Below are positions 1 through 64,000 of a stretch of 64,000 bases of DNA, piece after piece. Numbering within the stretch: the first letter of the stretch is position 1; every line of letters begins with the position of its first letter. The translations under genes and the position numbers were made by a program. The notes beneath the pieces were generated by a model. It ran no database searches and was not told the origin of the DNA. It saw only the letters and a program-made list of their open reading frames with translations. This DNA is from Candidatus Undinarchaeales archaeon. GTDB taxonomy: Archaea > SpSt-1190 > JASMDC01. Location: assembly GCA_030753015.1 (NCBI GenBank), contig JASMDC010000006.1, positions 32,001 to 96,000 of the forward strand, written 5' to 3'.

Positions 1-507
1 CAAGCAGGCATGCTGGGAGTGGTGCTCATCGGTGCCGTCATCATGGTGGCCACGATCATGCTCGTGCGACAGTCGCTCACCTCGGGGGCATATGGCATCG
101 AAAAGAAGTACTTCGACCGTACAGTGAACAACGCTCTCCTAGGCCTGCTGTCCGCCACCGATGACGACCTCGAGCAGCATATCACTATCTACGATCTCAT
201 CAAGTCGGCCAAGGAGGATAAGAAGGTGGGCATCAAGGACGCCAAGACCTACACACCGCCGGTGATCCATAAGAAGATGCGGATGTTATCCAATCGCTTT
301 CTAGAGCGATACAGCATGCACTACTATCTTTACGTGGGCTCCATCGACCGACCCATCCTCACTGCAGGTGACTACGAGAAGTACAACAAGTGCAAGACCG
401 ATCCCAAGTGCCGGTTGCAGGTGTATACGGACCAGTTCGAGGATATCTATCTCTATATCTTCCGCACATGCTGGACAAGTGCCGACGGAAAGGGCCAGTG
501 CACATGA
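1..507 (+). CDS. Hypothetical membrane-anchored, prepilin-like protein (probably 5'-truncated by the window)
   Basis: Frame is open from base 1 (QAG-MLGVVLIGAVIMVATIMLV), giving a Gln followed by a hydrophobic stretch as in class III signal peptides. C-terminal Cys pairs. Clear paralogue of 1503..2099. Confidence 0.6.
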   Translation, partial: QAGMLGVVLIGAVIMVATIMLVRQSLTSGAYGIEKKYFDRTVNNALLGLLSATDDDLEQHITIYDLIKSAKEDKKVGIKDAKTYTPPVIHKKMRMLSNRFLERYSMHYYLYVGSIDRPILTAGDYEKYNKCKTDPKCRLQVYTDQFEDIYLYIFRTCWTSADGKGQCT

Positions 508-517
508 GGTGAATGTC

Positions 518-1489
518 ATGTTACGGGCGTTCGCGGACTGGATGACACTCTATGGCCACATCATCCGCACTCAGCGCTCCGGCGACCTCCTGGCACAATT
601 GAGCCTTGCAGTATCATGGTTCTGGATGCTGGTCTTCATCGCGCCGTACATCCCATTCGTCGAGCATATTCCCTGGCTGGACCGCATCGCATCATATGCC
701 ACCCGGCGTGCGTTCGGTATCAGCCTGCGCTTCATGATACTCGTGCTACTTCCCCTGATCATGGGGTTCTTACACGGCGCGAACGATGCCTTCCGACGGC
801 GCAACCGCTATTACCCGCGGACCTATGCCGAGATACGGAGGGGTGTCGACCAACTCCTCCTAGAGACAGGTACGGTAATGGACGCAATAGGGCTCGTGCT
901 CATCTCTATCGGCAGGGGGTGGTTGGCAATGTTCCGGTGGCTCATCAACCACCTGTTCGTGTACGTGTCAGCGGCCCTGGACATCCTCGTTGAATGGTCG
1001 TCGGGTGCGGCGCTCGATTCATTCCTCGTCACGGGACGGCCTCAGGATCTACGGACGCTCGCCTCGTTCATCTCTCAGGAGCTGGAGGCCAGCGGTCAGC
1101 GCGTCACCTTCTGTGGCGTGGCCACGGACGAGCACGGGGCCCGGGGCGCGGCGCTGAAAGGGCTGGACCATGCCCTGGGGGTGCACGGTTTTATCCGCTC
1201 GCCTCGCTTATCCCTAATGGTGGGTGAAGCGGGGGTGGCTGGTGTAGGTGATCGTGAGGCCTTGGGCGCGTTCTATCTCAGGGTAAGGAACCGCCTCCTC
1301 CTACACCTTCTCCGCTGCTCCCACCCTGACGCGCTGGGACCCGAAGAGACGCTCAACGGCGGAGAGGCGCTGCCGCCCGGTACCGTGGAGGCTCTCGCCA
1401 GCGATGAGGACGTCACCATGGATGATCTGCAGGTGCTGGCGCTCAAGCGGGCGCTCGTTGAGGGGGGACCTTTCCTTCCAGGAGCTTAG
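518..1489 (+). CDS. Hypothetical multi-pass membrane protein
   Basis: ATG at 518 preceded by GAGGTGA Shine-Dalgarno (506-512). Several hydrophobic segments in the N-terminal half. No family recognised. Confidence 0.6.
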   Translation: MLRAFADWMTLYGHIIRTQRSGDLLAQLSLAVSWFWMLVFIAPYIPFVEHIPWLDRIASYATRRAFGISLRFMILVLLPLIMGFLHGANDAFRRRNRYYPRTYAEIRRGVDQLLLETGTVMDAIGLVLISIGRGWLAMFRWLINHLFVYVSAALDILVEWSSGAALDSFLVTGRPQDLRTLASFISQELEASGQRVTFCGVATDEHGARGAALKGLDHALGVHGFIRSPRLSLMVGEAGVAGVGDREALGAFYLRVRNRLLLHLLRCSHPDALGPEETLNGGEALPPGTVEALASDEDVTMDDLQVLALKRALVEGGPFLPGA

Positions 1490-1502
1490 AGGGCCGAACG
1501 AT

Positions 1503-2099
1503 ATGTCAGGGAGTAGACCCGCCGTCGTCATCATCATCCTGCTTCTCGTTGCGTGCATCGTCCTCCTCGCCAAATGCGTCAGCCTCGTCCGGGACAAGAC
1601 CGAGCTCGAGCAAGAGCTGCAGGAGATCCGATGGGAAATGGATGACCGCTTGTCGTCCGTCAGAGACTTCGAGGGACACGCTCTCACCCTACTCGCCGAG
1701 CACATGCTCCCGATCCTGCTCTCAGGAACGGATGAGAACCTGGAAGGGAACATCACGGTCAGTGAGCTGGTCCAACACGCAGGCAGGGGCGGGAAGGTAG
1801 ATATCAAGGACGCGGTCAGCTACGTCCCCGTGGTAATCCACCGGAAGATGGGCCCCTTTGTCGAGAAAGACCTCAAATCCCACGGGATCGCGTACTACCT
1901 GACCGCGGGTCCTATCGGCCGGCCGTTCCTGGAAGCGGGCGATACGCGTGGTTACAACGCTTGCCTCTCGGACGTCCAATGCAGCCTCGTAACAGGGAAC
2001 GCCCGGGACGGGAACGTGATCCTGATGCTCTTCAGAGAGGAGTACGGGGTCCGGCCCAACTCACGATTGCCTCTGCCGCCGATGCCGCTCGTACCCTAG
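1503..2099 (+). CDS. Hypothetical membrane-anchored protein, paralogue of 1..507
   Basis: N-terminal TM (VVIIILLLVACIVLL) plus short coiled coil. Shares KVxIKDAxxYxPxVIHxKM, YYLxxGxIxRPxLxAGD and YNxCxxDxxC blocks with 1..507. Confidence 0.7.
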   Translation: MSGSRPAVVIIILLLVACIVLLAKCVSLVRDKTELEQELQEIRWEMDDRLSSVRDFEGHALTLLAEHMLPILLSGTDENLEGNITVSELVQHAGRGGKVDIKDAVSYVPVVIHRKMGPFVEKDLKSHGIAYYLTAGPIGRPFLEAGDTRGYNACLSDVQCSLVTGNARDGNVILMLFREEYGVRPNSRLPLPPMPLVP

Positions 2100-3154
2100 A
2101 AGTTTGACATCAGCTCCTGCTTCTTCTGGGCGTACTCCTGCTCGCTGATGAGTCCCTGCTCGAACAGACCCTTGAGCTTGTTGAGCTTGGACCCGATGTC
2201 GTCGCCCGCAGGTGCTGCAGCGGCCACGGGCTGTGGTGCGGCCTGCATGGGCTGCTGCTGCCACTGACGTGTCGCCATCTGTTGACGCTGCTGCTGCTGC
2301 ATCATCATCTGCTGCTGCCACATCTGCTGCTCGGGGGACATCTGCTGCTGCTGACCCGTTATGCCCACGTTGACGTTCGAGGTCCGCGAGGCCTGCATGG
2401 CCTCCTGGTACGATTCCTTCTCGTACTTCTTGCCGAGGATGTCGGGGCTCTTCTCAAGGATCTCCATCTCCTTGAGCTTTAGCGCGTCGATGCCCATCTC
2501 CTGGGCCATCTTCATCCTTTCCATCTCCACGGACATCTCCGACTTCTTCTTCATCATGGAGATCTCCTGGAGCTTCAGCGACTCCAGCGCCTCCTTGATG
2601 TTGTCGGGTACGTTCACGCCCTGGATCTCAAGACGCTTGTAGTCGATACCGCGGACGCTGAAGAGCTCCTGGAGCTTGGCGCGCACGACAGAGATGAGCA
2701 CATCCCGCTCGACGTAGATCTGCTTGACATCGAGGTTGGAGAGCTCTGAACGGATGACTCCCTGGATGTTGTCCATGAGCTGTGCTCGGAGCATCTGTGT
2801 GTTGTACAAAGGCTTGCCTGCCAGCACCTGGGTGTAGAACAGCTTGGAATCGCTGATCTGCAGTTCCATGGTACCGAAGGCCCCTACTCGAACATTGTCC
2901 TTGGAGAACGTCTCGGGCAGGCCCCACTTGAACTCGAAGGGTCGCAGACGCACGTACACGAACTGAGAGCTGCCCACGAGGGGCATGTTCGAGGTCACGT
3001 GACGTCCGGCACCGAATTCCTGATAGATCTTTCCGTCGCGGATGAACAGACAGCGCTCGTACTCATTGACGAGGAAGTGTGGGATGCGCCCCACGTCCAC
3101 TATCTTCGCGAGCTCTCCGGGCTGCCATTCTACAGTATAGGCTGATATCGGCAT
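2096..3154 (-). CDS. SPFH/band-7 domain protein with Q/M-rich linker and C-terminal SHOCT domain
   Basis: VNEYERCLFIRDGK...GAGRH N-terminus, IQGVIRSELS...GIDYKRLEIQGVNVP band-7 core, and KLNKLKGLFEQGLISEQEYAQKKQELM SHOCT signature. Confidence 0.85.
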   Translation of the reverse strand: MPISAYTVEWQPGELAKIVDVGRIPHFLVNEYERCLFIRDGKIYQEFGAGRHVTSNMPLVGSSQFVYVRLRPFEFKWGLPETFSKDNVRVGAFGTMELQISDSKLFYTQVLAGKPLYNTQMLRAQLMDNIQGVIRSELSNLDVKQIYVERDVLISVVRAKLQELFSVRGIDYKRLEIQGVNVPDNIKEALESLKLQEISMMKKKSEMSVEMERMKMAQEMGIDALKLKEMEILEKSPDILGKKYEKESYQEAMQASRTSNVNVGITGQQQQMSPEQQMWQQQMMMQQQQRQQMATRQWQQQPMQAAPQPVAAAAPAGDDIGSKLNKLKGLFEQGLISEQEYAQKKQELMSNF

Positions 3155-3157
3155 TGA

Positions 3158-3574
3158 TTACCACCTCTGGATAATGTCCTCAAGTCGTTTGACGTCGCGC
3201 AGGAAATCGTCCTTCGTATCGTAGTTGGGCCTCTTCTTCACCCACTCGGCGAGGGAGTTCTGCACGTCGTTCCATTCGTCGCTGTGCTTCTCCTTGAAGG
3301 CGGCGATGTTCCAGTCGCCCTTCTCCTGAAGCTTTGCGAGCATCTGGTTCACGCGGATGAGGGATTCGTAGTCGCCCCCCTCCTGGAACGTCCACTGGAT
3401 GCGGCTGTCCATGTACTCGGCGGACCGCCGCAGGTCATTGATCATTTTACGGATGTCGTCATGGGCGGCGATGGCCGCCTGACGACGCTTGTCACGGAGC
3501 ATATAGATGTAGTAGATTATGCCGATGACCACGATGGCGCCCGCGATCTGGATGGCCATTTCTTCTTGGGTCAT
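3158..3574 (-). CDS. Hypothetical single-TM helical protein
   Basis: N-terminal TM (IAGAIVVIGIIYYIYML). ATG at 3574 with AGGTG SD overlapping the upstream stop. Internal gene of a tightly packed operon. Confidence 0.7.
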   Translation of the reverse strand: MTQEEMAIQIAGAIVVIGIIYYIYMLRDKRRQAAIAAHDDIRKMINDLRRSAEYMDSRIQWTFQEGGDYESLIRVNQMLAKLQEKGDWNIAAFKEKHSDEWNDVQNSLAEWVKKRPNYDTKDDFLRDVKRLEDIIQRW

Positions 3575-3583
3575 GAGCAGCAC

Positions 3584-4120
3584 CTACGAGAGATCGACGT
3601 CGTCCTCGATGGTGACTACGCCGTTGATGACGTCCTTGCGTCGTTCGAAGTCCTTGCGGATAACCTCGATCTCCCGCTGGAGGTCGAGGATCTCCTTGAG
3701 CGCCGTGTCGGGGGCCCCCATGGCCTTGTCGGTGAGTTCCTCGCAATGACGCTGGAAGTTCTTCGACTTGATGATTATGCGGCCGTCGTAGTTAGCCAGA
3801 CCTTCCAGCGTGTTCTCCTTGACCTTGACCTGGTCGAAGAGGCCGCCGTAGCCGTACTCTGCCGAGCGGATGGTGGCCATCACGACATCGACCTGGCTGC
3901 GCAGCTTCTCCGCCATGGGGAGGCTGTTGCGCTGGCCCAGCTGAAGGAGCATTGCCTGGAGCTGGTCGACCGCTCCCTTGCCATGCTCGAGGAAGAGCAC
4001 TGCCTTGTCCCTAATGAGCCGGTCGGTCTCCCTTCGCCGCTCCTTGCTTGCATATCCGCCATACCCCGGTATGAGGTTGACGAGCTTGTCCTTGATACCG
4101 TGTTCGAACTCGATAGCCAT
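3584..4120 (-). CDS. Conserved-looking helical hypothetical protein (IPGYGGY..KERRRETD / YGYGGLFD motifs)
   Basis: GGAGGAG SD upstream. Motifs recall an uncharacterised helical family often found beside SPFH genes (from memory, not searched). Confidence 0.75.
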   Translation of the reverse strand: MAIEFEHGIKDKLVNLIPGYGGYASKERRRETDRLIRDKAVLFLEHGKGAVDQLQAMLLQLGQRNSLPMAEKLRSQVDVVMATIRSAEYGYGGLFDQVKVKENTLEGLANYDGRIIIKSKNFQRHCEELTDKAMGAPDTALKEILDLQREIEVIRKDFERRKDVINGVVTIEDDVDLS

Positions 4121-4132
4121 GTGATCTCCTCC

Positions 4133-4738
4133 TTATAATCCAAGCATCCGGCGGTTCACCTCACGACCGACGAAGAGCTCCACCTCGTCCTCGGCCATCT
4201 CGATGCTGATCGCCTTGTCATCCTCCGTCCATCCGTCGATGTAGTCGACCTCCTCTTCATAGTCAACTGCGAATGGGATCTGGCCTTCGACGTGGGTGAT
4301 GCGGGCGGTGCCCACCTCCTCCACTGTGACGGACATCCCGTTGATATTGATACGCGAGTTGGCCCGTACACCGGGCGGGACGGGGGTCTTCAGTCGCTTC
4401 TTGAAGTACATGGTCCAGTCCCCATCGTCGTACTGCAGCCACCCGAGGGTGCCGTCTGAGAACTCGCACATGTACTCGTACCACGTATCACCGTCCTCGG
4501 AATACTCGAGGATGCCTGAGACAGTGAAGGGCTGCTGCCCGCGGAAGTTACCCTGCATACCGACCTTGAGCGGACCAGCGGATGTTTTCTTGGGGACGAA
4601 CTTGCCCATCTTTGTCGGATTTTGCTCGATGTCGAGCTGGTTGATGACGTCGCAGAACTCGCACTTGATGGTCCTGACATCAGGATTAGTAAGCTGGAGC
4701 GGCGCCCCGCATTTCATGCATGTTATGGCCTTCGTCAT
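4133..4738 (-). CDS. Zn-ribbon + DUF4178-like protein
   Basis: CMKCGAPL...CEFC zinc ribbon, then LKVGMQGNF...F.VSG...Y....WYEY...GWL..DDG.W pattern typical of DUF4178. ATG at 4738 after GGAGG. Confidence 0.75.
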   Translation of the reverse strand: MTKAITCMKCGAPLQLTNPDVRTIKCEFCDVINQLDIEQNPTKMGKFVPKKTSAGPLKVGMQGNFRGQQPFTVSGILEYSEDGDTWYEYMCEFSDGTLGWLQYDDGDWTMYFKKRLKTPVPPGVRANSRININGMSVTVEEVGTARITHVEGQIPFAVDYEEEVDYIDGWTEDDKAISIEMAEDEVELFVGREVNRRMLGL

Positions 4739-4780
4739 GCGCTTCCCCCTCCATGTGCGCACCCCTAAAAGCAAGGACAA

Positions 4781-4792
4781 GATTTATATATC
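4781..4792. promoter_or_regulatory. TATA box in the divergent intergenic region (SPFH operon / rpl10e)
   Basis: GATTTATATATC is the only strongly AT-rich element between two divergent starts in GC-rich DNA. Confidence 0.55.
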
Positions 4793-4840
4793 CCACGACG
4801 TTATCGCGGCGCATACCGGCTCAAAGGAGATGGATTGCAT

Positions 4841-5380
4841 ATGGGCCTTAGACCATCAAAATGCTACCGGGATGTTAAAAACCCGGCATACACGCGTTAT
4901 TCACGAAGACTCCCCCGGAAATCCTACATCAAGGGAATTCCGGGCTCAAAGGTCGTTATGTACGACATGGGCAATAAAACGGGTTCTTTTACCACGGAAG
5001 TCTCTCTGGTTACCGCGGAACGCAAACAACTGAGACATAACGCTCTGGAAGCGGCACGCGTCGCGACGAACAAGTATCTCACCAAACAGCTGGGAAAGCT
5101 TGCGTATCGTCTGAAGATCCGTGTCTGGCCTCACCACATCATGCGAGAGAACCCTATCGCTAGTGGTGCGGGGGCGGACCGGTTCCAGACCGGCATGAAG
5201 AAGTCTTTCGGCAAACCCATCGGCAGGACAGCCCGGGTGAAGGCCAACCAGAAGATCATGACCGTGTATACCGATGAGCTGAACATCGTCGCGGCGAAGG
5301 AGGCCCTGTACAGGGCCAAGATGAAGCTTCCGAACCGTTGCCTGATCCTAGTGGAGAAGGTGGTGACACCACATGCCTGA
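4841..5380 (+). CDS. rpl10e: 50S ribosomal protein uL16 (L10e)
   Basis: MGLRPSKCYR, QLRHNALEAARVATNKYL, RENPIASGAGADRFQTGMKKSFGKPIG signature motifs. Confidence 0.97.
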   Translation: MGLRPSKCYRDVKNPAYTRYSRRLPRKSYIKGIPGSKVVMYDMGNKTGSFTTEVSLVTAERKQLRHNALEAARVATNKYLTKQLGKLAYRLKIRVWPHHIMRENPIASGAGADRFQTGMKKSFGKPIGRTARVKANQKIMTVYTDELNIVAAKEALYRAKMKLPNRCLILVEKVVTPHA

Positions 5381-7889
5381 AGATTTACCTAGAGAACAGA
5401 AGTTCGTACTGTGGTTCGATGAACTGCGCAACACAGACGTCCCCCTGGTGGGCGGCAAGTCCGCCTCGCTTGGGGAGATGACATCCCAGACCAAGGTTCC
5501 TGTCCCCTACGGGTTCGCGACCACAGCGGCCGCATATGAGGTCTTTCTCAAGAAGAGTGGCCTGCGGGAAACAATCGCCAAGATACTCTCGCAGCTCACG
5601 GATCCCGAGGACTCCCAGATGCTCCAGAAGGTGGGCGAGGAACTCCGCGAGACCGTGAAGTCCGCTGATATCCCCCCCGAACTGGCCGAGGCCTTCCGCA
5701 AGGCCTACCTCGAGCTCGCTGCCAAGTACCAGGCGCAGACCGGTACTACGGACCTTCCTTATGTGGCGGTCCGGTCGAGCGCCACCGCCGAGGACCTGCC
5801 TGACGCATCCTTTGCTGGACAGCAGGAGACCTATCTCAACGTCCTTGGCGCCGAGCAGGTCATCGAGCTTGTGAAGCACTGCTACGCGTCGCTCTTCACC
5901 GACCGCGCGATCTACTACCGCGTACAGAAGGGTTTCGAGCACATGGATGTGGCCCTCTCTGCAGTGGTCCAGCTCATGGTGTACTCAAAGTCCGCCGGTG
6001 TGATGTTCACCCTCAATGTGTCTAACGGCAACCGGGACCAAGTGGACATCGAGGCCGCTTACGGCCTGGGCGAGTACGTGGTCCAGGGCAAGGTATCCCC
6101 GGATAACTACACCGTGTCCAAGTCCACCGGTCAGATCGTGGACAGGGACGTCAACATCCAGAACGTCCAGCTCATCCGCAAGCCCGAAGGAGGCGTGCTG
6201 GAGGTCAAGGTGTCCCCGGAGGACAGTAAGTCTCAGGTGCTCACCGACGATCAGATCCTGGAGCTCGCCAGCTACGCCAGGAAGATCGAGGACCACTACG
6301 GTCGACATATGGACATCGAGTGGGGGCTTGACGAGCGCACCAACCAGCTCTTCATCCTCCAGGCGCGCCCCGAGACCGTGTGGTCCCAGATGCCCGCCCC
6401 AGAGGCGGCCGCTCCCGCCGAGGCCGGAGCCGCTGCTGGCGTTGCCACCACAAGCGAGCGCAACGTCATCGTGAAGGGGACCGCTGCCTCGCCGGGCATG
6501 GTGTTCGGCAAGGCCATGGTGTACCCCAAGGACGAGCTCGAGGAGCAGATGGAGAAGCTCCAGGCAGAGGGCAAGATCAAGGAGGCCGAGCAGCTCGAGA
6601 AGGAGTGGAAGGCCAACGTGCTCAACACCTTCGAGAAGGACACCATCCTCGTCACCGAGATGACCGACCCCGACTGGGTGCCGGCCATGAAGAAGGCGCT
6701 TGCCATCGTGACCAACTCCGGCGGCAAGACCTGCCACGCGGCCATCGTGTCCCGCGAGATGGGCATACCCTGCATCGTGGGAACCTCCAACAAGGGCACA
6801 CGCGTTACCGACATCCTCAAGAACGGCGACATGATAACTGTGGACGCCAGTGCTGGTGTCGTGTACGAGGGTGTTCTGGAAGAGGCCGTGAAGAAGGCCG
6901 AGGCCAAGGCCGCTCCCGCCACGGGTACCGTGGCGGCCGAGTTCTACCAGGCCACGGGCACCAAGGTGTACATGAACCTTGGTAATCCCGACATGGCCGA
7001 GGAGTATGCAAAGCTTCCGTGCGACGGCATCGGTCTAATGCGGGAGGAGTTCATCTGGGGCACCTTCATTGGCAAGCACCCTCTCCACCTCATCGAGATC
7101 GGCCAGGCCAATGTCGTGGTGGAGAAGCTGGCCGAGGGCATCCGCACCGTGGCACAGGCCATGAGCCCCCGCCCCGTGATCCTGCGGCTTGCTGATTTCA
7201 AGTCCAGCGAGTACAGGGATCTCGAGGGAGGCGAGAAGTACGAGCCCAGGGAGCCAGCGCCCCTCCTCGGCTGGCGTGGAGCCTCGCGGTACTACGACGA
7301 AAAGTACATCGAGGCCTTCAAGCTGGAGCTCGAGGCGATCAAGCAGGTGCGCAACGAGTACGGGCTCACCAACGTGCATGTGATGATCCCGTTCTGCCGC
7401 ACTGTCGAGGAGTGCCGCAAGACCGTGACCATCATGGAGGAAAACGGCCTCAAGCGCGGTCCGGACTTCCAGATCTGGGTGATGGCGGAGATCCCCTCCA
7501 ACATCATCCTGGCCGACAAGTTCAACAAGTACGTTGACGGGTACTCCATCGGCTCCAACGACCTGACCATGCTCCTCATGGGGCTGGACCGGGACTCGGA
7601 CACCATCGCCCACATTGCGGACGAGCGGAACCTGGTGGTCAAGCGCGCCATAAAGCACCTCATCGAGGTGGCCCACAAAGAGGGCAAGACCGTGTCCATC
7701 TGCGGGCAGGCGCCGAGCTTCTACCCGAACTTCACGAAGTTCTTGATTAAGTGCGGCATCGACAGCGTGTCGGTGAACCCGGACACCGTGAAGGCGACCA
7801 AGAACCTCGTTGCGGCCGTGGAGCAGCGAATCCTTCTGGACACTGCAACCGGCAAGGGCCTCGCGGACGATCCGGACCTTGTGTGGTAG
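5373..7889 (+). CDS. ppsA: Phosphoenolpyruvate synthase (pyruvate, water dikinase)
   Basis: VGGKSASLGEM, AVRSSATAEDLPDASFAGQQETYLNV, phospho-His motif GGKTCHAAIVSRE, SIGSNDLT and SICGQAPS. Confidence 0.97.
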   Translation: MPEDLPREQKFVLWFDELRNTDVPLVGGKSASLGEMTSQTKVPVPYGFATTAAAYEVFLKKSGLRETIAKILSQLTDPEDSQMLQKVGEELRETVKSADIPPELAEAFRKAYLELAAKYQAQTGTTDLPYVAVRSSATAEDLPDASFAGQQETYLNVLGAEQVIELVKHCYASLFTDRAIYYRVQKGFEHMDVALSAVVQLMVYSKSAGVMFTLNVSNGNRDQVDIEAAYGLGEYVVQGKVSPDNYTVSKSTGQIVDRDVNIQNVQLIRKPEGGVLEVKVSPEDSKSQVLTDDQILELASYARKIEDHYGRHMDIEWGLDERTNQLFILQARPETVWSQMPAPEAAAPAEAGAAAGVATTSERNVIVKGTAASPGMVFGKAMVYPKDELEEQMEKLQAEGKIKEAEQLEKEWKANVLNTFEKDTILVTEMTDPDWVPAMKKALAIVTNSGGKTCHAAIVSREMGIPCIVGTSNKGTRVTDILKNGDMITVDASAGVVYEGVLEEAVKKAEAKAAPATGTVAAEFYQATGTKVYMNLGNPDMAEEYAKLPCDGIGLMREEFIWGTFIGKHPLHLIEIGQANVVVEKLAEGIRTVAQAMSPRPVILRLADFKSSEYRDLEGGEKYEPREPAPLLGWRGASRYYDEKYIEAFKLELEAIKQVRNEYGLTNVHVMIPFCRTVEECRKTVTIMEENGLKRGPDFQIWVMAEIPSNIILADKFNKYVDGYSIGSNDLTMLLMGLDRDSDTIAHIADERNLVVKRAIKHLIEVAHKEGKTVSICGQAPSFYPNFTKFLIKCGIDSVSVNPDTVKATKNLVAAVEQRILLDTATGKGLADDPDLVW

Positions 7890-7911
7890 ATCGAGCGTAG
7901 AACCTGAAGAA

Positions 7912-7949
7912 GGGGAGGGGCTTTGGCCCCTCCCCGACCTTTCTTTTTC
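7912..7949 (+). terminator. GC hairpin plus U-rich tract after ppsA
   Basis: Perfect 10-bp stem GGGGAGGGGC-TTTG-GCCCCTCCCC (7912-7935) followed by GACCTTTCTTTTTC. Confidence 0.75.
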
Positions 7950-8003
7950 AAGTTGTTACAGGTTACGTAAAGCTTCTCTGTCGCTTGTGTGCGGCGTTAG
8001 TGC

Positions 8004-8903
8004 TCAAGCGGAGATGAGGGACCGGAACTCGTCGGGCGCGAGCTCACCCGTACTGTCTACCTCGCAGCGAGCGCGTTGCGTCACCTCGTTCGAGGCGTTG
8101 AACCAGTCCACATACGTCATGGTGAACTCGTGCTCGGCTGGATCCTCGGGGACGACCGTCGTCTCCGGAGCGGCGTACCCGAATCCCGCTGTGCGAAGGG
8201 AACGGTCGCTGCGCACCATGAAGTTGTTCGTAGTACCCGTATCGAGATAGACGCCTTCAGAGCGAAGGGAGTCGAAGAGCCCGACCGCCTTCCCGTCCCG
8301 TTCCACGCGCAGTCGCTTCCCGTCAATGACGGCATCATCGTTCCACATTTGCATGTGACCGCCGTGCTGCGGTGTGTACTCCTGGACGGCGATGTGAAGT
8401 GCGATGTCGTCGTTGTAAGCGACGGTGATGTGACCGTAGAACCGGGGGACGTCCACGCAATGACGGGCAAGAGTGTCCCGCATCGAGGGTGCCGTGGAGA
8501 GGGCATAGTTATTCGCCAGCTCCTCCTCCATGTGCTCGAGCTCGAATGGTGGGGCGTGCCGGTAGAGGTCCTTGAGAGCGCTCACGTGGGAGCTGTCCTC
8601 GTCGCTCTTGAGCCGTTCCTTCGCTTCCGGTGTCCACGATGCATAGACCTTCAGCACCTTCCCAGCGTCCTCGTTCACGAAGGCGCGGCAGTCCTTGCCG
8701 CCACCGAGAAAACGGTAGCTAGGTAAGCGCTCATCGACCAGTTCCTTGACCGCGTCCGAGATAGCGGGAGGTATCTCGTAAGGCAGCCAGGCTCCAGCAG
8801 TGAACTCGTAGTCATTCTGGGCAGCAGCCAACTCTTCAGTGTCCTTGGTACTGTAATCCCCTACAACGTCCTCCAGCGAATAGACGGTCATGATGGTCGA
8901 CAC
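8004..8903 (-). CDS. Atypical protein-kinase-like protein
   Basis: Gly-rich loop FLGGGKDCRAF, beta3 Lys (VLKVY), hinge VQEY, catalytic-loop-like YLDTGTTNNFMV and DFG-like YVDW. Confidence 0.6.
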   Translation of the reverse strand: MSTIMTVYSLEDVVGDYSTKDTEELAAAQNDYEFTAGAWLPYEIPPAISDAVKELVDERLPSYRFLGGGKDCRAFVNEDAGKVLKVYASWTPEAKERLKSDEDSSHVSALKDLYRHAPPFELEHMEEELANNYALSTAPSMRDTLARHCVDVPRFYGHITVAYNDDIALHIAVQEYTPQHGGHMQMWNDDAVIDGKRLRVERDGKAVGLFDSLRSEGVYLDTGTTNNFMVRSDRSLRTAGFGYAAPETTVVPEDPAEHEFTMTYVDWFNASNEVTQRARCEVDSTGELAPDEFRSLISA

Positions 8904-9058
8904 CGGTCGTTACTGCGGGACGTGGATGAATCGCTCTTTTAACGTTTCTCATGGGGTGGGCGAGTGATAAACAAGCGCACGATGAGGGCGCCCCCCCCCT
9001 AACGCAGACCTTCGGCACCGCCGTCATCTTTTTAATACTTCCCGGCCAAACAACGCTC

Positions 9059-10234
9059 ATGAGGTCGGCAGTAATCACCTTGCTGCTCGTTGCACTGCTC
9101 CTTCAACCAGCCCTTGCCATCCCCAGGGCATTGTGGGAGGGTATGGACTGGGGTCGCATCCGACCCCTGTCGGAAGACCCGCAGGACGATCATCGATTCG
9201 GGGACGTGGACATCAAGGCTCTCTACATTACCCACGACAATGAGTACTTGTACATCAAGGTGGACCATCACACACCAGTGCAGCCGACCACCAACTACGA
9301 GTTCGCTCTTGACGTCTTCGAGCCAACGGACGACGTCGTGGGCTACGCAACTAATTTCTTCCCTCGCGGCACGCTGCTCTGGTACGAGACGAAGAACGTG
9401 AACGGGGAGTTCGCACGGGTGCAGGCCCGGCCCGGGGGAGCGGCGATCATGTACCGGGGAACCGAGGTCCAGATCAGGATCCCGCTCAACATCACCAACA
9501 GTAACTATAGATTCAAGGTACAGCTTACTGTTTGGCCCTCCGGCGACTTTGAGGAGGGCTCCGACAGGATGGACAATCCCGAGTGGACCGAGTATCCCCC
9601 GGGAGGAGGGGAAGCAACACCGGTGGCCGTTACGCTCCTTCCTACCGCGACCCCCGCCCCAACGCCCACGCCCGTCCCTGTGTGGCAGGGTGTGAGCTGG
9701 CAAGGGGTCGCCCCGCTGGCCACGGATGCCCAAGGGGACCACGACCTTGGGACCGACCTGCGCTCTCTCTCCATCAAGGAGGACACAGAGTACATCTACC
9801 TCAAGGTCGACCTCCATACCGACAGCAATAATCCGTTCCATATCTACGACATACTGTTCGATACCGACGGTGATGCGCGCGCCGACTACGCTGCTAACAT
9901 CAAGCTGAGCAAGGAGTACCACTTCTACCAGCACGCACCCTCGTTGCGGGAACTGCCCACCGAGGGAATGGCGGTGGTGTTCGGTCGCAATTGGATGCAG
10001 GCACGCATACCCAAGCTCTCGGACCTCAGCGAGTACCGGACAGCGGTGCGTGTATGGCCCGCAGGCACCAATTCACCCCAGGCGGGGGACATGCTATACG
10101 AGACGGGCTGGTCCGAACCTGGTGCCGGTGCTGACAGCGGGGGCGACTCGTCCACCGTCGTCATCATGGGCGTCGTTGTCCTGGTGCTCGCAGTGGCCAT
10201 CATGCTCGGACGCGGGGGCGCACAGCAAGCGTAG
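9059..10234 (+). CDS. Secreted, C-terminally anchored protein with two DOMON-like/carbohydrate-binding-like repeats
   Basis: Signal peptide. Two homologous domains (W.G..W....PL..D.Q.DH..G.D...L.I..D.EY.Y.KVD) separated by a PT linker. C-terminal TM. TTTTTAATA box about 25 nt upstream. Confidence 0.7.
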   Translation: MRSAVITLLLVALLLQPALAIPRALWEGMDWGRIRPLSEDPQDDHRFGDVDIKALYITHDNEYLYIKVDHHTPVQPTTNYEFALDVFEPTDDVVGYATNFFPRGTLLWYETKNVNGEFARVQARPGGAAIMYRGTEVQIRIPLNITNSNYRFKVQLTVWPSGDFEEGSDRMDNPEWTEYPPGGGEATPVAVTLLPTATPAPTPTPVPVWQGVSWQGVAPLATDAQGDHDLGTDLRSLSIKEDTEYIYLKVDLHTDSNNPFHIYDILFDTDGDARADYAANIKLSKEYHFYQHAPSLRELPTEGMAVVFGRNWMQARIPKLSDLSEYRTAVRVWPAGTNSPQAGDMLYETGWSEPGAGADSGGDSSTVVIMGVVVLVLAVAIMLGRGGAQQA

Positions 10235-10243
10235 GGCAACCCC

Positions 10244-11935
10244 ATGGGAGCGCTCGATCCTCTCACGCTCGTCCCCGTCGTGCTCCATCTCCATATCTGG
10301 GCCCTCGCTCTCGTTCTTGTGCTGCTCGTTCGACGCCACCACCGCGATGTGCTCGACCTTCCTCGCGAGGTCCGTAACTGTCTCCTCCTGTTGGTCTTAG
10401 TAGCTGCGGGGCTCCGTCTCAGCAACCTCGAGGCAGCAGCGATAGTGTACTCGGACGAGTTCGAGGTACTGCTCTCGGCCCGCCACATGCTCGTATACAA
10501 TCGGGTGGGCTATCCTCTGAACCTTCGTCTCCTCCCGCCCGCCCACCGGTCAGGCTACCCCGCCCTAACAACTGTCCCCCTCGCTCTCCTGGGCGGGACC
10601 GACCGAGCGGCAGCCCTTGTATCGGCGATCGCGGGAATCCTGGCAGTTCCTCTGACATTTGCGCTTGTACACCTCCTCTTCCGTGATCCGTGGGGGGCGC
10701 TCGCGGCGGCGGCTCTTGTCGCTCTCAGTCCGGAGCACGTACGCTACTCGATCACAGGGTGGAGTGCAGCATCGTCCTTTACCTTAACGCTCCTGGCCCT
10801 GTTTCTTGCGGTCTATTCATCCCGCCGAGGCCGGATTCTTGCATGGACGGTGGCGGCCGCCATCGCGGCAGGTCTTGCCACTCAGGTGCGCACGGCCGAT
10901 ACCGTGGTCGTTCCCGTTATCGCTCTTTACCTCTGGTATGGGACGGGGGCTCGACGAGCGGCTCTCTTCACAGCAGTGGCGCTGGTGCCCTCTCTCCTCC
11001 TCCTCGCTGCTCTCCCGCCGGGTACAGCGCCAGAGGGTGGGCTCCCCTCTCCTTGGGCCGAGGGCGCCTTCGAGGAGTTCTCTTTCGACAAGGTCCTCCA
11101 AGAGGAATCGGACATCGGCACCAAGGGATCGTTGCCAGGTTACCTCCTCCATGTGTTCGCCGGGGTGCGCTACTGGACGCCCGGGCCGCCTGAGCCGTCG
11201 GCCGATCCCATAATCAGGGTGCTGGGGAACCAGCGGGGTGACGTAGATCCGCTGGTCGTGTGGGCCACCCTTCTGGCCGTCTCAGGTGTGGCAGCGCGAC
11301 CACGACGTGGTCATGTCCTTGTGCTGGGTTATGTACTGACGCTCATCGCAGCCAACAGCTTCTTCGCCTCTGATCCACGTCACGTTCTCAACGCAGTGTG
11401 CCTGCTCCCGGTGCTTACCGGGGCCGGTCTCGGTGCACTCGCGAGCTCGTTCCCGGGTGGTGGTCGGACGGCGGCGGCTCTGCTGGTGATACTGCTCCTC
11501 CGGTTCCATACCCAGGGCACGGCCGTGATGCTCCAGCTCCATGCCGGGAAGGCGGGAGCGGCAGCGGGCCCTCTCGACGACCTATTCTTCCAGAACGCAC
11601 GCATCGGCCGATGGCTGGCCGCATCGCCCTTCAGAGACTGCACCGTGATCTCCTCGATCCCGCTGGCCACTGCGTTCTATACCGGTAGCTCTGCTGTGGA
11701 TATCCGTGCGGCCGCCCGTGATGAAAAGCTACGCGATCGTCTCCGCGCGCTCGCGAGGAGCGAGTGCGTGCTCTATCTGGACACCTGCGCGGACTGGGTT
11801 CCGGCGCAGGAGACGGCGACGGTCAGCCGGACGCTGTCCCTCGAGTTGGCGGCCCGGACGGGTACGTGTCGCTCGTGGACCGATCTCGGTACTGAGCGGG
11901 ACGTCATGCTCTACCGGATGCAGTCTGCGTCCTGA
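10244..11935 (+). CDS. ArnT/PMT-like (GT-C fold, GT39/83) membrane glycosyltransferase
   Basis: GLRL...YSDE first-loop acidic motif, GYP, ALSPEHVRYS and about 12 TM segments. Confidence 0.75.
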   Translation: MGALDPLTLVPVVLHLHIWALALVLVLLVRRHHRDVLDLPREVRNCLLLLVLVAAGLRLSNLEAAAIVYSDEFEVLLSARHMLVYNRVGYPLNLRLLPPAHRSGYPALTTVPLALLGGTDRAAALVSAIAGILAVPLTFALVHLLFRDPWGALAAAALVALSPEHVRYSITGWSAASSFTLTLLALFLAVYSSRRGRILAWTVAAAIAAGLATQVRTADTVVVPVIALYLWYGTGARRAALFTAVALVPSLLLLAALPPGTAPEGGLPSPWAEGAFEEFSFDKVLQEESDIGTKGSLPGYLLHVFAGVRYWTPGPPEPSADPIIRVLGNQRGDVDPLVVWATLLAVSGVAARPRRGHVLVLGYVLTLIAANSFFASDPRHVLNAVCLLPVLTGAGLGALASSFPGGGRTAAALLVILLLRFHTQGTAVMLQLHAGKAGAAAGPLDDLFFQNARIGRWLAASPFRDCTVISSIPLATAFYTGSSAVDIRAAARDEKLRDRLRALARSECVLYLDTCADWVPAQETATVSRTLSLELAARTGTCRSWTDLGTERDVMLYRMQSAS

Positions 11936-12648
11936 CATCCCTCAGGAGGACGCCGGAGCACGGCCCACGCATCCACGCCGCCCCCGGCCCACCGCGCAAG
12001 CCGATCATCCAGGGTGAGCATGGAGCACAGGAGCCGGTCCGCGAGGTCACGGGACACCAGCGTGGTCACCCGGTGGATTGCCGCTGCCGCGAACGTGATG
12101 AGGTGTCCGCCGGTACCGGTGGCGATTGGCTCGAGGCCGGCCTCTCGGCTGGCCGCCATTAACTCGTCCACATCGAGGTGGGCCTGCCGTTGCCCCACGC
12201 GATCGAAGTGCCTGACGACGGGTCTGAGGGGCAGGATCACCCGCTCCGGCTGGCGTGACACCAGCACGTAGGCGCGTCCTCCGGGCCGGAGCACACGACG
12301 AACCTCGGTAAACAGAGCCACTGGATCCTTGGTGTATTCAAGCACGTGACTCGACACCGCAAACTGGAAGGAATCATCGGCGAAGGGTAGGCGGAGCATA
12401 TCCCCGAGGACTACCGATCCACCACGCCCGGCAAGCACGCGTGTGCCGGCAGGGGAACGGTCCACGCCCACGCACACCACACCCGTCCGCTCCAGGGCAG
12501 AGCAGAGATAGCCTGTCCCACATCCCACGTCCACGAGGGTGTCCCCCGGTCGCGGGTCGAGCCGGTGGCACACTCGCCACACGAGGGTCGCGTCCCATCG
12601 AGAGCGATGCCTCCATGCGGTGTACTTCTCCTCGAAAGGGCCGGCCAC
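11911..12648 (-). CDS. Class I SAM-dependent methyltransferase
   Basis: LVDVGCGTG, GVDRS, GDMLRLPFADDSF, SHVLEY, EVRRVLRPGG. Start moved to GTG 12648, about 25 nt below a TATAAA box. Confidence 0.85.
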   Translation of the reverse strand: MAGPFEEKYTAWRHRSRWDATLVWRVCHRLDPRPGDTLVDVGCGTGYLCSALERTGVVCVGVDRSPAGTRVLAGRGGSVVLGDMLRLPFADDSFQFAVSSHVLEYTKDPVALFTEVRRVLRPGGRAYVLVSRQPERVILPLRPVVRHFDRVGQRQAHLDVDELMAASREAGLEPIATGTGGHLITFAAAAIHRVTTLVSRDLADRLLCSMLTLDDRLARWAGGGVDAWAVLRRPPEGCQDADCIR

Positions 12649-12661
12649 GTCAGGAGGGGAC

Positions 12662-12682
12662 GGAAATGCTTTATATGCCTTC
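12662..12682 (+). repeat. 21-bp direct repeat, copy 1 (GGAAATGCTTTATATGCCTTC), contains a TATA box
   Basis: Exact match to 14145-14165; flanking bases differ on both sides. Confidence 0.95.
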
Positions 12683-12764
12683 ATAGTCGGATTGCTTCAT
12701 GCCAGGGGTCCGGGCCGTTCGATCATCGCCAAGGTACGATGGCGGCGGCATCCTCCCTCCCATC

Positions 12765-13916
12765 TCACGAGCTTAGACGCCGCTCAATCCCCTCCCTCAG
12801 AGCATCGGCGACCATCTGGTGGGCCCTGGCGTTAGGATGGTGATCTAGGGGATGCACCCACAGCGTTGAGGCCGTACTGTTCTCGAACACAGGTAGCAGG
12901 TCGATTACCTCGATCCCACGCTCACGGCAGGATGAGGCAATCAGCTCGTGAACATCCCTGAACGGGTAATCATCGAGCTGATGAATGAGGGGAAAGATTA
13001 CGACCATGAACGTGATGTTCTGGCTTTTACTGTATCTTGCCATCTGGTCGATCGATCTCACCGTCCACTTCTTCCACCGCATATTTCTTTCTCCGAGGTA
13101 GAAGGAGCGGTACCATTCCTCGACGACATGTGTATCGCGACGGCTCTCACTCCTCTTTTGGATAAGGTCGTACAGCACGCTGCCCGGGCCTTCGCCCCCT
13201 TCTCCCTTTGGGATCGAGTAGATAAGGTCGTCACCTTTCATTAGGATGGACTCTCGGTTGGTGATGGGATCATCCAGCACAAAACCCAGGATGACCATGT
13301 TCGGCTTGATCAATGGCGCGAGCTTCATCAGCAGACCAGTCTTCTGGTAGACCGTGTATCCTGGGATGCCTGCATTGATCACCTGATTTATCCTACCTGG
13401 AGGGACATTCTCTTCTAGCCCCTCTTCAAGCCTTGCGGGAAAGCTCTCCTCTAACGCGACGCCCTCACCGAAGGTGAACGAGTCACCGATGACGAGAATC
13501 CTATAGGCATCCCCCCCATCGGCGAGGGTACGCTCGGGACCTCGCAATCCCCAGGAGTTGACAAGATAGGTTATCCGGAGGTCGGGTGGGAGGGTGTTAT
13601 AGGGATCGCTGTCGTATATATGAACGAAGCTGCTGTTTGGGATTAGTTCGTACCCGAGCCCGTATTTTGTGGTGCTCCGTAGTGATATGGTCTCCTGCTT
13701 GGGCTCGAGTGGAGCATTGAACAACCGGGCCCCGAGCTCAAGGACGAGGAGGGTGACCACGATGCTGGCCAGGGTCAGGATCAGACGGTTCAGGTACTTC
13801 TCACGGCCCAGCTGGTTCGAGGCGTTCCTTTCAGATTCCATCGGTGATCGGCTCCATGGGGGGGCCTGAAGGGACCTAGCGTCCCTGGAAGACGTACCAA
13901 TCAGGCCATATAACAA
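12765..13916 (-). CDS. Membrane-anchored SGNH/GDSL hydrolase (AlgX/AlgJ-like acyl esterase or transferase); start may be 13841
   Basis: LELGARL anchor, NSWGLRG, block I IGDSFTFGEGV, block II VINAGIPGY and block V DHHPNARAH. Confidence 0.85.
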   Translation of the reverse strand: MLYGLIGTSSRDARSLQAPPWSRSPMESERNASNQLGREKYLNRLILTLASIVVTLLVLELGARLFNAPLEPKQETISLRSTTKYGLGYELIPNSSFVHIYDSDPYNTLPPDLRITYLVNSWGLRGPERTLADGGDAYRILVIGDSFTFGEGVALEESFPARLEEGLEENVPPGRINQVINAGIPGYTVYQKTGLLMKLAPLIKPNMVILGFVLDDPITNRESILMKGDDLIYSIPKGEGGEGPGSVLYDLIQKRSESRRDTHVVEEWYRSFYLGERNMRWKKWTVRSIDQMARYSKSQNITFMVVIFPLIHQLDDYPFRDVHELIASSCRERGIEVIDLLPVFENSTASTLWVHPLDHHPNARAHQMVADALREGIERRLSS

Positions 13917-14144
13917 ATGTTTTGCGGCATGCTATATATGGTTTTTCTTCCGAGGTGCTTCATCTCGAAACTCATCAATCGGTAGCCCGAGTTCGTCCTA
14001 ATAACCGATGGAACCACCACCGTAGTGCTTTGGTGATACCTCAACGGATAGACCAAAGAAGAGGATACGACCGAGGATAAAGAACCGAGTGAACCGGGGA
14101 AATCACAGCTCAAACACGGTACTTTAGGGATGAAGTCACGTGGT

Positions 14145-14165
14145 GGAAATGCTTTATATGCCTTC
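14145..14165 (+). repeat. 21-bp direct repeat, copy 2; probable promoter of 14183..16018
   Basis: Exact match to 12662-12682. TTTATA (14153-14158) lies 25-30 nt before the GTG start at 14183. Confidence 0.95.
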
Positions 14166-14182
14166 GCCGACAGGAGCAACCC

Positions 14183-16018
14183 GTGCGTCGAACAACCGTG
14201 TACCGCGGCCTTTGGGCAATGCTGTTTCTGGCAGCCCTGCTCCGTCTCCCGGCCCTCGACCACAGCCCTCCGGGCCTCACCTTCGACGAGGCCTCCATCG
14301 GGTACGACGCGTGGTCACTGCTCCTCACAGGTCGCGACCACCGCGGGAATCCATGGCCCGTGTACCTTGAGTCCTTCGGCGATTACAAAGACCCGGTGAA
14401 CGTTTATGCCACCATGCCGCTAGTAGCTGTGGTCGGGCTCTCCACGGCTTCGGTCCGCGCGGTCTCAGCACTGTTCGGGATCGCGGGAGTGGCGGCCACG
14501 TACCTGCTTGCGCGGCGTCTCCTAGGACCCCGGGAAGCACGTGTGGCGGCCCTGCTCCTGGCAGTGTGCCCATGGCACGTCCACTTCAGCCGCCTTGCAC
14601 TGGAGCCGGTGCTCCTGCCCTTCTGGACGGCGCTCTCATTGTACCTCCTCATGGGTAAAGGGCGGGAACTAGTGCTTGCAGGGCCAGCTCTGGCACTTGG
14701 GATGTACTCCTACGCTGTAGGGAAGGCCTTTCTCCCACTCCTCGCCTGCGCCGTGCTCGTACTCCGCCGCCGTGAGCTCGCGGGCCAAAAGCGCTATCTC
14801 ATGGCAGGTGTGTTGGCAGCGGCCCTGCTCCTTGCGCCGCTCGTCAGGCTTCACGTCACACATCCTGACCGGGCGGGCGCTCGAATAGGGATGCTATCGA
14901 TCGCATCCGACGAGGTCGTCAGGCTCGACATGGCGCGATTCGGTACGACCTCGCCGCTCGTGGCCACGACGTTCCGCTTCCTGCGTAATTATTCACTCCA
15001 TATAATGCCCTCATTCCTTTTCTTTTCAGGAGATCCCGATCCACTCAACGGCCTTCCCGGGCGTGGCCTCTTGGAACCGGTGACCGCTGTGCTTGCACTC
15101 CTGGGGCTCGGTATCGCCTTACGTGAGCGACGGTGGGCACTTGTGGCGTGGCTCATCATCTTCCCCGTGGCCGGCGCTGCCACGGACATAGAGGTGGCGC
15201 AGGCACGTAGAGCGATCGCCCTCCTACCTCTCCCCCATCTGCTCGCGGCCCATGCTCTCGGCGTATTACGGCGCCGCCATGGCGATAAAGTGGTACTCAT
15301 ACTTGCCTGTCTTCTAGCGCTCTCCTTCGCTACGGTCCAGGCCGAGCGGCTCGTCGACTACCCTGCCGACCCCGATGTGGCACTGGCCACAGGAGAGCCA
15401 CTCCGGAAGGCCCTGGCTGCCATTACACCGGGGACGTCCCTGGCCATTGATCCCGTTATCGAGAACGCCTATGTCCAAGTGCTCTTCCATCGACGCGTAC
15501 TGCCTGATCAGTACTTGTCTAGGGGATGGGATGGGGCCGGGCTCTCCTTCAAGCGGCCCCCACTACCCAAAGGGACCATGCTGCTCACAACCGGAGGCCC
15601 CTTTGCCGTAAGCATAACCGATGTGGACGTACTGGGCCGCACCTGTGGTACGCTCCCCGACGTGTCCCCTTTCGAAGTGGTCGCGGCCCCCGGCGAGCTC
15701 AATATGTCCGTTACTCTGGACCTCCCGGATATCTGTCGGGAGATGGGATTCGAGCTGGACCGGGGTACGACGGGGGTGCTCGAAGTGAGGTTCTTACCCG
15801 TGGAGGGCGGAACGTGCAAGCGACCCTGTGCTGGCCAGTATCGGTCCCTCATCAGTCTCAGCGTACCACCTGGCGAGTACCTTGTTAGAGCATTCTTTGG
15901 CGAAATCCGCCTTGGTGAACGACGGGTGACAGTACTCCCCGCACGACCTCGTGGTAGGACCAAGGTCGCGTTCACTCTGCCTGATGGCTCGGTCGCGCTT
16001 TGGCTCGTGCAACCCTAA
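14183..16018 (+). CDS. ArnT/PMT-like (GT-C fold, GT39/83) membrane glycosyltransferase with C-terminal extracellular domain
   Basis: LRL..L...PPGLTFDEASIGYDAWSLLLTGRDHRG, GDYK, PWHVHFSR and multiple TM helices. Confidence 0.85.
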   Translation: MRRTTVYRGLWAMLFLAALLRLPALDHSPPGLTFDEASIGYDAWSLLLTGRDHRGNPWPVYLESFGDYKDPVNVYATMPLVAVVGLSTASVRAVSALFGIAGVAATYLLARRLLGPREARVAALLLAVCPWHVHFSRLALEPVLLPFWTALSLYLLMGKGRELVLAGPALALGMYSYAVGKAFLPLLACAVLVLRRRELAGQKRYLMAGVLAAALLLAPLVRLHVTHPDRAGARIGMLSIASDEVVRLDMARFGTTSPLVATTFRFLRNYSLHIMPSFLFFSGDPDPLNGLPGRGLLEPVTAVLALLGLGIALRERRWALVAWLIIFPVAGAATDIEVAQARRAIALLPLPHLLAAHALGVLRRRHGDKVVLILACLLALSFATVQAERLVDYPADPDVALATGEPLRKALAAITPGTSLAIDPVIENAYVQVLFHRRVLPDQYLSRGWDGAGLSFKRPPLPKGTMLLTTGGPFAVSITDVDVLGRTCGTLPDVSPFEVVAAPGELNMSVTLDLPDICREMGFELDRGTTGVLEVRFLPVEGGTCKRPCAGQYRSLISLSVPPGEYLVRAFFGEIRLGERRVTVLPARPRGRTKVAFTLPDGSVALWLVQP

Positions 16019-16021
16019 GGC

Positions 16022-17473
16022 TCACTCGGGAACGAACCGACGCGCCAGCCGCCTCTCCCAAAGATGGTCGAAGTACATACGTCCCACCCTGGCGCGTGCC
16101 AGGGGCCGGTAGAGCCTGGCCAGCGCTGCCACCGCGGGATTCATGGCCAGCTGCCCGGAACCGACGTCCAGGAACATCGAGAGGAACGACAGCCCCTCGA
16201 GAACGTGGCGCTCATCCTCCCCCACCCACGGAACTACCACATGGTCGGCGGACACATCGGCCCAGTGGGCCAGGGAGTCGGGCGGATCGAAACCCCGGGA
16301 AACCGCCTCCTCGTAGAGGACCGTTCCCGGATAAGGGACGAAGATGAAGGCACCCGGTACACGAGCACGGGGATTGTCACCAAGGAGCTTGAACATGAGG
16401 TCGACAGTGGCACGTAGATCCTCAGTTCCCTCGTCCGGGAACCCGCACATGAAGTTGTACACAGGAGCTATATCAGAGCCAACCAGACGACGGTTCACGG
16501 CCATGACGTCCTCTACCCGGATGTCCTTGAGCACTCGGTCCAGCACCGGCTGGGAGCCTGATTCGACACCGAAGTTGAGCTGGCGGCATCCGCTTCGCTC
16601 CAGCAGACGCAGGTCCTCGTCGTTAAGGGCCATGATGGACTCCACCCGGATTCCCTGGGCCTCCCAGATGACGTCGAGCCCCTCGTCGGCCAGGAGGCGG
16701 GCGAAACGTCGGACGCGACCGAGGTTTGCGAACAGGTTCTCGTCCTCGAACCGTACGTTCCCGATGCCGAACCGTTCGGACACGTACCGCACCCGGTCCA
16801 CCATGCGCTCGGCGCTCTGGCCTCGCCAACGCCGACGGTTGTACACGGTGTTATAGCAGAATGCACATCGATGGGGGCAGCCTCGGGAGCTTTCCATGAT
16901 CATCGCGCGTCTTCCTAGGCGGATAGGTGCGTACCGCTCCACGTCCACAAGGTGATAGGGCAGCTCGGGCTGGGCATCGAGTACCACGAGAGGTCGGTCG
17001 GGGGCGTGTACGGGGCGTCCGTCCCTGACCGTCGACACACCCGCCACCCGTTGTACTGGACGGCCATCGCGGAGTGCAGCCAGGAGCGCAGGGAGGGTCT
17101 CTTCTCCCTCACCACGGACGACCATGTCGATGCGTGGATCGGCCAGGGCCAGCTCGGGGAGCATGGTCCCCAAGACACCGCCCAGGACGAAGGGCACGTC
17201 CGCCGCCTCCTTCTTGACAACGCTGGCGGCCTCCAGCATATGGGCCACGGGTCGCCCGGCCATGGCCGTAGAACCGACGAGCAGTGGTCCTGATGCAATC
17301 TCGCGTCGGAGAGTCTCCTCCCATCGCGGATCGGTGCGCTGGTCGATGATGGTCACGTCGAAATCGGCTACTGCACGGGAACAGGCATGGAGCAGGGCCA
17401 GGGGGAGGCTGAAGGGGGACACTACCTCGTCAACGAACCCGATGCGGGGCTGGACGAGGACTAGGTCGGCCAT
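16022..17473 (-). CDS. Cobalamin-binding (class B-type) radical SAM protein
   Basis: B12 domain (LPLALL...IIDQR...VLGGV...VVRGEGE), SSRGCPHRCAFCY, FEDENL, FGVESGS, GFPDE, PYPGT. ATG at 17473. Confidence 0.9.
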   Translation of the reverse strand: MADLVLVQPRIGFVDEVVSPFSLPLALLHACSRAVADFDVTIIDQRTDPRWEETLRREIASGPLLVGSTAMAGRPVAHMLEAASVVKKEAADVPFVLGGVLGTMLPELALADPRIDMVVRGEGEETLPALLAALRDGRPVQRVAGVSTVRDGRPVHAPDRPLVVLDAQPELPYHLVDVERYAPIRLGRRAMIMESSRGCPHRCAFCYNTVYNRRRWRGQSAERMVDRVRYVSERFGIGNVRFEDENLFANLGRVRRFARLLADEGLDVIWEAQGIRVESIMALNDEDLRLLERSGCRQLNFGVESGSQPVLDRVLKDIRVEDVMAVNRRLVGSDIAPVYNFMCGFPDEGTEDLRATVDLMFKLLGDNPRARVPGAFIFVPYPGTVLYEEAVSRGFDPPDSLAHWADVSADHVVVPWVGEDERHVLEGLSFLSMFLDVGSGQLAMNPAVAALARLYRPLARARVGRMYFDHLWERRLARRFVPE

Positions 17474-17524
17474 CGCTCGAGGGTTATACCGTACCCTATT
17501 AATGTTTTCTGCGCAAGTCCATGG

Positions 17525-18898
17525 ATGATGCAGCGGGTCAAGGAGACCGAGTCCGTGTGTCCGCGGTGCTTGCACCGCATCCCTGCCGTCGTGGACGAGG
17601 AGGGCGGGCGGGTGCTCATGCGCAAGACATGCCCGGACCACGGGCCCATCACGGTCGTACTTTCCTCGCGCTCCTGGTACTATCTAGGCCTCGCTGATTT
17701 CTATCGAGGCCTTGCAATCGGCGGGAAGAAGGAAGAGCTGGAGTACAACTTCTACGTCACCATGCGCTGCAACATCAATTGTCCCATCTGCTTTACCAAT
17801 GCCAACGTCACAAAGTACGCTGATCCCTCTCTTGAGGATGTGGGGGCGATGATCAAGGACATGCATGGTGTCCGCCTATGCCTCTTCGGCGGTGAGCCCA
17901 CGGTGCGCAAGGACCTGCCGGACATCATCCGTCTCATCCTTCGATCGGGCAATATCCCCGTGCTCTATACCAACGGTATCAAACTAGAGGACTGTGCCTA
18001 TCTGGAGGAGCTCAGGGATGCGGGGCTTGAGGAGGTCCACCTCCAGTTCGACGGTTTTGAGGAGCGTGTCTACAAGGTGCTCCGCGGCAAGCCCATGGTC
18101 GCCTCCAAGACCAAGGCCCTGGAGAACCTCGAGGCCCTGGGGATCCCTACGGTGCTCGAGTACACCGTGGCCCACGACCTCAACGAGGACCAGATGGTGC
18201 CCACGTTCGAGTACTGCATCCCGCGACCGCACATTCGGGGGCTGTTCTTCCGCTCCTATGTTGTCATGGGCAAGGCCGGGCTCGAGCACGCCAGCTCGGT
18301 GGCAATCGAAGATATGATCGATCGGTTCGACGAATCCACGGGAGGGCGCATCTCGCTGAGGAGCGTGTTCGAGCTCCAACGGCTACTATATGCTTTCTAC
18401 AAGCTGGTGCACCTGCGACGATGTCACTACAGCCAGTACACGTTCATGTACCGCACACCTGGTGGTGGCTACAAACTGGTGAACGAGCTGTTCGACGTCC
18501 ATGGCATCCAGACGGCTTTGGACGCCTTCCGTCACAGGATCCGTGAGGGCTCGCTCCTGGCGATCCCGCTGTTCCTTGCACAGGTCGCGCGGCGCGCGGC
18601 CCATCCGCGCTCACTGAGGTTCATCCGTGATGCCCTGTCGGTGATGACGGGCAAGCTCGTCAAGCACGAGATGTTCTCCTATGGTGAGTCTGGAGTGTCG
18701 GACCGGCTCTTCATCGTTGGATTCGGCGCTATGTGCGAGCCCTACTCGTTCGATTTCCAAGTAGCCGATGCCTGTGATCGGCTCCAACTCACTGATGAAG
18801 GTACACAGATGATGCCCTACGCCCACCTTGAACTCGAGCGGCGAAGCCTTGAGGCCCGGGAGAATCCAGAGGAGGGGATATGGCTCTCCTGCGGGTGA
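17525..18898 (+). CDS. Tes/MJ0619-like radical SAM protein, copy 1
   Basis: N-terminal TESVCPRC...KTCPDHG metal site, CNINCPIC radical SAM motif, GGEPTVR, TNG, LQFDG, RG, and a C-terminal xCEPYSFD....C segment. Confidence 0.8.
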   Translation: MMQRVKETESVCPRCLHRIPAVVDEEGGRVLMRKTCPDHGPITVVLSSRSWYYLGLADFYRGLAIGGKKEELEYNFYVTMRCNINCPICFTNANVTKYADPSLEDVGAMIKDMHGVRLCLFGGEPTVRKDLPDIIRLILRSGNIPVLYTNGIKLEDCAYLEELRDAGLEEVHLQFDGFEERVYKVLRGKPMVASKTKALENLEALGIPTVLEYTVAHDLNEDQMVPTFEYCIPRPHIRGLFFRSYVVMGKAGLEHASSVAIEDMIDRFDESTGGRISLRSVFELQRLLYAFYKLVHLRRCHYSQYTFMYRTPGGGYKLVNELFDVHGIQTALDAFRHRIREGSLLAIPLFLAQVARRAAHPRSLRFIRDALSVMTGKLVKHEMFSYGESGVSDRLFIVGFGAMCEPYSFDFQVADACDRLQLTDEGTQMMPYAHLELERRSLEARENPEEGIWLSCG

Positions 18899-20208
18899 CC
18901 CTGGGTACCTGCCCCACCTGCCTCGCGGCGGTGCCGGCATCGCTTGTGCTGGAGGACGGGATGGTGCATCTGGTCAAACACTGCCCGGAGCATGGGGATA
19001 CCAGCACTCTTGTGGCCAAGGACGGTCCCGCGTGGGCCGAACTGGCCGCCTTCTACGAGGAGATGATGGCGCCTCTGCCCGGTATAGGTGACAAGAACCT
19101 GAACCTTCCACTCACGGACCGGTGCAATCTTGCCTGTCCTATCTGCTTCACCCGCTCTGGACCACGTCGCGGGGATGAGCGGGAGCCTTCTCCCGGTGAC
19201 GTCGCGCGGCTGCTTGCGGGCGTCACCGGGGCCAAGGTCCAGCTCTATGGCGGTGAGCCCACGGTCCGCAACGACCTACCGGACATCGTGACCGCGGTCA
19301 TCGCCTCCGGGAACGTGCCCGTGCTGGCCACGAACGGCCTCCTCCTGGCCGAGGAGGGTGTGCTGGACGAACTGCGTGCAGCAGGCCTGGGTGAGGTCCA
19401 TATCCAGCTCGATGGTCTATCCGGGCAGGGTGACAATACCCTCCGGGGCAGGGACGTGTCAGCGGTAAAACGCAAGGCTCTGGAAGCTCTGGAGAAGGCT
19501 GGCATGCCCACAGGCCTGGAGTGCACGTTGGCCCGCGATGTGAACGACGGAGCAGTTGCAGAGCTTCTGACCTACGCGCTGGACCATCACTTCGTACGTG
19601 GTGTGTTCTTCCGCTCCTACGGCCATCTTGGGATTGCCGGGCTCGGTCCGACGGCGCGGCTACGGGTCGAGGAGGTCGTGTCCATGGTTGCGGACGCCTC
19701 TAACGGACGTATTACTCCCGCGGGCTGGACCACCGTCCAGAAGGCGCTCTACGCTGCGTTCAACCTCCTGGGTGTCCCCAGCTGCCTGTACAACCAGTTC
19801 TACCCTGTGCTCCGCCGTCCCGATGGCACGTGGACTGCTGCCGAAGAGCTTGTCGACGTGGAAGGGCTAGATGACGCGCTGGAAAGGTTCCGTGTCACCC
19901 GCCATCGCTTGAGATGGGGGGCCGCCGCTCAGCTGGCCACCGAGGTGTTGCCGCTTGTGCGGGAGCCGGGTCTCGTACGCACCCTCCTATCCGCTGCGGT
20001 CCAGCCACTGGCAGGAGTAGGACCCTTGGATACCCTGGCCACGCCCGGTCTATTGGTAGTTGGCGCTGGCTCGTTGTGTGATCCCGACACCTTCGATCTG
20101 ACCTATTCACTACGGTGCGATGCAGGGCTGGTGGTGCGCGATGGTGAGCCATGGCTCACCCAATCCCTGGACACCCTTCGGGAGGAGCGGCGGCATGGTG
20201 AGGGCTAG
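18880..20208 (+). CDS. Tes/MJ0619-like radical SAM protein, copy 2
   Basis: TLGTCPTC...KHCPEHG, CNLACPIC, GGEPTVRNDLPDI, IQLDG, and C-terminal LCDPDTFD....C. Colinear paralogue of 17525..18898. Confidence 0.8.
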   Translation: MALLRVTLGTCPTCLAAVPASLVLEDGMVHLVKHCPEHGDTSTLVAKDGPAWAELAAFYEEMMAPLPGIGDKNLNLPLTDRCNLACPICFTRSGPRRGDEREPSPGDVARLLAGVTGAKVQLYGGEPTVRNDLPDIVTAVIASGNVPVLATNGLLLAEEGVLDELRAAGLGEVHIQLDGLSGQGDNTLRGRDVSAVKRKALEALEKAGMPTGLECTLARDVNDGAVAELLTYALDHHFVRGVFFRSYGHLGIAGLGPTARLRVEEVVSMVADASNGRITPAGWTTVQKALYAAFNLLGVPSCLYNQFYPVLRRPDGTWTAAEELVDVEGLDDALERFRVTRHRLRWGAAAQLATEVLPLVREPGLVRTLLSAAVQPLAGVGPLDTLATPGLLVVGAGSLCDPDTFDLTYSLRCDAGLVVRDGEPWLTQSLDTLREERRHGEG

Positions 20209-21022
20209 TAATAAAAGCGTGGTCCTCCGACCACGGCCTGTGCCCGGGACCGATCACCTCCATGCCGTGCTGCTCATCGCATCGCTCATCATCGTCGCGA
20301 CCGTGTTCCTTGGGCCGACCGTCGTTACAGTGGAGGACACTCGTCCTACCAGGGCCAAGGACCCAGGTGCTCGACTGTCGGTCGAGGGCCCGCCGTCTCC
20401 AGGTGTCGAGGTAGGGCCGCCCGCGCCCACGACCTCATCAGGCCCCGAGGGGCCACCCGTACCGATGCCTACGGTGGCTATAGCCACAACCACAGTTGAT
20501 CCAGATCTACCCGAGGTCATCGGACCGGTAGTGGCAGGATGGGCACCCGTCCCATCGGAGCAGGTGCCCCCGGCGCGACCCACCACCGTCCGGCTGCTTC
20601 CGCCCCGCGGCCCCGATTGGTTGATGGTCCTTGTAACTCGAGAGGCCGTGGAACCCTGCGATGAATGCCTGAGCGTTGACACCGTCAATATCGACGAGGA
20701 GTTCACCATCACGATAAAGGGTCCGGACGAGCCCGTGGTGCCCGAGTACAACCTCACGATCAACATCCCCATACCCCCGGGTTGGTGTGTGCGGACCCTC
20801 AAGGTGAAACTGTGCACCCTCCGCGACGACGGGACCGAGGGACGCTGCTCATCCTTCCAGAACGTCCCTGAGGAAATGGTGGATGGGAACATGTTGCAGT
20901 TCGACACAGAATTGCCTGCGACCATCAACACAGCCCTGGACTTCCGGTGTGATAAGAACGATGGCAGCACGACACAAGTGACCGTTGCAGTGCTACCCCG
21001 TTGGGGCGCGGACAACGCGTAG
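20195..21022 (+). CDS. Hypothetical membrane-anchored Pro-rich protein with C-terminal Cys-containing beta domain
   Basis: ATG at 20195 after GGAGG. One TM, a long Pro/Thr linker, and six Cys in the C-terminal domain. Confidence 0.6.
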   Translation: MVRASNKSVVLRPRPVPGTDHLHAVLLIASLIIVATVFLGPTVVTVEDTRPTRAKDPGARLSVEGPPSPGVEVGPPAPTTSSGPEGPPVPMPTVAIATTTVDPDLPEVIGPVVAGWAPVPSEQVPPARPTTVRLLPPRGPDWLMVLVTREAVEPCDECLSVDTVNIDEEFTITIKGPDEPVVPEYNLTINIPIPPGWCVRTLKVKLCTLRDDGTEGRCSSFQNVPEEMVDGNMLQFDTELPATINTALDFRCDKNDGSTTQVTVAVLPRWGADNA

Positions 21023-21054
21023 GTTTTATTTAGGATGGGCACGACTCGGTATTC

Positions 21055-21588
21055 GTGGCGCCTCTCTCTTGGCTGATCGACCTCGTGCTGCGTACGATGT
21101 GGGTGTTCCTGCCTGCCATGATGGCCAACCAGATGCCTCTTCTTGCTCGCGGCATCCCTGTCCTGGACGTCCCCGTGGACGGTGGGAGGATGTGGCGTGA
21201 CGGTGGGCGGCTCCTTGGTGACCATAAGACCCTGAGGGGACTTATCTTGGGAGTGCTCGGTGGGGTGGTCACGGCCCTGGCCCAGGCGTCGGTCCCGGTC
21301 CCCTCACGTTATGTCATGGCGCTGGGGGTCAATCCTATCCTTGTCGGGGCAACGCTCGGGGCAGGGGCTCTGATCGGCGACATCATCGAGAGCTTCGTGA
21401 AACGAAGAAAGGGGGTACCTCCGGGCGAGGACTGGTTCCCATTCGACCAGCTGGACGCTGCGTTCGGAGCGTTGGCCGCCATCTGGCTGTTAGCTCCAAT
21501 CCCGTACGATGTGGCCGTGTGCTTCCTTGTCCTTGCGGTACCGCTGCACGTGGGGACCAACCGAGTGGCTATTAGACTCGGATGGTAG
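21055..21588 (+). CDS. carS: CDP-archaeol synthase (DUF46)
   Basis: FLPAMMAN..P, PVDGG....DG.RLLGDHKT.RG, GALIGDIIESFVKRR.G..PG, FDQLD and LH..TN motifs. Confidence 0.9.
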   Translation: MAPLSWLIDLVLRTMWVFLPAMMANQMPLLARGIPVLDVPVDGGRMWRDGGRLLGDHKTLRGLILGVLGGVVTALAQASVPVPSRYVMALGVNPILVGATLGAGALIGDIIESFVKRRKGVPPGEDWFPFDQLDAAFGALAAIWLLAPIPYDVAVCFLVLAVPLHVGTNRVAIRLGW

Positions 21589-22468
21589 GGGCGGGAGCTA
21601 ACTCCTCGTACCTGATCAGGTCCCGCGTGAGGAGATTGAACTCCAGATCGTTGAACGCCGACGGATTGAGAGAGATAATCAGCAACGCCTTGTGCAAGGC
21701 CACCTGGTCTACCAGATACTGAAGGAACTTGAGGACTGGACGGGAGCCCGCGTGGGTGCTCAGGTATTCAAGTCCGCTGAGGAGGATGATGCTCTGCTCG
21801 TACTTGCCGAAGATGTCGGTGCGTATCATGTCCGAAAGCATATGGAGGTTGTCCGTTGCGAGGATATCGTCGCTGTGCTCGGTATGGGTCAGCCACACAA
21901 GGGGGGTCTTTTGTAGGTTGAACTCCTCGCGTATGTGTTCGGGATAGATGCGGGTGATGGCCAGTCCGTGGAATCCGTGGTGGAGATGATCAGCAAAGAT
22001 ATTGAGCCCTAACTCGTTCCGACGCTCCTCGATGTAGTACGCTCGGCCGAGCTCCAGGGTGAAGGCCGGCTCCGTGGGCGTTTCCTCCTCCAAAGGGGCG
22101 TCCACATGGATCGGCGCTAGCTCGCTGGGTACGCCCAGCTCCTCGATGTGCCACGTGATCTCAATAATGCGGTGTGAACACTCATCGAGCCCGCAGCCTT
22201 TGAGTATCTCACTGATCATCCGCGTGATGAACTGGTCGATCTCAGCATAGCTTACCTTGTACTGGGGATAGAGATGGAGCACGAGGGTGCCGCTCTCATG
22301 CACGCTCTTCACGTCAACCACGATGCGCTCGTCGGCGCCTTCCCGGCTTTCGTACCCATCAAAACCGTTGACAAGGGAGAGGAGCTCTTCCCTGGTGAGA
22401 GGGTGCTTTCCCTCGATGGCGAGGGTCACGTCCATGGGGCTGGAGATGATGACGCTCATGATACTCAC
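21572..22468 (-). CDS. DUF835-domain protein
   Basis: C-terminal GLAITRIYPE.IR....L.KTP.VWLT...IILL.GLEYL....G...VLKFL..L.D pattern. Confidence 0.75.
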   Translation of the reverse strand: MSIMSVIISSPMDVTLAIEGKHPLTREELLSLVNGFDGYESREGADERIVVDVKSVHESGTLVLHLYPQYKVSYAEIDQFITRMISEILKGCGLDECSHRIIEITWHIEELGVPSELAPIHVDAPLEEETPTEPAFTLELGRAYYIEERRNELGLNIFADHLHHGFHGLAITRIYPEHIREEFNLQKTPLVWLTHTEHSDDILATDNLHMLSDMIRTDIFGKYEQSIILLSGLEYLSTHAGSRPVLKFLQYLVDQVALHKALLIISLNPSAFNDLEFNLLTRDLIRYEELAPAPTIRV

Positions 22469-24204
22469 TCCATCACGGGCATCACTAACGAGCCCTTTAT
22501 CTTACCGCATGCGGTGTGGTTGTGATCGAGAAGGATACACAGGTTCTTACGCAGCACCTCTATCTCCGCGACGACCCGATCCTTGTTGAACTTCGGATCA
22601 TCGGTGAAGAGGGTTTCAGGCCAGACGTACCGGCAGTTGAACACATATGCGGGGACATCACGTAGACCGAAGATGGCACGCAGCTGCTCGGCCTCCATGT
22701 AGCTCTCGGGATCTTCGGCAGCGCAGGTGGTGGCGTCACCCTCCTTGGTCTTGACACACTCTGTGCGGATATGAAGCTCGTCTTCGAACAGCTCTGTCAG
22801 GACCTGGCTGGCCAAAGCGACCCCCTCGGATGCCGCATCATTTGGCGTGTAGAACACGAAGAGGTATGCGTCGGTGGCGTTTCCGCAGGAGTTGTCTGCC
22901 CGGGCGTAGATGAGCGGGTAGATCACCAGCGGGGTGTTCGGGTCCGTCTCATCCAGGTTCGTGAAGCGCAATAGGCCCTTGTACTTGGTGAGAAGTGCCT
23001 GGATGGCGGGGTAGTTGGAGCGGACAACCTCCGCTTCGATATAGAGGCCCGGTGCGATGGGTCGCATCGTGGACTGATCACCCTCAACGATCCGGCCGCC
23101 TACCGATTGTATGTCCTTGATGACGCCGCCAAGAGGGGCTGCGGGGCATATCGGACAAGGCACCTCCACGAGCGTCGCCACCAGCTCCTGAGGTGGGATG
23201 AACACCCAGTGGTCCTCCAAGGCGGTATAGGTGATGCTGCCCATCTCTCCCATGATGAGGCTCTCGACGGTCTCGGACAGGCGCGTGTCGTAGTAGAGGA
23301 GTTCCTTGGGCATGAGGATGTAGGGGGGTTCGCGGCCCACCATCTGGGGGGCCGTTCCATCGACCAGTCGTGCACGGGGATTGGAGATGGCTGCGACCAA
23401 CTTGTCGAAGGACTCGCAGGTTGTGCAGCCTGGAGGGCGGGCGTAGCGGACGTCCACTACGCACCAGTCCGGTATGGGATCGGAGAGGGCACACACCAGC
23501 GTCTCCAGCTCAGCGTCCTCGGCCTTCTGGTTCAAGTGGGCAAAGGTTCCCGAGCGCAGGTAGCGGCACCCGATGAGCTCTGTGGGCACGCCGATGAAAG
23601 CTCCCGTTGCATTGAGCCGGCGGACCAGTCCCATTGTGCGGGCGAACACCTCAGCACCGTCGAGCTGCTCGCAATCGGCTGCGTCCTGGGGATTGAATCC
23701 GACACACGCCTCTGCGAAAGTGATGCGCTCGCCCATACGCTTCAGGGCGTCGCGCGCTTTTACCGAGTTGAGCGAACTCGGGGTATAGAAGAGCGTGATA
23801 TTGGGGCCACAGGAAGCATCTCCCAGGTCAGTGAGAGGGACACGAGCGCTGTCTAGCAGCGACGATGGGGTCAGGGTATCCAAGCTCGGGATCTCGCCCG
23901 GGCCCGCCGTGGGCATGACGCTCGGGACCGCCCGGCCCGCGGGCAGGGTGCCCCCCTGCTGGAAGTGGTATCCGATGGCACCGATGGTTATGATGATGCC
24001 CAGTACCACTACAAGGATGATCCAGATGTCCATGGCACGCTGCTCCTCCCTTAGCTGGTGGAGCTCGTTCTCGATGATGTGCTCCTCCTCCTCGATACGA
24101 TGCTCAACCTCCTCGATGCGATGCTCGGTCTCCTCTATCTCGTGGAGAGCCTCCATCACGTTCTCGTCTTTCTTCTTGGAGGGCTTCTTGTCCTTCTTCA
24201 CCAT
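22465..24204 (-). CDS. Membrane-anchored protein with His/Glu coiled coil and several thioredoxin-like extracellular domains
   Basis: EHRIEEx heptads, one TM, repeated FYTP...C....D...C...VP....C.Y modules, and CTTC and CPIC motifs. Confidence 0.65.
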   Translation of the reverse strand: MVKKDKKPSKKKDENVMEALHEIEETEHRIEEVEHRIEEEEHIIENELHQLREEQRAMDIWIILVVVLGIIITIGAIGYHFQQGGTLPAGRAVPSVMPTAGPGEIPSLDTLTPSSLLDSARVPLTDLGDASCGPNITLFYTPSSLNSVKARDALKRMGERITFAEACVGFNPQDAADCEQLDGAEVFARTMGLVRRLNATGAFIGVPTELIGCRYLRSGTFAHLNQKAEDAELETLVCALSDPIPDWCVVDVRYARPPGCTTCESFDKLVAAISNPRARLVDGTAPQMVGREPPYILMPKELLYYDTRLSETVESLIMGEMGSITYTALEDHWVFIPPQELVATLVEVPCPICPAAPLGGVIKDIQSVGGRIVEGDQSTMRPIAPGLYIEAEVVRSNYPAIQALLTKYKGLLRFTNLDETDPNTPLVIYPLIYARADNSCGNATDAYLFVFYTPNDAASEGVALASQVLTELFEDELHIRTECVKTKEGDATTCAAEDPESYMEAEQLRAIFGLRDVPAYVFNCRYVWPETLFTDDPKFNKDRVVAEIEVLRKNLCILLDHNHTACGKIKGSLVMPVME

Positions 24205-24356
24205 CGGTGGGACACCTGCGCGAAGGGAGCGCCGGGTTCTTTAATAAACCTATCCGCGGGCCGGCTCCGTGGACCGGATCATGACATAAGTCACCAGTCC
24301 ATACTTCGCGGGCCGGCTTCGGAAAGTTTGAAAAGCTTGGCCCTGTCCTTCGGGCC

Positions 24357-25676
24357 ATGGAGCTCAAGACGCCCCGGGGCACGCGTGATTTCCTTCCCGA
24401 CGTCATGATCGCCCGCAAGCACGTCATCCAGGTCATCGAGGGCATCTTCGCCCGCTATGGTTACTCACCCATCGAGACACCGGCGTTCGAGCACCTCGAG
24501 ACGCTGACCTGCAAGGGCGGCGATGAGGTCGACGAGCAGATCTACGCCTTCGAGGACAAGTCCGGTAGGAAGCTGGGATTGCGCTTCGATCTCACCACTC
24601 CACTGGCCCGGCTCGTGGCCCAGAATCCCAATATTCCGATGCCTTTCAAGCGTTACCATATCTCCAGGGTGTGGCGGTACGAGCGCCAGCAGAAAGGGCG
24701 CTACCGCGAGTTCTGGCAGGCCGACGTGGACGTCGTGGGCTCCCCGTTGATGGTCGCGGATGCAGAAGCGCTCACGGTCGCGGTGGAGTGCCTGCGTGCT
24801 CTCGGGTTCGTCAGTTTCCAGGTGAGGATCAATCATCGCAAGCTACTGGAGGCGCTGGCGGCCGTGTGTGGTATTCCAGATGACCTCATCCCGGCAGCCT
24901 TCCGCGCCATGGACAAGATCGACAAGATCGGTCGCAAGGGCGTGTGGGAGGAGATGGAGGGAAAGGGTATCGAGTTCGACGCTATCGAGTCCATCCTTGA
25001 CTTCATCGAGATAGCGGGACCCCCTGAGGAGGTGCTGTCCAAGGCCGAGGAGCTGGTGGGCGAGCACCCGCTCGGGAAACAAGGCATCGATGAGCTCCGC
25101 CAGATCGCAGGCCACCTAAAGGCCTTCGGCATCAGTGACGAGGTGGTTATCGACCTGTCCCTTGTACGGGGCCTCTCCTACTACACCGGACCGATCTTCG
25201 AGGCGAGTATCCCCGAGGGTGGTGTGGGGAGCGTCGCCGGTGGCGGACGCTACGACGGGCTCGTCGCCATGTACGGCGCCCAGCCGCGACCCGCCGTGGG
25301 CATCTCTCTCGGCATCGAGCGCATAATGGCCATCATGATCGAACGGAAGATGGTACCTGATATGCGGACCATGGCCCGGGTGCTCGTTGCTCCGGTGAAC
25401 GATAAGATGCGTGAGAAGGCCATCGAACTGGCCCAGGTGCTCCGGGACTCGGGTGTTGCGACCGACCTGGACCTCCGCGGCCGGAAGCTGGGTAAGCTAT
25501 TCGAGTACGCCGACATCATGCGCGTTCCCTACGTGCTCGTGGTGGGCCCTCGGGATCTGAAGGAGGGCGTGGTCGTGCTGCGGAACATGACCTCCGGTGA
25601 TGAGGAGCGGATTCCTTTGGACACGCTCGGGAAGAATGTGAACGATGTCATCCAGACCGGGAACCTCGAAGCCTGA
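24357..25676 (+). CDS. hisS: Histidine--tRNA ligase
   Basis: PRGTRDF, LRFDLT, motif 2 VWRYERQQKGRYREFWQ.DVD, LVRGLSYYTG, GGGRYDGL, and an anticodon-binding domain. Confidence 0.97.
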   Translation: MELKTPRGTRDFLPDVMIARKHVIQVIEGIFARYGYSPIETPAFEHLETLTCKGGDEVDEQIYAFEDKSGRKLGLRFDLTTPLARLVAQNPNIPMPFKRYHISRVWRYERQQKGRYREFWQADVDVVGSPLMVADAEALTVAVECLRALGFVSFQVRINHRKLLEALAAVCGIPDDLIPAAFRAMDKIDKIGRKGVWEEMEGKGIEFDAIESILDFIEIAGPPEEVLSKAEELVGEHPLGKQGIDELRQIAGHLKAFGISDEVVIDLSLVRGLSYYTGPIFEASIPEGGVGSVAGGGRYDGLVAMYGAQPRPAVGISLGIERIMAIMIERKMVPDMRTMARVLVAPVNDKMREKAIELAQVLRDSGVATDLDLRGRKLGKLFEYADIMRVPYVLVVGPRDLKEGVVVLRNMTSGDEERIPLDTLGKNVNDVIQTGNLEA

Positions 25677-26313
25677 GATAGTACTCTCGTCGGCCATGAG
25701 CCTGGACGGGAGGATATCCACGCGAGCAGGCGATTCACGCATCTCGAGTCAGGACGATCTGGTCCGGGTGCACGCGCTCCGCGCCAGAATGGACGCCATC
25801 TTGGTGGGCTCGGGCACCGTGCTGGCCGACGATCCCTGCCTCACGACCCGGCTCGTGGACGGCCCAAGCCCCTTGCGTGTTGTTGTGGACGGCCGGGCCA
25901 GGACCCCTCCGGGCGCCCGCGTGCTCGATGATGGGGCACCCACTGTGATCTACGTATCACGAAAAGCACCTTCTGGTCGGGTCGCCGCTCTGCAAGAGAA
26001 GTGCGATGTGGTGGTGCTGGGCGAGGAGCACGTCGATCTTGCGGCCATGCTCGATGACCTGGACGCACGCGGTGTACGCACCGCGATGCTGGAGGGTGGT
26101 GGTGGACTTAACGCTGCTATGTTCGCTGCCGGGCTTGTGGACAAGGTCCATATCACGGTCGCACCCTTTGTCATAGGTGGGAAGGACTCGGTGCCGCTGG
26201 TCGGTGGAGATGGCGTGACGTCGGTTGACGATGCTCCGCATCTCGAGCTCGAGAACGTCGAGGTGATAGGGGCAGAGGTGCTCCTACGTTACCGGGTGCA
26301 GCGCTGCGACTAG
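25645..26313 (+). CDS. arfC: 2,5-diamino-6-(ribosylamino)-4(3H)-pyrimidinone 5'-phosphate reductase (archaeal RibD-C/Rib7)
   Basis: AMSLDGRI, DAILVGSGTVLADDP.LT, PLRVVVD, LEGGG.LN and GLVD. No deaminase domain. Confidence 0.9.
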   Translation: MSSRPGTSKPEIVLSSAMSLDGRISTRAGDSRISSQDDLVRVHALRARMDAILVGSGTVLADDPCLTTRLVDGPSPLRVVVDGRARTPPGARVLDDGAPTVIYVSRKAPSGRVAALQEKCDVVVLGEEHVDLAAMLDDLDARGVRTAMLEGGGGLNAAMFAAGLVDKVHITVAPFVIGGKDSVPLVGGDGVTSVDDAPHLELENVEVIGAEVLLRYRVQRCD

Positions 26314-26819
26314 TCCTCCAGGAACACCGCCACGGCGACCGCCACGTTCCACACGCCAGCCTTAGCCCTTGTGACGCAGGAGATTGTGGGGGATGCCGCA
26401 CAGACCTCATAGGCGCGCGATGTATCGATGTCCAAGGACGTTACCAGCATGCCCTGTGCGAGTTCGCGTGCAGCGGCCTCGATATCTTCCGGTGTACGTC
26501 CGTTGCCAGCGCACTCACCGATATAGCCATGGCGTGATCCGTCCTTAGGAACGGCGATACATACTGAAGTCGACAGCGGAGCATCTTCACAATCGCTCTC
26601 GTCACGTGCCATGACGCAGAACGTGATGGCTCCCGGTACCAGGGCGGCGGTCCCCGCCTCACGGTCCACGATCCGACACCCTGGCGGGAGGACGCTGGAG
26701 ACAAGCACGAGGTTGCACTGTTCGATTCCCGCGTCCCGGAGTGCCAGCTCAAAAGCGTGGATGCGGTCGGGATGCTGCCCCTGGCCTGCTGTCAGGAACA
26801 CGCGTCGCGGGACGATCAT
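26310..26819 (-). CDS. pdaD: Pyruvoyl-dependent arginine decarboxylase
   Basis: VP.RVFLT.G.G, AFELALRDAGIEQCNLV.VSSVLP (Ser-Ser self-cleavage site) and GYIGE. Confidence 0.9.
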   Translation of the reverse strand: MIVPRRVFLTAGQGQHPDRIHAFELALRDAGIEQCNLVLVSSVLPPGCRIVDREAGTAALVPGAITFCVMARDESDCEDAPLSTSVCIAVPKDGSRHGYIGECAGNGRTPEDIEAAARELAQGMLVTSLDIDTSRAYEVCAASPTISCVTRAKAGVWNVAVAVAVFLED

Positions 26820-26846
26820 CGTCGGGGGATGAATCAGGAGGGGCTT

Positions 26847-27599
26847 TTAAACCTGATGCCTGCACGAGGCCGCGTCCCTGGCCGCACCGTTGAGCGACCT
26901 GATGTGCTCGAGCTCATGCTTTGCAGCAAGGTCCGCCTCATGGGCGTTGGAACCGGTGCCGAACCCGACCTTTAGGGGTACGTCCTCATGTTCCTTGAGC
27001 CGGGTGAGGAGCGCACAGATGTCCTTCCTGTCCACACCGTTAACAGGTGCGATAATGTTGTCCCCTCCAACGAAGAAGGCAGTGGCCCCAAGCTCACGTA
27101 GGCCCTGGGCCAGGATGAGGTAGGCCCGTTTCACAGCGAGGTAAGCATCGTAAGCGGAGAGAACGTCGGTGATCGTACCCGTGGCGTCATCGATGTCGAA
27201 GTGGCCGATGTCCACTCGGCCCGAATCCAGGAAGGTGCCCTCGACGACCGCAGTGCGTGAGGACTGGGCCGAGCCAGCCTGATGAATGTGACGTGTGGCC
27301 TCCTCCTGGGCTTCGAGCGCCGTTCGCCCGGTACCCACTCCGATGCTCAGGGTGAAAGGATAGCGAGCCTGGAGGCTCTGCTGGATACGACGGTGCGCAT
27401 CCTTGTCGATACCGTTGGAGATGGCCAGGATGTTGTCGAACCGGGTGGCGAAAGCGAGACCATCCCTGCTGGAGAACTGGTGTTGGACATCAGCGTAGAA
27501 TGAGGACTGGAGGATCTGGATGTCAGCCTCCCGTTTGGGAGCGGGATCCACCGTCCAGGGACCGTAGTTATCTATCTGGACCAGGCTCATCTGGATCAT
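26847..27599 (-). CDS. gch3: GTP cyclohydrolase IIa (ArfA)
   Basis: [25 protein letters not shown] and FFVGGDN. Confidence 0.92.
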
Positions 27600-28273
27600 G
27601 GTCGCTCCTCCCGCCAGGCATCCATGATCTCATCGCAGCTGATGAAGGGGAGCCTGTGTCGCTCAGCGTATCCTTGCGCCTCACTGGGAGGAACGGCTTT
27701 CCCTGTATCAGCCATCATCTCGCAGATGGTAGTGACCTGTGGCAATCCTGCCATGTCCGCCATTGCGAGGGTGATCTCAGTATGTCCCTGACGGACATCG
27801 AGCAGCCCGTCCGCGCCCCGGAGAAGAGGCACGTGTCCCGGGGAGCGGAACAAGGACCCGAACTCGGCGAATCGTCGGTCAACGACCAGAGCGGCCAGTT
27901 CCTTGATGGTGAGCGCCCGGTCGTCGTCGGTGATGCCGGTGAAGGTCTTACGATGGTTCACGGTGATGGAGAAGGACGAGCGCTCATCGTACGGGATGTC
28001 ATGAGGACTGAGCGAAGGGAGCACAGGGAACCGTTGGGACGCCTCGGAGAGCACATCGGTCATGAAGGGGATTCCTATGGCCTTGCACTCCTCGTGGCCG
28101 AGAGCGGTGCATATGAGACCTCCTGCGTCCCTGCGCATGGTGCGCACGTGGGCAGGGGTGACGTGGAGCGAGGAGACGAGCATGTCAGTCTCCCCCTCCC
28201 TGTCGTCCCGGTCGAACACCAGCACGATTCGGCCCTCTCTGAGGGCCGCCAGCGCCTCATCAAGGGAACCCAT
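27596..28273 (-). CDS. ribB: 3,4-dihydroxy-2-butanone-4-phosphate synthase
   Basis: [54 protein letters not shown] and CEM. Confidence 0.95.
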
Positions 28274-28698
28274 CAGGCGTTCGCCTTCACGATGCGCGTC
28301 ATCTTCACCGCGGCCTCCACGGCGCGCTTGGCGTTGGCCACCCGCTGGGAGGCCTCAAGCCGGGACATTCCTGGTCCGGTGATCCCGAGCGCCACGGGCT
28401 TCTCGAACTCCAGGGACATATCAGCGATGAGACGGCTGGCATTGCTCGCCACGACCGTGTCGTGCTCGGTCGATCCCTCGATGACAGCACCGAGCGTGAC
28501 AACCGCGTCGATATCCTTCTTCTTCAGGAGCGTGCGCACTGCCAGTGGCATATCGAACACGCCGGGCACCTTGATGATATGGGTGACTTCGGCGTCAAGG
28601 AACGTTGCGTGCTCCTTGGCCAGCTCCATCATGGCGTACACGATGTCGTAGTTGAACTCCGCGGCAACGATGCCGAGACGAATTGATGCTTCTGTCAT
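28273..28698 (-). CDS. ribH: 6,7-dimethyl-8-ribityllumazine synthase
   Basis: [30 protein letters not shown] and KPV.LGI.GPGM. Confidence 0.95.
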
Positions 28699-28710
28699 GA
28701 TAATCCCTCA

Positions 28711-29240
<530 letters not shown>

Positions 29241-29283
29241 ACATGGACAACGATATAAAGAGCGTCACCTTCATGGATGAGCG

Positions 29284-29913
29284 ATGTCCTGCGTTCGCAC
29301 GCTCCTCACCATCTTCCTGCTCGTCGTTCTGGTCACAGCACAGGGAGTGGACGACTGTGCCCTGATCACTCCCGGACTGGAGCAGGAACACTGCTACCGT
29401 ATAAGGGCTCCGCCAGAGGGGCGAGTGGACATGTGTCTCACCCTTATTGACGATGTGTGGTTGGACGAGTGCCTGGCCGAGGTAGCTCCCGTGCTCGCGA
29501 GGACCAACATTCAGACAGCCACGGGCACCTGCCGGCTCATCAACGACACCTCATGGCGGCAGTGGTGCCATATCGACACGGCCGCTGTCGTGGCCGGGCG
29601 GGACACGGGCAAGGCATGGGGTCTGTGCTCATCTCTTCCATACATGTTCCCTTGGGGAATGTGCGTCGTCGTCGTGCTCGCGCCCCATGGGACCGTAATC
29701 GCCATCCTCATCACCCTCCTGGTGGTCGCGGTCGTGGCACTGCGCTGGCGCCGCCGCGGTGCGGGGGGGGATGACGAGTATGAGGACGGGTCCACGGATG
29801 AGGCACGCGAGTACGTGGAAGAATGCCGTGCTAAAGGACACACCGACGAGGAGATAGAAAGCACCATGAAGGAGTTCGGGTACACTCGTGAGGAGATCGA
29901 ACGGGTGCTCTGA
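29284..29913 (+). CDS. Hypothetical membrane protein with Cys-pair helical repeats and a small cytoplasmic helical domain
   Basis: Signal peptide, C..I.D..W...C repeats, TM, and C-terminal YVEECRAKGHTDEEI....EFGY..EEI. Confidence 0.7.
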   Translation: MSCVRTLLTIFLLVVLVTAQGVDDCALITPGLEQEHCYRIRAPPEGRVDMCLTLIDDVWLDECLAEVAPVLARTNIQTATGTCRLINDTSWRQWCHIDTAAVVAGRDTGKAWGLCSSLPYMFPWGMCVVVVLAPHGTVIAILITLLVVAVVALRWRRRGAGGDDEYEDGSTDEAREYVEECRAKGHTDEEIESTMKEFGYTREEIERVL

Positions 29914-29952
29914 GGGTTCCTTTTATAAGGTTTTGACCGGAGTGAGACCTCC

Positions 29953-32118
29953 ATGGTCCCGGATCACCGGCTGTTTACTGTGATGGCCTTGGTGTGCATG
30001 CTCGCCCTGACGACCGCCATTGAGGTTACACCCGACGACTTTCTGCTGGAGGGTGCACGCGAGTGCGGACCCAAGACCACATGGAAGTGCCAGACCGGTG
30101 AATCGATGGGCAGCTTGATCTTCGCCTACGCTCTTCGCTACAAGGAGACGGGTGAAGAGGCATACCTCACCGCCTTGCAGGAACTGCATGCGATGGGAAC
30201 GTCGGACTGCGGACAGCACACCGGTTGGAACTGCGGTGCCGCCTGGCCTCAGACGTGGATGATGCTGGGATACGCGGCGGCCTACGAGGCCACAAACCTC
30301 ACCGAGTTCAAGGAGGGTCTGGAGGGTCTGGCCGATTCCGGCTCCATCGACTGCGGTGGTAAGTTCGGTGGTCGATGTCGCGACGGCAAGATGCAGGGCT
30401 TTACGATTCTTGCCTACACGACAGCCTACAAGGTCCTTGGCCGTGAGCAGGACCTCGCGATGGCCCGGGACCTCGGTGACAAGGGCTCGCTCGAGTGCGG
30501 CCCCCGAGCTGGCTGGCAATGCAAGTACGGCTACTCACAGGGACCCTACATGCTGGGCTACGCACGTCTGTACGAGCTCACCGGTGAGGCGAGCTACCTG
30601 GAGGCCCTGGAGGGGATGTTCCGCAAGGGCGCGTCCGAGTGCGGGCCGACCACGGGCTGGCGGTGCAACGATGCCGCCTCGGCAGCCTGGCTCACATATG
30701 GTTACGTTCACGTGGTTGAACACCTGCACAACGAGACCCTCTTGACCATGGTGGACGAGCTGGTCCGCACCGGTTCGCGGGACTGTGGTCCCGACACTGG
30801 ATGGAAGTGCGGGCTCGGCCAGAACCAGGCCATTTTCATCCAGGCATACATCAAGGCTGGCGAGCGCGAGCGCGAGTTCCTTGGATATGCTGACCAGATG
30901 CGTGCGAAGGGCTCGTGGGACTGTGGTCCTGAGACAGGGACGCGGTGCGAGTTCGGTATAGATTGTGCTCTCATGAGCATCTCGTACGGGAACGCCACGA
31001 TCTTCGATGAGCTCTACACGTGCGAACCCGGTCGCGTGCTCTGTAATGAACAATGCGTAGAAGGTCTTCACATCCTCGGCGAGGGCGAATCCTGTGTGTG
31101 CAACGAGCAGTGTGACCACCTCGTATGCGTGGAGGGCACATGCTGTCCGGGCGACCGGTTCTGGTGCGCCGAGGCCGCAGCATGCGTGCTCCCCGCCCAG
31201 CCTGACGGCGCCTCTTGTTCCTGCGAGCGTCAGTGCGCAAGCGGTCTGTGCGTAGGCACCTGCGTCCAGCCGGCCACCGTTCAACGGGGCGAGGAGTGCA
31301 CTGTGGACGATGAGTGTGTTGATGGGCTCAAGTGCGTCGGTGGTACTTGCTACATCCCCGGTACATTGAAGACCAGCGATGAGTGCTTGGCGCATGCCGA
31401 GTGCCCTGGCATATGTGCCGATGGCCACTGCTGCGGTAAGGGGCAGACGTGGTGTGCTGATGAGGTTGCCTGTTATGACACCTGTCCGACGCCCACACCC
31501 CCACCTCCCACACCAACACCCGTCGAGCCCATCGAGGCCACGCCCGAGCCCACTCCTGAAGCGCCTACAAGCACACCGACCACGACGGACGCTGACGACA
31601 CGAAGCTCCCCACACAGACACCTGCCCCCTCTGCTGAACCCGAACCCCCGACCGACCAGGGGGATTCGTCGGTGGTGCTCCTTGGGATCCTTGCCCTTAT
31701 CCTTATCATCACCTACACCCAGCTCTCTGGTGGCCCCGAACGGCGCGCAGAGGAGGCGCCCGGCTCAGAGGTCGTGGTCGTCGCTCCCTCCGAGACGTTC
31801 GAACCCAAGGTCAAGATTAAGACCATGGGGGAATCGGCCGAAGAAGAATCGGAAGCGCTCCCGTCAGAGGAGAAAGAGGCACCCGAGATCGAACCTGAGA
31901 AGGTGTTTGAGAAGGAGACCAAGCCCCTACCGACACCTTCCGTCAAGGAGGAAGCGCCTGCCGCAAAGAAGAAGGCCCCCCAAAAGAAACCCACCAAGAA
32001 GAAGGCGGTAGCAAAGAAGGCGGCGCCCAAGAAGAAGGCCTCCACCAAGAAAACCGCTACGAAGAAAGCGGTCTCTAAGAAGAAGGCTTCGAAGAAGAGG
32101 ACCTCGAAGAAGAAGTAG
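29953..32118 (+). CDS. Large Cys-repeat surface protein with TM anchor and Lys/Ala-rich cytoplasmic tail
   Basis: Signal peptide, seven G..[DE]CG....[WGT].C repeats, Cys-rich region, PT linker, TM, acidic region, KKA/KKT tail. TTTTATAA box about 25-30 nt upstream. Confidence 0.85.
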   Translation: MVPDHRLFTVMALVCMLALTTAIEVTPDDFLLEGARECGPKTTWKCQTGESMGSLIFAYALRYKETGEEAYLTALQELHAMGTSDCGQHTGWNCGAAWPQTWMMLGYAAAYEATNLTEFKEGLEGLADSGSIDCGGKFGGRCRDGKMQGFTILAYTTAYKVLGREQDLAMARDLGDKGSLECGPRAGWQCKYGYSQGPYMLGYARLYELTGEASYLEALEGMFRKGASECGPTTGWRCNDAASAAWLTYGYVHVVEHLHNETLLTMVDELVRTGSRDCGPDTGWKCGLGQNQAIFIQAYIKAGEREREFLGYADQMRAKGSWDCGPETGTRCEFGIDCALMSISYGNATIFDELYTCEPGRVLCNEQCVEGLHILGEGESCVCNEQCDHLVCVEGTCCPGDRFWCAEAAACVLPAQPDGASCSCERQCASGLCVGTCVQPATVQRGEECTVDDECVDGLKCVGGTCYIPGTLKTSDECLAHAECPGICADGHCCGKGQTWCADEVACYDTCPTPTPPPPTPTPVEPIEATPEPTPEAPTSTPTTTDADDTKLPTQTPAPSAEPEPPTDQGDSSVVLLGILALILIITYTQLSGGPERRAEEAPGSEVVVVAPSETFEPKVKIKTMGESAEEESEALPSEEKEAPEIEPEKVFEKETKPLPTPSVKEEAPAAKKKAPQKKPTKKKAVAKKAAPKKKASTKKTATKKAVSKKKASKKRTSKKK

Positions 32119-32167
32119 CTTCTTGTGGAGTGTTACGGTCAGGCCGTCCGATCCTTTTATTGGAACA

Positions 32168-32422
32168 TCACTCGGACGCTTTCTTTTTCTTCTCGATCAT
32201 CTTCATCATCTCTTCGTAGATCTCGTCCCCAACGCACTCCTTGGCGTACTTGCACCATTCGACACAGGACATAGAATCATTGTACACGGTGAATCCGCAC
32301 TCCATGCAGTCCATCTTGGCGTCCGTAGTGAACAGTTCTATTTCCTCGCCACACTCAGGGCAGGTCTTTAAGATGATGGATGGGCGTCGTAGCTTCTCTG
32401 CTCCAGGGCATTTGTCCAACAT
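32168..32422 (-). CDS. Small Cys-rich (Zn-ribbon / Fe-S) protein
   Basis: CPG...CPECG.EIE.F.......C..CG......SCVEWCKYAKECVG. GGAGTGA SD before ATG 32422. Confidence 0.8.
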   Translation of the reverse strand: MLDKCPGAEKLRRPSIILKTCPECGEEIELFTTDAKMDCMECGFTVYNDSMSCVEWCKYAKECVGDEIYEEMMKMIEKKKKASE

Positions 32423-32543
32423 GACTATCACTCCTTCGTGCACAGACCGTGTAAATAACATAAAACTTACATGGTTGTACAGCAAATATAACAATAGTTA
32501 TATCCCGTTGTTCAAATACTTGCCCTTTGTGTTTCTTCCGACC

Positions 32544-33473
32544 TCACGACTGGGAGAAGACCTCTCGTAGCACTTCGAGGTTGAGCCGACCGGCGCTGTA
32601 AACCTTTCCTGCAGCAAGGTCGTTGACCGTGACCTTGGCAGGGGCGAAGATGTCGTGATCCATCTTGTAGAAGTCCTTCCCCGCCTCCTTGAACAACTGC
32701 TCGAACCGCTTACCATAGCTCTTGGAGCCCGTGGAAACGACCTTGTCGGTGAGCTCCTGGCTGAAGCCGTCGATGAAGTACAGGTTGTCGCCCCCGTAGA
32801 TGAGGGAGTCGTTCGTGGCCCCCATGGCAGCAAGCCCCTTGTACACGGGTGCTAGCGGGGATACGCCGAAGGCCGAGACGACCTTCCGCACGTCGAACTT
32901 GAGCACGTCGAGCATCCGGAACGTGCCCATCTCGAGCGTCCGGCTCGCCAGCTGGACCGATGAGGTTATGCTGTCTGTCCGCGCCACGAGCATGTGGACA
33001 TCTCGTGGTTTGATACCACACTCCTCGGCGACCGTCCCCGCCACATCGTCACTCGGGAGCGAACTTGCTTCCAGGCAGAGCACAGCCACATCGTCGTCCT
33101 CGCGCTGACGGTCGATGACCTCGTACACGTCCTTGGGCTTGAGGGCCAGTGCCCTGGCCGGGCCCGAGCCCATACCGAAGAACTTACCCGCGACCACCTG
33201 CCATCCTGCCATCTGCGAGGCTATGGTGGCCGTCGTCGGGTGGTCGGTGCGAACCTCGACCACGGGGTACGTCAGGTCCTCCTCGTGTCTGGTTGACAGC
33301 TGAACCTCGGCGAGCCCCCCCATGGTGACCTTGGCGAACAGTAGCCCCGCCTGAACGCTCCCTTTCCATGTCACACCACAGTCGATTACCGTGGCGCCGC
33401 ATTCAAGTGTCTGGGTAGGGCACCTCTCCTTCAACTGCTCGACGAGCCCGAGGACGCTTTCGTTGAGTCCCAT
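32544..33473 (-). CDS. mch: Methenyl-tetrahydromethanopterin cyclohydrolase
   Basis: VIDCGV, MGGL, SQ.AGW, MGSGPARAL, LE....P, Q..SR..E, MG.TND..YGG, DFYKMD..IFAPA and N....G. Confidence 0.93.
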   Translation of the reverse strand: MGLNESVLGLVEQLKERCPTQTLECGATVIDCGVTWKGSVQAGLLFAKVTMGGLAEVQLSTRHEEDLTYPVVEVRTDHPTTATIASQMAGWQVVAGKFFGMGSGPARALALKPKDVYEVIDRQREDDDVAVLCLEASSLPSDDVAGTVAEECGIKPRDVHMLVARTDSITSSVQLASRTLEMGTFRMLDVLKFDVRKVVSAFGVSPLAPVYKGLAAMGATNDSLIYGGDNLYFIDGFSQELTDKVVSTGSKSYGKRFEQLFKEAGKDFYKMDHDIFAPAKVTVNDLAAGKVYSAGRLNLEVLREVFSQS

Positions 33474-33494
33474 TATGTGAACCTCCCTGGTCCG

Positions 33495-34304
33495 TCATCC
33501 AGTCCGAACGAACACCTCGCCCTTTCCTTTACCGGAGATATCTCCTTCGTACCTGGCGAAGAGAGCTCCGATTTGCTCCTCTGCGAGCGGTAATCCGTTG
33601 CCTTTCAGCTGCTGCAGGAGCTCCCCGACGTGAGAGGGGCGATCGGTCCCTTGGGGGATGAACGTGGGGAGTAGCTGCGGGGGGGTGAGGGCGATGATGG
33701 TGCCCCCATCCATAGCGGCACCGGCCCGCCCGCCAAGAGCACCGAGGCACACGATGGTGCCACCGGTCATGAGCGTCCCAGCGAAGGTCCCCAAGCTACC
33801 TGCGACGGCGATCGTACCGCCGCACATCAGCTCCCCGACCTCATCGCCTGCGTTTCCTTCGATGATGATACTGCCGCCCGCCATACCGGTCTTCGAGCCC
33901 CGGTAGCCGGCCCCGGCGAGGTTGCCAGTGTTGCCCTTGACATGAATGAGGCCGTCCTTCATCTCGGCGCCGAGCCAGTCCCCGACATCTCCGTGGACGA
34001 CGATTCTACCGCCGTCCATCTCTGTGCCGAGGTGCATCCCGGCGTTCCCGTGGATGGTGATGAGGCCGGTGGTCATCCGTGCTCCGATGTGCTTGACCGC
34101 GCTGACATCGCCCTCGATGACGATCTCGTCCTCCTCGCCTGATGGATCGATCTCGAACAGCTGGCTCAGCGGCTTCCGCTTGTTCCCCCACAGCACCTCG
34201 AGCTTTCCCAGCTCCTTCGCGGGCCGGGCGGCGAAGACATCGGGTGATATGCATTCTGCCTCGACTGGTATCGTGAACGCGACCTTTGGTCTGAGAACGA
34301 CCAT
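33495..34304 (-). CDS. fwdC: Formylmethanofuran dehydrogenase subunit C (set 1)
   Basis: PVEAECISPD, GN....L..LF, Gly-rich G..M.GG.I.V.G repeats, YRG...GM.GG and GD....GKGE. Confidence 0.93.
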   Translation of the reverse strand: MVVLRPKVAFTIPVEAECISPDVFAARPAKELGKLEVLWGNKRKPLSQLFEIDPSGEEDEIVIEGDVSAVKHIGARMTTGLITIHGNAGMHLGTEMDGGRIVVHGDVGDWLGAEMKDGLIHVKGNTGNLAGAGYRGSKTGMAGGSIIIEGNAGDEVGELMCGGTIAVAGSLGTFAGTLMTGGTIVCLGALGGRAGAAMDGGTIIALTPPQLLPTFIPQGTDRPSHVGELLQQLKGNGLPLAEEQIGALFARYEGDISGKGKGEVFVRTG

Positions 34305-35924
34305 CTAGATCCCTCCGCACCGTACGGCTTCCCCACGCGGCAGGTACTCGGCCTGCACGGGGTAGTTTTCCAATGTCATCGTGTAGTACTTCGCGAACAC
34401 CTGACGGTCCTCGTCGGTGAGCTCTCCACCGGCGTCTATCCAGTAGGTCTTGCCCTCGGGTGTGGCGACCACCTCCCCGTTCTTCACGACGATCCTTCCG
34501 TCCTTGATCGTGTAGACCGTGCGTTTGAACGATCCCTCTATGTCGTCCTCCGAGAAACGGTAGATGGCCAGGTCGGCGTCGGCCCCGATACCGAGATGCC
34601 CCTTTCCCTTGAGCCCGAGCGTCTTGGCAGTGGCCGCTCGCGTGATCACAGCGATCTCATAGAGCGAGTACTCCCTATCGAGGCTCGCCAGTATCGCCCG
34701 AGCAGCCGCGGCCTTGTGGATCGTGCCAAGGGTGGTCTCTCGCTCCTTCTTGCTCATCAACCAAGAGATGATCTTCGGGTAGTGGTAGAATGGACCACCG
34801 TTGGGGTGGTCGGTTGTGAGGCTGACCTTCCACGGATCCGTGATCATGAGCGCGACCTCGAGCCCGATGGCCCATTGCACAGCGTTGACCGGGTTCCTCT
34901 CCAGGTACCGGTACGGGACGATGCCGGCCCCGGTCTCCATCTCTACGTCCGCGTTGATCCACTTGTTCCCTGTCAGCCGGTACAGGTGGTGCTGTGCGGG
35001 ACCGTCGGCGGTCATGGTGGTGGTCTCGTCGAACAGGACCTGTCCCATGTCACACGTCACGTGGTCACACCGGTTGATCAACTTCGCGATCTCGGCCATT
35101 CCGGAACCGAAGTCCTTCCATCCCTCGCCGGTGTATGCCTGGAACTGCAGGTGTGTGAGGTGGATCCTGTCCTTGACCGCGTTGATCGTCTCGATGGTGG
35201 TCTCGTAGTTACCGGGCATCCCCAGATTGTTGGCGTGCACGTGGATGGGGTGAGGAAGCCCCATCTCATCGTTCGCCCTGGCGAGGCCCGCAAGCACCTC
35301 CCGCGGTGTGACGTCGTAGTTGTCCACGGGATCGTCGAGGCTTTCCACGTCACGGCCCCACTTCCAGTTCTCCACGCCACCGGGATTCACAAGTTTCACC
35401 GCGTACCCCTTCGATGCACCCAGGAACCAGGCAATGGTGTTCTTGAGGTTCTCCCGATCCCCCTCCTTGATATAATGCATGACGAAGTGGTTATTTCCCA
35501 AGAGGGTGTAGGCGGCCTTGTCCAGGATGGGCGTGTCGTTCAGCTCCTCGTGCGTATGCCGGGCTGATAGCGGAGTGATCGCGGGCTCCATCACCGTCGT
35601 GTACCCCATGGTCGCGTAACGGTACCCCGTCACGTAGGTCGTCGGGATCGAGTACCCGGTCCCCGCGCGCGTGACCGCGGTCTTCGGTACCGGGTCCTTG
35701 CGATGGTCCTCCGGTCTGAACAACCGGCCAAGGTTCACCTTCCCTCCAGAGATGTGGGTGTGGATGTCAAGGCCGCCTGGAAAGACGATGAGACCCGTGG
35801 CATCGATGACTTTTCCCTTCGCCTCCTCGACGATCTTTCCGTCCTTGATGAAGATGTCCATCTTCTCCCCGTCGATCCCGTTCGCGGGATCGTACACGGT
35901 GCCGTTCTCTATGACCAGGCTCAT
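34305..35924 (-). CDS. fwdA: Formylmethanofuran dehydrogenase subunit A (set 1)
   Basis: DIHTHISGGKVNLGR, K.VNPGG, H.H.NNLG.PGNY, HLTHLQF, TTMTADGP and TDHPNGGPF. Confidence 0.96.
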   Translation of the reverse strand: MSLVIENGTVYDPANGIDGEKMDIFIKDGKIVEEAKGKVIDATGLIVFPGGLDIHTHISGGKVNLGRLFRPEDHRKDPVPKTAVTRAGTGYSIPTTYVTGYRYATMGYTTVMEPAITPLSARHTHEELNDTPILDKAAYTLLGNNHFVMHYIKEGDRENLKNTIAWFLGASKGYAVKLVNPGGVENWKWGRDVESLDDPVDNYDVTPREVLAGLARANDEMGLPHPIHVHANNLGMPGNYETTIETINAVKDRIHLTHLQFQAYTGEGWKDFGSGMAEIAKLINRCDHVTCDMGQVLFDETTTMTADGPAQHHLYRLTGNKWINADVEMETGAGIVPYRYLERNPVNAVQWAIGLEVALMITDPWKVSLTTDHPNGGPFYHYPKIISWLMSKKERETTLGTIHKAAAARAILASLDREYSLYEIAVITRAATAKTLGLKGKGHLGIGADADLAIYRFSEDDIEGSFKRTVYTIKDGRIVVKNGEVVATPEGKTYWIDAGGELTDEDRQVFAKYYTMTLENYPVQAEYLPRGEAVRCGGI

Positions 35925-37651
35925 GATCTCACCCTCTCGATAATTTTCTCAAGAACTACCTTATCGGGCAGCTGGTCGGACTCGACCACCTTTCTAAGCC
36001 TGATAGGGATGCCGTCCATCCTGTAGGCTGTACCCTCGCACTCGATGCCGGCGATCGCTGAGGGGATCAGGACATCGGCGATGGACGAGGTGAGGTTGTG
36101 CTTCGGATCGATGATGATGGTGGGGATGTTCGCCAGATGCTCGACCGCTTCCCGTGGGAAGTGGGCGGCTGGGTCCGAGGAGATGATCAAAGCGGCATCG
36201 CACTCCTTTCGTGTCAGCATGTCGACGGCCGAGAACTCTCCCGGATTGTACACAGGGTAGCCTCGTGAGAGGTTGACAGCGAAAGGATAGCCTGTGATCC
36301 ACGTCATGACCGTGTTGATCCCCGTCACATTGTAATGGCCTCGCATAGGGAGGATGGTGAACTTCGTATGGTCGTTCAGGTCCCTGACCAGGCGTAGCGC
36401 CGCGTTGACGTTCATGTGGCGGCCCGCGGACATGGTGAGCCCCAGGCCGAAGAAGATGATCCCGAACTTGCAGCTCTTCATCCGCTCGGCCAGCTCCTTG
36501 ATGGTGCTGGCCGGGACACCGCCAACGTCACCCACGTCGTGCCCCTTGAGCGTGGCACGCAATGCGGATAGCAGCTCGTAGTCCTGGCCCTGCCTGACCT
36601 TGATGAACTGGTCCGCCAGCCGGTATGTATACTTCCATCGGGAGTCCACCTGGGAGGTCTTGGTCTCACGCACGTCCACGTGGACGATGGTGCGGTCCTT
36701 CCTTCCTTCAGTGGTGAACATGCCCTCGGGCGTTCCGGAATATCGTGTGATATGCCTGATGTGGGCCTCGGCGGGATTACATCCCCAGTAGACCACGAGG
36801 TCCGCCCGGTTCCGCACCTCACCGAGAGTGCACTTCGACACCCCGACGTCCTGAGCGGCCATCACGGTCGGTCCGTGGCACACGGAGGACGTGTTGTCGA
36901 TGGTCGCCCCGAGCAGTTCTGCGAGCTCGATGGCGCGCCGCTGGGCGTCGGACTCGGTGGAACTGAGGCCGTAGATCAGAGGGAAGTCCGCGCTTTTCAG
37001 GATCTCGGCGGCCTTGTCCAAGGCCTCATCGAGGGGAACGTCCACGAGCTTCCCCTTCTTCCTCACAGCGGGCTTCGCCCGGTCACGGTCCCAGTTGACG
37101 AATCTGCTCCTCGCGATGTCGCACCCCACCTCCATGTCCCTGACCATTCCTTTGCACATCACGAGCTCCACGTCGTCGCACAGGCAGCCGCAGAAGGGGC
37201 AGACAACGTCGGTCATGATCGACCGCTCGTCCTCGGGGGGGAGTGGAGGGGGAGGCGTCTGGTCGGGCGCTTGGGCGATCTTCTCCTTAAAAGGGAGAAG
37301 GTCGTTGAGCGTGGTCGGTCCGTCCTCGGTCTTCGAAAGCTCGATCCACACACCCTTGAACCGCGGCATACCGGTACCCCCGGTGTCCCCGCCGATGAGG
37401 GCGTTGGCCCAAGGGCCTACTGGTATGAACACGTTGCCCCGGTCGAGCTGGCCTTTACTTGCCCGGACCACCACCGAACCTGATCCCGTGGTAATCTTGA
37501 CCGGAGCGTTCTCCGTGATACCCAGGTCATCCATGTCATCCCCGTTCATGAACGCCACGGCAACCTCCTCGTAGTACTCCGACGAGGTCTTTCCGACCTC
37601 GAGGGCAATACCCTGACCGACCGTCCTGCCCGTGTTCAACATGCATCTCAT
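35921..37651 (-). CDS. fwdB: Formylmethanofuran dehydrogenase subunit D-B fusion (set 1)
   Basis: N-terminal FwdD (LNTGRT..QG, FIP.GPWAN, GTGMP.FKG), Pro linker, then FwdB (CPFCGCLCDD, SVCHGP, WGCNP, PMRGHYNV, YRMDG). Confidence 0.92.
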   Translation of the reverse strand: MRCMLNTGRTVGQGIALEVGKTSSEYYEEVAVAFMNGDDMDDLGITENAPVKITTGSGSVVVRASKGQLDRGNVFIPVGPWANALIGGDTGGTGMPRFKGVWIELSKTEDGPTTLNDLLPFKEKIAQAPDQTPPPPLPPEDERSIMTDVVCPFCGCLCDDVELVMCKGMVRDMEVGCDIARSRFVNWDRDRAKPAVRKKGKLVDVPLDEALDKAAEILKSADFPLIYGLSSTESDAQRRAIELAELLGATIDNTSSVCHGPTVMAAQDVGVSKCTLGEVRNRADLVVYWGCNPAEAHIRHITRYSGTPEGMFTTEGRKDRTIVHVDVRETKTSQVDSRWKYTYRLADQFIKVRQGQDYELLSALRATLKGHDVGDVGGVPASTIKELAERMKSCKFGIIFFGLGLTMSAGRHMNVNAALRLVRDLNDHTKFTILPMRGHYNVTGINTVMTWITGYPFAVNLSRGYPVYNPGEFSAVDMLTRKECDAALIISSDPAAHFPREAVEHLANIPTIIIDPKHNLTSSIADVLIPSAIAGIECEGTAYRMDGIPIRLRKVVESDQLPDKVVLEKIIERVRS

Positions 37652-40092
37652 CAGTCACCACCTCCTAGGGCTTTCTCGAAGGCTTTCTTCGTCTTGTCCA
37701 GTTCTTCCTTCGTCACGTTCTCGACGATGGTATGCATCTGTTCGATCGTGTCAGCGAACATCTGGCCCTCGGCGGCGGAGAACCATCCCAGGTGCAACCG
37801 GTTCTTGTCAAGACCCAGCTTATCCATCCTCTTCCAGAAGCGCTCCACACGCTTCTTGGCATAATGATTGGCGTCGATGTAGTGACAGTCGCCGATGTGG
37901 CAGCCCGAGACGAGCACCGTGGCGACCCCCCGTGCGAAGGCCCGCTCGATGAACTTCTTGGCCATCCTCCCCGAGCACATCATCCTGATTATGCGCACGC
38001 TGGTGGGGTACTGCATCCGGCTCACTCCCGCGAAGTCCGCTCCCGCATAGGAGCACCAGTTGCAGCAGAACGCCAGGATCTTCTTGTCGGCGTCCTCCGC
38101 GGTGGCCGCGTCGATCTGGGAGAAGATCTGCTCGTCGGTGAAGTGGCGCATGACCAAGGCGGCTGAGGGACATTCCGCTCCGCAGGTGCCGCACCCGTGG
38201 CACGCGGCCTCGATGATCGTAATCTTCTTAGTCTTCTTGTCGAAGGCGATGGCGTTGTAGGGGCAGACCTTGGCGCACAGGCCGCAACCTATGCACTTCT
38301 CGTCGATCAGCTTCGGCGTGATTGCCTCCACCTTCACCTTTCCCTTGGCCATGAGGATGCTCGCGCGGGCAGCCGCGGCGCTGGCCTGGGTCACACTGTC
38401 CTTGATGGCCTTGGGTGATTCTGCGGTCCCGGCGAAGAAGATACCGCCGGTGGGCGCGTCCACCGGCCGGAGCTGTGGGTGCGCTTCCATGAAGAATCCG
38501 TCCGCGGTCCGGGACAGGTTGAAGAGGCGCTGGATCTTGTCGGCGTCCTCCCCGGGCTTCAGACCGATGGACAGGATCACCATCCCTGTGTCGATCTGGT
38601 ACAACTCCTTTTGAAGGGTGTTCTCTCCGACTAGACGCAGGTCCCCTCCCTTGCGCTCGAAGATCTCGGCGGGTAGCCCGCGGATGAATATAACGCCCGC
38701 GGCCTTCGCCCGCCTGAAGAGGTCCTCGTATCCCTTGCCGAAGCACCGCATGTCCACGAAGAACACGTAGATCTTGGTGTCAGGCCAGTGCTCCTTGATG
38801 AGCAGGGCGTCCTTGATGGAGTTCATGCAGCATACGCTGCTGCAGTAGGGCAGGCCGCATTTCTCGGATCGCGAGCCCACGCACTGGACGAACGCCACCG
38901 ACTCCGGTATCGCCCGGTCGCTGGGCCGTATCAGATGACCTCCGGAAGGCCCGCCGGCGTTGATCAGGCGCTCGAACTCAAGCGATGTAAGGACGTTCGG
39001 GAACCGACCGTAGCCGTACATCTTCAGGGGAGAGGGATCGTACACATCCGCGCCGGTTGCGATGATGACGGTGCCCACATCGAGTTCGACCTTCTCGGGC
39101 TCCTGCCGGAGGTCGATCACCCCCGCACCCGAGGCCTTGCACACCCTCACGCATTCGTGGCACCGTATGCAGCTGTCCATGTCCACGATAAAGGTCGATG
39201 GCACTGCCTGGGCGAAGGGCGTGTAGATGGCCTTCCGCGGGGCGAAGCCTGTGTCGAACTTGTTGGGGACCTGGACCGGGCAAACCTTGGCGCAGTCCCC
39301 GCAGGCCTTGCACTCCTCCACGACGTACCGGGGCCTCTTCAGGACCGTCGCCGTGAAGTTCCCGATGTACCCTTTAACGTCAACGACCTCGCTGTTGGCC
39401 ATGAGCTCGATGTTCGGGTGTCGGCCCACGTCGGACATCACCGGCGCGAGGATGCAGATGGAGCAGTCCAGTGTGGGGAAGGTCTTGTCGATCTGGGCCA
39501 TCCTGCCCCCGATGCTGGGCTCCTTCTCCACGAGGTAGACCTTGTATCCTGTGTCAGCTAGGTCGAGAGCGGCCTGTAGCCCGGCGACCCCGCCACCGAC
39601 GATCAGGGTCTTCCTTATCACGGGGACCTCGAGCTCCACCTGGGGCCTGAGCAGGGATACCTTGGCCACCGCCATCCTGACCAGATCCTTGGCTTTCTGG
39701 GTGCCTTTCTCCTTCTCATATAGGTGGACCCAGCTGCAGTGGTCCCGAATGTTGGCCATCTCAAACAGGTATTTGTTCAACCCGGCCGCCTCACAGGCCT
39801 TTCGGAAGGTGGGCTCGTGGAGACGGGGGGTGCAGGATGCGACAACGACCCTGTTCAATTTTTCCTCCTTGATGTCGGTCCTGATTTCATCCTGCCCCGG
39901 GTCCGAGCAGCAGTACCTGTTGGTCTTCGCAACGACGACGTTCGGGAGCGTGGACGCGAACTTGGCGACGCCCTCAACGTCAACGGACCCGGCGATGTTC
40001 AGACCGCAGTGGCACACGAACACGCCCACTCGGATCTCGTTGTCATCACTGGAGGGTTCAGATGTCTTCTTGCTCGCTTTTCCTTTTGCCAC
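37651..40092 (-). CDS. hdrA: Heterodisulfide reductase subunit A fused to MvhD
   Basis: GVFVCHCG.NIAG, SCTPRLHEPTF, GGGVAG, DKTFPT.DC, LEFERL, QCVGSR, CS.VCCM..IK, ferredoxin motifs, then MvhD (FCCNWCSYAGAD, MCSGR, GCHIGDCHY, SAAEG). Confidence 0.95.
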   Translation of the reverse strand: MAKGKASKKTSEPSSDDNEIRVGVFVCHCGLNIAGSVDVEGVAKFASTLPNVVVAKTNRYCCSDPGQDEIRTDIKEEKLNRVVVASCTPRLHEPTFRKACEAAGLNKYLFEMANIRDHCSWVHLYEKEKGTQKAKDLVRMAVAKVSLLRPQVELEVPVIRKTLIVGGGVAGLQAALDLADTGYKVYLVEKEPSIGGRMAQIDKTFPTLDCSICILAPVMSDVGRHPNIELMANSEVVDVKGYIGNFTATVLKRPRYVVEECKACGDCAKVCPVQVPNKFDTGFAPRKAIYTPFAQAVPSTFIVDMDSCIRCHECVRVCKASGAGVIDLRQEPEKVELDVGTVIIATGADVYDPSPLKMYGYGRFPNVLTSLEFERLINAGGPSGGHLIRPSDRAIPESVAFVQCVGSRSEKCGLPYCSSVCCMNSIKDALLIKEHWPDTKIYVFFVDMRCFGKGYEDLFRRAKAAGVIFIRGLPAEIFERKGGDLRLVGENTLQKELYQIDTGMVILSIGLKPGEDADKIQRLFNLSRTADGFFMEAHPQLRPVDAPTGGIFFAGTAESPKAIKDSVTQASAAAARASILMAKGKVKVEAITPKLIDEKCIGCGLCAKVCPYNAIAFDKKTKKITIIEAACHGCGTCGAECPSAALVMRHFTDEQIFSQIDAATAEDADKKILAFCCNWCSYAGADFAGVSRMQYPTSVRIIRMMCSGRMAKKFIERAFARGVATVLVSGCHIGDCHYIDANHYAKKRVERFWKRMDKLGLDKNRLHLGWFSAAEGQMFADTIEQMHTIVENVTKEELDKTKKAFEKALGGGD

Positions 40093-40097
40093 GGTCC

Positions 40098-41513
40098 TCA
40101 GCTCCCCTCCGTTCTGTCTGCGAGATACTTGTCGATCGACGTGGCAGCCCGCTTTCCGGCAATGATCGCCTCCATCGCCGAGGCGGGGCCCGACACCGCG
40201 TCCCCCCCGGCGAACACGATGGACCGGCTCGTCTCCATGCTGAACGGATCTGCGATGATTGTGCCCCTTCCAGCGAGCTTGAACGCTCTCAGGATCCCGG
40301 GATCCAATGTCATTCCGATAGCGACTATGATGGAATCAGCCTCCACGACGGACTCCGTACCGGACTCGACCTTCGGGCAGAAGAAACCCAAGGGGTCGAG
40401 CACCGAAAGGCACTTCAGGCTCTCCACACCCGTACATCGTCCGTTCGCCCCGATGATCCGCGTAGGCATCCTGGCGGGATGGAGGACAACACCCTCTTTA
40501 ACGGCCTCCTCGATCTCAGGCCCGAACGCAGGCATCTCCTGCCGTGATTCACCACAGACGATGTGTGCCTCCTTGGCACCGAGCCGCAATACGGTCCGGG
40601 CCGCGTCCATGGCCACATTACCGCCCCCGATGATCACAACCTTGTCCCCGAGATCGAACCGAGTGCCCGTCTTCGTTCCACTCAGGAAGCCGAGTACATC
40701 GAATACACCTTCCAGGTCCTCGCCAGCGATACCGATCCTCCTGCTCATGTGGAGACCGGTTGCGACGAACACCGCTTGGTAGCCCTCCTCTAGGAGGTCG
40801 TCGAGTTCGGGGGCCTTGGTACCGGTCCTGATGTCCACGCCCCGGTTCTCGATCCGCTGGATGTCGGCGTCGAGCGCCTTTGAGGGCAGCCTGAACTCGG
40901 GTATACACCTTCTCGGCATGCCTCCAGCCTCGGGTAGGCATTCGAACACCGTGACGGGATACCCTTTCCCGGCCAGTTCCCAAGCGGCCGTGAGCCCCGC
41001 AGGACCAGAACCGACGATGGCGATCCTCTCGTCATGGGTGATGGGGGGTGGTTCCTCCCCTTTGATCATGCGTTCATATTCGGTGATGAAGCTCTCGAGC
41101 GCTTCGGCGACCTGCGGTTTTTCCACGTGGCCGTGAAGGGGATTGAAGCAGATATAAGTGCATACCGCGGGCAGGGGCATTTCGTTCTTGATGATTTCCT
41201 GGGCCTCCTTGAACGCCTCAAGGTGTCCCCTCTCGGCCGCAGCGTCCTTCATCTGCAGGAGGAGCTCTGGCACCGCGAGTCCTTGGGGGCATCGCCGGTG
41301 ACACCGGTAGCACCAGGCGCACAGCCAGATGGCCGTACCATTCATGACCTTCTCAGGATCGAACGGGAGCCCTTGGAGAAGGCTCCGGGGATTGTAGTGA
41401 TGAGGGAGCAGCTCCATCATTGGGCAGCTCGCGGTGCAGACACCGCACTGGAAACAGAATTTCAGTTGATCAGTCTCCAGTAGCTCCTTTAGGATCTCGT
41501 CGTTCGTTCCCAT
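40098..41513 (-). CDS. HdrC-like ferredoxin fused to a GltD/NfnB-type FAD/NAD(P)-dependent oxidoreductase
   Basis: CFQCGVCTASCP and IWLCAWCYRC..RCP (HdrC-like), then PLPAVC..IC, IAIVGSGPAGL, IPEFRLP, GGGNVAMDAAR, EMPA and FAGGDAV.GP. ATG 41513 after GAGGAG. Confidence 0.85.
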   Translation of the reverse strand: MGTNDEILKELLETDQLKFCFQCGVCTASCPMMELLPHHYNPRSLLQGLPFDPEKVMNGTAIWLCAWCYRCHRRCPQGLAVPELLLQMKDAAAERGHLEAFKEAQEIIKNEMPLPAVCTYICFNPLHGHVEKPQVAEALESFITEYERMIKGEEPPPITHDERIAIVGSGPAGLTAAWELAGKGYPVTVFECLPEAGGMPRRCIPEFRLPSKALDADIQRIENRGVDIRTGTKAPELDDLLEEGYQAVFVATGLHMSRRIGIAGEDLEGVFDVLGFLSGTKTGTRFDLGDKVVIIGGGNVAMDAARTVLRLGAKEAHIVCGESRQEMPAFGPEIEEAVKEGVVLHPARMPTRIIGANGRCTGVESLKCLSVLDPLGFFCPKVESGTESVVEADSIIVAIGMTLDPGILRAFKLAGRGTIIADPFSMETSRSIVFAGGDAVSGPASAMEAIIAGKRAATSIDKYLADRTEGS

Positions 41514-41541
41514 CGTTACTCCTCGATACAGCTGTAGGGGA

Positions 41542-42318
41542 TCAATCCATGAGGAGGATGGTCCCCTTTCCGTTCTCAACGAGGTCCCCGGTGAACGTCT
41601 TAAAATCCCCGCTGAATCCCTCGCCCTCGATTTTGGGGTCCTTGATAGAGCCCCCTTCCTTGAATCCGAGCATGAGCTCTCCTTTCGAGACTACGATGGT
41701 CCCACCGGTCATCTGGGCACCGACGCGTGGGCCTGCTGTGCCCTCGATGACGATGAGCCCCTTCTTCATGTGGATGCCCGTGAACAGGTCAGTATCACCC
41801 TTGATGACGATCGTGCCACCGGCGAGCCTGCTGCCAACCTCGACACCTGCGTTCCCGTGTACTGTGATCCTGCCACCCTTCATGCCCGCTGACTCACCCC
41901 TGTAGGCCGCGCCCAGGTAGTCGGATGCGTTGCCCTTGATGACGAGCTCGCCACCGGACATGTCCATGCCACAGAACGCGTCGCAGTTTCCTTCCACCAC
42001 GATCCTGCCGCCCGACATCCGGTAGCCGCAGTACATACCGCCGTCCCCGTTCACCTGGACCTCGCCCTCAGCGAGGGCCTCGCCGATGCGCTTGAACTTG
42101 CTCAGATCGTCACCCTCGAGCACGATCAGTCGGCCTTTACCCTTCTCGTCCTCGATGGTCACATCGAAGAAGTCACTCAGTGTGCGTTCCTGGTTCCCCT
42201 CGTGGACGGCTACCTTCTTGATCTCAGCAAGGGTCATCCCGAAGAGCTGGTGGTTGACACCATCGGCCTCGACATTGATGTCGTCTACATTGTTCTTGGA
42301 CCGCAGGAGTATCTTCAT
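41542..42318 (-). CDS. fwdC: Formylmethanofuran dehydrogenase subunit C (set 2)
   Basis: EGNQ...L.DFF, Gly-rich repeats, AYRG...GMKGG and GDL.ENGKG. Confidence 0.92.
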   Translation of the reverse strand: MKILLRSKNNVDDINVEADGVNHQLFGMTLAEIKKVAVHEGNQERTLSDFFDVTIEDEKGKGRLIVLEGDDLSKFKRIGEALAEGEVQVNGDGGMYCGYRMSGGRIVVEGNCDAFCGMDMSGGELVIKGNASDYLGAAYRGESAGMKGGRITVHGNAGVEVGSRLAGGTIVIKGDTDLFTGIHMKKGLIVIEGTAGPRVGAQMTGGTIVVSKGELMLGFKEGGSIKDPKIEGEGFSGDFKTFTGDLVENGKGTILLMD

Positions 42319-43991
42319 TTCTTACACCTCTCCATGACCATCTCGCTCTCCCCGAGATAGTCCATCTGCACGGGGTAGTTATCGAGCGAAACGGAGTAGT
42401 ACCCTTCGAACCGCTTTCTCAGGTCCTTCTCGATGACGTCCGTCCGGGGTTTCGTGTCGATCCAGAGCGTCCTTCCCGTAACGGCATTGACGACCTTCCC
42501 GTCCTTGACCGCGAGTTGGCCGCCCTTGATGGTGTATGCACAGTGCCTGAAGGCACGTTCGATCGTTGCGCCGTCCTTCTCCTCGACACCGATGTCGTAC
42601 ACCGCAACGTCCGCATCGGCACCGATCCCCAGGTGCCCCTTGTTAGCGAGACCAAGGGTCTGTGCGGTGCCTCGTGTGATAAGACAGATATCGAAGAGGT
42701 CCAGTTCACGGTCCATGTCGGAGATGGCGGCCTTGCTCTTCACGGCATCGTGGAGCGTGGCTATGGTCTCGGCCCTGGCCTTCTTGGACATGAGCCATGC
42801 GATCATCTCCGCATAGCATGTGAAGGGGCCACCGTTCGGATGGTCCGTGCTCAGGTGTATCTTCGCAAGGTCCTTTAACGCAAGGACCATCTCGAGACCG
42901 ACGGCCCACTGGATCGCGTTCACGCTGACATCCTTCCGATACTCGTAGGGAACGACCCCAGTACCAGCCTCGAGCTCAACGTCGAAGTTTATCCATTTCT
43001 GCTTGCCGAGCTGGTGGAGATGGAACTCGAAGGGCCCGTCGGCCGTCATGGTCGTTGTGGGCTCGAAGCAGACGTTCCCCGTGTCGACCGTGATGTTCGG
43101 GGTCTTGTCGATCTTCTCGGCGAGCTCGACCCCCCTGGACTCGAACGTCCTCCAGGAGTCGCCACCGTACCCGTTGAACTGTAGGTGTGTGATGTGCAGG
43201 ACGGACCGTTCCTTGTTGGTGAGGCCTTTGACGGAGTCGATGGTCTCGAGCGCGGTCGTGTAGTTACCGGGGGTGCCGAGGTTGTTGCAGTGGAGGTGAA
43301 CCGCATGGGGGAGCCCGAGGCTCTCGTTGATGTCCACAAGACCCCGGATGATCTCCCGCGGCGTCACCTCGAAGTGCGTGCAGGGATCGTCAAGGCCGTC
43401 AACGTTCTTGCCCCACGCCCAGCTGGCCGTACCGCCAGGGTTCACGCATTTGATACCATAGCACTTGGTGGCCAAGAGCATCCATGCGACCCACTCCTTG
43501 CATCGATCGATGTCGCCGGCCTTGAGGTACTCGATGACCTGATGATTGTTGCCCAAGAGGAGGAGCCCGGTCTTGTCGAGCATCGGGATATCATGGAACT
43601 CTTCGTGGGTGTGCCTGGCCTTCAGAGGAGGGACCGCAGGCTCGATGACCGTTGTGTAGCCCATCTCGGAGTAGGTGTACCCGGTCAGAAACGTTGTGGG
43701 TACGGAGAAACCGGAGCCGGCCCGTGTGACGTTCGTTCTCGGGACGGTGCGCATCCGGCTGTCCTCTGGTCTGAAGAGCCGGCCGCTGTTCACCTTCGAG
43801 CCGGCGATATGCGCATGGATGTCGACGCCGCCCGGGAACACTACCTTCCCGGCCAGGTCAATGGTCTCGGCCTTTTTGCCGAGATCTTTCTCGGCGACCA
43901 TCTTCCCGTCCTTGATGAAGAGGTCCATCTTCTCGCCACGGATCCCGTTCTTGGGATCGAAGACGATACCGTTCTTGAGTATCAGTCCCAT
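42315..43991 (-). CDS. fwdA: Formylmethanofuran dehydrogenase subunit A (set 2)
   Basis: DIHAHIAGSKVN.GR, K.VNPGG, HLHCNNLG.PGNY, HITHLQF, TMTADGP and STDHPNGGPF. ATG 43991. Confidence 0.96.
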   Translation of the reverse strand: MGLILKNGIVFDPKNGIRGEKMDLFIKDGKMVAEKDLGKKAETIDLAGKVVFPGGVDIHAHIAGSKVNSGRLFRPEDSRMRTVPRTNVTRAGSGFSVPTTFLTGYTYSEMGYTTVIEPAVPPLKARHTHEEFHDIPMLDKTGLLLLGNNHQVIEYLKAGDIDRCKEWVAWMLLATKCYGIKCVNPGGTASWAWGKNVDGLDDPCTHFEVTPREIIRGLVDINESLGLPHAVHLHCNNLGTPGNYTTALETIDSVKGLTNKERSVLHITHLQFNGYGGDSWRTFESRGVELAEKIDKTPNITVDTGNVCFEPTTTMTADGPFEFHLHQLGKQKWINFDVELEAGTGVVPYEYRKDVSVNAIQWAVGLEMVLALKDLAKIHLSTDHPNGGPFTCYAEMIAWLMSKKARAETIATLHDAVKSKAAISDMDRELDLFDICLITRGTAQTLGLANKGHLGIGADADVAVYDIGVEEKDGATIERAFRHCAYTIKGGQLAVKDGKVVNAVTGRTLWIDTKPRTDVIEKDLRKRFEGYYSVSLDNYPVQMDYLGESEMVMERCKK

Positions 43992-43992
43992 T

Positions 43993-45360
43993 CTACTTGC
44001 CCCCTCTTTTCTCCTTGACACGTTCAAGGATCTTCGCGACGATGTCCGTGTCCGACGGCACGTCACTATTGATGACCTTCTTCAGTCGTATGGGGACCCC
44101 GTCCATTCGGTAGGCCGTCCCCTCGGCCTCAACTCCGGTGACCGCGCATGGGAGGTAGACGTCGGCGAACTTGGACGTGATGGTCTCGTGAGGATCGATG
44201 ACGATGACCGGCATATTGCTGAACCGTCGTGCAGCCTCCTTCGGGAGGTGCGCGACCGGATCGGACGCGACGATGAACAGGCAGTCCGCATCGTCCCGCA
44301 TCAGCAGGTCCACCAGCGAGGTCTCTCCGGGATTGTATCTTGCATACCCCCTCGTGAGGTCCACGGCGAACGGGTAACCCGTCTGCCACGTGAACACCTC
44401 GGCGGCGCCCGTGACATTGTAATGGCCACGCATGGGGCGGATGACGACCTTCGTGTCCTTGTTGAGCTCGGCCCCAAGAGAGAGGATAGCGTCGATGTTC
44501 CGATGCCTGCCGCGTGTCATGGTCAGCCCGAGGCCGAAGAAGAACGCGCAGAACTTCGAGCGCTTGAGCCTCTGGGCGAGCTTCATGACCTTCTTCTTGA
44601 TGACGCCCGTGCCAGGTATCTCGTCCGGTAGCTCCTCCCCCTTCATAGCGAGCCTGAGCGCGTGGATCAGCTCGTAATCCGCGTTCGGATCAACCTTGAT
44701 GAACTGGGTGGCGACACTCGTGGACGCGGTCTCCCTGACGTCGACGACGACGACCTCCCGGTCCTGGCGTCCCTTCTCCCTGAAGGCGCCCCTGGGGTAG
44801 ACCGTGTACCTGCTCATGTGGCGCATGTGCGCCTCGGAGGGGTTGCACCCCCAGTAGATGATGAGGTCCGCATGGTTGAGGACCGTTCCCAGTGTGCAGG
44901 AGGAAATGCCCACGTCCTGGACGGCCAGGGTGGAGGGGCCATGGCAGACGGAAGAGGTCTGATCGATGACACCGCCGATCTCCTCCGCAAGGGCAATCCC
45001 TTCACGGGTAGCCTCCACCGAAGTGGATGCCCATCCGAAGAGCACCGGTTTCTTGGCAGCGAGGAGCAGATCGGCCGCCTTGTCGATGCACGCATCCAGC
45101 TTGGCCTCATTGAACGCGTCGTCAGGAGCCTTCTTGTCACCGCTCTTCTTCCTGAGCAGGTTCTTCCTCGTCGCCCCCTTGGTGATGGACTTCTTGAACT
45201 TGAAGTATCCGACCCCGCACGCGTGATAGATCTCGGCCTCGTCGTCCCCCGTCCTCTTGATATGGATGTCGTCGCAGAGGTTGCCGCAAAACGGGCACGT
45301 GACGTCCGTGACATCGGTGAGATCGGGCTTGATGTTCGTGAGTTTCTCTTCCTCGGCCAT
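43993..45360 (-). CDS. fwdB: Formylmethanofuran dehydrogenase subunit B (set 2)
   Basis: CPFCGNLCDD, SVCHGP (Cys, not Sec), WGCNP..AH.RHMSRY, PMRGHYNV and YRMDGV. Confidence 0.95.
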   Translation of the reverse strand: MAEEEKLTNIKPDLTDVTDVTCPFCGNLCDDIHIKRTGDDEAEIYHACGVGYFKFKKSITKGATRKNLLRKKSGDKKAPDDAFNEAKLDACIDKAADLLLAAKKPVLFGWASTSVEATREGIALAEEIGGVIDQTSSVCHGPSTLAVQDVGISSCTLGTVLNHADLIIYWGCNPSEAHMRHMSRYTVYPRGAFREKGRQDREVVVVDVRETASTSVATQFIKVDPNADYELIHALRLAMKGEELPDEIPGTGVIKKKVMKLAQRLKRSKFCAFFFGLGLTMTRGRHRNIDAILSLGAELNKDTKVVIRPMRGHYNVTGAAEVFTWQTGYPFAVDLTRGYARYNPGETSLVDLLMRDDADCLFIVASDPVAHLPKEAARRFSNMPVIVIDPHETITSKFADVYLPCAVTGVEAEGTAYRMDGVPIRLKKVINSDVPSDTDIVAKILERVKEKRGGK

Positions 45361-45361
45361 C

Positions 45362-45772
45362 TCAAGCACCCCCGTACAGGTCGCCAAGTAGTTTGTCCAG
45401 GCTCGTGATCCCTTGTCCCATGGACGTGGACACCTCGGCCGGGATCCCCTTGTACGACGGCATCCCCGTGTGACTTGTGTCCGTCGGGATGAGCGCGTTC
45501 GCCCACGGGCCGAGCGGCACGGCGATGACGCCCGGTGAGTTCATGGTCGGTCGTACCCTGAGCTCCACGGAGCCCACCTTGGTAGTGACCTTCACGATAG
45601 CGTCCTCCTTCACGCGGAGCCGGTTCATGTCATCCTCGTCCATGAGGACAGTCGAGCATTCATCTCGGTACTCCTGGGTGAGCTTCCCCATTTCCAGAGC
45701 CTCGCCCTGTCTGGCGGTTCGTACCGTGACCAGGGTGCATTTGATCGGTGGTGCTAGGATGAGAAATCCCAT
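45362..45772 (-). CDS. fwdD: Formylmethanofuran dehydrogenase subunit D (set 2)
   Basis: RT.RQG..LE.GK...Y, P.GPWAN and TGMPSYKG. Confidence 0.9.
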   Translation of the reverse strand: MGFLILAPPIKCTLVTVRTARQGEALEMGKLTQEYRDECSTVLMDEDDMNRLRVKEDAIVKVTTKVGSVELRVRPTMNSPGVIAVPLGPWANALIPTDTSHTGMPSYKGIPAEVSTSMGQGITSLDKLLGDLYGGA

Positions 45773-45782
45773 ATCGATAACC

Positions 45783-46241
45783 TCAGATGAATTCGAACGC
45801 CTTCTTGGGGCATGCGTCTCCGCATACTCGGCACGTCTTTGTAGCCACCTCGCCTGAGACGCGGCGGCATTTCTCGAGCCTCACGATCTTGATGCGACCG
45901 TTGATGACCTTCAGAATGACCTCGTCGCTGTCGGGTCCCTTACCTCCGGCCGCCTTGGGATCGACCACGTTCACGGGACATGCCACGAGACAGTTGGCGC
46001 AGCCGTCGCAGAGCTCCTCGTGCACGATCAGGCCCGAGGCCTCGGCGCCCTTGATCGTCTCTAGAATCTCCAGGAGTTTCTCCCTGTTCTCCTGGAACTC
46101 CTCGGCCGTTACGGGAAGGCATTCCTCCAGCTTCGCCTCGTTCTTTAGGAGCGCCATTGCGAACGCCATGCACGATTTCTGCGGGCACTTCTCGCAGTTC
46201 GTTTTAGGCAGGAGATTGTAGAAATCCATTGCACGTACCAT
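45783..46241 (-). CDS. Fe-S-domain + ferredoxin protein (FwdG/FmdG-like)
   Basis: LLPKTNC.KC...SCMAFA..L......C Fe-S domain plus CDGCANCLVACP and C......C.VC...CP. Lies directly upstream of fwdD. Confidence 0.8.
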   Translation of the reverse strand: MVRAMDFYNLLPKTNCEKCPQKSCMAFAMALLKNEAKLEECLPVTAEEFQENREKLLEILETIKGAEASGLIVHEELCDGCANCLVACPVNVVDPKAAGGKGPDSDEVILKVINGRIKIVRLEKCRRVSGEVATKTCRVCGDACPKKAFEFI

Positions 46242-46266
46242 TTGGTATCACCGTCCCATGTCCCGG

Positions 46267-47130
46267 TCAGAGCTCCCGGAGGAATATCTTCTCGGGCCCG
46301 AGCTTTCCACCATAGTTACCTGCTGAGAGGCGTTCGATACCTTCAGCGTTCGTAAGCACGTCCACGGCGCTCTTGAAGCCCTTCGTCAGGGTATCGAGGT
46401 CGACCGCGTTGAAGATGAACTCGTAGATGGCCACCACGCCCTCAGGCACCGTGGAGTCATCGATGTTACAACTGAGTGTGGGGCAGCACGTGTGGTTGGT
46501 GGAGGCCTTGAGGAACGTGTACGTGCAGGAGCCGACCTTAGATCCGGACGCGCAAATGCCGCCGGGGAAGGGGGCGATGATGCCCTCGGTCCCTTCGATC
46601 CCTTCGATCACCCGCTCGCACGAGGTAAGACCCTTCTCGACATCGTTGACCATGACCCAGAGGTTGCCTGAGTAGCCCTTGGTATATCCGAAATTCTCCT
46701 CGATCAGGAACTCGCCGCCCATGATCGGGATCGAGTAGAGCTTCCGGCCCCATCGCTCGACTGCCGTTCCATACCCGTCGCCGAAGCAGTTCATCATCTT
46801 GCCGATGGGGAATGGCTCCTCCGATTCGATGAGGTTGAAGCATGCGGTGGTAGGCGCGGTGAGGACGCATTGACCAATCCGCTCTAGGAGCTGGTCCTTC
46901 AATTTCTTCGCTGAGGGATTGGTGATCATCACCGAGTACCCGGGCCGGCCGTCGGGTCCTGACTCGACGAACGTGTCGATGCCAGCTTCAGCGTCGCAGA
47001 AGATGATGGATGTAGCGAAGCCCACGGAGGCCTGGGCAGCGATGCGTGCCCATCGTTCGTTCGCGGCCGTGATGAGGAACCGCCCGCACTTCGTGCTGAA
47101 TACCTCTGAGAATGTGTCCTCGATTTCCAT
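46267..47130 (-). CDS. ftr: Formylmethanofuran--tetrahydromethanopterin N-formyltransferase
   Basis: IEDTF.E.F, GFATSII.C.AEAGID, RIGQCVLTAPTT, PFPGGIC.SGSK.GS and SAGNYGGKLG. Confidence 0.95.
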   Translation of the reverse strand: MEIEDTFSEVFSTKCGRFLITAANERWARIAAQASVGFATSIIFCDAEAGIDTFVESGPDGRPGYSVMITNPSAKKLKDQLLERIGQCVLTAPTTACFNLIESEEPFPIGKMMNCFGDGYGTAVERWGRKLYSIPIMGGEFLIEENFGYTKGYSGNLWVMVNDVEKGLTSCERVIEGIEGTEGIIAPFPGGICASGSKVGSCTYTFLKASTNHTCCPTLSCNIDDSTVPEGVVAIYEFIFNAVDLDTLTKGFKSAVDVLTNAEGIERLSAGNYGGKLGPEKIFLREL

Positions 47131-47131
47131 T

Positions 47132-47971
47132 TCAGTCCGCCCCCTCGAGCAGTCCCGACCGTTCGGTCACCGCACCGCTCTTGGAATGTGATGTCCTCAG
47201 CACGGTATCGTTGCCTTTCTCGATATCACGTGCCTCGTCGACAAGACGTGCGGCCGCGGCCAGCACCTCGTGAGCGGTACATGCCATCAGGACGTACTCC
47301 CGCTCGTCCTTGAGCTTGAAGCAGGCCTCGAAGTCTATCGCCGCCACGGTCTCGGCCATGCGATAGGCGGCCATTGCCTTGGCGAGCGCGTAGGGATTGC
47401 GGTAGTATCCAAGCCCGGCCACCGTGCGTGGTGTGATGACTATCCGGGGCAAATCGTCGGTCCCGAGCGTGCCGCTCTTGATCCGCTCGATTGCTCCATC
47501 TAGGAGCTCGACGATGTGTCGGACCACGCCCGTCCCGGAGAGGACGCGGATGATGTCGGCGTTGAACAGGGCCATTTCGGTGGGATCCAGGAACTCCCGC
47601 CGTGCTCCGATGAGGGGATCGCCCTTGATGAGGACGTACCCCAACCCTTCGGCCTCGAAGTCCTCCTTCGCGCGTGCTGCGGGCCCATCGCTGAACACGA
47701 TGCTCGGGATGCCGGCGTCGGCGAGGAGCTTCCGCACCTCCTTGGGGCCTGCGATGGCCGCGTTCGGGGTCGAGTAGAGAATCAGGTCCGGCTTGTCAGC
47801 GATGAGGGAAGCGGCCACGTCCCGTGCGCTCTCGGGATCCATCTTGGGTCCCGATGTGCGTGCGATGAATGCGAGGTCCTCCCGGTCCGCCCGCTCGTCC
47901 AGTACGAGGTCGATGAGCGGTGAGATGCCGATGTTGCCCGTTTTGATGATGCCGATCGTTACCCTTTCCAT
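47132..47971 (-). CDS. mtd: F420-dependent methylene-tetrahydromethanopterin dehydrogenase
   Basis: K.GNIG, LDERADRED, SG.KM, PN....GP, D..IGARREFLDPTEMALFNAD, NPYA.AKA and H. Confidence 0.95.
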   Translation of the reverse strand: MERVTIGIIKTGNIGISPLIDLVLDERADREDLAFIARTSGPKMDPESARDVAASLIADKPDLILYSTPNAAIAGPKEVRKLLADAGIPSIVFSDGPAARAKEDFEAEGLGYVLIKGDPLIGARREFLDPTEMALFNADIIRVLSGTGVVRHIVELLDGAIERIKSGTLGTDDLPRIVITPRTVAGLGYYRNPYALAKAMAAYRMAETVAAIDFEACFKLKDEREYVLMACTAHEVLAAAARLVDEARDIEKGNDTVLRTSHSKSGAVTERSGLLEGAD

Positions 47972-49362
47972 ACAGAATCCTTCCATTCCCACTTGTTCTT
48001 GAGGAATCCTGCGATCTCAGACGAGTCCCGTCCTGCCACGAAGATTTCCCAGCCCGTTGTGTCCTCGAGGTCGCCCCGTAGCTGCGCGGCCAGGCCGGGG
48101 ATCAGCATCTTGCGGTGCTTGACCTTCTCCTCCACCTTGAAGTCGTCGATGAACTTTTTCACGTCGTCCGCGCTCATTGTGTTCGCTGCCACGGCCGTGT
48201 CCACGGCGAACCCGTTGGTATCGAGCACGATGAGCCATGCGGAGACCCCGGACCGCCGGAGGTCGCCCTCCACTGTGAAGTAGGTCAGGGAGAAGTTCAC
48301 CGTGAGGATGACGGGCGAGTGCTCGTCGGGGTTGCCGATCTCGTACAGCTCGGCCTTGACCGTTGGCTCTGTCCTCGGGTCCGTGTATATGTTCTGACGG
48401 AGCGTGAGGAGCGGGAGGACCGACCACGGCTCTACTGAGCTGAGCACGATCATGTCCACGAACCTGTCCAGGTGTGAGCTCGCAATGAGGGTCTCCATGA
48501 ACAAGGCCTGCACTGGGTCCTCCTCCGTGAGCCCCACGGCGCCCGGGATCGTGATGGTCGGATAGCCAAGCTCCTTGACACCGTTCTCGATGGCGGCCCT
48601 TCGCGCCTTTACTATCCGGTTGATCGAGTTCCCAAACGCTTTGCCGGTTATACCTGTTGCAGGGTCGAGCACAAGCCGCTCAAGACCGGCGGCTTCGGCC
48701 TTCCGTACAAGGGTTCCCAGCTTCGATAGGCTCTTCGAGTAGAGGACGAGGGTCGCATCGTACGTCTTGGCGAGGGAAACGAAAGCGTCGAAGTTCTTGG
48801 CCGTCGCGGTGTACATGACGGGGTTCTTCCCCTTGAGGACCTTGAGACCCTCCTCCATCATCTTCGGATCGACCGTGCAGAGCATGAACGGCTTGTCCGT
48901 CTCTTTCAAGGCGAGCTCGATGGCTTTCTTGAACTTGGCCGGATCGTCCGATGCGCACCGGATGGCGACCATGTCCAGGTTAAGCATGACCCCCAGTCGT
49001 TCTATTGAGAATGTGTTGACGAACGCGATACGCTCCTTGATCATCTTCTCATCCATGGTATCGGCGATGTCGACGGCGATGGCCGTCGGATTGAAGTACT
49101 TGAGCTCGTGCCGGTAGAGCACCTCCTCGCCGCCGATCGTGATGGTGGACGCACCACTGCCGATCGTGACCTCCTTGATGGGCGGGGTGAGGATGTCGAC
49201 GAGCACCAGCCGTTCCATGTCGGTCATGGTGCCGCAGCTCTCGGGGGTCTTCTCCCGCTGGATCAGCTTCAAGGCCAGGGCCATGCACGATTCCTCACCA
49301 CAGGCCTCGCAGTTCTTGCCGGGGAGGTACTTGTATATCATCATTGGTGTGAGTCTTGGCAT
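47959..49362 (-). CDS. cdhE: Acetyl-CoA decarbonylase/synthase gamma subunit (corrinoid Fe-S protein large subunit)
   Basis: YKYLP.KNC..CGE.SCMA.A, GGEEVLYRHEL, RQNIYTDPR, T.NFSLTYFTV.GD and IPG.AA. Confidence 0.95.
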   Translation of the reverse strand: MPRLTPMMIYKYLPGKNCEACGEESCMALALKLIQREKTPESCGTMTDMERLVLVDILTPPIKEVTIGSGASTITIGGEEVLYRHELKYFNPTAIAVDIADTMDEKMIKERIAFVNTFSIERLGVMLNLDMVAIRCASDDPAKFKKAIELALKETDKPFMLCTVDPKMMEEGLKVLKGKNPVMYTATAKNFDAFVSLAKTYDATLVLYSKSLSKLGTLVRKAEAAGLERLVLDPATGITGKAFGNSINRIVKARRAAIENGVKELGYPTITIPGAVGLTEEDPVQALFMETLIASSHLDRFVDMIVLSSVEPWSVLPLLTLRQNIYTDPRTEPTVKAELYEIGNPDEHSPVILTVNFSLTYFTVEGDLRRSGVSAWLIVLDTNGFAVDTAVAANTMSADDVKKFIDDFKVEEKVKHRKMLIPGLAAQLRGDLEDTTGWEIFVAGRDSSEIAGFLKNKWEWKDSVWKG

Positions 49363-49366
49363 CCTT

Positions 49367-50587
49367 TCATACCCCCTTGATCCATTGCTCAGGTTTCATC
49401 GGCTTCGACTCGTCCTTCTCGATGAGGAGCTGCTCGGTGATCGATTGGAGGGCCTCGATCGCGCCGGGGTGTAGCATCATGAAGATGTCCGAACCGGAGA
49501 GCAATGCCATGAGCCCGGTTGTCGCCTCCCATAACGGGCCGCGGTAGAGCTTCTCGCCCCAAGCATCGTTCTTACGCCAGGCCTCCCTGGCGGCCCACGC
49601 ATTGGAGGTCCCCGAGAGGATCGGATAGTTCAGGTCCTTGTCGCCGCGGAACGACATCTGGCGGATCCGCTCCATGGTGGTGATGGTGTACTCCACACCG
49701 TAGCCCAGAGAACCTGTGAAGGTGTCCATGACGATGCTGTTCCTTGGAACCCCCGCGACGACCAATGCCCGGGTCAGGGTCTTCTGGGCGGCAGGGTCCA
49801 TAGTGGCCAGGGCGAGCACTGCGTGATTGTGCTCTATTACCGCCGGGGCGATCGTCTCGTAGTTATCGCTCAGCGCCGCTGACAGGAGCACCCGTTCTCC
49901 GGAGGCCGCTTCAGCGGCCTTCACCAGCACGGGCGGGTCCTTCTTCCGGTTCCCAGAACCCGAGATGATCATCGGGACCTTGATCTCCTTGAGCATATCC
50001 TCGATGAGCGCGGCGGAGTCCTCTGGTGAGGTATCCTTCCCGTTGATGGGATCGGTAGATATCAGATGGAGCGTGATCATCTTGGCATTGTAACGCTCGA
50101 TGGCCGTCTTCGCCCATTCCACGGGGCTGTCCATGACGCCATCGTAGTACATCCTCACTGCCTTGGGGAGACTGAGCTCCATGTCGAAGATGTCGAAGGA
50201 GAACACAGGGATGTTCGGGACATTCGCCTCGAATGTGTAGAATGGCATGGTCTTCTGGCCGCCGATGACGAGGCTGTAGTCCCGGGTTCCACCTTCCTCC
50301 TTCGTCGCACCAAGAGTGACCTCAAGGATGTCCTGCTTCCATTCGGCGATAGGTGCCTCGAACTTGAAGGGCCCGACCTTCTTGGGAAGGGCACCTGGCG
50401 CAGCGGCCATTCCCGGCGCCGCTCCGCCCATCATCTGGACAAGGACCTGCGTCAGGCTCGGAGTGAGCTCGAGCACGAGCTCGTCTGCCTCGATGGACAC
50501 GTTCTCCAGTTCGAGCCGCTTGACCGTGGACATAAGTTCAGCGATCGTTCCTGCTCCATTGTTTTTCTTCTTCTTCTCTTCTGCCAT
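49367..50587 (-). CDS. cdhD: Acetyl-CoA decarbonylase/synthase delta subunit
   Basis: LGAT..EGGTR, IGG....PFY.FE, GSGN..KDP, LGYG.EY, SNAWAAREAW and RGPLWE. Confidence 0.95.
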   Translation of the reverse strand: MAEEKKKKNNGAGTIAELMSTVKRLELENVSIEADELVLELTPSLTQVLVQMMGGAAPGMAAAPGALPKKVGPFKFEAPIAEWKQDILEVTLGATKEEGGTRDYSLVIGGQKTMPFYTFEANVPNIPVFSFDIFDMELSLPKAVRMYYDGVMDSPVEWAKTAIERYNAKMITLHLISTDPINGKDTSPEDSAALIEDMLKEIKVPMIISGSGNRKKDPPVLVKAAEAASGERVLLSAALSDNYETIAPAVIEHNHAVLALATMDPAAQKTLTRALVVAGVPRNSIVMDTFTGSLGYGVEYTITTMERIRQMSFRGDKDLNYPILSGTSNAWAAREAWRKNDAWGEKLYRGPLWEATTGLMALLSGSDIFMMLHPGAIEALQSITEQLLIEKDESKPMKPEQWIKGV

Positions 50588-50603
50588 GGTGATCACTACC
50601 TTA

Positions 50604-51356
50604 TCATGAAAAGATACTACCGCACAGTTTCGTGACGGCCATAAAAGCGGGCGATTCTTCCTTGAGGGACGCTACGGGGCGGCCCTCCAGGTCGAGCTCG
50701 GTCACGTATTCGTCGAACGGGACGATAGCATCGATATCGAGGCCCATTTCCTGTGCTTTGGATAGGAATAAATCGGCCTGACCGTCCCGGATCTTGTTCC
50801 CGACGACGAAGAGCTTGCCGACATTGAGCTCTAGGTCATTGGACATCTTGCGGATCGAATAGGCGGTCTTGAGGGAGTTGAGGGATTGGTCGGTGACCAC
50901 TACCAATTTATCGACATCCCGGGTGGTAGTTCTACTTAGGTGCTCAAGTCCTGCCTCGGCATCGATTACCACGTGGTCATAGCTATCCTTCGCGCTGTCG
51001 ATGATGTTCCTCAGAAGATGGTTGACCGAGCAGTAGCACCCTCGCCCCTCCGGCCGGCCCATGATGAGCAGATCGCAGTTTGGTCCCTCGATGGTGATCT
51101 CGAAGATCTTGCCGTCCAGCCACTCACGCTTTGTAACGCTGGGGGCGAGCTTGTCCTTTTCAGCGAGCAACTGCTCACGGACATCTCCAATGGAACGCGA
51201 CATTTCGAGACCGAGGGAGAAGGCCAGGTTGGCGTCCGGGTCGGCATCGACCGCAAGGATGGATGCGTCAGGGAACGTCTTGCGAAGCTGTGTGACCAGT
51301 ACACTGGAGACAAACGTCTTGCCCGTACCGCCCTTGCCTGAGACTGCGATGATCAC
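50604..51356 (-). CDS. cooC: CooC/AcsF nickel-insertion ATPase
   Basis: SGKGGTGKT, VDADPDANL, MGRPEG.GCYC..N and DAEAGLEHLSR. Confidence 0.93.
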   Translation of the reverse strand: MIIAVSGKGGTGKTFVSSVLVTQLRKTFPDASILAVDADPDANLAFSLGLEMSRSIGDVREQLLAEKDKLAPSVTKREWLDGKIFEITIEGPNCDLLIMGRPEGRGCYCSVNHLLRNIIDSAKDSYDHVVIDAEAGLEHLSRTTTRDVDKLVVVTDQSLNSLKTAYSIRKMSNDLELNVGKLFVVGNKIRDGQADLFLSKAQEMGLDIDAIVPFDEYVTELDLEGRPVASLKEESPAFMAVTKLCGSIFS

Positions 51357-51371
51357 GAACAGTCACCCGTC

Positions 51372-52799
51372 CTACTCCTTCGCCTTCTGGATGATGACCT
51401 TGTCAGCGTAGATCCTGGCGTTCTTGAAGGTGAACTTGAAGCCACCGCCGCCCGGAACGGTCATTGCCGGGAGCGTCATAGCGGGTGCACCTGCCGGGAC
51501 CTGCATGAGAGTAGCGGGAGATGCGGTCACTGGTACGATCTCGCTTGCTGCTGGAGCGGGTGCCTCGGCCGGAATCTCTTCTTCCACCGGTTTTGCCCAG
51601 GCCTGAGCGAGAGGGTGCCCCTTCTCCTCGAGGAACGATTTCAGCCCCTTGAGGTTCTTGACGTCCTCGGTAGCGATCTTGTCCTTGAACTCCTCAGGGA
51701 TGAAATCCACGATGGAGTCGAAAATCACCTTGGGCATCCAGGCGACCTTGGTCCAGCCGCCGTCCCCTTGGAGGAACTTCTTGGACCGGAAATACTCGAC
51801 TGCCGTCCCCAGGAATCCCTCGGTCTGCTCGCCGCCGCCGGTCTGTTCCGCCATCTGGGAGAACTTCAGACCGTTCACACAGGTCTCCATGTACTCCCTG
51901 TTGACGAGACCGACACCGTCGATCTCAGGGATGTAGAACACGATGGCCTCGAAGCAACCGCATGATGTGTGGGGCAGTCCGAACATGGAGTGGAGGTAGA
52001 TCTCCTTGGTAACTCCGCCCGACTTCTCGTCAACGGCCTCGTCCACACCGGAATATTGTCCCTTACCAGCGTCCAGTACCTCGCCCTTCTCGATCACGAA
52101 GTTGGGGCCTTCCGGATCGATCCGTGCGCTGGCACGTGCATCGAACCAGGAGATCGCGCCGCACAGGGCCATGCGCTCAGGGGTGATGACACAGATGTGG
52201 ATGGGTGCAAAGGACTGGCAGAGGATACAGCCATAGAACTCGTCCACCTCGTCGTCCGTCAGTGTCCGCGCCCGGGCATCACGTGCCTCGTAGATCTCGC
52301 GTGCGCTCTTGATCCTCGACTCGATATCCTTCTCGTCGGTGTAGATGAATGCCTCCATCTTCTCGATGAACTTGAACTCCTGCTTCATCAGCTGGATGGT
52401 GATCTTTCCGAGATGCTCTAGGGTGAGGCCTTTCTTCACGTCCTCCTTGTTGACCCTGATCCAGATATCGTAGCGCTGGTTCAGGTGCATCACGCCCTCG
52501 ACGTAATTGAAGAAGTCGTGGATCCTCCGCTCGAGCACCGGCTCCAGGTCCTTCTCCATCTTCTTGCCGGCGACGTGAAAGATGATCGCGATAGGGGCTC
52601 TCGAGCGAGCCTCGAAATCGGCCAGGCCCTTCCCGACGACGGTCACCTTCCCGTCCTTGACGTCTTTTGGCGCCTTCATCTGGACCAGCTCGAACTTGTT
52701 CGGTACCTTCGGGCCACCGAACTCGACATGCATCTGTTGTTGCCTGATCCGCTCTCCCTCGTGGACGATTCCCACTTCTACTGGTATGTCCTCGAACAT
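51372..52799 (-). CDS. cdhC: Acetyl-CoA decarbonylase/synthase beta subunit (acetyl-CoA synthase)
   Basis: EGERIR, ERRIH.F.NY.EG.MHLNQR, FYGC.LCQSFAP.H.C, LCGAISW and PHTSCGCFE. Confidence 0.96.
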   Translation of the reverse strand: MFEDIPVEVGIVHEGERIRQQQMHVEFGGPKVPNKFELVQMKAPKDVKDGKVTVVGKGLADFEARSRAPIAIIFHVAGKKMEKDLEPVLERRIHDFFNYVEGVMHLNQRYDIWIRVNKEDVKKGLTLEHLGKITIQLMKQEFKFIEKMEAFIYTDEKDIESRIKSAREIYEARDARARTLTDDEVDEFYGCILCQSFAPIHICVITPERMALCGAISWFDARASARIDPEGPNFVIEKGEVLDAGKGQYSGVDEAVDEKSGGVTKEIYLHSMFGLPHTSCGCFEAIVFYIPEIDGVGLVNREYMETCVNGLKFSQMAEQTGGGEQTEGFLGTAVEYFRSKKFLQGDGGWTKVAWMPKVIFDSIVDFIPEEFKDKIATEDVKNLKGLKSFLEEKGHPLAQAWAKPVEEEIPAEAPAPAASEIVPVTASPATLMQVPAGAPAMTLPAMTVPGGGGFKFTFKNARIYADKVIIQKAKE

Positions 52800-52802
52800 T
52801 CA

Positions 52803-53282
52803 TCATCCCTCCAAGATCGTGTCTATCATTTTCTTCCAGCTCTTTTCGCTCATGTTAGCGAGTGAATAGGTAGCATTTGGTTGGCCGAACCTTGAGAGGT
52901 TGACCGATATCTTCTTCGAGAAGTGCTTGAGGTGACTAAAGGCCGCCGATTTCATGTAGTACGGGAATCCGATGATGAACACCACTTCGACCTCGTCGTC
53001 GTCCTTGAACCGTGAGAGGTATGCGTAGAGGTTAGTTGTATATTCCGGCTCCTTCTTGGTGAGGTTCTTGAGGAGCTTGTACCCGCTCCCCACACCGATC
53101 AGCCTCATGTTCTTGCGCTTCACCGCCGTCTTCGCGAGCTTCCCAGCAAGGTCCGGATCGGTGTGCGCGCCCATGAGCACGAGGCACTTCTTCTTAAGCA
53201 GCGCAGCCGCGATCTTCTCGTTCAGCTGGCGAGCCCGCTTCGAGCCGGGGACGTTGCCGAGGTTCCACGCCTCCACCGACAT
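52803..53282 (-). CDS. cdhB: Acetyl-CoA decarbonylase/synthase epsilon subunit
   Basis: N.PG.K.A, IG.PYY....FS.LKHF and QPNA.YS..N. Lies between cdhA and cdhC. Confidence 0.85.
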   Translation of the reverse strand: MSVEAWNLGNVPGSKRARQLNEKIAAALLKKKCLVLMGAHTDPDLAGKLAKTAVKRKNMRLIGVGSGYKLLKNLTKKEPEYTTNLYAYLSRFKDDDEVEVVFIIGFPYYMKSAAFSHLKHFSKKISVNLSRFGQPNATYSLANMSEKSWKKMIDTILEG

Positions 53283-55585
53283 CAGACCCTCACCTGCCTT
53301 TCCAGCAATGTCGGATCCACCGTCTTCTTCCGCTTCCAGCCCTTCTTCTTCAGTTCCTTGAGTAGCATTTCCCGGGAGGTGAGCGGGATGTCCTGTTCGG
53401 TGCGGATGAACTTATCGATGTCGTCCGGGAACCGGTCCAGGTACTTATGTGAGAGGTCGATGTAATGCGACAGCTTTATCTGGCGGCCCTTGGTGGTGTC
53501 GTTGGGCCGGATGCAGAGCTTGCAGGCCATGACGATGGTCTCCTCCACGGTCTCAGCGACGTAGAGGAGGTGCTCTGGGCACGGATCGATCTGGACCTGC
53601 TCGCCGTCCCGGGCGTTTAACACCGTCCACGCCTCGGGATCGTCCGCGTCCCCGAGCATCAGGCGTCGGTAGATGTTCCCCTGGGGCCCGACTATCACCG
53701 GAATCCCCATACGGTTCACGCCCGTGGCGATGGATGCCGCCTTCTGGGCATACGCACCCCAGGCAATGCCCACAGCGCCCAGTCGGTTGAGGATGTAGTC
53801 CGCGATCTCCTCGTAGTTTGCCCTGAGCTTCCGATGGGCGAAGATGGCCGCCACCTTAACAGCGGCCCCCAGGATGTGGGCGTTGGCCACGCATGAGCCC
53901 ACGTTGACCAGGCAACCCTTGTCGAAGTCGCCCGGATACCGCTCGAACAGGTCCGAGTAGATGGCGATGTCCATGGCGGTGCAGCCGGACACGGCCACGA
54001 TGTATCCCCTCTTGAGGAATTCCTCGGCGATGGTCGCGTTGACGCTGCCGCCCTCGTGGTTGGGGCATCCGACCATAGCAATGATCCCGGGGATCTCCCC
54101 GAATACGATGGGCTGCCCAACAGTCCGGATCTCAACATCCTGGATAGGGCCTCTGCCGACCCTCAGCTTGGATTTCTGGTTCGCGATCTTGTCCTTGGCG
54201 GCCGCCAGGACCATCTCGGTGATGGGCAGATCCTTATCGCAGGCGCTCTCGCACTTCCCACAGCCCATGCACTCGTCGAAGAACCTGCCGAGCTCCGATT
54301 CGTCCCCATCTGCGGCCTTCTTCATGGCCCCGGGGACGTCCTTGTTGAAGTGGCAGTTTCGCCGGCATAGCTGACACTGGGTGCAAGTGCTCGCCAGCTC
54401 GGCCAGGTTGAGCTTGAGGTAGGGGTTTTTCTTGGACTTTCGCTTCTTGAACATGTCTCGGGCCAGCTCCACGGCCACCTCGCCCACCTTGTCGAAGTCG
54501 GGGATGTACGCACCGGGGAACTCGCCGCCCTTCAGCTTGTCGATGATGACCGCAGGCTCCTCGTTGGTCATGTCCGGAAGCCCGGCAGTAGCCTTGTTCG
54601 ATGTCGTCAAGAGAGGGGTGTTGGTGGCCTTTGCGTGCTCCAGCACGTCGGTCCGGATGCACTGCTCGTCGACGACGATCACGTCGGCGACACCCATCTT
54701 GAGGAACCTCAGTTGCATGGAGAGGGGCCCTATGACCTTCGCCCGGTGGTCGTGCCGCGTGATGTCGTGTGAGGTGCAACATATCCCTGCCAGTTCAACC
54801 TTGTCGTACAGGTCATTCTTGTCCAGATAATCAGATACATCTGTACCGGACACCAGGTTGTGGCCGATGAGCAGGATGACGGGTTTGTCCGAGTCCACTA
54901 CTCCCATACCTATGTCCACCAGGGGTGTGTCACTCTCGCCTTTAGGCATGTCGAACCCGATGATCTGGATGATGTCCGCGACCTCCATGGCAAGGATGTC
55001 GATCATGCTCACGTGGAATGTCTTGGAGTTGAGGTCGATGTCATCGCCCTCATCGCCGGTGTGGGTGGATGCGAGGGCGTGGATGATCTCCGCCTCGCAG
55101 TAGTTGAGCACCTTCCTGAAGTCCCCGAACCTTCGCGGCTTGATGCCTGTAATGAGCCTGGTGAGCGGTGCCTCGATGGTGATCTGGCCGCCAAGGTCGA
55201 CCTTTGTATTGGCTCCCTCCCTCTCGATGAGCACCTCTAAGAGGTGGCGGGCGTGGGCTGCGTGGGCGGAGGCCCCGATGCAACAGGCAAGAAGTACGAT
55301 CCTTGCCTGTTGGGCATCGATCTTGATGCCGCATGCGCCCTTCTTCCCCATGAGATCGCACTTACCCATAGTGCACAGGTCGCAAATATCACTTGCGGGC
55401 ATGTAGAACGGCTTATACCTCTTCAGGAGCTTGTGATCCCATTCCCTGAGATCGGTAAGACCGGGGAACGGCGTGGGGCCTTCTTCCTCCTCCCAGTCTT
55501 CGACGACCTCGCCGATGTTGATTTGAAGTTTGCCGATATCCGTATCTAGGATATCTTTTGTGGAATCCGCTTCTTTCTCACCCAT
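53282..55585 (-). CDS. cdhA: Acetyl-CoA decarbonylase/synthase alpha subunit (Ni-CODH)
   Basis: GPTPFP, C.LC..GKCDL...GACG, C-cluster ligands (IGHN, GICCT, DEQC, GCPN, SGCT, GSCVAN) and two extra 4Fe-4S motifs. ATG 55585 after GGAGGTG. Confidence 0.96.
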   Translation of the reverse strand: MGEKEADSTKDILDTDIGKLQINIGEVVEDWEEEEGPTPFPGLTDLREWDHKLLKRYKPFYMPASDICDLCTMGKCDLMGKKGACGIKIDAQQARIVLLACCIGASAHAAHARHLLEVLIEREGANTKVDLGGQITIEAPLTRLITGIKPRRFGDFRKVLNYCEAEIIHALASTHTGDEGDDIDLNSKTFHVSMIDILAMEVADIIQIIGFDMPKGESDTPLVDIGMGVVDSDKPVILLIGHNLVSGTDVSDYLDKNDLYDKVELAGICCTSHDITRHDHRAKVIGPLSMQLRFLKMGVADVIVVDEQCIRTDVLEHAKATNTPLLTTSNKATAGLPDMTNEEPAVIIDKLKGGEFPGAYIPDFDKVGEVAVELARDMFKKRKSKKNPYLKLNLAELASTCTQCQLCRRNCHFNKDVPGAMKKAADGDESELGRFFDECMGCGKCESACDKDLPITEMVLAAAKDKIANQKSKLRVGRGPIQDVEIRTVGQPIVFGEIPGIIAMVGCPNHEGGSVNATIAEEFLKRGYIVAVSGCTAMDIAIYSDLFERYPGDFDKGCLVNVGSCVANAHILGAAVKVAAIFAHRKLRANYEEIADYILNRLGAVGIAWGAYAQKAASIATGVNRMGIPVIVGPQGNIYRRLMLGDADDPEAWTVLNARDGEQVQIDPCPEHLLYVAETVEETIVMACKLCIRPNDTTKGRQIKLSHYIDLSHKYLDRFPDDIDKFIRTEQDIPLTSREMLLKELKKKGWKRKKTVDPTLLERQVRV

Positions 55586-55620
55586 GCTGAGCGCACCTCC
55601 GTCCAGTGCCGGAAAAACAC

Positions 55621-55664
55621 TCTCCCGGACACGTCGGGAGAAAGCCGAAACGTTAATATATATA
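55621..55664 (-). promoter_or_regulatory. TATA box plus 7-bp inverted repeat at the head of the Wood-Ljungdahl cluster
   Basis: TATATATATTAA on the minus strand (about 55653-55664) and TCTCCCG-N7-CGGGAGA (55621-55641). Confidence 0.55.
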
Positions 55665-55915
55665 CCGTATGCGCAAGCTGTAATACACAAAGGTGGCTCT
55701 TACAAGGGTTCGCATAAATTGGCTCCTTTTATCATCGTAAGCTCACCGAGGTAAAACAATAACAAGTGCTTCACCTTATCGAGGATATACCTCAAAGTGA
55801 GAGGAGTTTCCGCATCGACAATGAGCGGCGGTCTTCGACCACTCTCGATTGGGTGCCCAAATCCACGAAGGTTTGGATGACCTCCCGAACACCCGATCGT
55901 CGGACTATCAGCTGA

Positions 55916-56917
55916 TTATTCGCTTCCTACGATCTGTCCCGCGATCTCCTGTACCTTGATCGCGTTGTCGATAGTGATGTCGGGCGTCTTGCCCTGGAGG
56001 ATGGACTGGACGAAGTGGGCGTCCGTCTGGCGGTGTCCCCACACCCTCGTGCCCCGCACCGAAAGGTCCCATTCCTGCCGCTCCGGCTCGGAGCCGTAGA
56101 GGATAATCTTATCGGTGTTGATGGCGTGGAGTACGTTCGTGTTGTCCCCGTACACCTCTAGCCGGCTGATGGCGGCTGCGGCGTTGGTGGTGGCCCCGTA
56201 GTGCAGATTGCCAACGATCCCGTTGGAGAGCTTGATCACGCCCATGGTGTTGTAACCGGTAATCCCGCCGGCTTCCTCGAGCTTGGGGTAGCTGGGTTTC
56301 CATGCCACGCTCTCGATCTCACAATCGAACATCCACCGGAACATGTCAAGCGACCATACCGAGAGGGTGAAGTCGGGATATCCGCCGCTCTTCTCTAGGT
56401 TCCAGGCCCAGGATCCAGGGGGCCACTGCTCTGCCAGTGCCGAAGCCGGGATGAACTCGCGGAAGTGGAGGGCGATGGGCTTGCCGATAGTTCCGGCCTT
56501 GATCATCTCCTTGATCTTGACGTAGATCGGTGCGAACCGGAAGTTGAGGTTGGGCATCAGGACGACCCCTGCTTCCTCGGCGGCCTTGCCAAGCTCCTTC
56601 GTCTGCTCGATGGTCGCGGCTACCGGCATCTCACAAAGGACGTGCTTCCCCTTCTTGATGGCCTGCATGGCCATGTTGTAATGGAGGGGTGTCGGGAGCG
56701 AGAGCACAACGGCCTCAACCTTTTCGTCCTCCAGGAGCTCATTATAATCCAGGTAGTACGGCACGTCGTACTTCTTCGCAAGGGGCTTCACCCGATCCTC
56801 TGCCAGATCGCAGAGGGCTATAAGATTCGAACCCTCGATCTTCTTGAAAGCGGGGACATGCGCCTGCCCCCCGACGAAACCTACGCCAACGACAGCGACT
56901 CCAACATTATCAGCCAT
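55916..56917 (-). CDS. Gfo/Idh/MocA-family NAD(P)-dependent oxidoreductase
   Basis: VVGVGFVG, PTPLH and GKHVLCEMP (usual EKP is EMP), NFRF.P. Confidence 0.88.
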   Translation of the reverse strand: MADNVGVAVVGVGFVGGQAHVPAFKKIEGSNLIALCDLAEDRVKPLAKKYDVPYYLDYNELLEDEKVEAVVLSLPTPLHYNMAMQAIKKGKHVLCEMPVAATIEQTKELGKAAEEAGVVLMPNLNFRFAPIYVKIKEMIKAGTIGKPIALHFREFIPASALAEQWPPGSWAWNLEKSGGYPDFTLSVWSLDMFRWMFDCEIESVAWKPSYPKLEEAGGITGYNTMGVIKLSNGIVGNLHYGATTNAAAAISRLEVYGDNTNVLHAINTDKIILYGSEPERQEWDLSVRGTRVWGHRQTDAHFVQSILQGKTPDITIDNAIKVQEIAGQIVGSE

Positions 56918-57029
56918 AATATTCACCCGATCACCTCTCCCCGAACCGTTGTCAATATTAAAAACCTAGCCCCTGCGCCGACTGCAAACGAAGCCGTCGG
57001 CCAGTGGTCCCGGAGAAGGCTCGGGCGTA

Positions 57030-57416
57030 TCATCCCTTAGGAAACATTTGCACGCTCTTTGCAATGCTCCTAGTCGTGATGATCCCCACGATGTCCCCGC
57101 CGTCCACGACGATGAGCCGCCTGATGTTCGACCGGCCCATGAGCGCGCTCGCCTCGCCGATTTCCCCATCCTTCTCGATGGTGATGAGGCGAGAGGACAT
57201 GACTTGGTGCACGTAGGTCGTGGTGGGATCGAGCCCGTACGCCACAACCTTACGCAGGATGTCACGCTCGGTGATGATACCAATGACCTCCCCGCTTTCC
57301 TCCACGAGGACGGACCCGCGTCTCTCCCTGTCCATGAGTTTTGCAGCCTGCGCCACCGTCTTGTGGTGGTCGATCTTCATCACGTCATGCATGATGTCCT
57401 TGACCGTTAGCGTCAT
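57030..57416 (-). CDS. CBS-domain pair protein
   Basis: VKDIM, GIITERDIL, VM, IRRL.V and GIIT. Confidence 0.9.
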   Translation of the reverse strand: MTLTVKDIMHDVMKIDHHKTVAQAAKLMDRERRGSVLVEESGEVIGIITERDILRKVVAYGLDPTTTYVHQVMSSRLITIEKDGEIGEASALMGRSNIRRLIVVDGGDIVGIITTRSIAKSVQMFPKG

Positions 57417-57438
57417 TTAGTTTCCACCTCGTCATAAC

Positions 57439-58068
57439 TCAGGCAGTCTTTGCCTTGATCTTCTTGAGCTGGACGAAGCTGGAGCGCTCCATTTCGTCGA
57501 GCTTCATCTTGATGTACCTCACCGTGGCCTCCAGCTTGGGAATGAGAACGTATTCCAGAGCGTTCACGCGCCGCCTCGTCCGCTCGATCTCGAGCGCGAG
57601 GACCTTGATGGACTTCTCGGACTCGCCCAGTTTCACGATGTCCTCGAGTACCTCCTCGAACCGCTTGGCCGCCTCGTCGACCTCCGACGTGGTGCCCGCG
57701 ATGGAGTAGCCTCGCTCGAGCCCAACATCCCCCACCTTGAGCCGGAAGGCCGGTGTCTTGACGTTCATCACGCCAGTGGTAGTTATGCTGAGCATGGCCC
57801 TCCTCCTGAGGAGGAGGGAGGCAACCTCCGTGCTCTCGGCTCCGCTCACAACCTGGGCGGCGATGAGGGCCTCGAAGGCCTCGGCCAGCCGCACCTCTGT
57901 CTTGGAGCGAAGCTTGCTCGTCCTCTGGACAATCTCCATGAACTGGCGTACCATGCCCTCGTTCTTCTCCTTCAGGAGCTTGTGGCCTTTCTTTGCGAGC
58001 TTGGTCTTCTTTTTTAGGTGGAGGAGCTCCATCCGTGTGGGGTTGACGTTGAGGATCTCCTGGGCCAC
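57439..58068 (-). CDS. atpD: A/V-type ATP synthase subunit D
   Basis: NPTRMEL..LK....A.KGHKLLKEK and EIERTRRRVNALEY. Confidence 0.95.
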   Translation of the reverse strand: MAQEILNVNPTRMELLHLKKKTKLAKKGHKLLKEKNEGMVRQFMEIVQRTSKLRSKTEVRLAEAFEALIAAQVVSGAESTEVASLLLRRRAMLSITTTGVMNVKTPAFRLKVGDVGLERGYSIAGTTSEVDEAAKRFEEVLEDIVKLGESEKSIKVLALEIERTRRRVNALEYVLIPKLEATVRYIKMKLDEMERSSFVQLKKIKAKTA

Positions 58069-59481
58069 CTAGGATGACACCTCGGCTTCCGCCTTCTTGG
58101 GAAGGTACTTCTCGATGAACTCCTCATCGATGCGCTTGAGCTCCGACTTCGGCAAGTCCGAGAGGAGTTCCCACGAGATGCGAAGGGTGTCCTCGATAGT
58201 CCTGTGCTCGTGCCTCCCCTGGCCGATGAACCGCTCCTCGAAGTTGTCTGCGAAGTTGAGGTATTTCGCGTCGATGTCGCTGAGGGCGGCCTCGCCGATG
58301 ACGGCCACGAGCTCGCGCATGTCCCTGCCGCGAGCGTAAGCCGAGTAGAGTTGGTTTGACACCCCGTGGTGGTCGGCCCGCGTCTTGCCCTCGCCGATGC
58401 CCTTGGTCATGAGCCTTGAGAGGCACGGGAGGATGTCGATGGGCGGATACACACCACGTCGTACCATGTCCCTGCTGAGGACGATCTGACCCTCCGTGAT
58501 GTAGCCCGTGAGGTCGGGGATGGGATGGGTGATGTCATCCTCCGGCATGGAGAGGATAGGGAGCTGGGTGATGGATCCCTTCTTGCCGTAGATCTTGCCG
58601 GCGCGCTCGTAGAGGCTGGACAGGTCTGTGTACATGTAGCCGGGGTACCCGCGGCGTCCTGGGACCTCGTTGCGCGCAGCCGAGATCTCGCGCAGAGCCT
58701 CGCAGTAGTTCGTCATGTCGGTGAGGATGACGAGCACGTGCATCTCAAGCTCGAAGGCGAGGTACTCCGCGGCGGTTAGTGCCATGCGCGGCGTTGCGAT
58801 GCGCTCGATCGCCGGATGGTCCGCCAGGTTCATGAACACCACCGAGCGCTCGATGGCTCCTGTCTTGCGGAAGTCGGTGATGAAGAAGTTCATCTCCTCG
58901 AAGGTGATCCCCATAGCGCCGAACACCACCGCGAAGTCACCCGCCCCCTCCTCCAGCACTCGCGCCTGGCGGGCGATCTGGGCGGCGAGCTCGTTGTGCG
59001 GCAGCCCTGATCCGCTGAAGATGGGAAGCTTCTGGCCCCGCACGAGCGTGTTCATGAGGTCGATGGACGACACTCCAGTCTCGATGAAGTCGGCGGGGTA
59101 CTCCCGAGCCGTGGGATTGATAGGGTTTCCGATGATGTCCATCATCTTCTCGGGCACGATGGCCGGACCCTTGTCGATGGGCTTTCCCAGGCCGCTGAAC
59201 ACGCGCCCAAGGATGTCGGGGGACACGGCCAGCTCAACGGACTTCCCGGTGAACTTGAGCTTGGTATCCCCGATGTTGATACCGGAGGTTCCTTCGAACA
59301 CCTGGACCACGGCCGTGTTCCCGGACACCTCGAGCACCTGGCCGAGCCTCTGTTCGCCGCCAGAGAGCTCGATCTTGACGAGCTCGTTGTAGGCAACGTC
59401 ACGGACGTTCTCGACGATGACGAGGGGACCGGAGATCTCCGTCACACCCATGTACTCCCGAAGCTTGCTGATGTCACTCAC
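58069..59481 (-). CDS. atpB: A/V-type ATP synthase subunit B
   Basis: [42 protein letters not shown] and [18 protein letters not shown] 59481 after GGAGGTGA. Confidence 0.97.
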
Positions 59482-61258
59482 GCTTCTCACCTCCATACTT
59501 CTCGACGAGCGCAAGCACCTGATTCTGCATCTCGTCCTCGAGATTCTTTACGTGCGCCTCTATCTCCTCCTCCTTCACGAACTTGGTACGTGCGATGCGC
59601 TCGCGCACGGGGATGGCGAGGAGGTCAGCCAGGGGGATTCTCTCGGCCAGCACCCCGAGACCGGCGTTGTGCATCTTGAGGATAAGGCCCATGATGAGCA
59701 ACTGCTTCCTTCCCGAGGTGTAGGTGTCCACTTCGTGGAAGGCGTTCTGCTGGAGGAAGTCCTCGCGGATCGACCGCGTCGTCTCGAGCAGGAACCTGTC
59801 AGAGGGCCGGAGGGCATCGGGGCCCACGAGCTTCACGATCTCCTCGAGCTCCGCCTCCTTCTGGAGGAGCTTCATAGCCTCCTTTCGCAGCCCCTTCCAC
59901 TCGGCGGACACGTTGGTGCGCCACCACTCCTCGACGTCATCCAAATACAGGGAATAGCTCTGGAGCCAGTTGATGCTCGGGAAGTGCCTGCGGTCGGCAA
60001 GCTTAGCGTCCAGGGCCCAGAACACCTTTGTGATACGCAGCGTGTTCTGGGTCACCGGCTCCGAGAAGTCCCCTCCCGGCGGGGACACGGCCCCAACCAC
60101 GGTGAGGGACCCCTCCCGTTCGTCGGTCCCCAGGGTGATAACCCGACCTGCACGCTCGTAGAACGCGGCCACCTTGGATGCCAGGTAGGCGGGGTAGCCC
60201 TCCTCCCCGGGCATCTCCTCCAGCCGCCCCGATATCTCTCGGAGTGCCTCGGCCCACCGCGACGTAGAGTCGGCCATGAGACCTACCGAATAGCCCATGT
60301 CCCGGTAGTACTCCGCTAACGTGATACCCGTGTAGATGCTGGCCTCTCTTGCAGCCACCGGCATGTTGGACGTGTTGGCGATGAGCACGGTCCTGTCCAT
60401 GAGAGGCAGACCCGACTTGGGATCCTTGAGCTCGGGGAACTCGCGGAGCACGTCGGTCATCTCATTGCCGCGTTCTCCACAGCCGATGTAGACGATGATG
60501 TCCGTGTCAGCCCATTTCGCGAGCTGGTGCTGGGTAACGGTCTTACCGCTCCCGAACGGGCCCGGAATGCAGGCAGTGCCGCCCTTGGCGATGGGGAAGA
60601 ACGTGTCGAGTATACGCTGGCCGGTGATGAGCGGGATATGAGGTGCCAGCTTCTCCTTGTACGGCCGTCCACGGCGCACGGGCCACTTCTGGAGCATGTT
60701 GACCTGCCGTTCCCCCTCGGGGGTCTTGATGACCGCCATCACGTCCTCGACGACATACTCGCCCTTCTTGGTGACGGAGGCCACGCTTCCGTCCGCGTCA
60801 GAGGGCACGAGGATCTTGTGCTCGACCAGGGCGCTCTCCTGAACGACCCCGACCACGTCGCCCGCCTTCACGGTATCGCCCTTCTTCACCCGTGGCTCGA
60901 AGACCCACGTCTTCTTCCTGTCAAGTGGATCAGCCTCCACCCCCCTGATGATGAACTCGCCGGCCTTCTCCTTGATGACCTGCAGGGGTCGCTGGATACC
61001 GTCGAAGATCGCCCCCATGAGCCCGGGGCCGAGCTCCACGGAGAGCGGCATGCCCGTGCTCACCACGGGCTCACCGACGCTCAGACCCGAGGTCTCCTCG
61101 TAGACCTGGATGGTTGCCGCGGCACCTAAGAGGCCGATGACCTCGCCTATGAGGCCCTGTTTCCCGACCCGGACCACGTCGAACATCTTGACGCCCTTCA
61201 TTTCATCGGCATCGATGACCGGTCCTGCTACCTTAACGATCTTGCCTTCTATTGCCAT
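59474..61258 (-). CDS. atpA: A/V-type ATP synthase subunit A
   Basis: Walker [49 protein letters not shown] and [14 protein letters not shown]. No intein. Confidence 0.97.
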
Positions 61259-61260
61259 TG

Positions 61261-61611
61261 CTATCCACCTTCTTCATCCTTTGCCAGGATGTCAACACCC
61301 ACCGCCCTCTTGATAAGCACCCGCACCTCATCCATTGCCGTCCCCTGGCTTCCATGCTTGTCGGGCAGGGGGAGGACCACGGGAAGGAACTGCTCCTCCG
61401 TGATGGCTTGGATGGTCTTGATGAGCTTGGGGGCAAAGAACTCTGTGATTAGGATGAGCGCCACGTCATCGTCGCGGCGCAGTCTGAAGAGATGCTGCTC
61501 TGCCTCCTCCACGGTGTCGGCCTCGTACGCTCGGGTGACGCCTGCGAACCTGAAACCGATGACGGTATCACGGTCCCCTATGACAGCGATCTCGTAGCTA
61601 GACATAGACAT
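61261..61611 (-). CDS. atpF: A/V-type ATP synthase subunit F
   Basis: IAVIGD.DTV.GF..AGV, P.V..LP and IKRAVG.DI. Confidence 0.92.
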
Positions 61612-62788
61612 CCCTCACGACACCGTGCAGCTTCTCCTTGTCCATGTTCTCGAACTTTGCGTGGAAGATCATTTTGAGTATGACAGCTTCTCGCTCCATC
61701 ATGAGCGCGTATGTGATGATGGGATCGGGTGAGAGGGTCCGAGAGAGCGTGCGCTCCCTGGCCCCTTGCAGGAGGGCATTGTCGCACGCCCGTTCGAAGG
61801 CGGAGACTGAGAGGTCACCCTTGCACGTTGAGGCGGCCTTGCTCGCTAGCTTGACGATATCCGGCTCGGAAAAGGCAGCACTTATCGCATCAGGGTGCTC
61901 CCCGAGCAGGTCGTGGAATCGCTCCACATGGATCGTGCCGCTCGGCATGAAGGCCTCCTTCGGGAGATCCTCCTGATGGTGGAGGTGTGCACGGACAAGT
62001 GTCTTGAGGTTCTGCACGTCCACAAGGCTCTTGAGGATGTTCCGGGCCAGGTCCGCTCGCCTCCCCATGCTCTCGGACAGCTTCGTGTTAAGGAGGGCGA
62101 AGAATGCCGTGTCCAAGGCATACGCCACATGCTGGGGATCGATCTCCACCTCTTTATCGCTCCCCCCGTGGCGGATGATGTACGGAGCGTATGTGGATAG
62201 GGGCCCCTCCTGGTCTGTCCCCGTTTTCTTGGCTGTAGTGATCGCCCCGAACGTCCTTTCCAGGCACGCCGCGTACCCTGTATCGCCCACCAACCCGGGA
62301 AGCGCGTCAAGCTCTTCGGCCTTGGCCATTGTCGCCAGCGACTCCTCAGAAAGGGTGCCTGCATAGGAGAGCGTCCGCTCGATATGGTCGGGTGGACGCC
62401 CCTGCAGCTTGCCGCGCACGACGGCGTGAAGATTGTGTAGGTCGTGGCGCGCCTGGAGGACGTCGACGAGCACGCGGTCCTCCTCCGGGAGGAGGGAACG
62501 CACCAAGACGTACGTGCGCAGGAGCGTCTTGTCAGCAGCGAGGTCGAAGTCGCGCCACTCACGCACTTGCCTCAGGTCCTGGCTATAGCTCGAGTCGCCA
62601 AGGGCCTTGAGCACCTCAAGGTGCGTTGACGTCTCTACCAACTCATCGATCCTGGCCTTCCGGAGGAGCCGGTTCTCAAGGGCTCGCACCCTCCCGAGGC
62701 CGTACGCGTACTTAGAATCCTCCATACCGTTGAGGCCCAGGTAGGTGAGGACGGCGCCGGACCCGAAGATGAAGGATTCAAGGAGCAT
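61598..62788 (-). CDS. atpC: A/V-type ATP synthase subunit C
   Basis: YAY..GRVRA.E.RLL, D.HN...V.RGK, D..N.KT..R and E...L..I. Operon position. Confidence 0.88.
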   Translation of the reverse strand: MLLESFIFGSGAVLTYLGLNGMEDSKYAYGLGRVRALENRLLRKARIDELVETSTHLEVLKALGDSSYSQDLRQVREWRDFDLAADKTLLRTYVLVRSLLPEEDRVLVDVLQARHDLHNLHAVVRGKLQGRPPDHIERTLSYAGTLSEESLATMAKAEELDALPGLVGDTGYAACLERTFGAITTAKKTGTDQEGPLSTYAPYIIRHGGSDKEVEIDPQHVAYALDTAFFALLNTKLSESMGRRADLARNILKSLVDVQNLKTLVRAHLHHQEDLPKEAFMPSGTIHVERFHDLLGEHPDAISAAFSEPDIVKLASKAASTCKGDLSVSAFERACDNALLQGARERTLSRTLSPDPIITYALMMEREAVILKMIFHAKFENMDKEKLHGVVRDVYV

Positions 62789-62798
62789 TCACGATCAC

Positions 62799-63401
62799 CT
62801 ACGAGAACAGCTCTTTTGCGATCTTTGACCTCAACCCGTCCATGCGAAGCTCGAGCAACGCATCAAAGGACGCATTCACCTCGATCTCACCGCACCGGAG
62901 CACGATCCCGCCGATGATGGCTCGGCCCTCACGCGAGAGGGTGAGGTGCTTCGTCCCAAGGTCGTTCTCGACCTGCTTCAGATCATTATCTGAGAGCACG
63001 CCGTTCTTCCTGTCCCGTTCAGGGAGGATGACCTCGATATCGGGGCCCGGGAGGTCTTCTGCTCCCTTCCTAATCCACGAGAGCAGGAGACCTTTGTACT
63101 CCTTCCCCCTCGTGAACGCCTCGAGGTTCTCATGAACCCGCTCAATGGTCTCGAGGATGAGCTTATCCTTGGCCCTGAGCAGGTTGCGCTTGGGCTCCAT
63201 CGTGCCCACGGCGAGGATCTTCTGTTGCTCGATCCTGGCCTCGCGCTCGGCCTCCCGCATGATCCCCTCCCTTATATGCTCACCATCCGCCCTGGCACGG
63301 GCCAGGATATCGTCTGCCCTCGCCCGCGCCTGGGAGAGCTCCCGCTCAACATCCTTCTCCGCGTCAGCGAGGATCTTGCTACCTATCTCCTCTAAACCCA
63401 C
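62799..63401 (-). CDS. atpE: A/V-type ATP synthase subunit E
   Basis: MGLE.I...IL.DA helical N-terminus and IIGGIVL...I.VN.SFD. GTG 63401 after AGGTGA. Confidence 0.9.
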   Translation of the reverse strand: MGLEEIGSKILADAEKDVERELSQARARADDILARARADGEHIREGIMREAEREARIEQQKILAVGTMEPKRNLLRAKDKLILETIERVHENLEAFTRGKEYKGLLLSWIRKGAEDLPGPDIEVILPERDRKNGVLSDNDLKQVENDLGTKHLTLSREGRAIIGGIVLRCGEIEVNASFDALLELRMDGLRSKIAKELFS

Positions 63402-63426
63402 TGTGAGATCACCTTCTCTGCCCGTA

Positions 63427-63906
<480 letters not shown>

Positions 63907-63918
63907 TTATACACCTCT

Positions 63919-64000
63919 TTAAGCATTCAAACCACTCCCTTGGTTAATTCTGAGGTATTGAACCTCTTTCTTGAATGGGGAGAACCTGCGCCCTCCCCCC
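63919..64000 (-). CDS. atpI: A/V-type ATP synthase subunit I (a), C-terminal fragment
   Basis: Minus-strand translation GGGRRFSPFKKEVQYLRINQGSGLNA-stop matches the conserved GGG..F.PF end of AtpI. Lies upstream of atpK. Confidence 0.8.
   Translation of the reverse strand, partial: GGGRRFSPFKKEVQYLRINQGSGLNA

What the first reader, a model, noticed from the sequence alone, without database searches (positions are those of the whole stretch)
16022..21588. Candidate new archaeal lipid-tailoring locus: tandem divergent Tes-like radical SAMs, a cobalamin radical SAM and carS
Seen: two overlapping, colinear radical SAM paralogues carry the CxxC...CPxHG N-terminal metal site and GGEPT/LQFDG core of the tetraether synthase (Tes/GDGT-MAS, MJ0619) family. 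They are divergent, across a 51-bp gap, from a B12-binding radical SAM, and CDP-archaeol synthase lies two genes downstream. Known: Tes makes the GDGT C-C bond, and B12-domain radical SAMs include GDGT ring synthases and lipid methylases. Inference: this may be an undescribed isoprenoid-lipid or glycolipid modification module, possibly a heterodimeric Tes-like enzyme, with the adjacent GT-C glycosyltransferases supplying head groups. Tes-like genes also occur in glycan loci unrelated to GDGT, so the substrate is unproven.
Basis: partly seen in the sequence, partly recalled or inferred. Interest (0 to 1): 0.8.

Follow-up and report, generated by a model that had tools for sequence, protein, structure and literature searches.

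The report
Stripped-down Tes-fold radical SAM pair
Two tandem iron-sulfur enzymes that fold like the archaeal tetraether-lipid synthase belong to a large unstudied side branch of that family that usually sits in cell-surface sugar operons, so here they more likely tailor a lipid-anchored surface glycan than build membrane-spanning lipids.

Summary
T1 models onto GDGT-MAS/Tes over its whole length (TM 0.80). T1 and T2 are still not Tes. They score 160 and 127 bits against a cut-off of 450, they lack the N-terminal [4Fe-4S] motif, their C-terminal cluster ligands differ, and they fall in a separate clade ("X"). The genome holds seven such paralogues and no canonical Tes. In 24 metagenomic clade-X loci the same-strand neighbours are B12 radical SAMs (7 loci), further X copies (7), DegT sugar aminotransferases (6), U32 proteins (6) and GT2 (3). 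None holds carS. Canonical tes, in contrast, does sit beside carS (6 of 56 non-X loci; 4 of 20 genomes). The window's carS is a divergent extra paralogue; the syntenic orthologue lies on another contig. Best reading (0.4): a module that tailors a lipid-anchored surface glycoconjugate. The lipid-tail reading (0.2) is not excluded. Interest is moderate.

The parts
8951..10234 (+). Surface protein ('fam2'): signal peptide, two repeats, Pro/Thr linker, C-terminal TM anchor. It is a possible glycosylation target. A paralogue sits directly upstream of another clade-X cassette on contig C55.
   Evidence: No Pfam match. Sequence and hydropathy. Paralogue C55:10816-12525. Atlas lead to an SLH-like Glucodextran_C module at 0.87, which is a lead only.
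10244..11935 (+). GT-C glycosyltransferase (PMT_2), about 8 TM segments
   Evidence: PF13231, 30.7 bits; hydropathy
11911..12684 (-). Class I SAM methyltransferase
   Evidence: PF08241, 78.5 bits; 69% identical in G001
12765..13916 (-). GDSL/SGNH hydrolase or acyltransferase; a variable member that is missing in the sister genome
   Evidence: PF13472, 45 bits; no match in G001 synteny
14183..16018 (+). GT-C glycosyltransferase (PMT_2; weak Agl23-like match), convergent with the B12-rSAM
   Evidence: PF13231, 51.8 bits; TIGR03663, 39 bits against a cut-off of 126
16022..17473 (-). Cobalamin-binding (class B) radical SAM enzyme of an unnamed, mostly bacterial family
   Evidence: PF02310 and PF04055. 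The best NCBIfam hits are far below their cut-offs: ApyD 143 of 750, BchE 129 of 481, HpnJ 111 of 578. 412 homologues at E<=1e-30, all with generic names.
17474..17524 (.). 51-bp divergent intergenic region with AT-rich stretches (possible TATA boxes; inference only)
   Evidence: Sequence read
17525..18898 (+). T1: clade-X Tes-fold radical SAM. It has the rubredoxin-like CX2C..CX2H site, CX3CX2C, and C300/C404/C417, and has no [4Fe-4S]N motif.
   Evidence: 100%-identical contigs from RNA libraries lie inside it.
18880..20208 (+). T2: second clade-X paralogue. It is 35% identical to T1, overlaps it by 19 bp, and keeps all cluster cysteines.
20195..21022 (+). Membrane-anchored, Pro/Thr-rich, Cys-containing extracytoplasmic protein of unknown family. 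Its start overlaps the T2 stop by 14 bp and follows a GGAGG-like motif.
   Evidence: 76% identical in G001; no Pfam or Atlas match
21055..21588 (+). CarS2: divergent extra CDP-archaeol-synthase-family paralogue, 33 bp after the previous gene
   Evidence: PF01864, 108 bits. NF003114, 144.3 bits against a cut-off of 148. The other copy (C26) scores 165.6. Synteny and identity. 29 of 37 conserved positions are kept. PDB 5GUF, 64 bits.

Best explanation
T1 and T2 are two members of a large, uncharacterised side branch ('clade X') of the Tes/GDGT-MAS-fold radical SAM superfamily. They keep the rubredoxin-like iron site, the radical SAM cluster and a three-cysteine C-terminal auxiliary cluster in a hydrophobic C-terminal domain. 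They lack the N-terminal [4Fe-4S] domain. Together with the divergently transcribed B12-radical SAM they form a tailoring module for a lipid-anchored cell-envelope glycoconjugate, either an isoprenoid-phosphate-linked sugar or a glycolipid. The flanking GT-C transferases would then deliver this product to surface proteins or lipids. The co-oriented extra CarS paralogue would supply or re-activate the CDP-linked isoprenoid lipid for this pathway. Shown: the fold, the motif set, the clade placement, the neighbourhood statistics, and the paralogue status of carS. Inferred: the substrate class, the chemistry (H-abstraction followed by cluster-assisted C-C or C-X bond formation, with methylation or rearrangement by the B12 enzyme), and co-transcription. 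This module is not a GDGT synthase.
For: Fold: the AF2 model has pLDDT 90.5. Foldseek gives 7TOM/7TOL at TM 0.80/0.79 over about 490 columns, and the next hit, MoaA, at 0.37. Clade: all 7 paralogues of this genome plus 19 metagenome proteins form one group (SH-like 99; SH-aLRT 92-96). This group is split from Tes+TrsS+bacterial Tes-like by a branch with support 98. The profile search found 150 best representatives at 248 bits or more, and 146 of them lack the N-aux motif. Context of 24 metagenomic clade-X loci, counting same-strand contiguous genes: B12-rSAM 7, second X copy 7, DegT 6, U32 6, small rSAM 5, FAD oxidoreductase 4, MiaB-like 4, GT2 3, flippase-like LPG_synthase_TM 2, GNAT 2. Among 55 canonical-Tes loci the counts were B12 1, Tes-family 2, and none of the sugar categories (Pfam names). 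Local context: two PMT_2 GT-C genes, a methyltransferase, an SGNH gene and surface proteins with Pro/Thr linkers. Other paralogous loci carry carbamoyltransferases, a glycoside hydrolase and flippase-like genes. Lipid anchor: the C-terminal domain hydropathy is 0.03 for X, -0.13 for Tes and -0.49 for TrsS. CarS2 is a genus-specific extra copy in the same tightly packed gene string.
Against: No member of clade X has been characterised, so the substrate is inferred from neighbours only. The seven loci of this genome hold no DegT or GT2 within 20 kb, so the sugar signal comes from other organisms. Three of the DegT-bearing loci (L084, L086, L089) are near-duplicates. The queries for the neighbour categories were taken from these same loci, which favours finding them there. 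A dedicated CarS paralogue fits a core-lipid pathway at least as well as a glycan pathway. The hydropathy comparison is crude. Gene order is conserved only in one sister genome that is 76-94% identical, which is too close to be informative.
Confidence: 0.4

Rival explanations
1. One reading: the trio plus CarS2 is a membrane core-lipid tailoring module. T1/T2 couple or cross-link isoprenoid tails in the manner of Tes (macrocyclic archaeol, tetraether or a new linkage). The B12 enzyme methylates, cyclises or desaturates them. CarS2 activates the modified archaetidic acid.
For: T1 has the Tes fold over its whole length and a C-terminal domain as hydrophobic as that of Tes. The genome makes archaeal lipids: it has GGGPS, three GGR-family genes, four CDP-alcohol transferases and two CarS genes. 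It has no Tes over the cut-off at 98.9% completeness. Canonical tes is divergently adjacent to carS in 4 of 20 genomes with Tes and in 6 of 56 non-X metagenome loci. Here a dedicated CarS paralogue shares the gene string. Several known lipid-tailoring enzymes are B12-rSAMs (abstract of 10.1101/2025.10.20.683597; review outline).
Against: T1 and T2 lack the [4Fe-4S]N domain found in 20 of 21 Tes, 8 of 8 TrsS and all 40 bacterial Tes-like rows that carry a full-length Zn-ribbon. One of the three universal C-terminal Cys, and the Met that is invariant in Tes, are replaced by a clade-specific Cys. Clade X occurs in Omnitrophota and Woesearchaeota-labelled records and in sugar operons. Homologues of the B12 enzyme are mostly bacterial with generic names. 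carS is next to 0 of 24 clade-X loci elsewhere.
Confidence: 0.2
2. T1, T2 and the B12 enzyme tailor a soluble nucleotide sugar (C-methylation, deoxygenation, C-C extension) for a surface glycan. The carS gene is an unrelated neighbour that happens to lie downstream.
For: DegT aminotransferases, which act on NDP-keto-sugars, lie in the same operons as X in 6 of 24 loci, together with GNAT, FAD oxidoreductase/GLF-like and WbqC genes. The nearest solved relatives of the B12 enzyme include the aminoglycoside enzyme AprD4, though only weakly at 46 bits. The carS linkage is seen in one genus only.
Against: The Tes-like hydrophobic C-terminal domain is retained. Nucleotide-sugar genes were not found near any of the seven loci of this genome with the queries used. 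CarS2 is an extra, fast-evolving copy (79-80% identical between the two genomes, against 91% for CarS1) that lies 33 bp after the preceding gene. This is unusual for a housekeeping neighbour.
Confidence: 0.25
3. The radical SAMs modify a protein or peptide. Candidates are the secreted repeat protein (fam2) or the membrane-anchored protein encoded between T2 and carS.
For: On contig C55 the order is fam2 paralogue, small SPASM-like rSAM, clade-X rSAM, with overlapping ends. In the window a secreted-protein gene sits inside the T1-T2-carS string. The best NCBIfam hit of the B12 enzyme is a RiPP enzyme, ApyD, but at 143 bits against a cut-off of 750.
Against: No short precursor-like gene fits the 51-bp gap. 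The metagenomic operons carry sugar genes and show no recurring peptide or protease-transporter set. The candidate substrates are large exported proteins.
Confidence: 0.05

Closest known systems
Tetraether lipid synthase Tes / GDGT-MAS (MJ0619; PDB 7TOL, 7TOM; NCBIfam NF045702)
   Same: The overall four-part fold minus one domain (TM 0.80). The rubredoxin-like CX2C...CX2H site, the CX3CX2C radical SAM cluster and the GGEPT/QFDG core are shared. Two of the three C-terminal cluster cysteines align. The C-terminal domain is hydrophobic.
   Different: There is no [4Fe-4S]N motif (CPxxCGxCxxH). The third universal Cys, and the Met invariant in Tes (the candidate labile ligand; residue numbering not verified here), are absent, and a clade-specific Cys (C404 in T1) stands nearby. 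The conserved Tyr of YLQFDG is His in 81% of the clade. HMM scores are 160 and 127 against a cut-off of 450. The clade is separate. The gene context is sugar operons.
Radical SAM (seleno)protein TrsS (NCBIfam NF045646)
   Same: It is the best-scoring NCBIfam model (181 and 162 bits) and has a similar length of about 440 aa.
   Different: The cut-off of 490 is not reached. All 8 bona fide TrsS sequences carry the N-aux motif and extra cysteines, form their own clade (support 99) and have a polar C-terminal region.
Three-component lipid-linked glycosylation of the Arn type (ArnB DegT, ArnC GT2, flippase, ArnT GT-C); named from my own knowledge
   Same: Clade-X operons elsewhere combine DegT, GT2, a flippase-like membrane protein and GT-C/PMT_2 or DUF2079. 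The window has two PMT_2 GT-C genes.
   Different: No radical SAM enzymes are known in the Arn pathway. The window itself has no DegT or GT2. The product and the acceptor are unknown.
CDP-archaeol synthase CarS (PDB 5GUF; NF003114)
   Same: The fold family and 29 of 37 highly conserved positions are shared, including the Asp, Lys-Arg-Arg, His and Asn positions.
   Different: It scores just under the equivalog cut-off (144.3 against 148). It is a second copy seen only in this genus among 41 genomes. It is not in the conserved carS synteny. It differs at G57H, G112E, R123P, L130F, F135A and Y173I, and its C-terminus is shorter.

Membership tests
Tes / GDGT-MAS (NF045702) | Score at or above the curated equivalog cut-off (450 bits) | tested here: not met
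   T1 scores 159.7 and T2 127.0 bits. The best of all 7 paralogues by six-frame search is 123.5 bits. 21 loci from other archaea score 564-767 bits.
Tes / GDGT-MAS (NF045702) | Rubredoxin-like CX2C...CX2H iron site | tested here: met
   PF23545 scores 62 and 54 bits. C12, C15, C36 and H39 are at least 90% conserved in the clade.
Tes / GDGT-MAS (NF045702) | N-terminal auxiliary [4Fe-4S]N ligated by C73, C77, C80 and a His (passages of PMC9433317) | tested here: not met
   The motif CPxxCGxCxxH is absent in T1, T2 and all 26 clade-X rows. It is present in 20 of 21 Tes and 8 of 8 TrsS rows.
Tes / GDGT-MAS (NF045702) | C-terminal [4Fe-4S]C with three Cys and a labile Met | tested here: inconclusive
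   C300 and C417 align with universally conserved Cys. The third universal Cys and the invariant Met-His of Tes are missing. A clade-specific invariant C404 lies three residues away. Three Cys remain, so a cluster is plausible, but it was not shown.
Tes / GDGT-MAS (NF045702) | Overall fold including the C-terminal lipid-pocket domain | tested here: met
   Foldseek TM 0.80 and 0.79 to 7TOM and 7TOL over about 490 columns. No coordinates were available, so the pocket was not inspected.
Tes / GDGT-MAS (NF045702) | Placement inside the Tes clade | tested here: not met
   Clade X is separate. Tes, TrsS and the bacterial Tes-like proteins share a branch with support 98 that excludes X. The root is unreliable because one long outgroup row was misplaced.
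Tes / GDGT-MAS (NF045702) | Forms biphytanyl C-C bonds (GDGT or macrocyclic archaeol) | not testable with these tools
   This needs expression and lipid LC-MS.
TrsS (NF045646) | Score at or above the cut-off (490 bits) and placement in the TrsS clade | tested here: not met
   Scores are 181.3 and 162.1 bits. The TrsS clade (support 99) excludes them.
Class B (cobalamin-binding) radical SAM | N-terminal B12-binding domain plus a radical SAM core with CX3CX2C | tested here: met
   PF02310 scores 56 bits and PF04055 77 bits. The CPHRCAFC motif is in the translation.
Lipid B12-rSAMs (GrsA/B, Gmm, GDGT methylases, Ted, HpnP/R) | Orthology to a characterised lipid-tailoring B12-rSAM | tested here: inconclusive
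   HpnR scores 55 of 650, HpnJ 111 of 578 and the ladderane B12 model 91 of 360 bits, all far below cut-off. No reference sequences for Grs, Gmm or Ted could be fetched, so no tree was made.
CDP-archaeol synthase CarS (NF003114, PF01864) | Equivalog cut-off, conserved residues and orthologous position | tested here: inconclusive
   The Pfam domain is met (108 against 22 bits). The equivalog cut-off is narrowly missed (144.3 against 148), while the C26 copy scores 165.6. 29 of 37 conserved positions are kept. The carS synteny of relatives matches the C26 copy in 4 of 10 relatives' loci, and all 10 are more identical to C26. A tree placed the window copy weakly with the class (support 88, long branch).
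Bacterial membrane-spanning lipid synthase Mss | Same domain architecture as Thermotoga Mss | tested here: inconclusive
   PF23545, which T1 and T2 carry, finds nothing in the Thermotoga maritima control genome. The paper calls Tes only remotely related to Mss (passages of PMC13159169). No Mss sequence was compared directly.

The most novel reading that the evidence does not exclude
In an archaeon that makes archaeol lipids but has no canonical Tes, the T1-T2 pair with its own CarS paralogue and a B12 partner makes a new kind of tail-modified or membrane-spanning isoprenoid lipid or glycolipid. It would use a two-cluster Tes-fold enzyme that works without the N-terminal [4Fe-4S] domain. If so, Tes-HMM surveys would miss a whole class of such lipid producers.
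Probability: 0.15. Interest if true: 0.85.

Novelty: new variant of a known kind. Interest (0 to 1): 0.55.

Why it matters
Presence of a Tes homologue is used to predict which microbes make GDGT or brGDGT lipids for palaeoclimate proxies (passages of PMC8941075 and PMC11868695). This locus shows that a large branch of Tes-fold enzymes lacks one metal-cluster domain and lives in surface-sugar operons of bacteria and small-genome archaea. The branch holds at least 146 clusters at 50% identity. Loose homology thresholds could therefore miscount lipid producers. For enzymology, the branch offers a natural minimal Tes scaffold. It could be used to test what the N-terminal cluster is for, and whether cluster-assisted C-C coupling is used outside lipid tails. 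The dedicated CarS paralogue gives a concrete handle for testing a link between isoprenoid-lipid activation and surface glycan tailoring.

Tried and rejected
- Complex prediction on T1+T2 with alignments gave no verdict (score 0.00). The heterodimer idea remains open.
- The Atlas search of the 275-aa protein found nothing usable. The Atlas search of fam2 gave only a sub-threshold lead.
- A first split of the metagenome loci by a strict motif put 8 loci in an 'other' group with DegT in 6. Seven of these proved to be canonical Tes of one lineage with an HPxDCGLCPxH variant motif and a convergent, non-operonic DegT. I did not count them as support.
- The CarS tree placed the window copy with the class relatives (support 88, long branch). 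I set this aside in favour of synteny, identity and HMM score.
- RNA-library contigs (two runs of one study) lie inside T1, fam2, a GT-C gene, the GDSL gene and the 579-aa gene. They say nothing on operon structure, and the uncovered genes are not evidence of silence.
- Literature searches found no paper on this branch or on TrsS function.
- The outgroup rooting was unreliable because one long row fell inside clade X.
- I considered and rejected contamination as an explanation: the same gene order lies on a 182-kb contig of the sister genome.

Full report
WHAT IS THERE

The window is G000:C84:32001-96000 of a 3.85-Mb, 117-contig assembly (98.9% complete, 5% contamination). The ORF list and translations and Pfam/NCBIfam scans give the following gene string:
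- 8951-10234 (+): a secreted repeat protein.
- 10244-11935 (+): GT-C/PMT_2.
- 11911-12684 (-): SAM methyltransferase.
- 12765-13916 (-): GDSL/SGNH.
- 14183-16018 (+): GT-C/PMT_2.
- 16022-17473 (-): B12-binding radical SAM.
- 51-bp gap.
- 17525-18898 (+): T1.
- 18880-20208 (+): T2.
- 20195-21022 (+): a membrane-anchored Pro/Thr-rich protein.
- 21055-21588 (+): a CarS-family protein.
- 21572-22468 (-): a DUF835 protein, convergent.

T1 and T2 overlap by 19 bp. The next gene starts 14 bp before the T2 stop, behind a GGAGG-like motif. The CarS gene follows after 33 bp. The only corrections are that LQFDG holds for T1 alone (T2 reads IQLDG) and that the 51-bp gap depends on the Met at 17473. Homologue lengths and the sister genome support that start.

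ARE T1 AND T2 TES?

Both carry PF23545 (the MJ0619-type Zn ribbon) and PF04055. Their best NCBIfam models are TrsS (181 and 162 bits, cut-off 490) and Tes (160 and 127 bits, cut-off 450), so they reach neither.

An AlphaFold2 model of T1 (24-row alignment, pLDDT 90.5) matches GDGT-MAS 7TOM/7TOL with TM 0.80/0.79 over about 490 columns. The next hit, MoaA, has TM 0.37. The fold is therefore Tes-like along the whole length.

Passages of the GDGT-MAS paper (PMC9433317) and section 2.1 of a 2026 review (PMC13459092) define four metal sites:
- a rubredoxin-like Fe (CX2C...CX2H);
- [4Fe-4S]N (C73, C77, C80, His);
- the radical SAM cluster;
- [4Fe-4S]C (three Cys and a labile Met), on which the first substrate radical is parked.

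A motif scan of 129 family members finds the N-cluster motif CPxxCGxCxxH in 20 of 21 Tes loci that pass the Tes cut-off, in 8 of 8 TrsS loci that pass theirs, and in the bacterial Tes-like group. None of the 26 proteins that cluster with T1 and T2 has it.

In the C-terminal domain, T1 C300 and C417 align with cysteines conserved in every group. The third universal Cys, and a Met invariant in 27 of 27 Tes and 8 of 8 TrsS rows, are missing. A clade-specific invariant Cys (C404) lies three residues from that Met position. I did not verify that this Met is Met439.

Trees place all seven paralogues of this genome and 19 metagenome proteins in one group (FastTree SH-like 99; IQ-TREE SH-aLRT 92-96). 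A branch with support 98 unites Tes, TrsS and the bacterial Tes-like proteins and excludes this group. The rooting is unreliable. I call the group clade X. A profile search of 1.84 billion representatives lists 150 proteins at 248 bits or more, and 146 of them lack the N-cluster motif. The branch is therefore large.

THE GENOME

G000 has exactly seven PF23545 genes and none over the Tes cut-off. All seven are kept in the one same-genus genome, G001, whose record is titled Candidatus Undinarchaeota archaeon. The other 15 genomes of the phylum held here are 0.6-1.2 Mb. None has a clade-X gene above 220 bits.

G000 encodes GGGPS, three GGR-family proteins and four CDP-alcohol transferases, so it makes archaeal lipids itself.

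The other clade-X loci of G000 hold the following:
- C57: a 44%-identical copy of the B12 enzyme with a carbamoyltransferase and a glycoside hydrolase.
- C29: a carbamoyltransferase and flippase-like genes.
- C55 and C28: a small SPASM-like rSAM.
- C32: a U32 protein.

CONTEXT ELSEWHERE

A metagenome scan with the clade alignment returned 80 loci. Of these, 24 (236 kb) carry clade-X genes and 56 carry N-cluster-bearing Tes or other forms.

I named the neighbours in four long loci by Pfam:
- DegT/DnrJ aminotransferases: L082, L084 (two copies), L091.
- GT2: L078, L084.
- LPG_synthase_TM flippase-like proteins: L078, L082.
- WbqC: L078.
- PMT_2: L084.
- DUF2079: L091.
- GNAT: L091.
- FAD amine-oxidase/GLF-like: L082, L091.
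- MiaB-like rSAMs: L084, L085.

I then used these proteins and the window's proteins as phmmer queries and counted genes in the same-strand contiguous run around the central gene.
- Clade X, 24 loci: B12-rSAM 7, second Tes-family gene 7, DegT 6, U32 6, small rSAM 5, FAD oxidoreductase 4, MiaB-like 4, GT2 3, flippase-like 2, GNAT 2, CarS 0.
- Canonical Tes, 55 loci: B12-rSAM 1, Tes-family 2, none of the sugar categories.
- Anywhere in the locus: B12-rSAM in 9 of 24 X loci against 2 of 56 others; CarS in 0 of 24 against 6 of 56.

There are three caveats. L084, L086 and L089 are near-duplicates. The queries came from the X loci themselves. Many contigs are short.

Earlier AI notes of this scan describe the same stripped-down Tes branch in an Omnitrophota glycan island and similar cassettes in a Woesearchaeota locus. 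They agree with my counts but are not independent evidence.

THE CARS GENE

Among 41 genomes, only G000 and G001 have two CarS-family genes. The copy on contig C26 passes the equivalog cut-off (165.6 against 148), while the window copy just misses it (144.3).

In 4 of 10 class relatives examined (G003, G005, G007, G009), carS is flanked by homologues of the two genes that follow the C26 copy. In all 10, carS is more identical to the C26 copy (40-50%) than to the window copy (30-39%).

A quick tree put the window copy with the class relatives on a long branch (support 88). I give this less weight than synteny, identity and HMM score.

The window copy keeps 29 of 37 strongly conserved positions, including the acidic, KRR, His and Asn positions, so it is probably active. 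It differs at six positions and at the C-terminus. It evolves faster between G000 and G001 (79-80% identical) than CarS1 (91%) or T1, T2 and the B12 enzyme (91-94%). It is therefore a specialised extra paralogue.

Separately, canonical tes lies divergently next to carS in G018, G024, G029 and G040 (4 of the 20 genomes with Tes over the cut-off) and in six metagenome loci. A Tes-family/CarS pairing thus has precedent, but only for true Tes.

INTERPRETATION

The clade-wide signal is sugar and glycan tailoring. The local signal is GT-C transferases, surface proteins with Pro/Thr linkers and a dedicated CarS paralogue. The enzyme keeps a Tes-like C-terminal domain whose mean hydropathy (0.03) is at least that of Tes (-0.13) and unlike that of TrsS (-0.49).

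The reading that fits all three signals is that clade-X enzymes act on lipid-anchored intermediates of a surface glycoconjugate pathway. The B12 enzyme would add a methylation or rearrangement step, and CarS2 would provide the CDP-activated isoprenoid lipid (confidence 0.4).

The rivals are:
- soluble nucleotide-sugar tailoring with an incidental carS (0.25);
- protein modification (0.05).

T1 appears in two RNA libraries of one study as 100%-identical contigs. This is a weak hint of expression only.

COMPARISON WITH PRINT

- Zeng et al. (PMC8941075; passages) report Tes homologues in DPANN and bacteria at BLAST thresholds, without splitting off this branch.
- Sahonero-Canavesi et al. (PMC13159169; passages) describe Mss as only remotely related to Tes. 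PF23545 does not ring in Thermotoga maritima.
- The 2026 review lists Tes, Mss, Gms, Grs, Gmm, Cds, the Hpn enzymes, Jaw5 and ladderane enzymes as the known lipid rSAMs (outline).
- Garcia et al. 2025 add GDGT methylases and a desaturase (abstract).

None of my six literature searches found a description of an N-cluster-less Tes branch or of TrsS function. Supplementary tables, which I could not open, may already list members of the branch as Tes or Mss homologues.

VERDICT

This is a new variant of a known enzyme kind with an unknown substrate. Interest is 0.55.

Noticed in passing
whole genome G000 (window = C84:32001-96000): The assembly is 3.85 Mb (98.9% complete, 5% contamination) and its one congener is 3.6 Mb. 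All 15 other genomes of the phylum held here are 0.6-1.2 Mb. The congener's record is titled Candidatus Undinarchaeota. A large-genome lineage with full lipid genes inside a small-genome DPANN group deserves its own look.
   Followed up: partly
G018:C1:499984-502095; G029:C1:1288674-1290677; G024:C17:7819-10459; G040:C26:5297-8793; loci L113, L121, L124, L130, L138, L151: Canonical tes (over the NF045702 cut-off) lies divergently next to carS in 4 of 20 genomes with Tes and in 6 of 56 non-clade-X metagenome loci. I did not find this recurrent gene pair mentioned in the passages I read.
   Followed up: partly
L076, L079, L081, L082, L093; G000:C32:53195-56577: A recurring three-gene cassette: a clade-X rSAM, a peptidase-U32-family protein, and a 260-280-aa protein with no Pfam match. 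It was seen in 5 metagenome loci and on contig C32 of this genome. U32 alone follows X in 6-7 of 24 loci.
   Followed up: partly
G000, genome-wide: The genome is very rich in radical SAM enzymes. There are 28 BLAST hits to the B12-rSAM at E<=1e-10 (query gene included) and 41 six-frame matches to the Tes model, including clusters of several rSAM genes on contigs C40, C29 and C30.
   Followed up: no
window 12765-14263: The GDSL/SGNH gene and the small ORF after it are missing from the otherwise collinear locus of the sister genome, so this part of the island is variable.
   Followed up: partly
G000:C55:10816-12525: The three-repeat paralogue of the window's surface protein ends in a C-terminal TM segment followed by a long lysine-rich tail with runs of K. 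It is encoded directly upstream of a small rSAM and a clade-X rSAM, with overlapping ends.
   Followed up: no
L104, L109, L112, L117, L119, L128, L132: One lineage of canonical-length Tes proteins has His in place of the first Cys of the N-cluster motif (HPxDCGLCPxH). It shares a fixed gene order with a convergent DegT gene two genes downstream, seen in 6 of the 7 loci; L112 ends just after the Tes gene.
   Followed up: partly
L041 (G089:C25:9623-10969); L042 (G070:C2:5832898-5834172): One bona fide TrsS match holds an in-frame TGA, as expected for a selenoprotein form. Another holds an in-frame TAA, which is unexplained.
   Followed up: no
window 21572-24204: Downstream, on the minus strand, lie a DUF835 protein (94% identical in the sister genome) and a 579-aa protein. 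The latter has a charged coiled-coil-like N-terminus, one TM segment and a Cys-rich outer part with no family match. G000 has 7 DUF835-like ORFs.
   Followed up: no

Follow-up and report, generated by a model that had tools for sequence, protein, structure and literature searches.

An HdrC-like NfnB/GltD-type flavoprotein paired with HdrA-MvhD between two formylmethanofuran dehydrogenase gene sets in a marine archaeon

What does an HdrA protein do in an archaeon that makes no methane? In the stretch of 64,000 nucleotides analysed here (the window), from a Candidatus Undinarchaeales genome, an hdrA::mvhD gene and a gene fusing an HdrC-like domain to an NfnB/GltD-type flavoprotein lie between two gene sets for formylmethanofuran dehydrogenase (Fwd). 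The locus shares its main parts (an HdrA of the kind with a bifurcating FAD, MvhD, an HdrC-type arm and Fwd/Fmd ABCD(G)) with the Mvh/Vhu/Fdh-HdrABC-Fwd(Fmd) super-assemblies of methanogens (5ODC, 7BKB, 9SFI), in which the linkage is reported to send low-potential electrons to CO2 reduction (PMC13518236, PMC9012536). Here, in contrast, the linkage is a genetic one; HdrB, CoM-S-S-CoB chemistry, a hydrogenase or Fdh input module and a FwdF/VhuB polyferredoxin are lacking, and the HdrC-like part is joined to an NfnB/GltD flavoprotein in one polypeptide. Judged from sequence, HdrA is kept in this marine archaeon with its usual disulfide-reducing partner swapped for an NAD(P)H-binding protein. The arrangement hints at a route, not described so far, by which carbon chemistry of very low potential could be driven or exploited, and we found no paper describing the flavoprotein/HdrA-MvhD module.

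The gene string and its genomic background

The original prediction listed eleven genes, from a fwdG-like gene to mch. Pfam and NCBIfam profiles recovered every one of them in the predicted order on the minus strand, within a longer, tightly packed string that begins with cdhABCDE, mtd and ftr:

47959..55690, minus strand: cdhE, cdhD, a MinD/CooC-like ATPase gene, cdhC, cdhB and cdhA (archaeal CODH/ACS; NCBIfam equivalogs), the head of the string
47132-47992, minus strand: F420-dependent mtd (NF002162, above cut-off), directly upstream of ftr in the same direction
46267-47130, minus strand: ftr (NF002554/TIGR03119, above cut-offs), directly upstream of the fwdG-like gene
45783..46241, minus strand: fwdG-like iron-sulfur protein, whose N-terminal [4Fe-4S] domain is PF04060, as in CdhE and RnfB, and whose remaining part is of the FwdG 2x[4Fe-4S] type (Pfam, NCBIfam)
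45362..45772, minus strand: fwdD of set 1 (PF01568; NF042908)
43993..45387, minus strand: fwdB of set 1 (TIGR03129, 543.5 bits, cut-off 327.8; 5t5i_B, E 1.2e-136)
42315..44066, minus strand: fwdA of set 1 (TIGR03121, 762 bits, cut-off 392.75, aligned from residue 28)
41542..42318, minus strand: fwdC of set 1 (TIGR03122, 236 bits, cut-off 130.65)
40098..41513, minus strand: HdrC-like::NfnB/GltD-type flavoprotein with FAD and NAD(P) domains (Pfam Fer4_8/Fer4_17 and Pyr_redox_2)
37651..40092, minus strand: hdrA::mvhD fusion of the HdrA2 type (NF040770, 1210.7 bits, cut-off 1100; PF02662, FlpD, residues 672-792)
35921..37651, minus strand: fwdD::fwdB fusion of set 2 (TIGR03129, 567 bits, residues 148-574; NF042908, residues 1-119)
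34305..35924, minus strand: fwdA of set 2 (TIGR03121, 796.7 bits)
33495..34304, minus strand: fwdC of set 2 (TIGR03122, 260 bits)
32544-33473, minus strand: mch, methenyl-H4MPT cyclohydrolase (TIGR03120, 347 bits, cut-off 228.8)

Among the cdh genes, cdhB scored below its NCBIfam cut-off (61.5 against 101.2 bits). FwdA, FwdB and FwdC of both sets exceeded their NCBIfam equivalog cut-offs; the two FwdD sequences (86 bits in set 1, 106 in set 2) fell below an “exception” cut-off of 175 but matched FwdD chains in solved structures at E 1e-21 to 9e-24. The set 1 fwdA probably starts at an ATG about 25 codons into the longest reading frame. Both FwdB copies carry the N-terminal CPFCGxLCDD motif. 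SSVCHGP in set 1, with the catalytic Cys-His kept, and TSSVCHGP in set 2 (5t5i_B, E 9.6e-142) align with Cys118-His119 of 5t5i_B, which we take to be the metal ligand numbering of FwdB. The N-terminal part of the set 2 fusion matches 5t5i_D and 9sfi_S. In phmmer searches against the PDB, residues 68-121 of the FwdG-like protein matched 9sfi_U (5.9e-15), 5t5i_G (9.9e-12) and 7bkb_L (1.5e-8), and residues 4-93 matched CFeSP gamma and RnfB. The claim of two complete Fwd sets thus stands for subunits A to D, but the FwdG-like gene precedes set 1 only, and no protein in the genome passes the FwdF model (NF042909; best match 43 bits, cut-off 375).

The genome searched is 98.9% complete and shows no match to McrA (TIGR03256). 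In line with the apparently non-methanogenic character proposed for it, the organism shows no Mcr through which CoM-S-S-CoB would be made. Genome-wide searches likewise returned no [NiFe] hydrogenase (PF00374), including no mvhA-type gene, no [FeFe] hydrogenase, no complex-I-type or Fpo-like module (PF00346) and no Mer. The window holds no hydrogenase or formate dehydrogenase; the best genome match to Fdh-alpha, at 143.7 bits against a cut-off of 666, comes about 9 kb past the window end on this contig. HdrB (TIGR03288) has no match in the window's part of contig C84, in agreement with the predicted HdrB-less module, and HdrB-family matches occur on contigs C50, C62 and C29. The two hdrB copies on C50 and C62 each sit directly beside their own hdrC and hdrA::mvhD, and, with no mvhA-type gene found, no conventional HdrB-Mvh complex emerges from elsewhere in the genome. 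An FrhB-like gene adjoins the C62 set, and all FrhB-like genes lie outside this locus.

The same gene order is found in a second genome of the genus (G001), with proteins 85-93% identical, and near-identical copies of the stretch occur in public marine and seawater sequencing runs from several studies. The arrangement is therefore not an assembly artefact, nor is it unique to this assembly.

The flavoprotein and its predicted docking on HdrA

The flavoprotein gene had been assigned a TTG start at 41579. Its most likely start is instead the ATG at 41513 (471 aa), which follows a GAGGAG box that would serve as a ribosome-binding site; its stop codon lies 5 bases before the hdrA start. The N-terminal ~110 residues form an HdrC-type domain with two CxxCxxCxxxCP motifs. 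The HdrC model TIGR03290 matches residues 40-130 at 63.7 bits, below its cut-off of 160, and GltD-type families match from residue ~90. In phmmer searches against the PDB, this domain aligned with residues 29-124 of the 184 of HdrC 5odc_C (E 7e-16), without the C-terminal third of HdrC. Five HdrC sequences ranked first (E 6e-13 to 7e-16), ahead of FrdB/SdhB, and chains of NfnB or GltD did not appear at E <= 1. The predicted fusion of an HdrC-like part to an NfnB/GltD-type FAD/NAD(P) protein was thereby borne out.

As a whole, the AF2 model of the flavoprotein (pLDDT 83, pTM 0.87) is NfnB/GltD/DPD-like. Its best full-length Foldseek matches are large subunits of NfnAB, NfnABC and StnABC (NfnABC 9BOV_A, NfnI-L 5JCA_L, NfnB 4YLF_B and 8OH5_C; E 5e-34 to 1e-32, about 1e-33 for 5JCA_L and 4YLF_B; TM ~0.65-0.69), with which it has GSGPAG and both Rossmann domains, for FAD and for NAD(P), in common. 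It differs from them in lacking two canonical cysteines after “VC” and in carrying a full extra CxxCxxCxxxCP motif. At this locus its neighbours are fwdC and hdrA::mvhD, with no adjacent NfnA, HydB or NuoF-type partner. Alignment A1 shows invariant cysteines and the GSGPAG motif. The nucleotide motif, YRRS in 21 of 25 family members, reads CGES in the window, and for this reason the nucleotide used in this genus is probably NADH/NAD+. Such a reading of NAD versus NADP preference depends on one motif and on general rules.

HdrA::MvhD retains the cysteine motifs of every part: the N-terminal domain, DCSIC, the inserted ferredoxin domain, CX12CX3CC, the C-terminal ferredoxin domain and MvhD. The inserted ferredoxin domain is intact (motifs C261-C271 and C308-C318), and GGGVAG and all cysteine motifs of HdrA are invariant across 15 orthologues (alignment A2).

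We modelled HdrA::MvhD (813 aa) together with flavoprotein residues 1-150. The model reached ipSAE 0.63 (runs 0.63, 0.62 and 0.65), a score that may reflect likeness to HdrA-HdrC complexes already solved (5ODC, 7BKB, 9SFI) rather than binding. The best of three controls gave 0.00. Of 80 solved complexes, 58 attain the ipSAE mark, as do 2 of 110 mismatched pairs. Contact agreement among runs was at least 100%, with partner pLDDT of at least 71. The modelled interface on HdrA comprises residues 358, 404, 408-415, 446-447, 472-476 and 488-498, around Cys404/417/421/422, which were assigned to the HdrBC-exit cluster by sequence position, not by structural superposition. The interface falls within the thioredoxin-reductase-like domain, and in the M. 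wolfeii structure the Fe-S cluster of this domain is described as the exit to HdrBC (PMC9012536). The HdrC-like domain is accordingly predicted to dock on this cluster of HdrA, the usual HdrBC exit, as the original prediction of an HdrC arm at HdrA would have it.

Conservation and neighbours of the pair

In all 15 genome loci compared (G001 and 14 Bathyarchaeia genomes), the flavoprotein gene lies next to hdrA::mvhD. It does so in 27 of 80 metagenome loci, rising to 25 of 31 where HdrA identity exceeds 65%; an adjacent hdrB occurs in none of these 31. The Bathyarchaeia operons, with flavoproteins 40-52% and HdrA 63-73% identical to those described here, likewise always have the two genes side by side and no HdrBC. 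In the 55-65% identity band, however, true hdrC-hdrB genes stand beside HdrA::MvhD in 6 of 17 loci, and the order OFOR-hdrA-hdrC-hdrB is seen in loci L130, L134, L143 and L182. A sister HdrA clade thus has true hdrC-hdrB instead of the flavoprotein, a modular exchange. At identities of 55% or less, the gene most often alongside encodes a polyferredoxin (24 of 32 loci).

The enzymes beside the pair are always those of low-potential ferredoxin chemistry: OFOR (2-oxoacid:ferredoxin oxidoreductase; 7 of 14 loci in Bathyarchaeia genomes and 34 of 80 in metagenomes), AOR (3 of 14 and 5 of 80), CODH/ACS (L102 and L108) or Fwd. The module had been taken to be tied to Fwd. This does not hold beyond the genus: Fwd accompanies the pair in both of its genomes (2/2, here and G001), but in none of the 14 loci from Bathyarchaeia genomes or the 80 from metagenomes. 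In 10 of 14 Bathyarchaeia loci, the gene after hdrA encodes a small ferredoxin or a polyferredoxin, whereas hdrA has no such neighbour here. The present locus differs further from the Bathyarchaeia operons in its two flanking Fwd sets and in CGES in place of YRRS.

Proposed electron route and alternatives

We propose, with roughly even confidence, that the pair works for Fwd as a bifurcating or confurcating HdrA module linked to NAD(H). HdrA::MvhD and the flavoprotein would form a two-subunit flavin/iron-sulfur module in which the FAD of HdrA::MvhD would be the bifurcating flavin, as in characterised Hdr complexes. The two-cluster HdrC-type domain, docked at the HdrC site, would lead to the NfnB/GltD-type FAD and a pyridine-nucleotide site instead of HdrB, so that the high-potential arm of HdrA would end in NAD(P)+/NAD(P)H and not in a heterodisulfide. 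The low-potential arm would be the intact inserted ferredoxin domain, which we infer swaps electrons with the two flanking Fwd enzymes, either through the FwdG-like protein or directly with the [4Fe-4S] cluster of FwdB. CO2/formyl-methanofuran chemistry would in this way be coupled to the NAD pool without hydrogenase, formate dehydrogenase or CoM-S-S-CoB. The CO2/formyl-methanofuran potential is ~ -530 mV and that of NAD(P)+ ~ -320 mV; with NAD(P)+ as the high-potential acceptor, a donor near -420 mV would be needed. A ferredoxin near -420 to -450 mV, or F420H2 as reported with Methanosarcina HdrA2B2C2, is a candidate third partner through the MvhD arm, and the genome searches returned no hydrogenase or formate dehydrogenase equivalog to feed MvhD. 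In NfnAB, the NfnB-family FAD is reported to be the bifurcating flavin itself (PMC5861303), and the electron logic here may therefore differ from our proposal.

Adjacency confined to one genus may mean that the genes are co-regulated as part of a Wood-Ljungdahl operon without their products forming a complex, and the FwdF/VhuB-type polyferredoxin, described as joining the parts in both super-assemblies solved from methanogens (PMC13518236), is absent here, which counts against the Fwd link. The pair might accordingly be a free-standing ferredoxin:NAD(P)+ oxidoreductase or an Nfn-like transhydrogenase that balances the pools of ferredoxin and pyridine nucleotides, with Fwd exchanging electrons with soluble ferredoxin instead of HdrA. 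The change of neighbour enzyme with lineage fits such a general ferredoxin-pool device, as do the ferredoxin genes after hdrA in Bathyarchaeia, the missing FwdF-type connector and the NfnB-like fold. We nevertheless consider this unlikely, if credible. The hdrA stop and fwdD::B start overlap in TGATG, which points to translational coupling and speaks for a module serving Fwd; the module is wedged amid the fwd genes rather than placed at the operon end; neither a ferredoxin gene nor an NfnA-type partner is adjacent; and six HdrA cluster sites plus MvhD would be superfluous in a plain ferredoxin:NAD(P)+ reductase.

Two further readings keep the HdrA chemistry and change the partners. The flavoprotein could be an electron input, passing electrons from NAD(P)H by way of its clusters to HdrA, with a disulfide acceptor reached through the HdrBC of C50 or C62 and Fwd taking the low-potential electron. 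Thermodynamically, electron flow from NAD(P)H to a disulfide poses no difficulty, two hdrC-hdrB sets are at hand, and NfnB/GltD-type modules joined to HdrA, in “type III” HdrA and ANME-1 HdrA9-11, have been read as NAD(P)H entry points (PMC12054007, PMC9012536). Similar fused forms occur in many bacterial loci and in the Bathyarchaeia locus L010 (ORF of 1144 codons), to whose insert the flavoprotein part is ~40% identical. HdrL of sulfate reducers is presumably a further HdrA with such an insert. The fused forms, however, bear a canonical NfnB N-domain (PPCxxxCP...CGRVCFHPCENEC), not an HdrC-type one, between two cysteine motifs of the inserted ferredoxin domain; here the gene is separate, that domain is intact, and the HdrC-like domain is modelled on the very site that HdrC would need. 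Each hdrCB set also has its own hdrA::mvhD, that on C62 with an FrhB-like gene beside it, and hdrC-hdrB and the flavoprotein alternate in sister loci, leaving this electron-input role improbable. Still more doubtful is an F420-linked module like HdrA2B2C2 of Methanosarcina acetivorans, exchanging electrons between F420H2/F420 and NAD(H) and supplying or draining F420H2 for Mtd, with Fwd a mere neighbour. The HdrA::MvhD fusion is of the same NF040770 type, HdrA2, together with HdrB2C2, is reported to act on CoM-S-S-CoB and to use F420H2 (PMC5861303), the present gene string includes an F420-dependent mtd, and the genome has no Frh-type hydrogenase or Fpo-like complex to reduce F420. Yet neither protein has a recognisable F420-binding domain (Pfam, NCBIfam), the FrhB-like genes sit elsewhere, HdrBC is replaced, and no polyferredoxin adjoins hdrA, such as is described with M. 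acetivorans HdrA2 (PMC9012536). Moreover, F420 at -360 mV (PMC5861303) is too close to NAD for much low-potential drive.

Contigs at least 99% identical to the cluster were also recovered from three RNA libraries, touching 24, 23 and 17 of its 30 bins. Given possible DNA carry-over, we take these contigs as a weak sign that the cluster is expressed.

Gene string around the Hdr module

Profile searches of the window, positions 32001-96000 of contig C84, revealed a gene string of ~23 kb on the minus strand, reaching from cdhA (55690) to mch (32544). From its upstream end, it consists of:

Minus strand, upstream end (from 55690): cdhA-B-C, a CooC/MinD-like ATPase gene and cdhD-E
Minus strand, next: F420-dependent mtd, then ftr
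41542-46241, minus strand: Fwd set 1, comprising a FwdG-like gene, fwdD, fwdB, fwdA and fwdC
40098-41513, minus strand: the flavoprotein gene, of the NfnB/GltD type
37651-40092, minus strand: hdrA::mvhD
33495-37651, minus strand: Fwd set 2, comprising a fwdD::fwdB fusion, fwdA and fwdC
Minus strand, downstream end (to 32544): mch

The stop codon of hdrA overlaps the start of the fwdD::fwdB fusion (TGATG), and five bases separate the flavoprotein stop from the hdrA start. With a GAGGAG box ahead of the ATG at 41513, we took the flavoprotein to be 471 aa long, compared with 493 aa for the longest open reading frame. FwdA, FwdB, and FwdC passed their NCBIfam equivalog cut-offs in both sets alike, and both FwdB copies retain the N-terminal CPFCGxLCDD motif as well as the Cys-His pair that corresponds in the alignment to Cys118-His119 of M. 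wolfeii FwdB, whose structure is solved. In its C-terminal half, the FwdG-like protein is truly homologous to FwdG (9sfi_U, E 5.9e-15), and its N-terminus carries an additional Fe-S domain, of a type shared with CdhE and RnfB. The original prediction had placed the Hdr module between two complete Fwd sets; the gene order was confirmed, but no FwdF reached its cut-off and a FwdG-type gene is found in set 1 only.

Nor is the arrangement unique to this assembly, since the same succession (cdhD-E-mtd-ftr-fwdG'-D-B-A-C-flavoprotein-hdrA-fwdD::B-A-C-mch) recurs in full, with 85-93% identity, in another genome of the same genus. Among the runs listed, near-identical copies of the stretch, whole or in part, occur in 20 marine or seawater metagenome runs from 12 studies, 9 of these 20 being possible sources of the assembly. 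Contigs from three RNA (metatranscriptome) libraries touch parts of the cluster at ≥99% identity and weakly suggest its transcription; being assembled contigs only, they attest to presence rather than operon structure, strand or level, and the parts they leave uncovered are uninformative.

The flavoprotein and its predicted seat on HdrA

HdrA::MvhD (813 aa) scores 1210.7 bits against the NCBIfam HdrA2 model, above the cut-off of 1100, and carries a FlpD/MvhD domain at residues 672-792. All expected cysteine groups are present and invariant in 15 orthologues: those of the N-terminal domain, DCSIC, the inserted ferredoxin domain (C261-C271 and C308-C318), C404-x12-C417-x3-C421-C422, the C-terminal ferredoxin domain, and MvhD.

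The flavoprotein displays two canonical CxxCxxCxxxCP motifs, an FAD motif (GSGPAG), and a nucleotide motif (GGGNVAMD). Its AlphaFold2 model (pLDDT 83, pTM 0.87) was matched by Foldseek most closely to NfnB-type folds (9bov_A, 5jca_L, 4ylf_B, 8oh5_C), followed by GltD and dihydropyrimidine dehydrogenase. This full-length match would suit a plain NfnB with its usual N-terminal domain, a reading countered by the first ~110 residues, which phmmer matched to five HdrC chains (5odc_C, E 7.1e-16; 9sfi_E; 8rvv_C; 8rvu_c; 7bkb_C) and then to FrdB and SdhB, and by the TIGR03290 HdrC model, which covers residues 40-130. The phmmer search of this domain returned no Nfn or GltD chain at E ≤ 1. We consider an HdrC-like domain on an NfnB/GltD body a fair description of the protein; it may have originated by fusion or by divergence of an ancestral helical ferredoxin domain.

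The usual Rossmann-fold rule relates the motif at the nucleotide-binding position to a preference for NADH or NADPH. This position is occupied by YRRS in 21 of 25 family members, by CGES in the window protein, and by CLES in three others. By that rule, CGES instead of YRRS points to NADH being favoured and NADPH disfavoured in this genus.

The complex of full-length HdrA::MvhD with flavoprotein residues 1-150, each given as an alignment, was predicted with an ipSAE of 0.63 (0.63, 0.62, and 0.65 across runs), compared with 0.00 for the best of three controls. Among solved complexes, 58 of 80 reach a mark of that height; among mismatched pairs, 2 of 110 do. All contacts (100%) are shared between the runs, with a partner pLDDT of at least 71. 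On the HdrA side, the modelled interface (residues 358, 404, 408-412, 415, 446-447, 472-476, and 488-498) encircles the C404/C417/C421/C422 site of the thioredoxin-reductase-like domain and is clear of MvhD and of both ferredoxin domains, inserted and C-terminal. The flavoprotein contributes residues 15-44 and 74-78, the faces of both Cys motifs. The model places the HdrC-like domain at HdrC's own seat on HdrA, the Cys group being matched by sequence position to the Fe-S cluster through which, in the M. wolfeii structure (PMC9012536), electrons leave for HdrBC; the score may reflect likeness to solved HdrA-HdrC complexes.

Relatives and neighbourhoods of the module

The flavoprotein family is large: 7997 candidates were scored, all at E ≤ 0.001, with a best non-self identity of 52%, and the named matches are Bathyarchaeota or Thermoproteota entries described as 'FAD-dependent oxidoreductase'. 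Orthologues were found in 2 of the 17 genomes of the phylum sample, counting the source genome, the other being its same-genus relative; two further genomes, G022 and G033, gave partial matches from residue 64 or 101 onward. Among the Bathyarchaeia, 14 of 201 sampled genomes encode an orthologue (E ≤ 1e-100). HdrA::MvhD and the HdrC-like::NfnB-like flavoprotein, with their cofactor motifs, form a conserved two-gene module: in all 15 loci (14 Bathyarchaeia and the same-genus genome), the flavoprotein adjoins an HdrA::MvhD of 63-88% identity.

The module lies beside low-potential ferredoxin-dependent enzymes, here the two Fwd sets. Fwd accompanies the flavoprotein in one of the 15 loci, that of the same-genus genome, and the pair in the 14 Bathyarchaeia loci is flanked by 2-oxoacid:ferredoxin oxidoreductase (OFOR; alpha, beta, gamma) in seven and by aldehyde:ferredoxin oxidoreductase (AOR) in three, with a ferredoxin or polyferredoxin 3' of hdrA in ten. 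At the comparison locus L102, the flavoprotein/HdrA pair is located between cdhA and cdhC, and at L108, HdrA::MvhD occupies this position in a CODH/ACS operon without the flavoprotein. These two loci give the second instance in which the module interrupts the operon of a Wood-Ljungdahl enzyme.

A locus survey seeded with the flavoprotein used the generic GltD pattern [IV]A[IV][IV]GSGPAG, and its 80 listed loci are mostly ordinary bacterial GltD/NfnB-like genes, uninformative on orthologues; they served solely to bring fused HdrA-NfnB forms to light. The HdrA-seeded survey of metagenomes gave the following picture.

Neighbours of HdrA in metagenome loci (best 80 of at least 578 confirmed matches)
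Stand-alone flavoprotein adjacent: 27/80; 25/31 where HdrA is > 65% identical, several of the > 65% loci without it ending at a contig edge
OFOR: 34/80
AOR: 5/80
CODH/ACS: 1/80
hdrB adjacent: 10/80; 6/17 at 55-65% HdrA identity and 0/31 above 65%
Polyferredoxin adjacent: 28/80; 24/32 at HdrA identity ≤ 55%
Fwd, ftr, mch or mtd nearby: 0/80

Four of these best 80 loci (L130, L134, L143, and L182) have the order OFOR-hdrA-hdrC-hdrB. Judged by gene order, they show true HdrCB and the HdrC-like::NfnB-like protein as alternative partners for one kind of HdrA, and this alternation is the strongest comparative support for the idea of HdrB replaced by a pyridine-nucleotide site. In the operons at L137, L139, L141, L145, and L147, OFOR stands together with an HdrA bearing an inserted NfnB-like module and with more pieces resembling HdrA and MvhD, after which comes the HdrA::MvhD type, so that a single string contains both fused and HdrA2-type proteins.

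An NfnB-like module inside HdrA is found at many bacterial and some Bathyarchaeia loci, and the accessible parts of PMC9012536 and PMC12054007 describe such modules in ANME-1 HdrA9-11 and 'type III HdrA'. At the Bathyarchaeia locus L010, the insert separates the two Cys motifs in HdrA's inserted ferredoxin domain, and its N-terminal domain is canonical NfnB (PPCxxxCP...CGRVCFHPCENEC) rather than HdrC-type. Given this position and this domain, the split form studied here is a different solution: the fused protein carries the module in its inserted ferredoxin domain, whereas here the ferredoxin exit is kept and the nucleotide module is placed on the HdrC arm. A Rosetta-stone idea, in which the separate flavoprotein docks on the inserted ferredoxin domain as in the fused forms, was rejected as evidence, because gaps run through the BLAST match at residues 42-92, which is carried by the Cys motifs, and because of the NfnB character of the L010 insert. 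The component families and HdrA-NfnB fusions are already known. In the accessible parts of the literature, we found neither a stand-alone HdrC-like::NfnB-like partner for HdrA::MvhD nor its Fwd link described, although the Hdr cluster tables of PMC9012536 and PMC12054007 may list such clusters. Nor did we find there any non-methanogen with an Hdr-type module inserted between Fwd sets, a case that supplementary tables may contain.

Genome background and a possible electron route to Fwd

The source genome (3.85 Mb, 117 contigs, 98.9% complete, 5% contamination) agrees with the original prediction of an apparently non-methanogenic archaeon: searches of the whole genome gave no match to McrA, the [NiFe] hydrogenase large subunit, [FeFe] hydrogenase, Mer or PF00346, the last implying no complex-I, Fpo, Ech or Mbh-type module. 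FwdF and formate dehydrogenase alpha had no match above their cut-offs in the genome, and two MtrA-like matches fall below theirs. With Mer unmatched, the H4MPT-type Wood-Ljungdahl gene set is otherwise full, and a MetF-like gene lies at C11:37374-38258. A third fwd set is divided between contigs C40, which has A and C, and C45, which has D and B; a second mtd-ftr pair lies on C39. Energy conservation and methylene-H4MPT reduction are also discussed as a question for ANME-1 in the accessible part of PMC9012536.

A normal HdrABC completed by a remote hdrB would have spoken against the prediction. The genome encodes an hdrC-hdrB-hdrA::mvhD set at C50:23493-27134 and, at C62:81375-86775, hdrC, hdrB, a pair of HdrA-like genes and mvhD, followed by an FrhB/FdhB-like gene (PF04432, 33.9 bits), so that every hdrB has its own hdrA. 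The latter cluster resembles an HdrABC linked to F420, here in an organism that lacks Mcr.

Our preferred reading, an NAD(H)-linked HdrA bifurcating or confurcating module serving Fwd, stands about evenly poised between right and wrong. The flavoprotein would dock at the HdrBC exit of HdrA, whose FAD would bifurcate or confurcate electrons; the high-potential arm would use NAD+/NADH instead of heterodisulfide, and the inserted ferredoxin domain would connect to Fwd, via the FwdG-like protein or directly via the FwdB cluster. With potentials of roughly -320 mV for NAD and -530 mV for CO2/formyl-methanofuran, the partner on the MvhD arm should be near -420 mV. A candidate is a ferredoxin, at -420 mV in the accessible part of PMC5861303, which would suit either direction. 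In the forward direction, 2 reduced Fd + NAD+ + CO2 + methanofuran would yield NADH + formyl-methanofuran, and in reverse, formyl oxidation would raise NADH electrons to the ferredoxin level. HdrA2 kinship suggests F420H2 (-360 mV in the same source) as an alternative, and the third partner, on the MvhD arm, is the main gap of the scheme.

Other explanations have to be weighed against this one. A free ferredoxin:NAD(P) oxidoreductase, only co-regulated with Fwd, seems to us rather unlikely. NAD(P)H may be the input and a remote HdrBC the acceptor, which we consider improbable; hdrB genes do exist elsewhere in the genome, each beside an hdrA of its own. An F420-linked enzyme, which the HdrA2 kinship would suit, is more improbable still. 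The preferred NAD(H)-linked reading can also be extended to one hydrogenase-free, heterodisulfide-free complex of HdrA::MvhD, the flavoprotein, and two Fwd, which would couple NAD+/NADH and a mid-potential ferredoxin (or F420) to CO2/formyl-methanofuran by bifurcation or confurcation; this we propose tentatively, as more likely wrong than right.

The electron source or sink at about -500 mV in non-methanogenic, hydrogenase-free Wood-Ljungdahl archaea is an open question that concerns abundant sediment and seawater lineages. To our knowledge, direct supply to Fwd is well understood only for the methanogen Hdr super-assembly, which needs CoM-S-S-CoB. If the one-complex reading is true, direct Hdr-to-Fwd coupling, thought typical of methanogens, would also occur in a non-methanogenic marine archaeon with another high-potential partner. 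An NAD(H) site in HdrB's stead would connect the pyridine-nucleotide pool with CO2 fixation or with formyl oxidation, and flavin-based bifurcation would gain a new partner set, in which HdrA FAD is joined by NAD(P) on the HdrC arm. In uncultured archaea, Fwd, pyruvate/2-oxoacid synthase, AOR, and CODH would, on the one-complex reading, share this core as a portable 'low-potential booster'. Because the core adjoins OFOR, AOR, and CODH in the Bathyarchaeia, a module that is widespread but still without a name could be explained by a single biochemical study. The Fwd linkage and the prospect of a direct biochemical test raise its interest, the module being small (two to seven proteins) and hence directly testable.

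Several further observations concern the genome and the window. Molybdopterin oxidoreductases (847- and 911-codon ORFs, distantly FdhA-like; TIGR01591 143.7 bits at best vs a cut-off of 666) each lie with a GltD/NfnB-like gene of the canonical kind, whose product shares 31% identity with the window flavoprotein from residue 87 onward, at C84:105163-108973 (~9 kb past the window end) and C73:67881-71307; these pairs are possible NAD(P)-linked molybdoenzymes. The genome size in this genus is 3.6-3.85 Mb (5% contamination), compared with 0.6-1.2 Mb in the 15 other genomes of the phylum sample, which may reflect an unusual large-genome branch, uncertain placement or some bin mixing. The cluster itself is on a single contig, recurs in the same-genus genome, and is present in many public runs. 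The window also encodes A-type ATP synthase B and A subunits (58069-61258, minus strand), so the organism has an ATP synthase, though no known ion-pumping redox complex was found in its genome, and a gene of the PEP synthase or pyruvate phosphate dikinase type (5373-7889, plus strand). Two tandem radical-SAM genes with the HMPTM N-terminal zinc-ribbon domain (PF23545) lie at 17525-20208 on the plus strand; by family name, they may serve methanopterin biosynthesis, which would fit the nearby H4MPT pathway genes.
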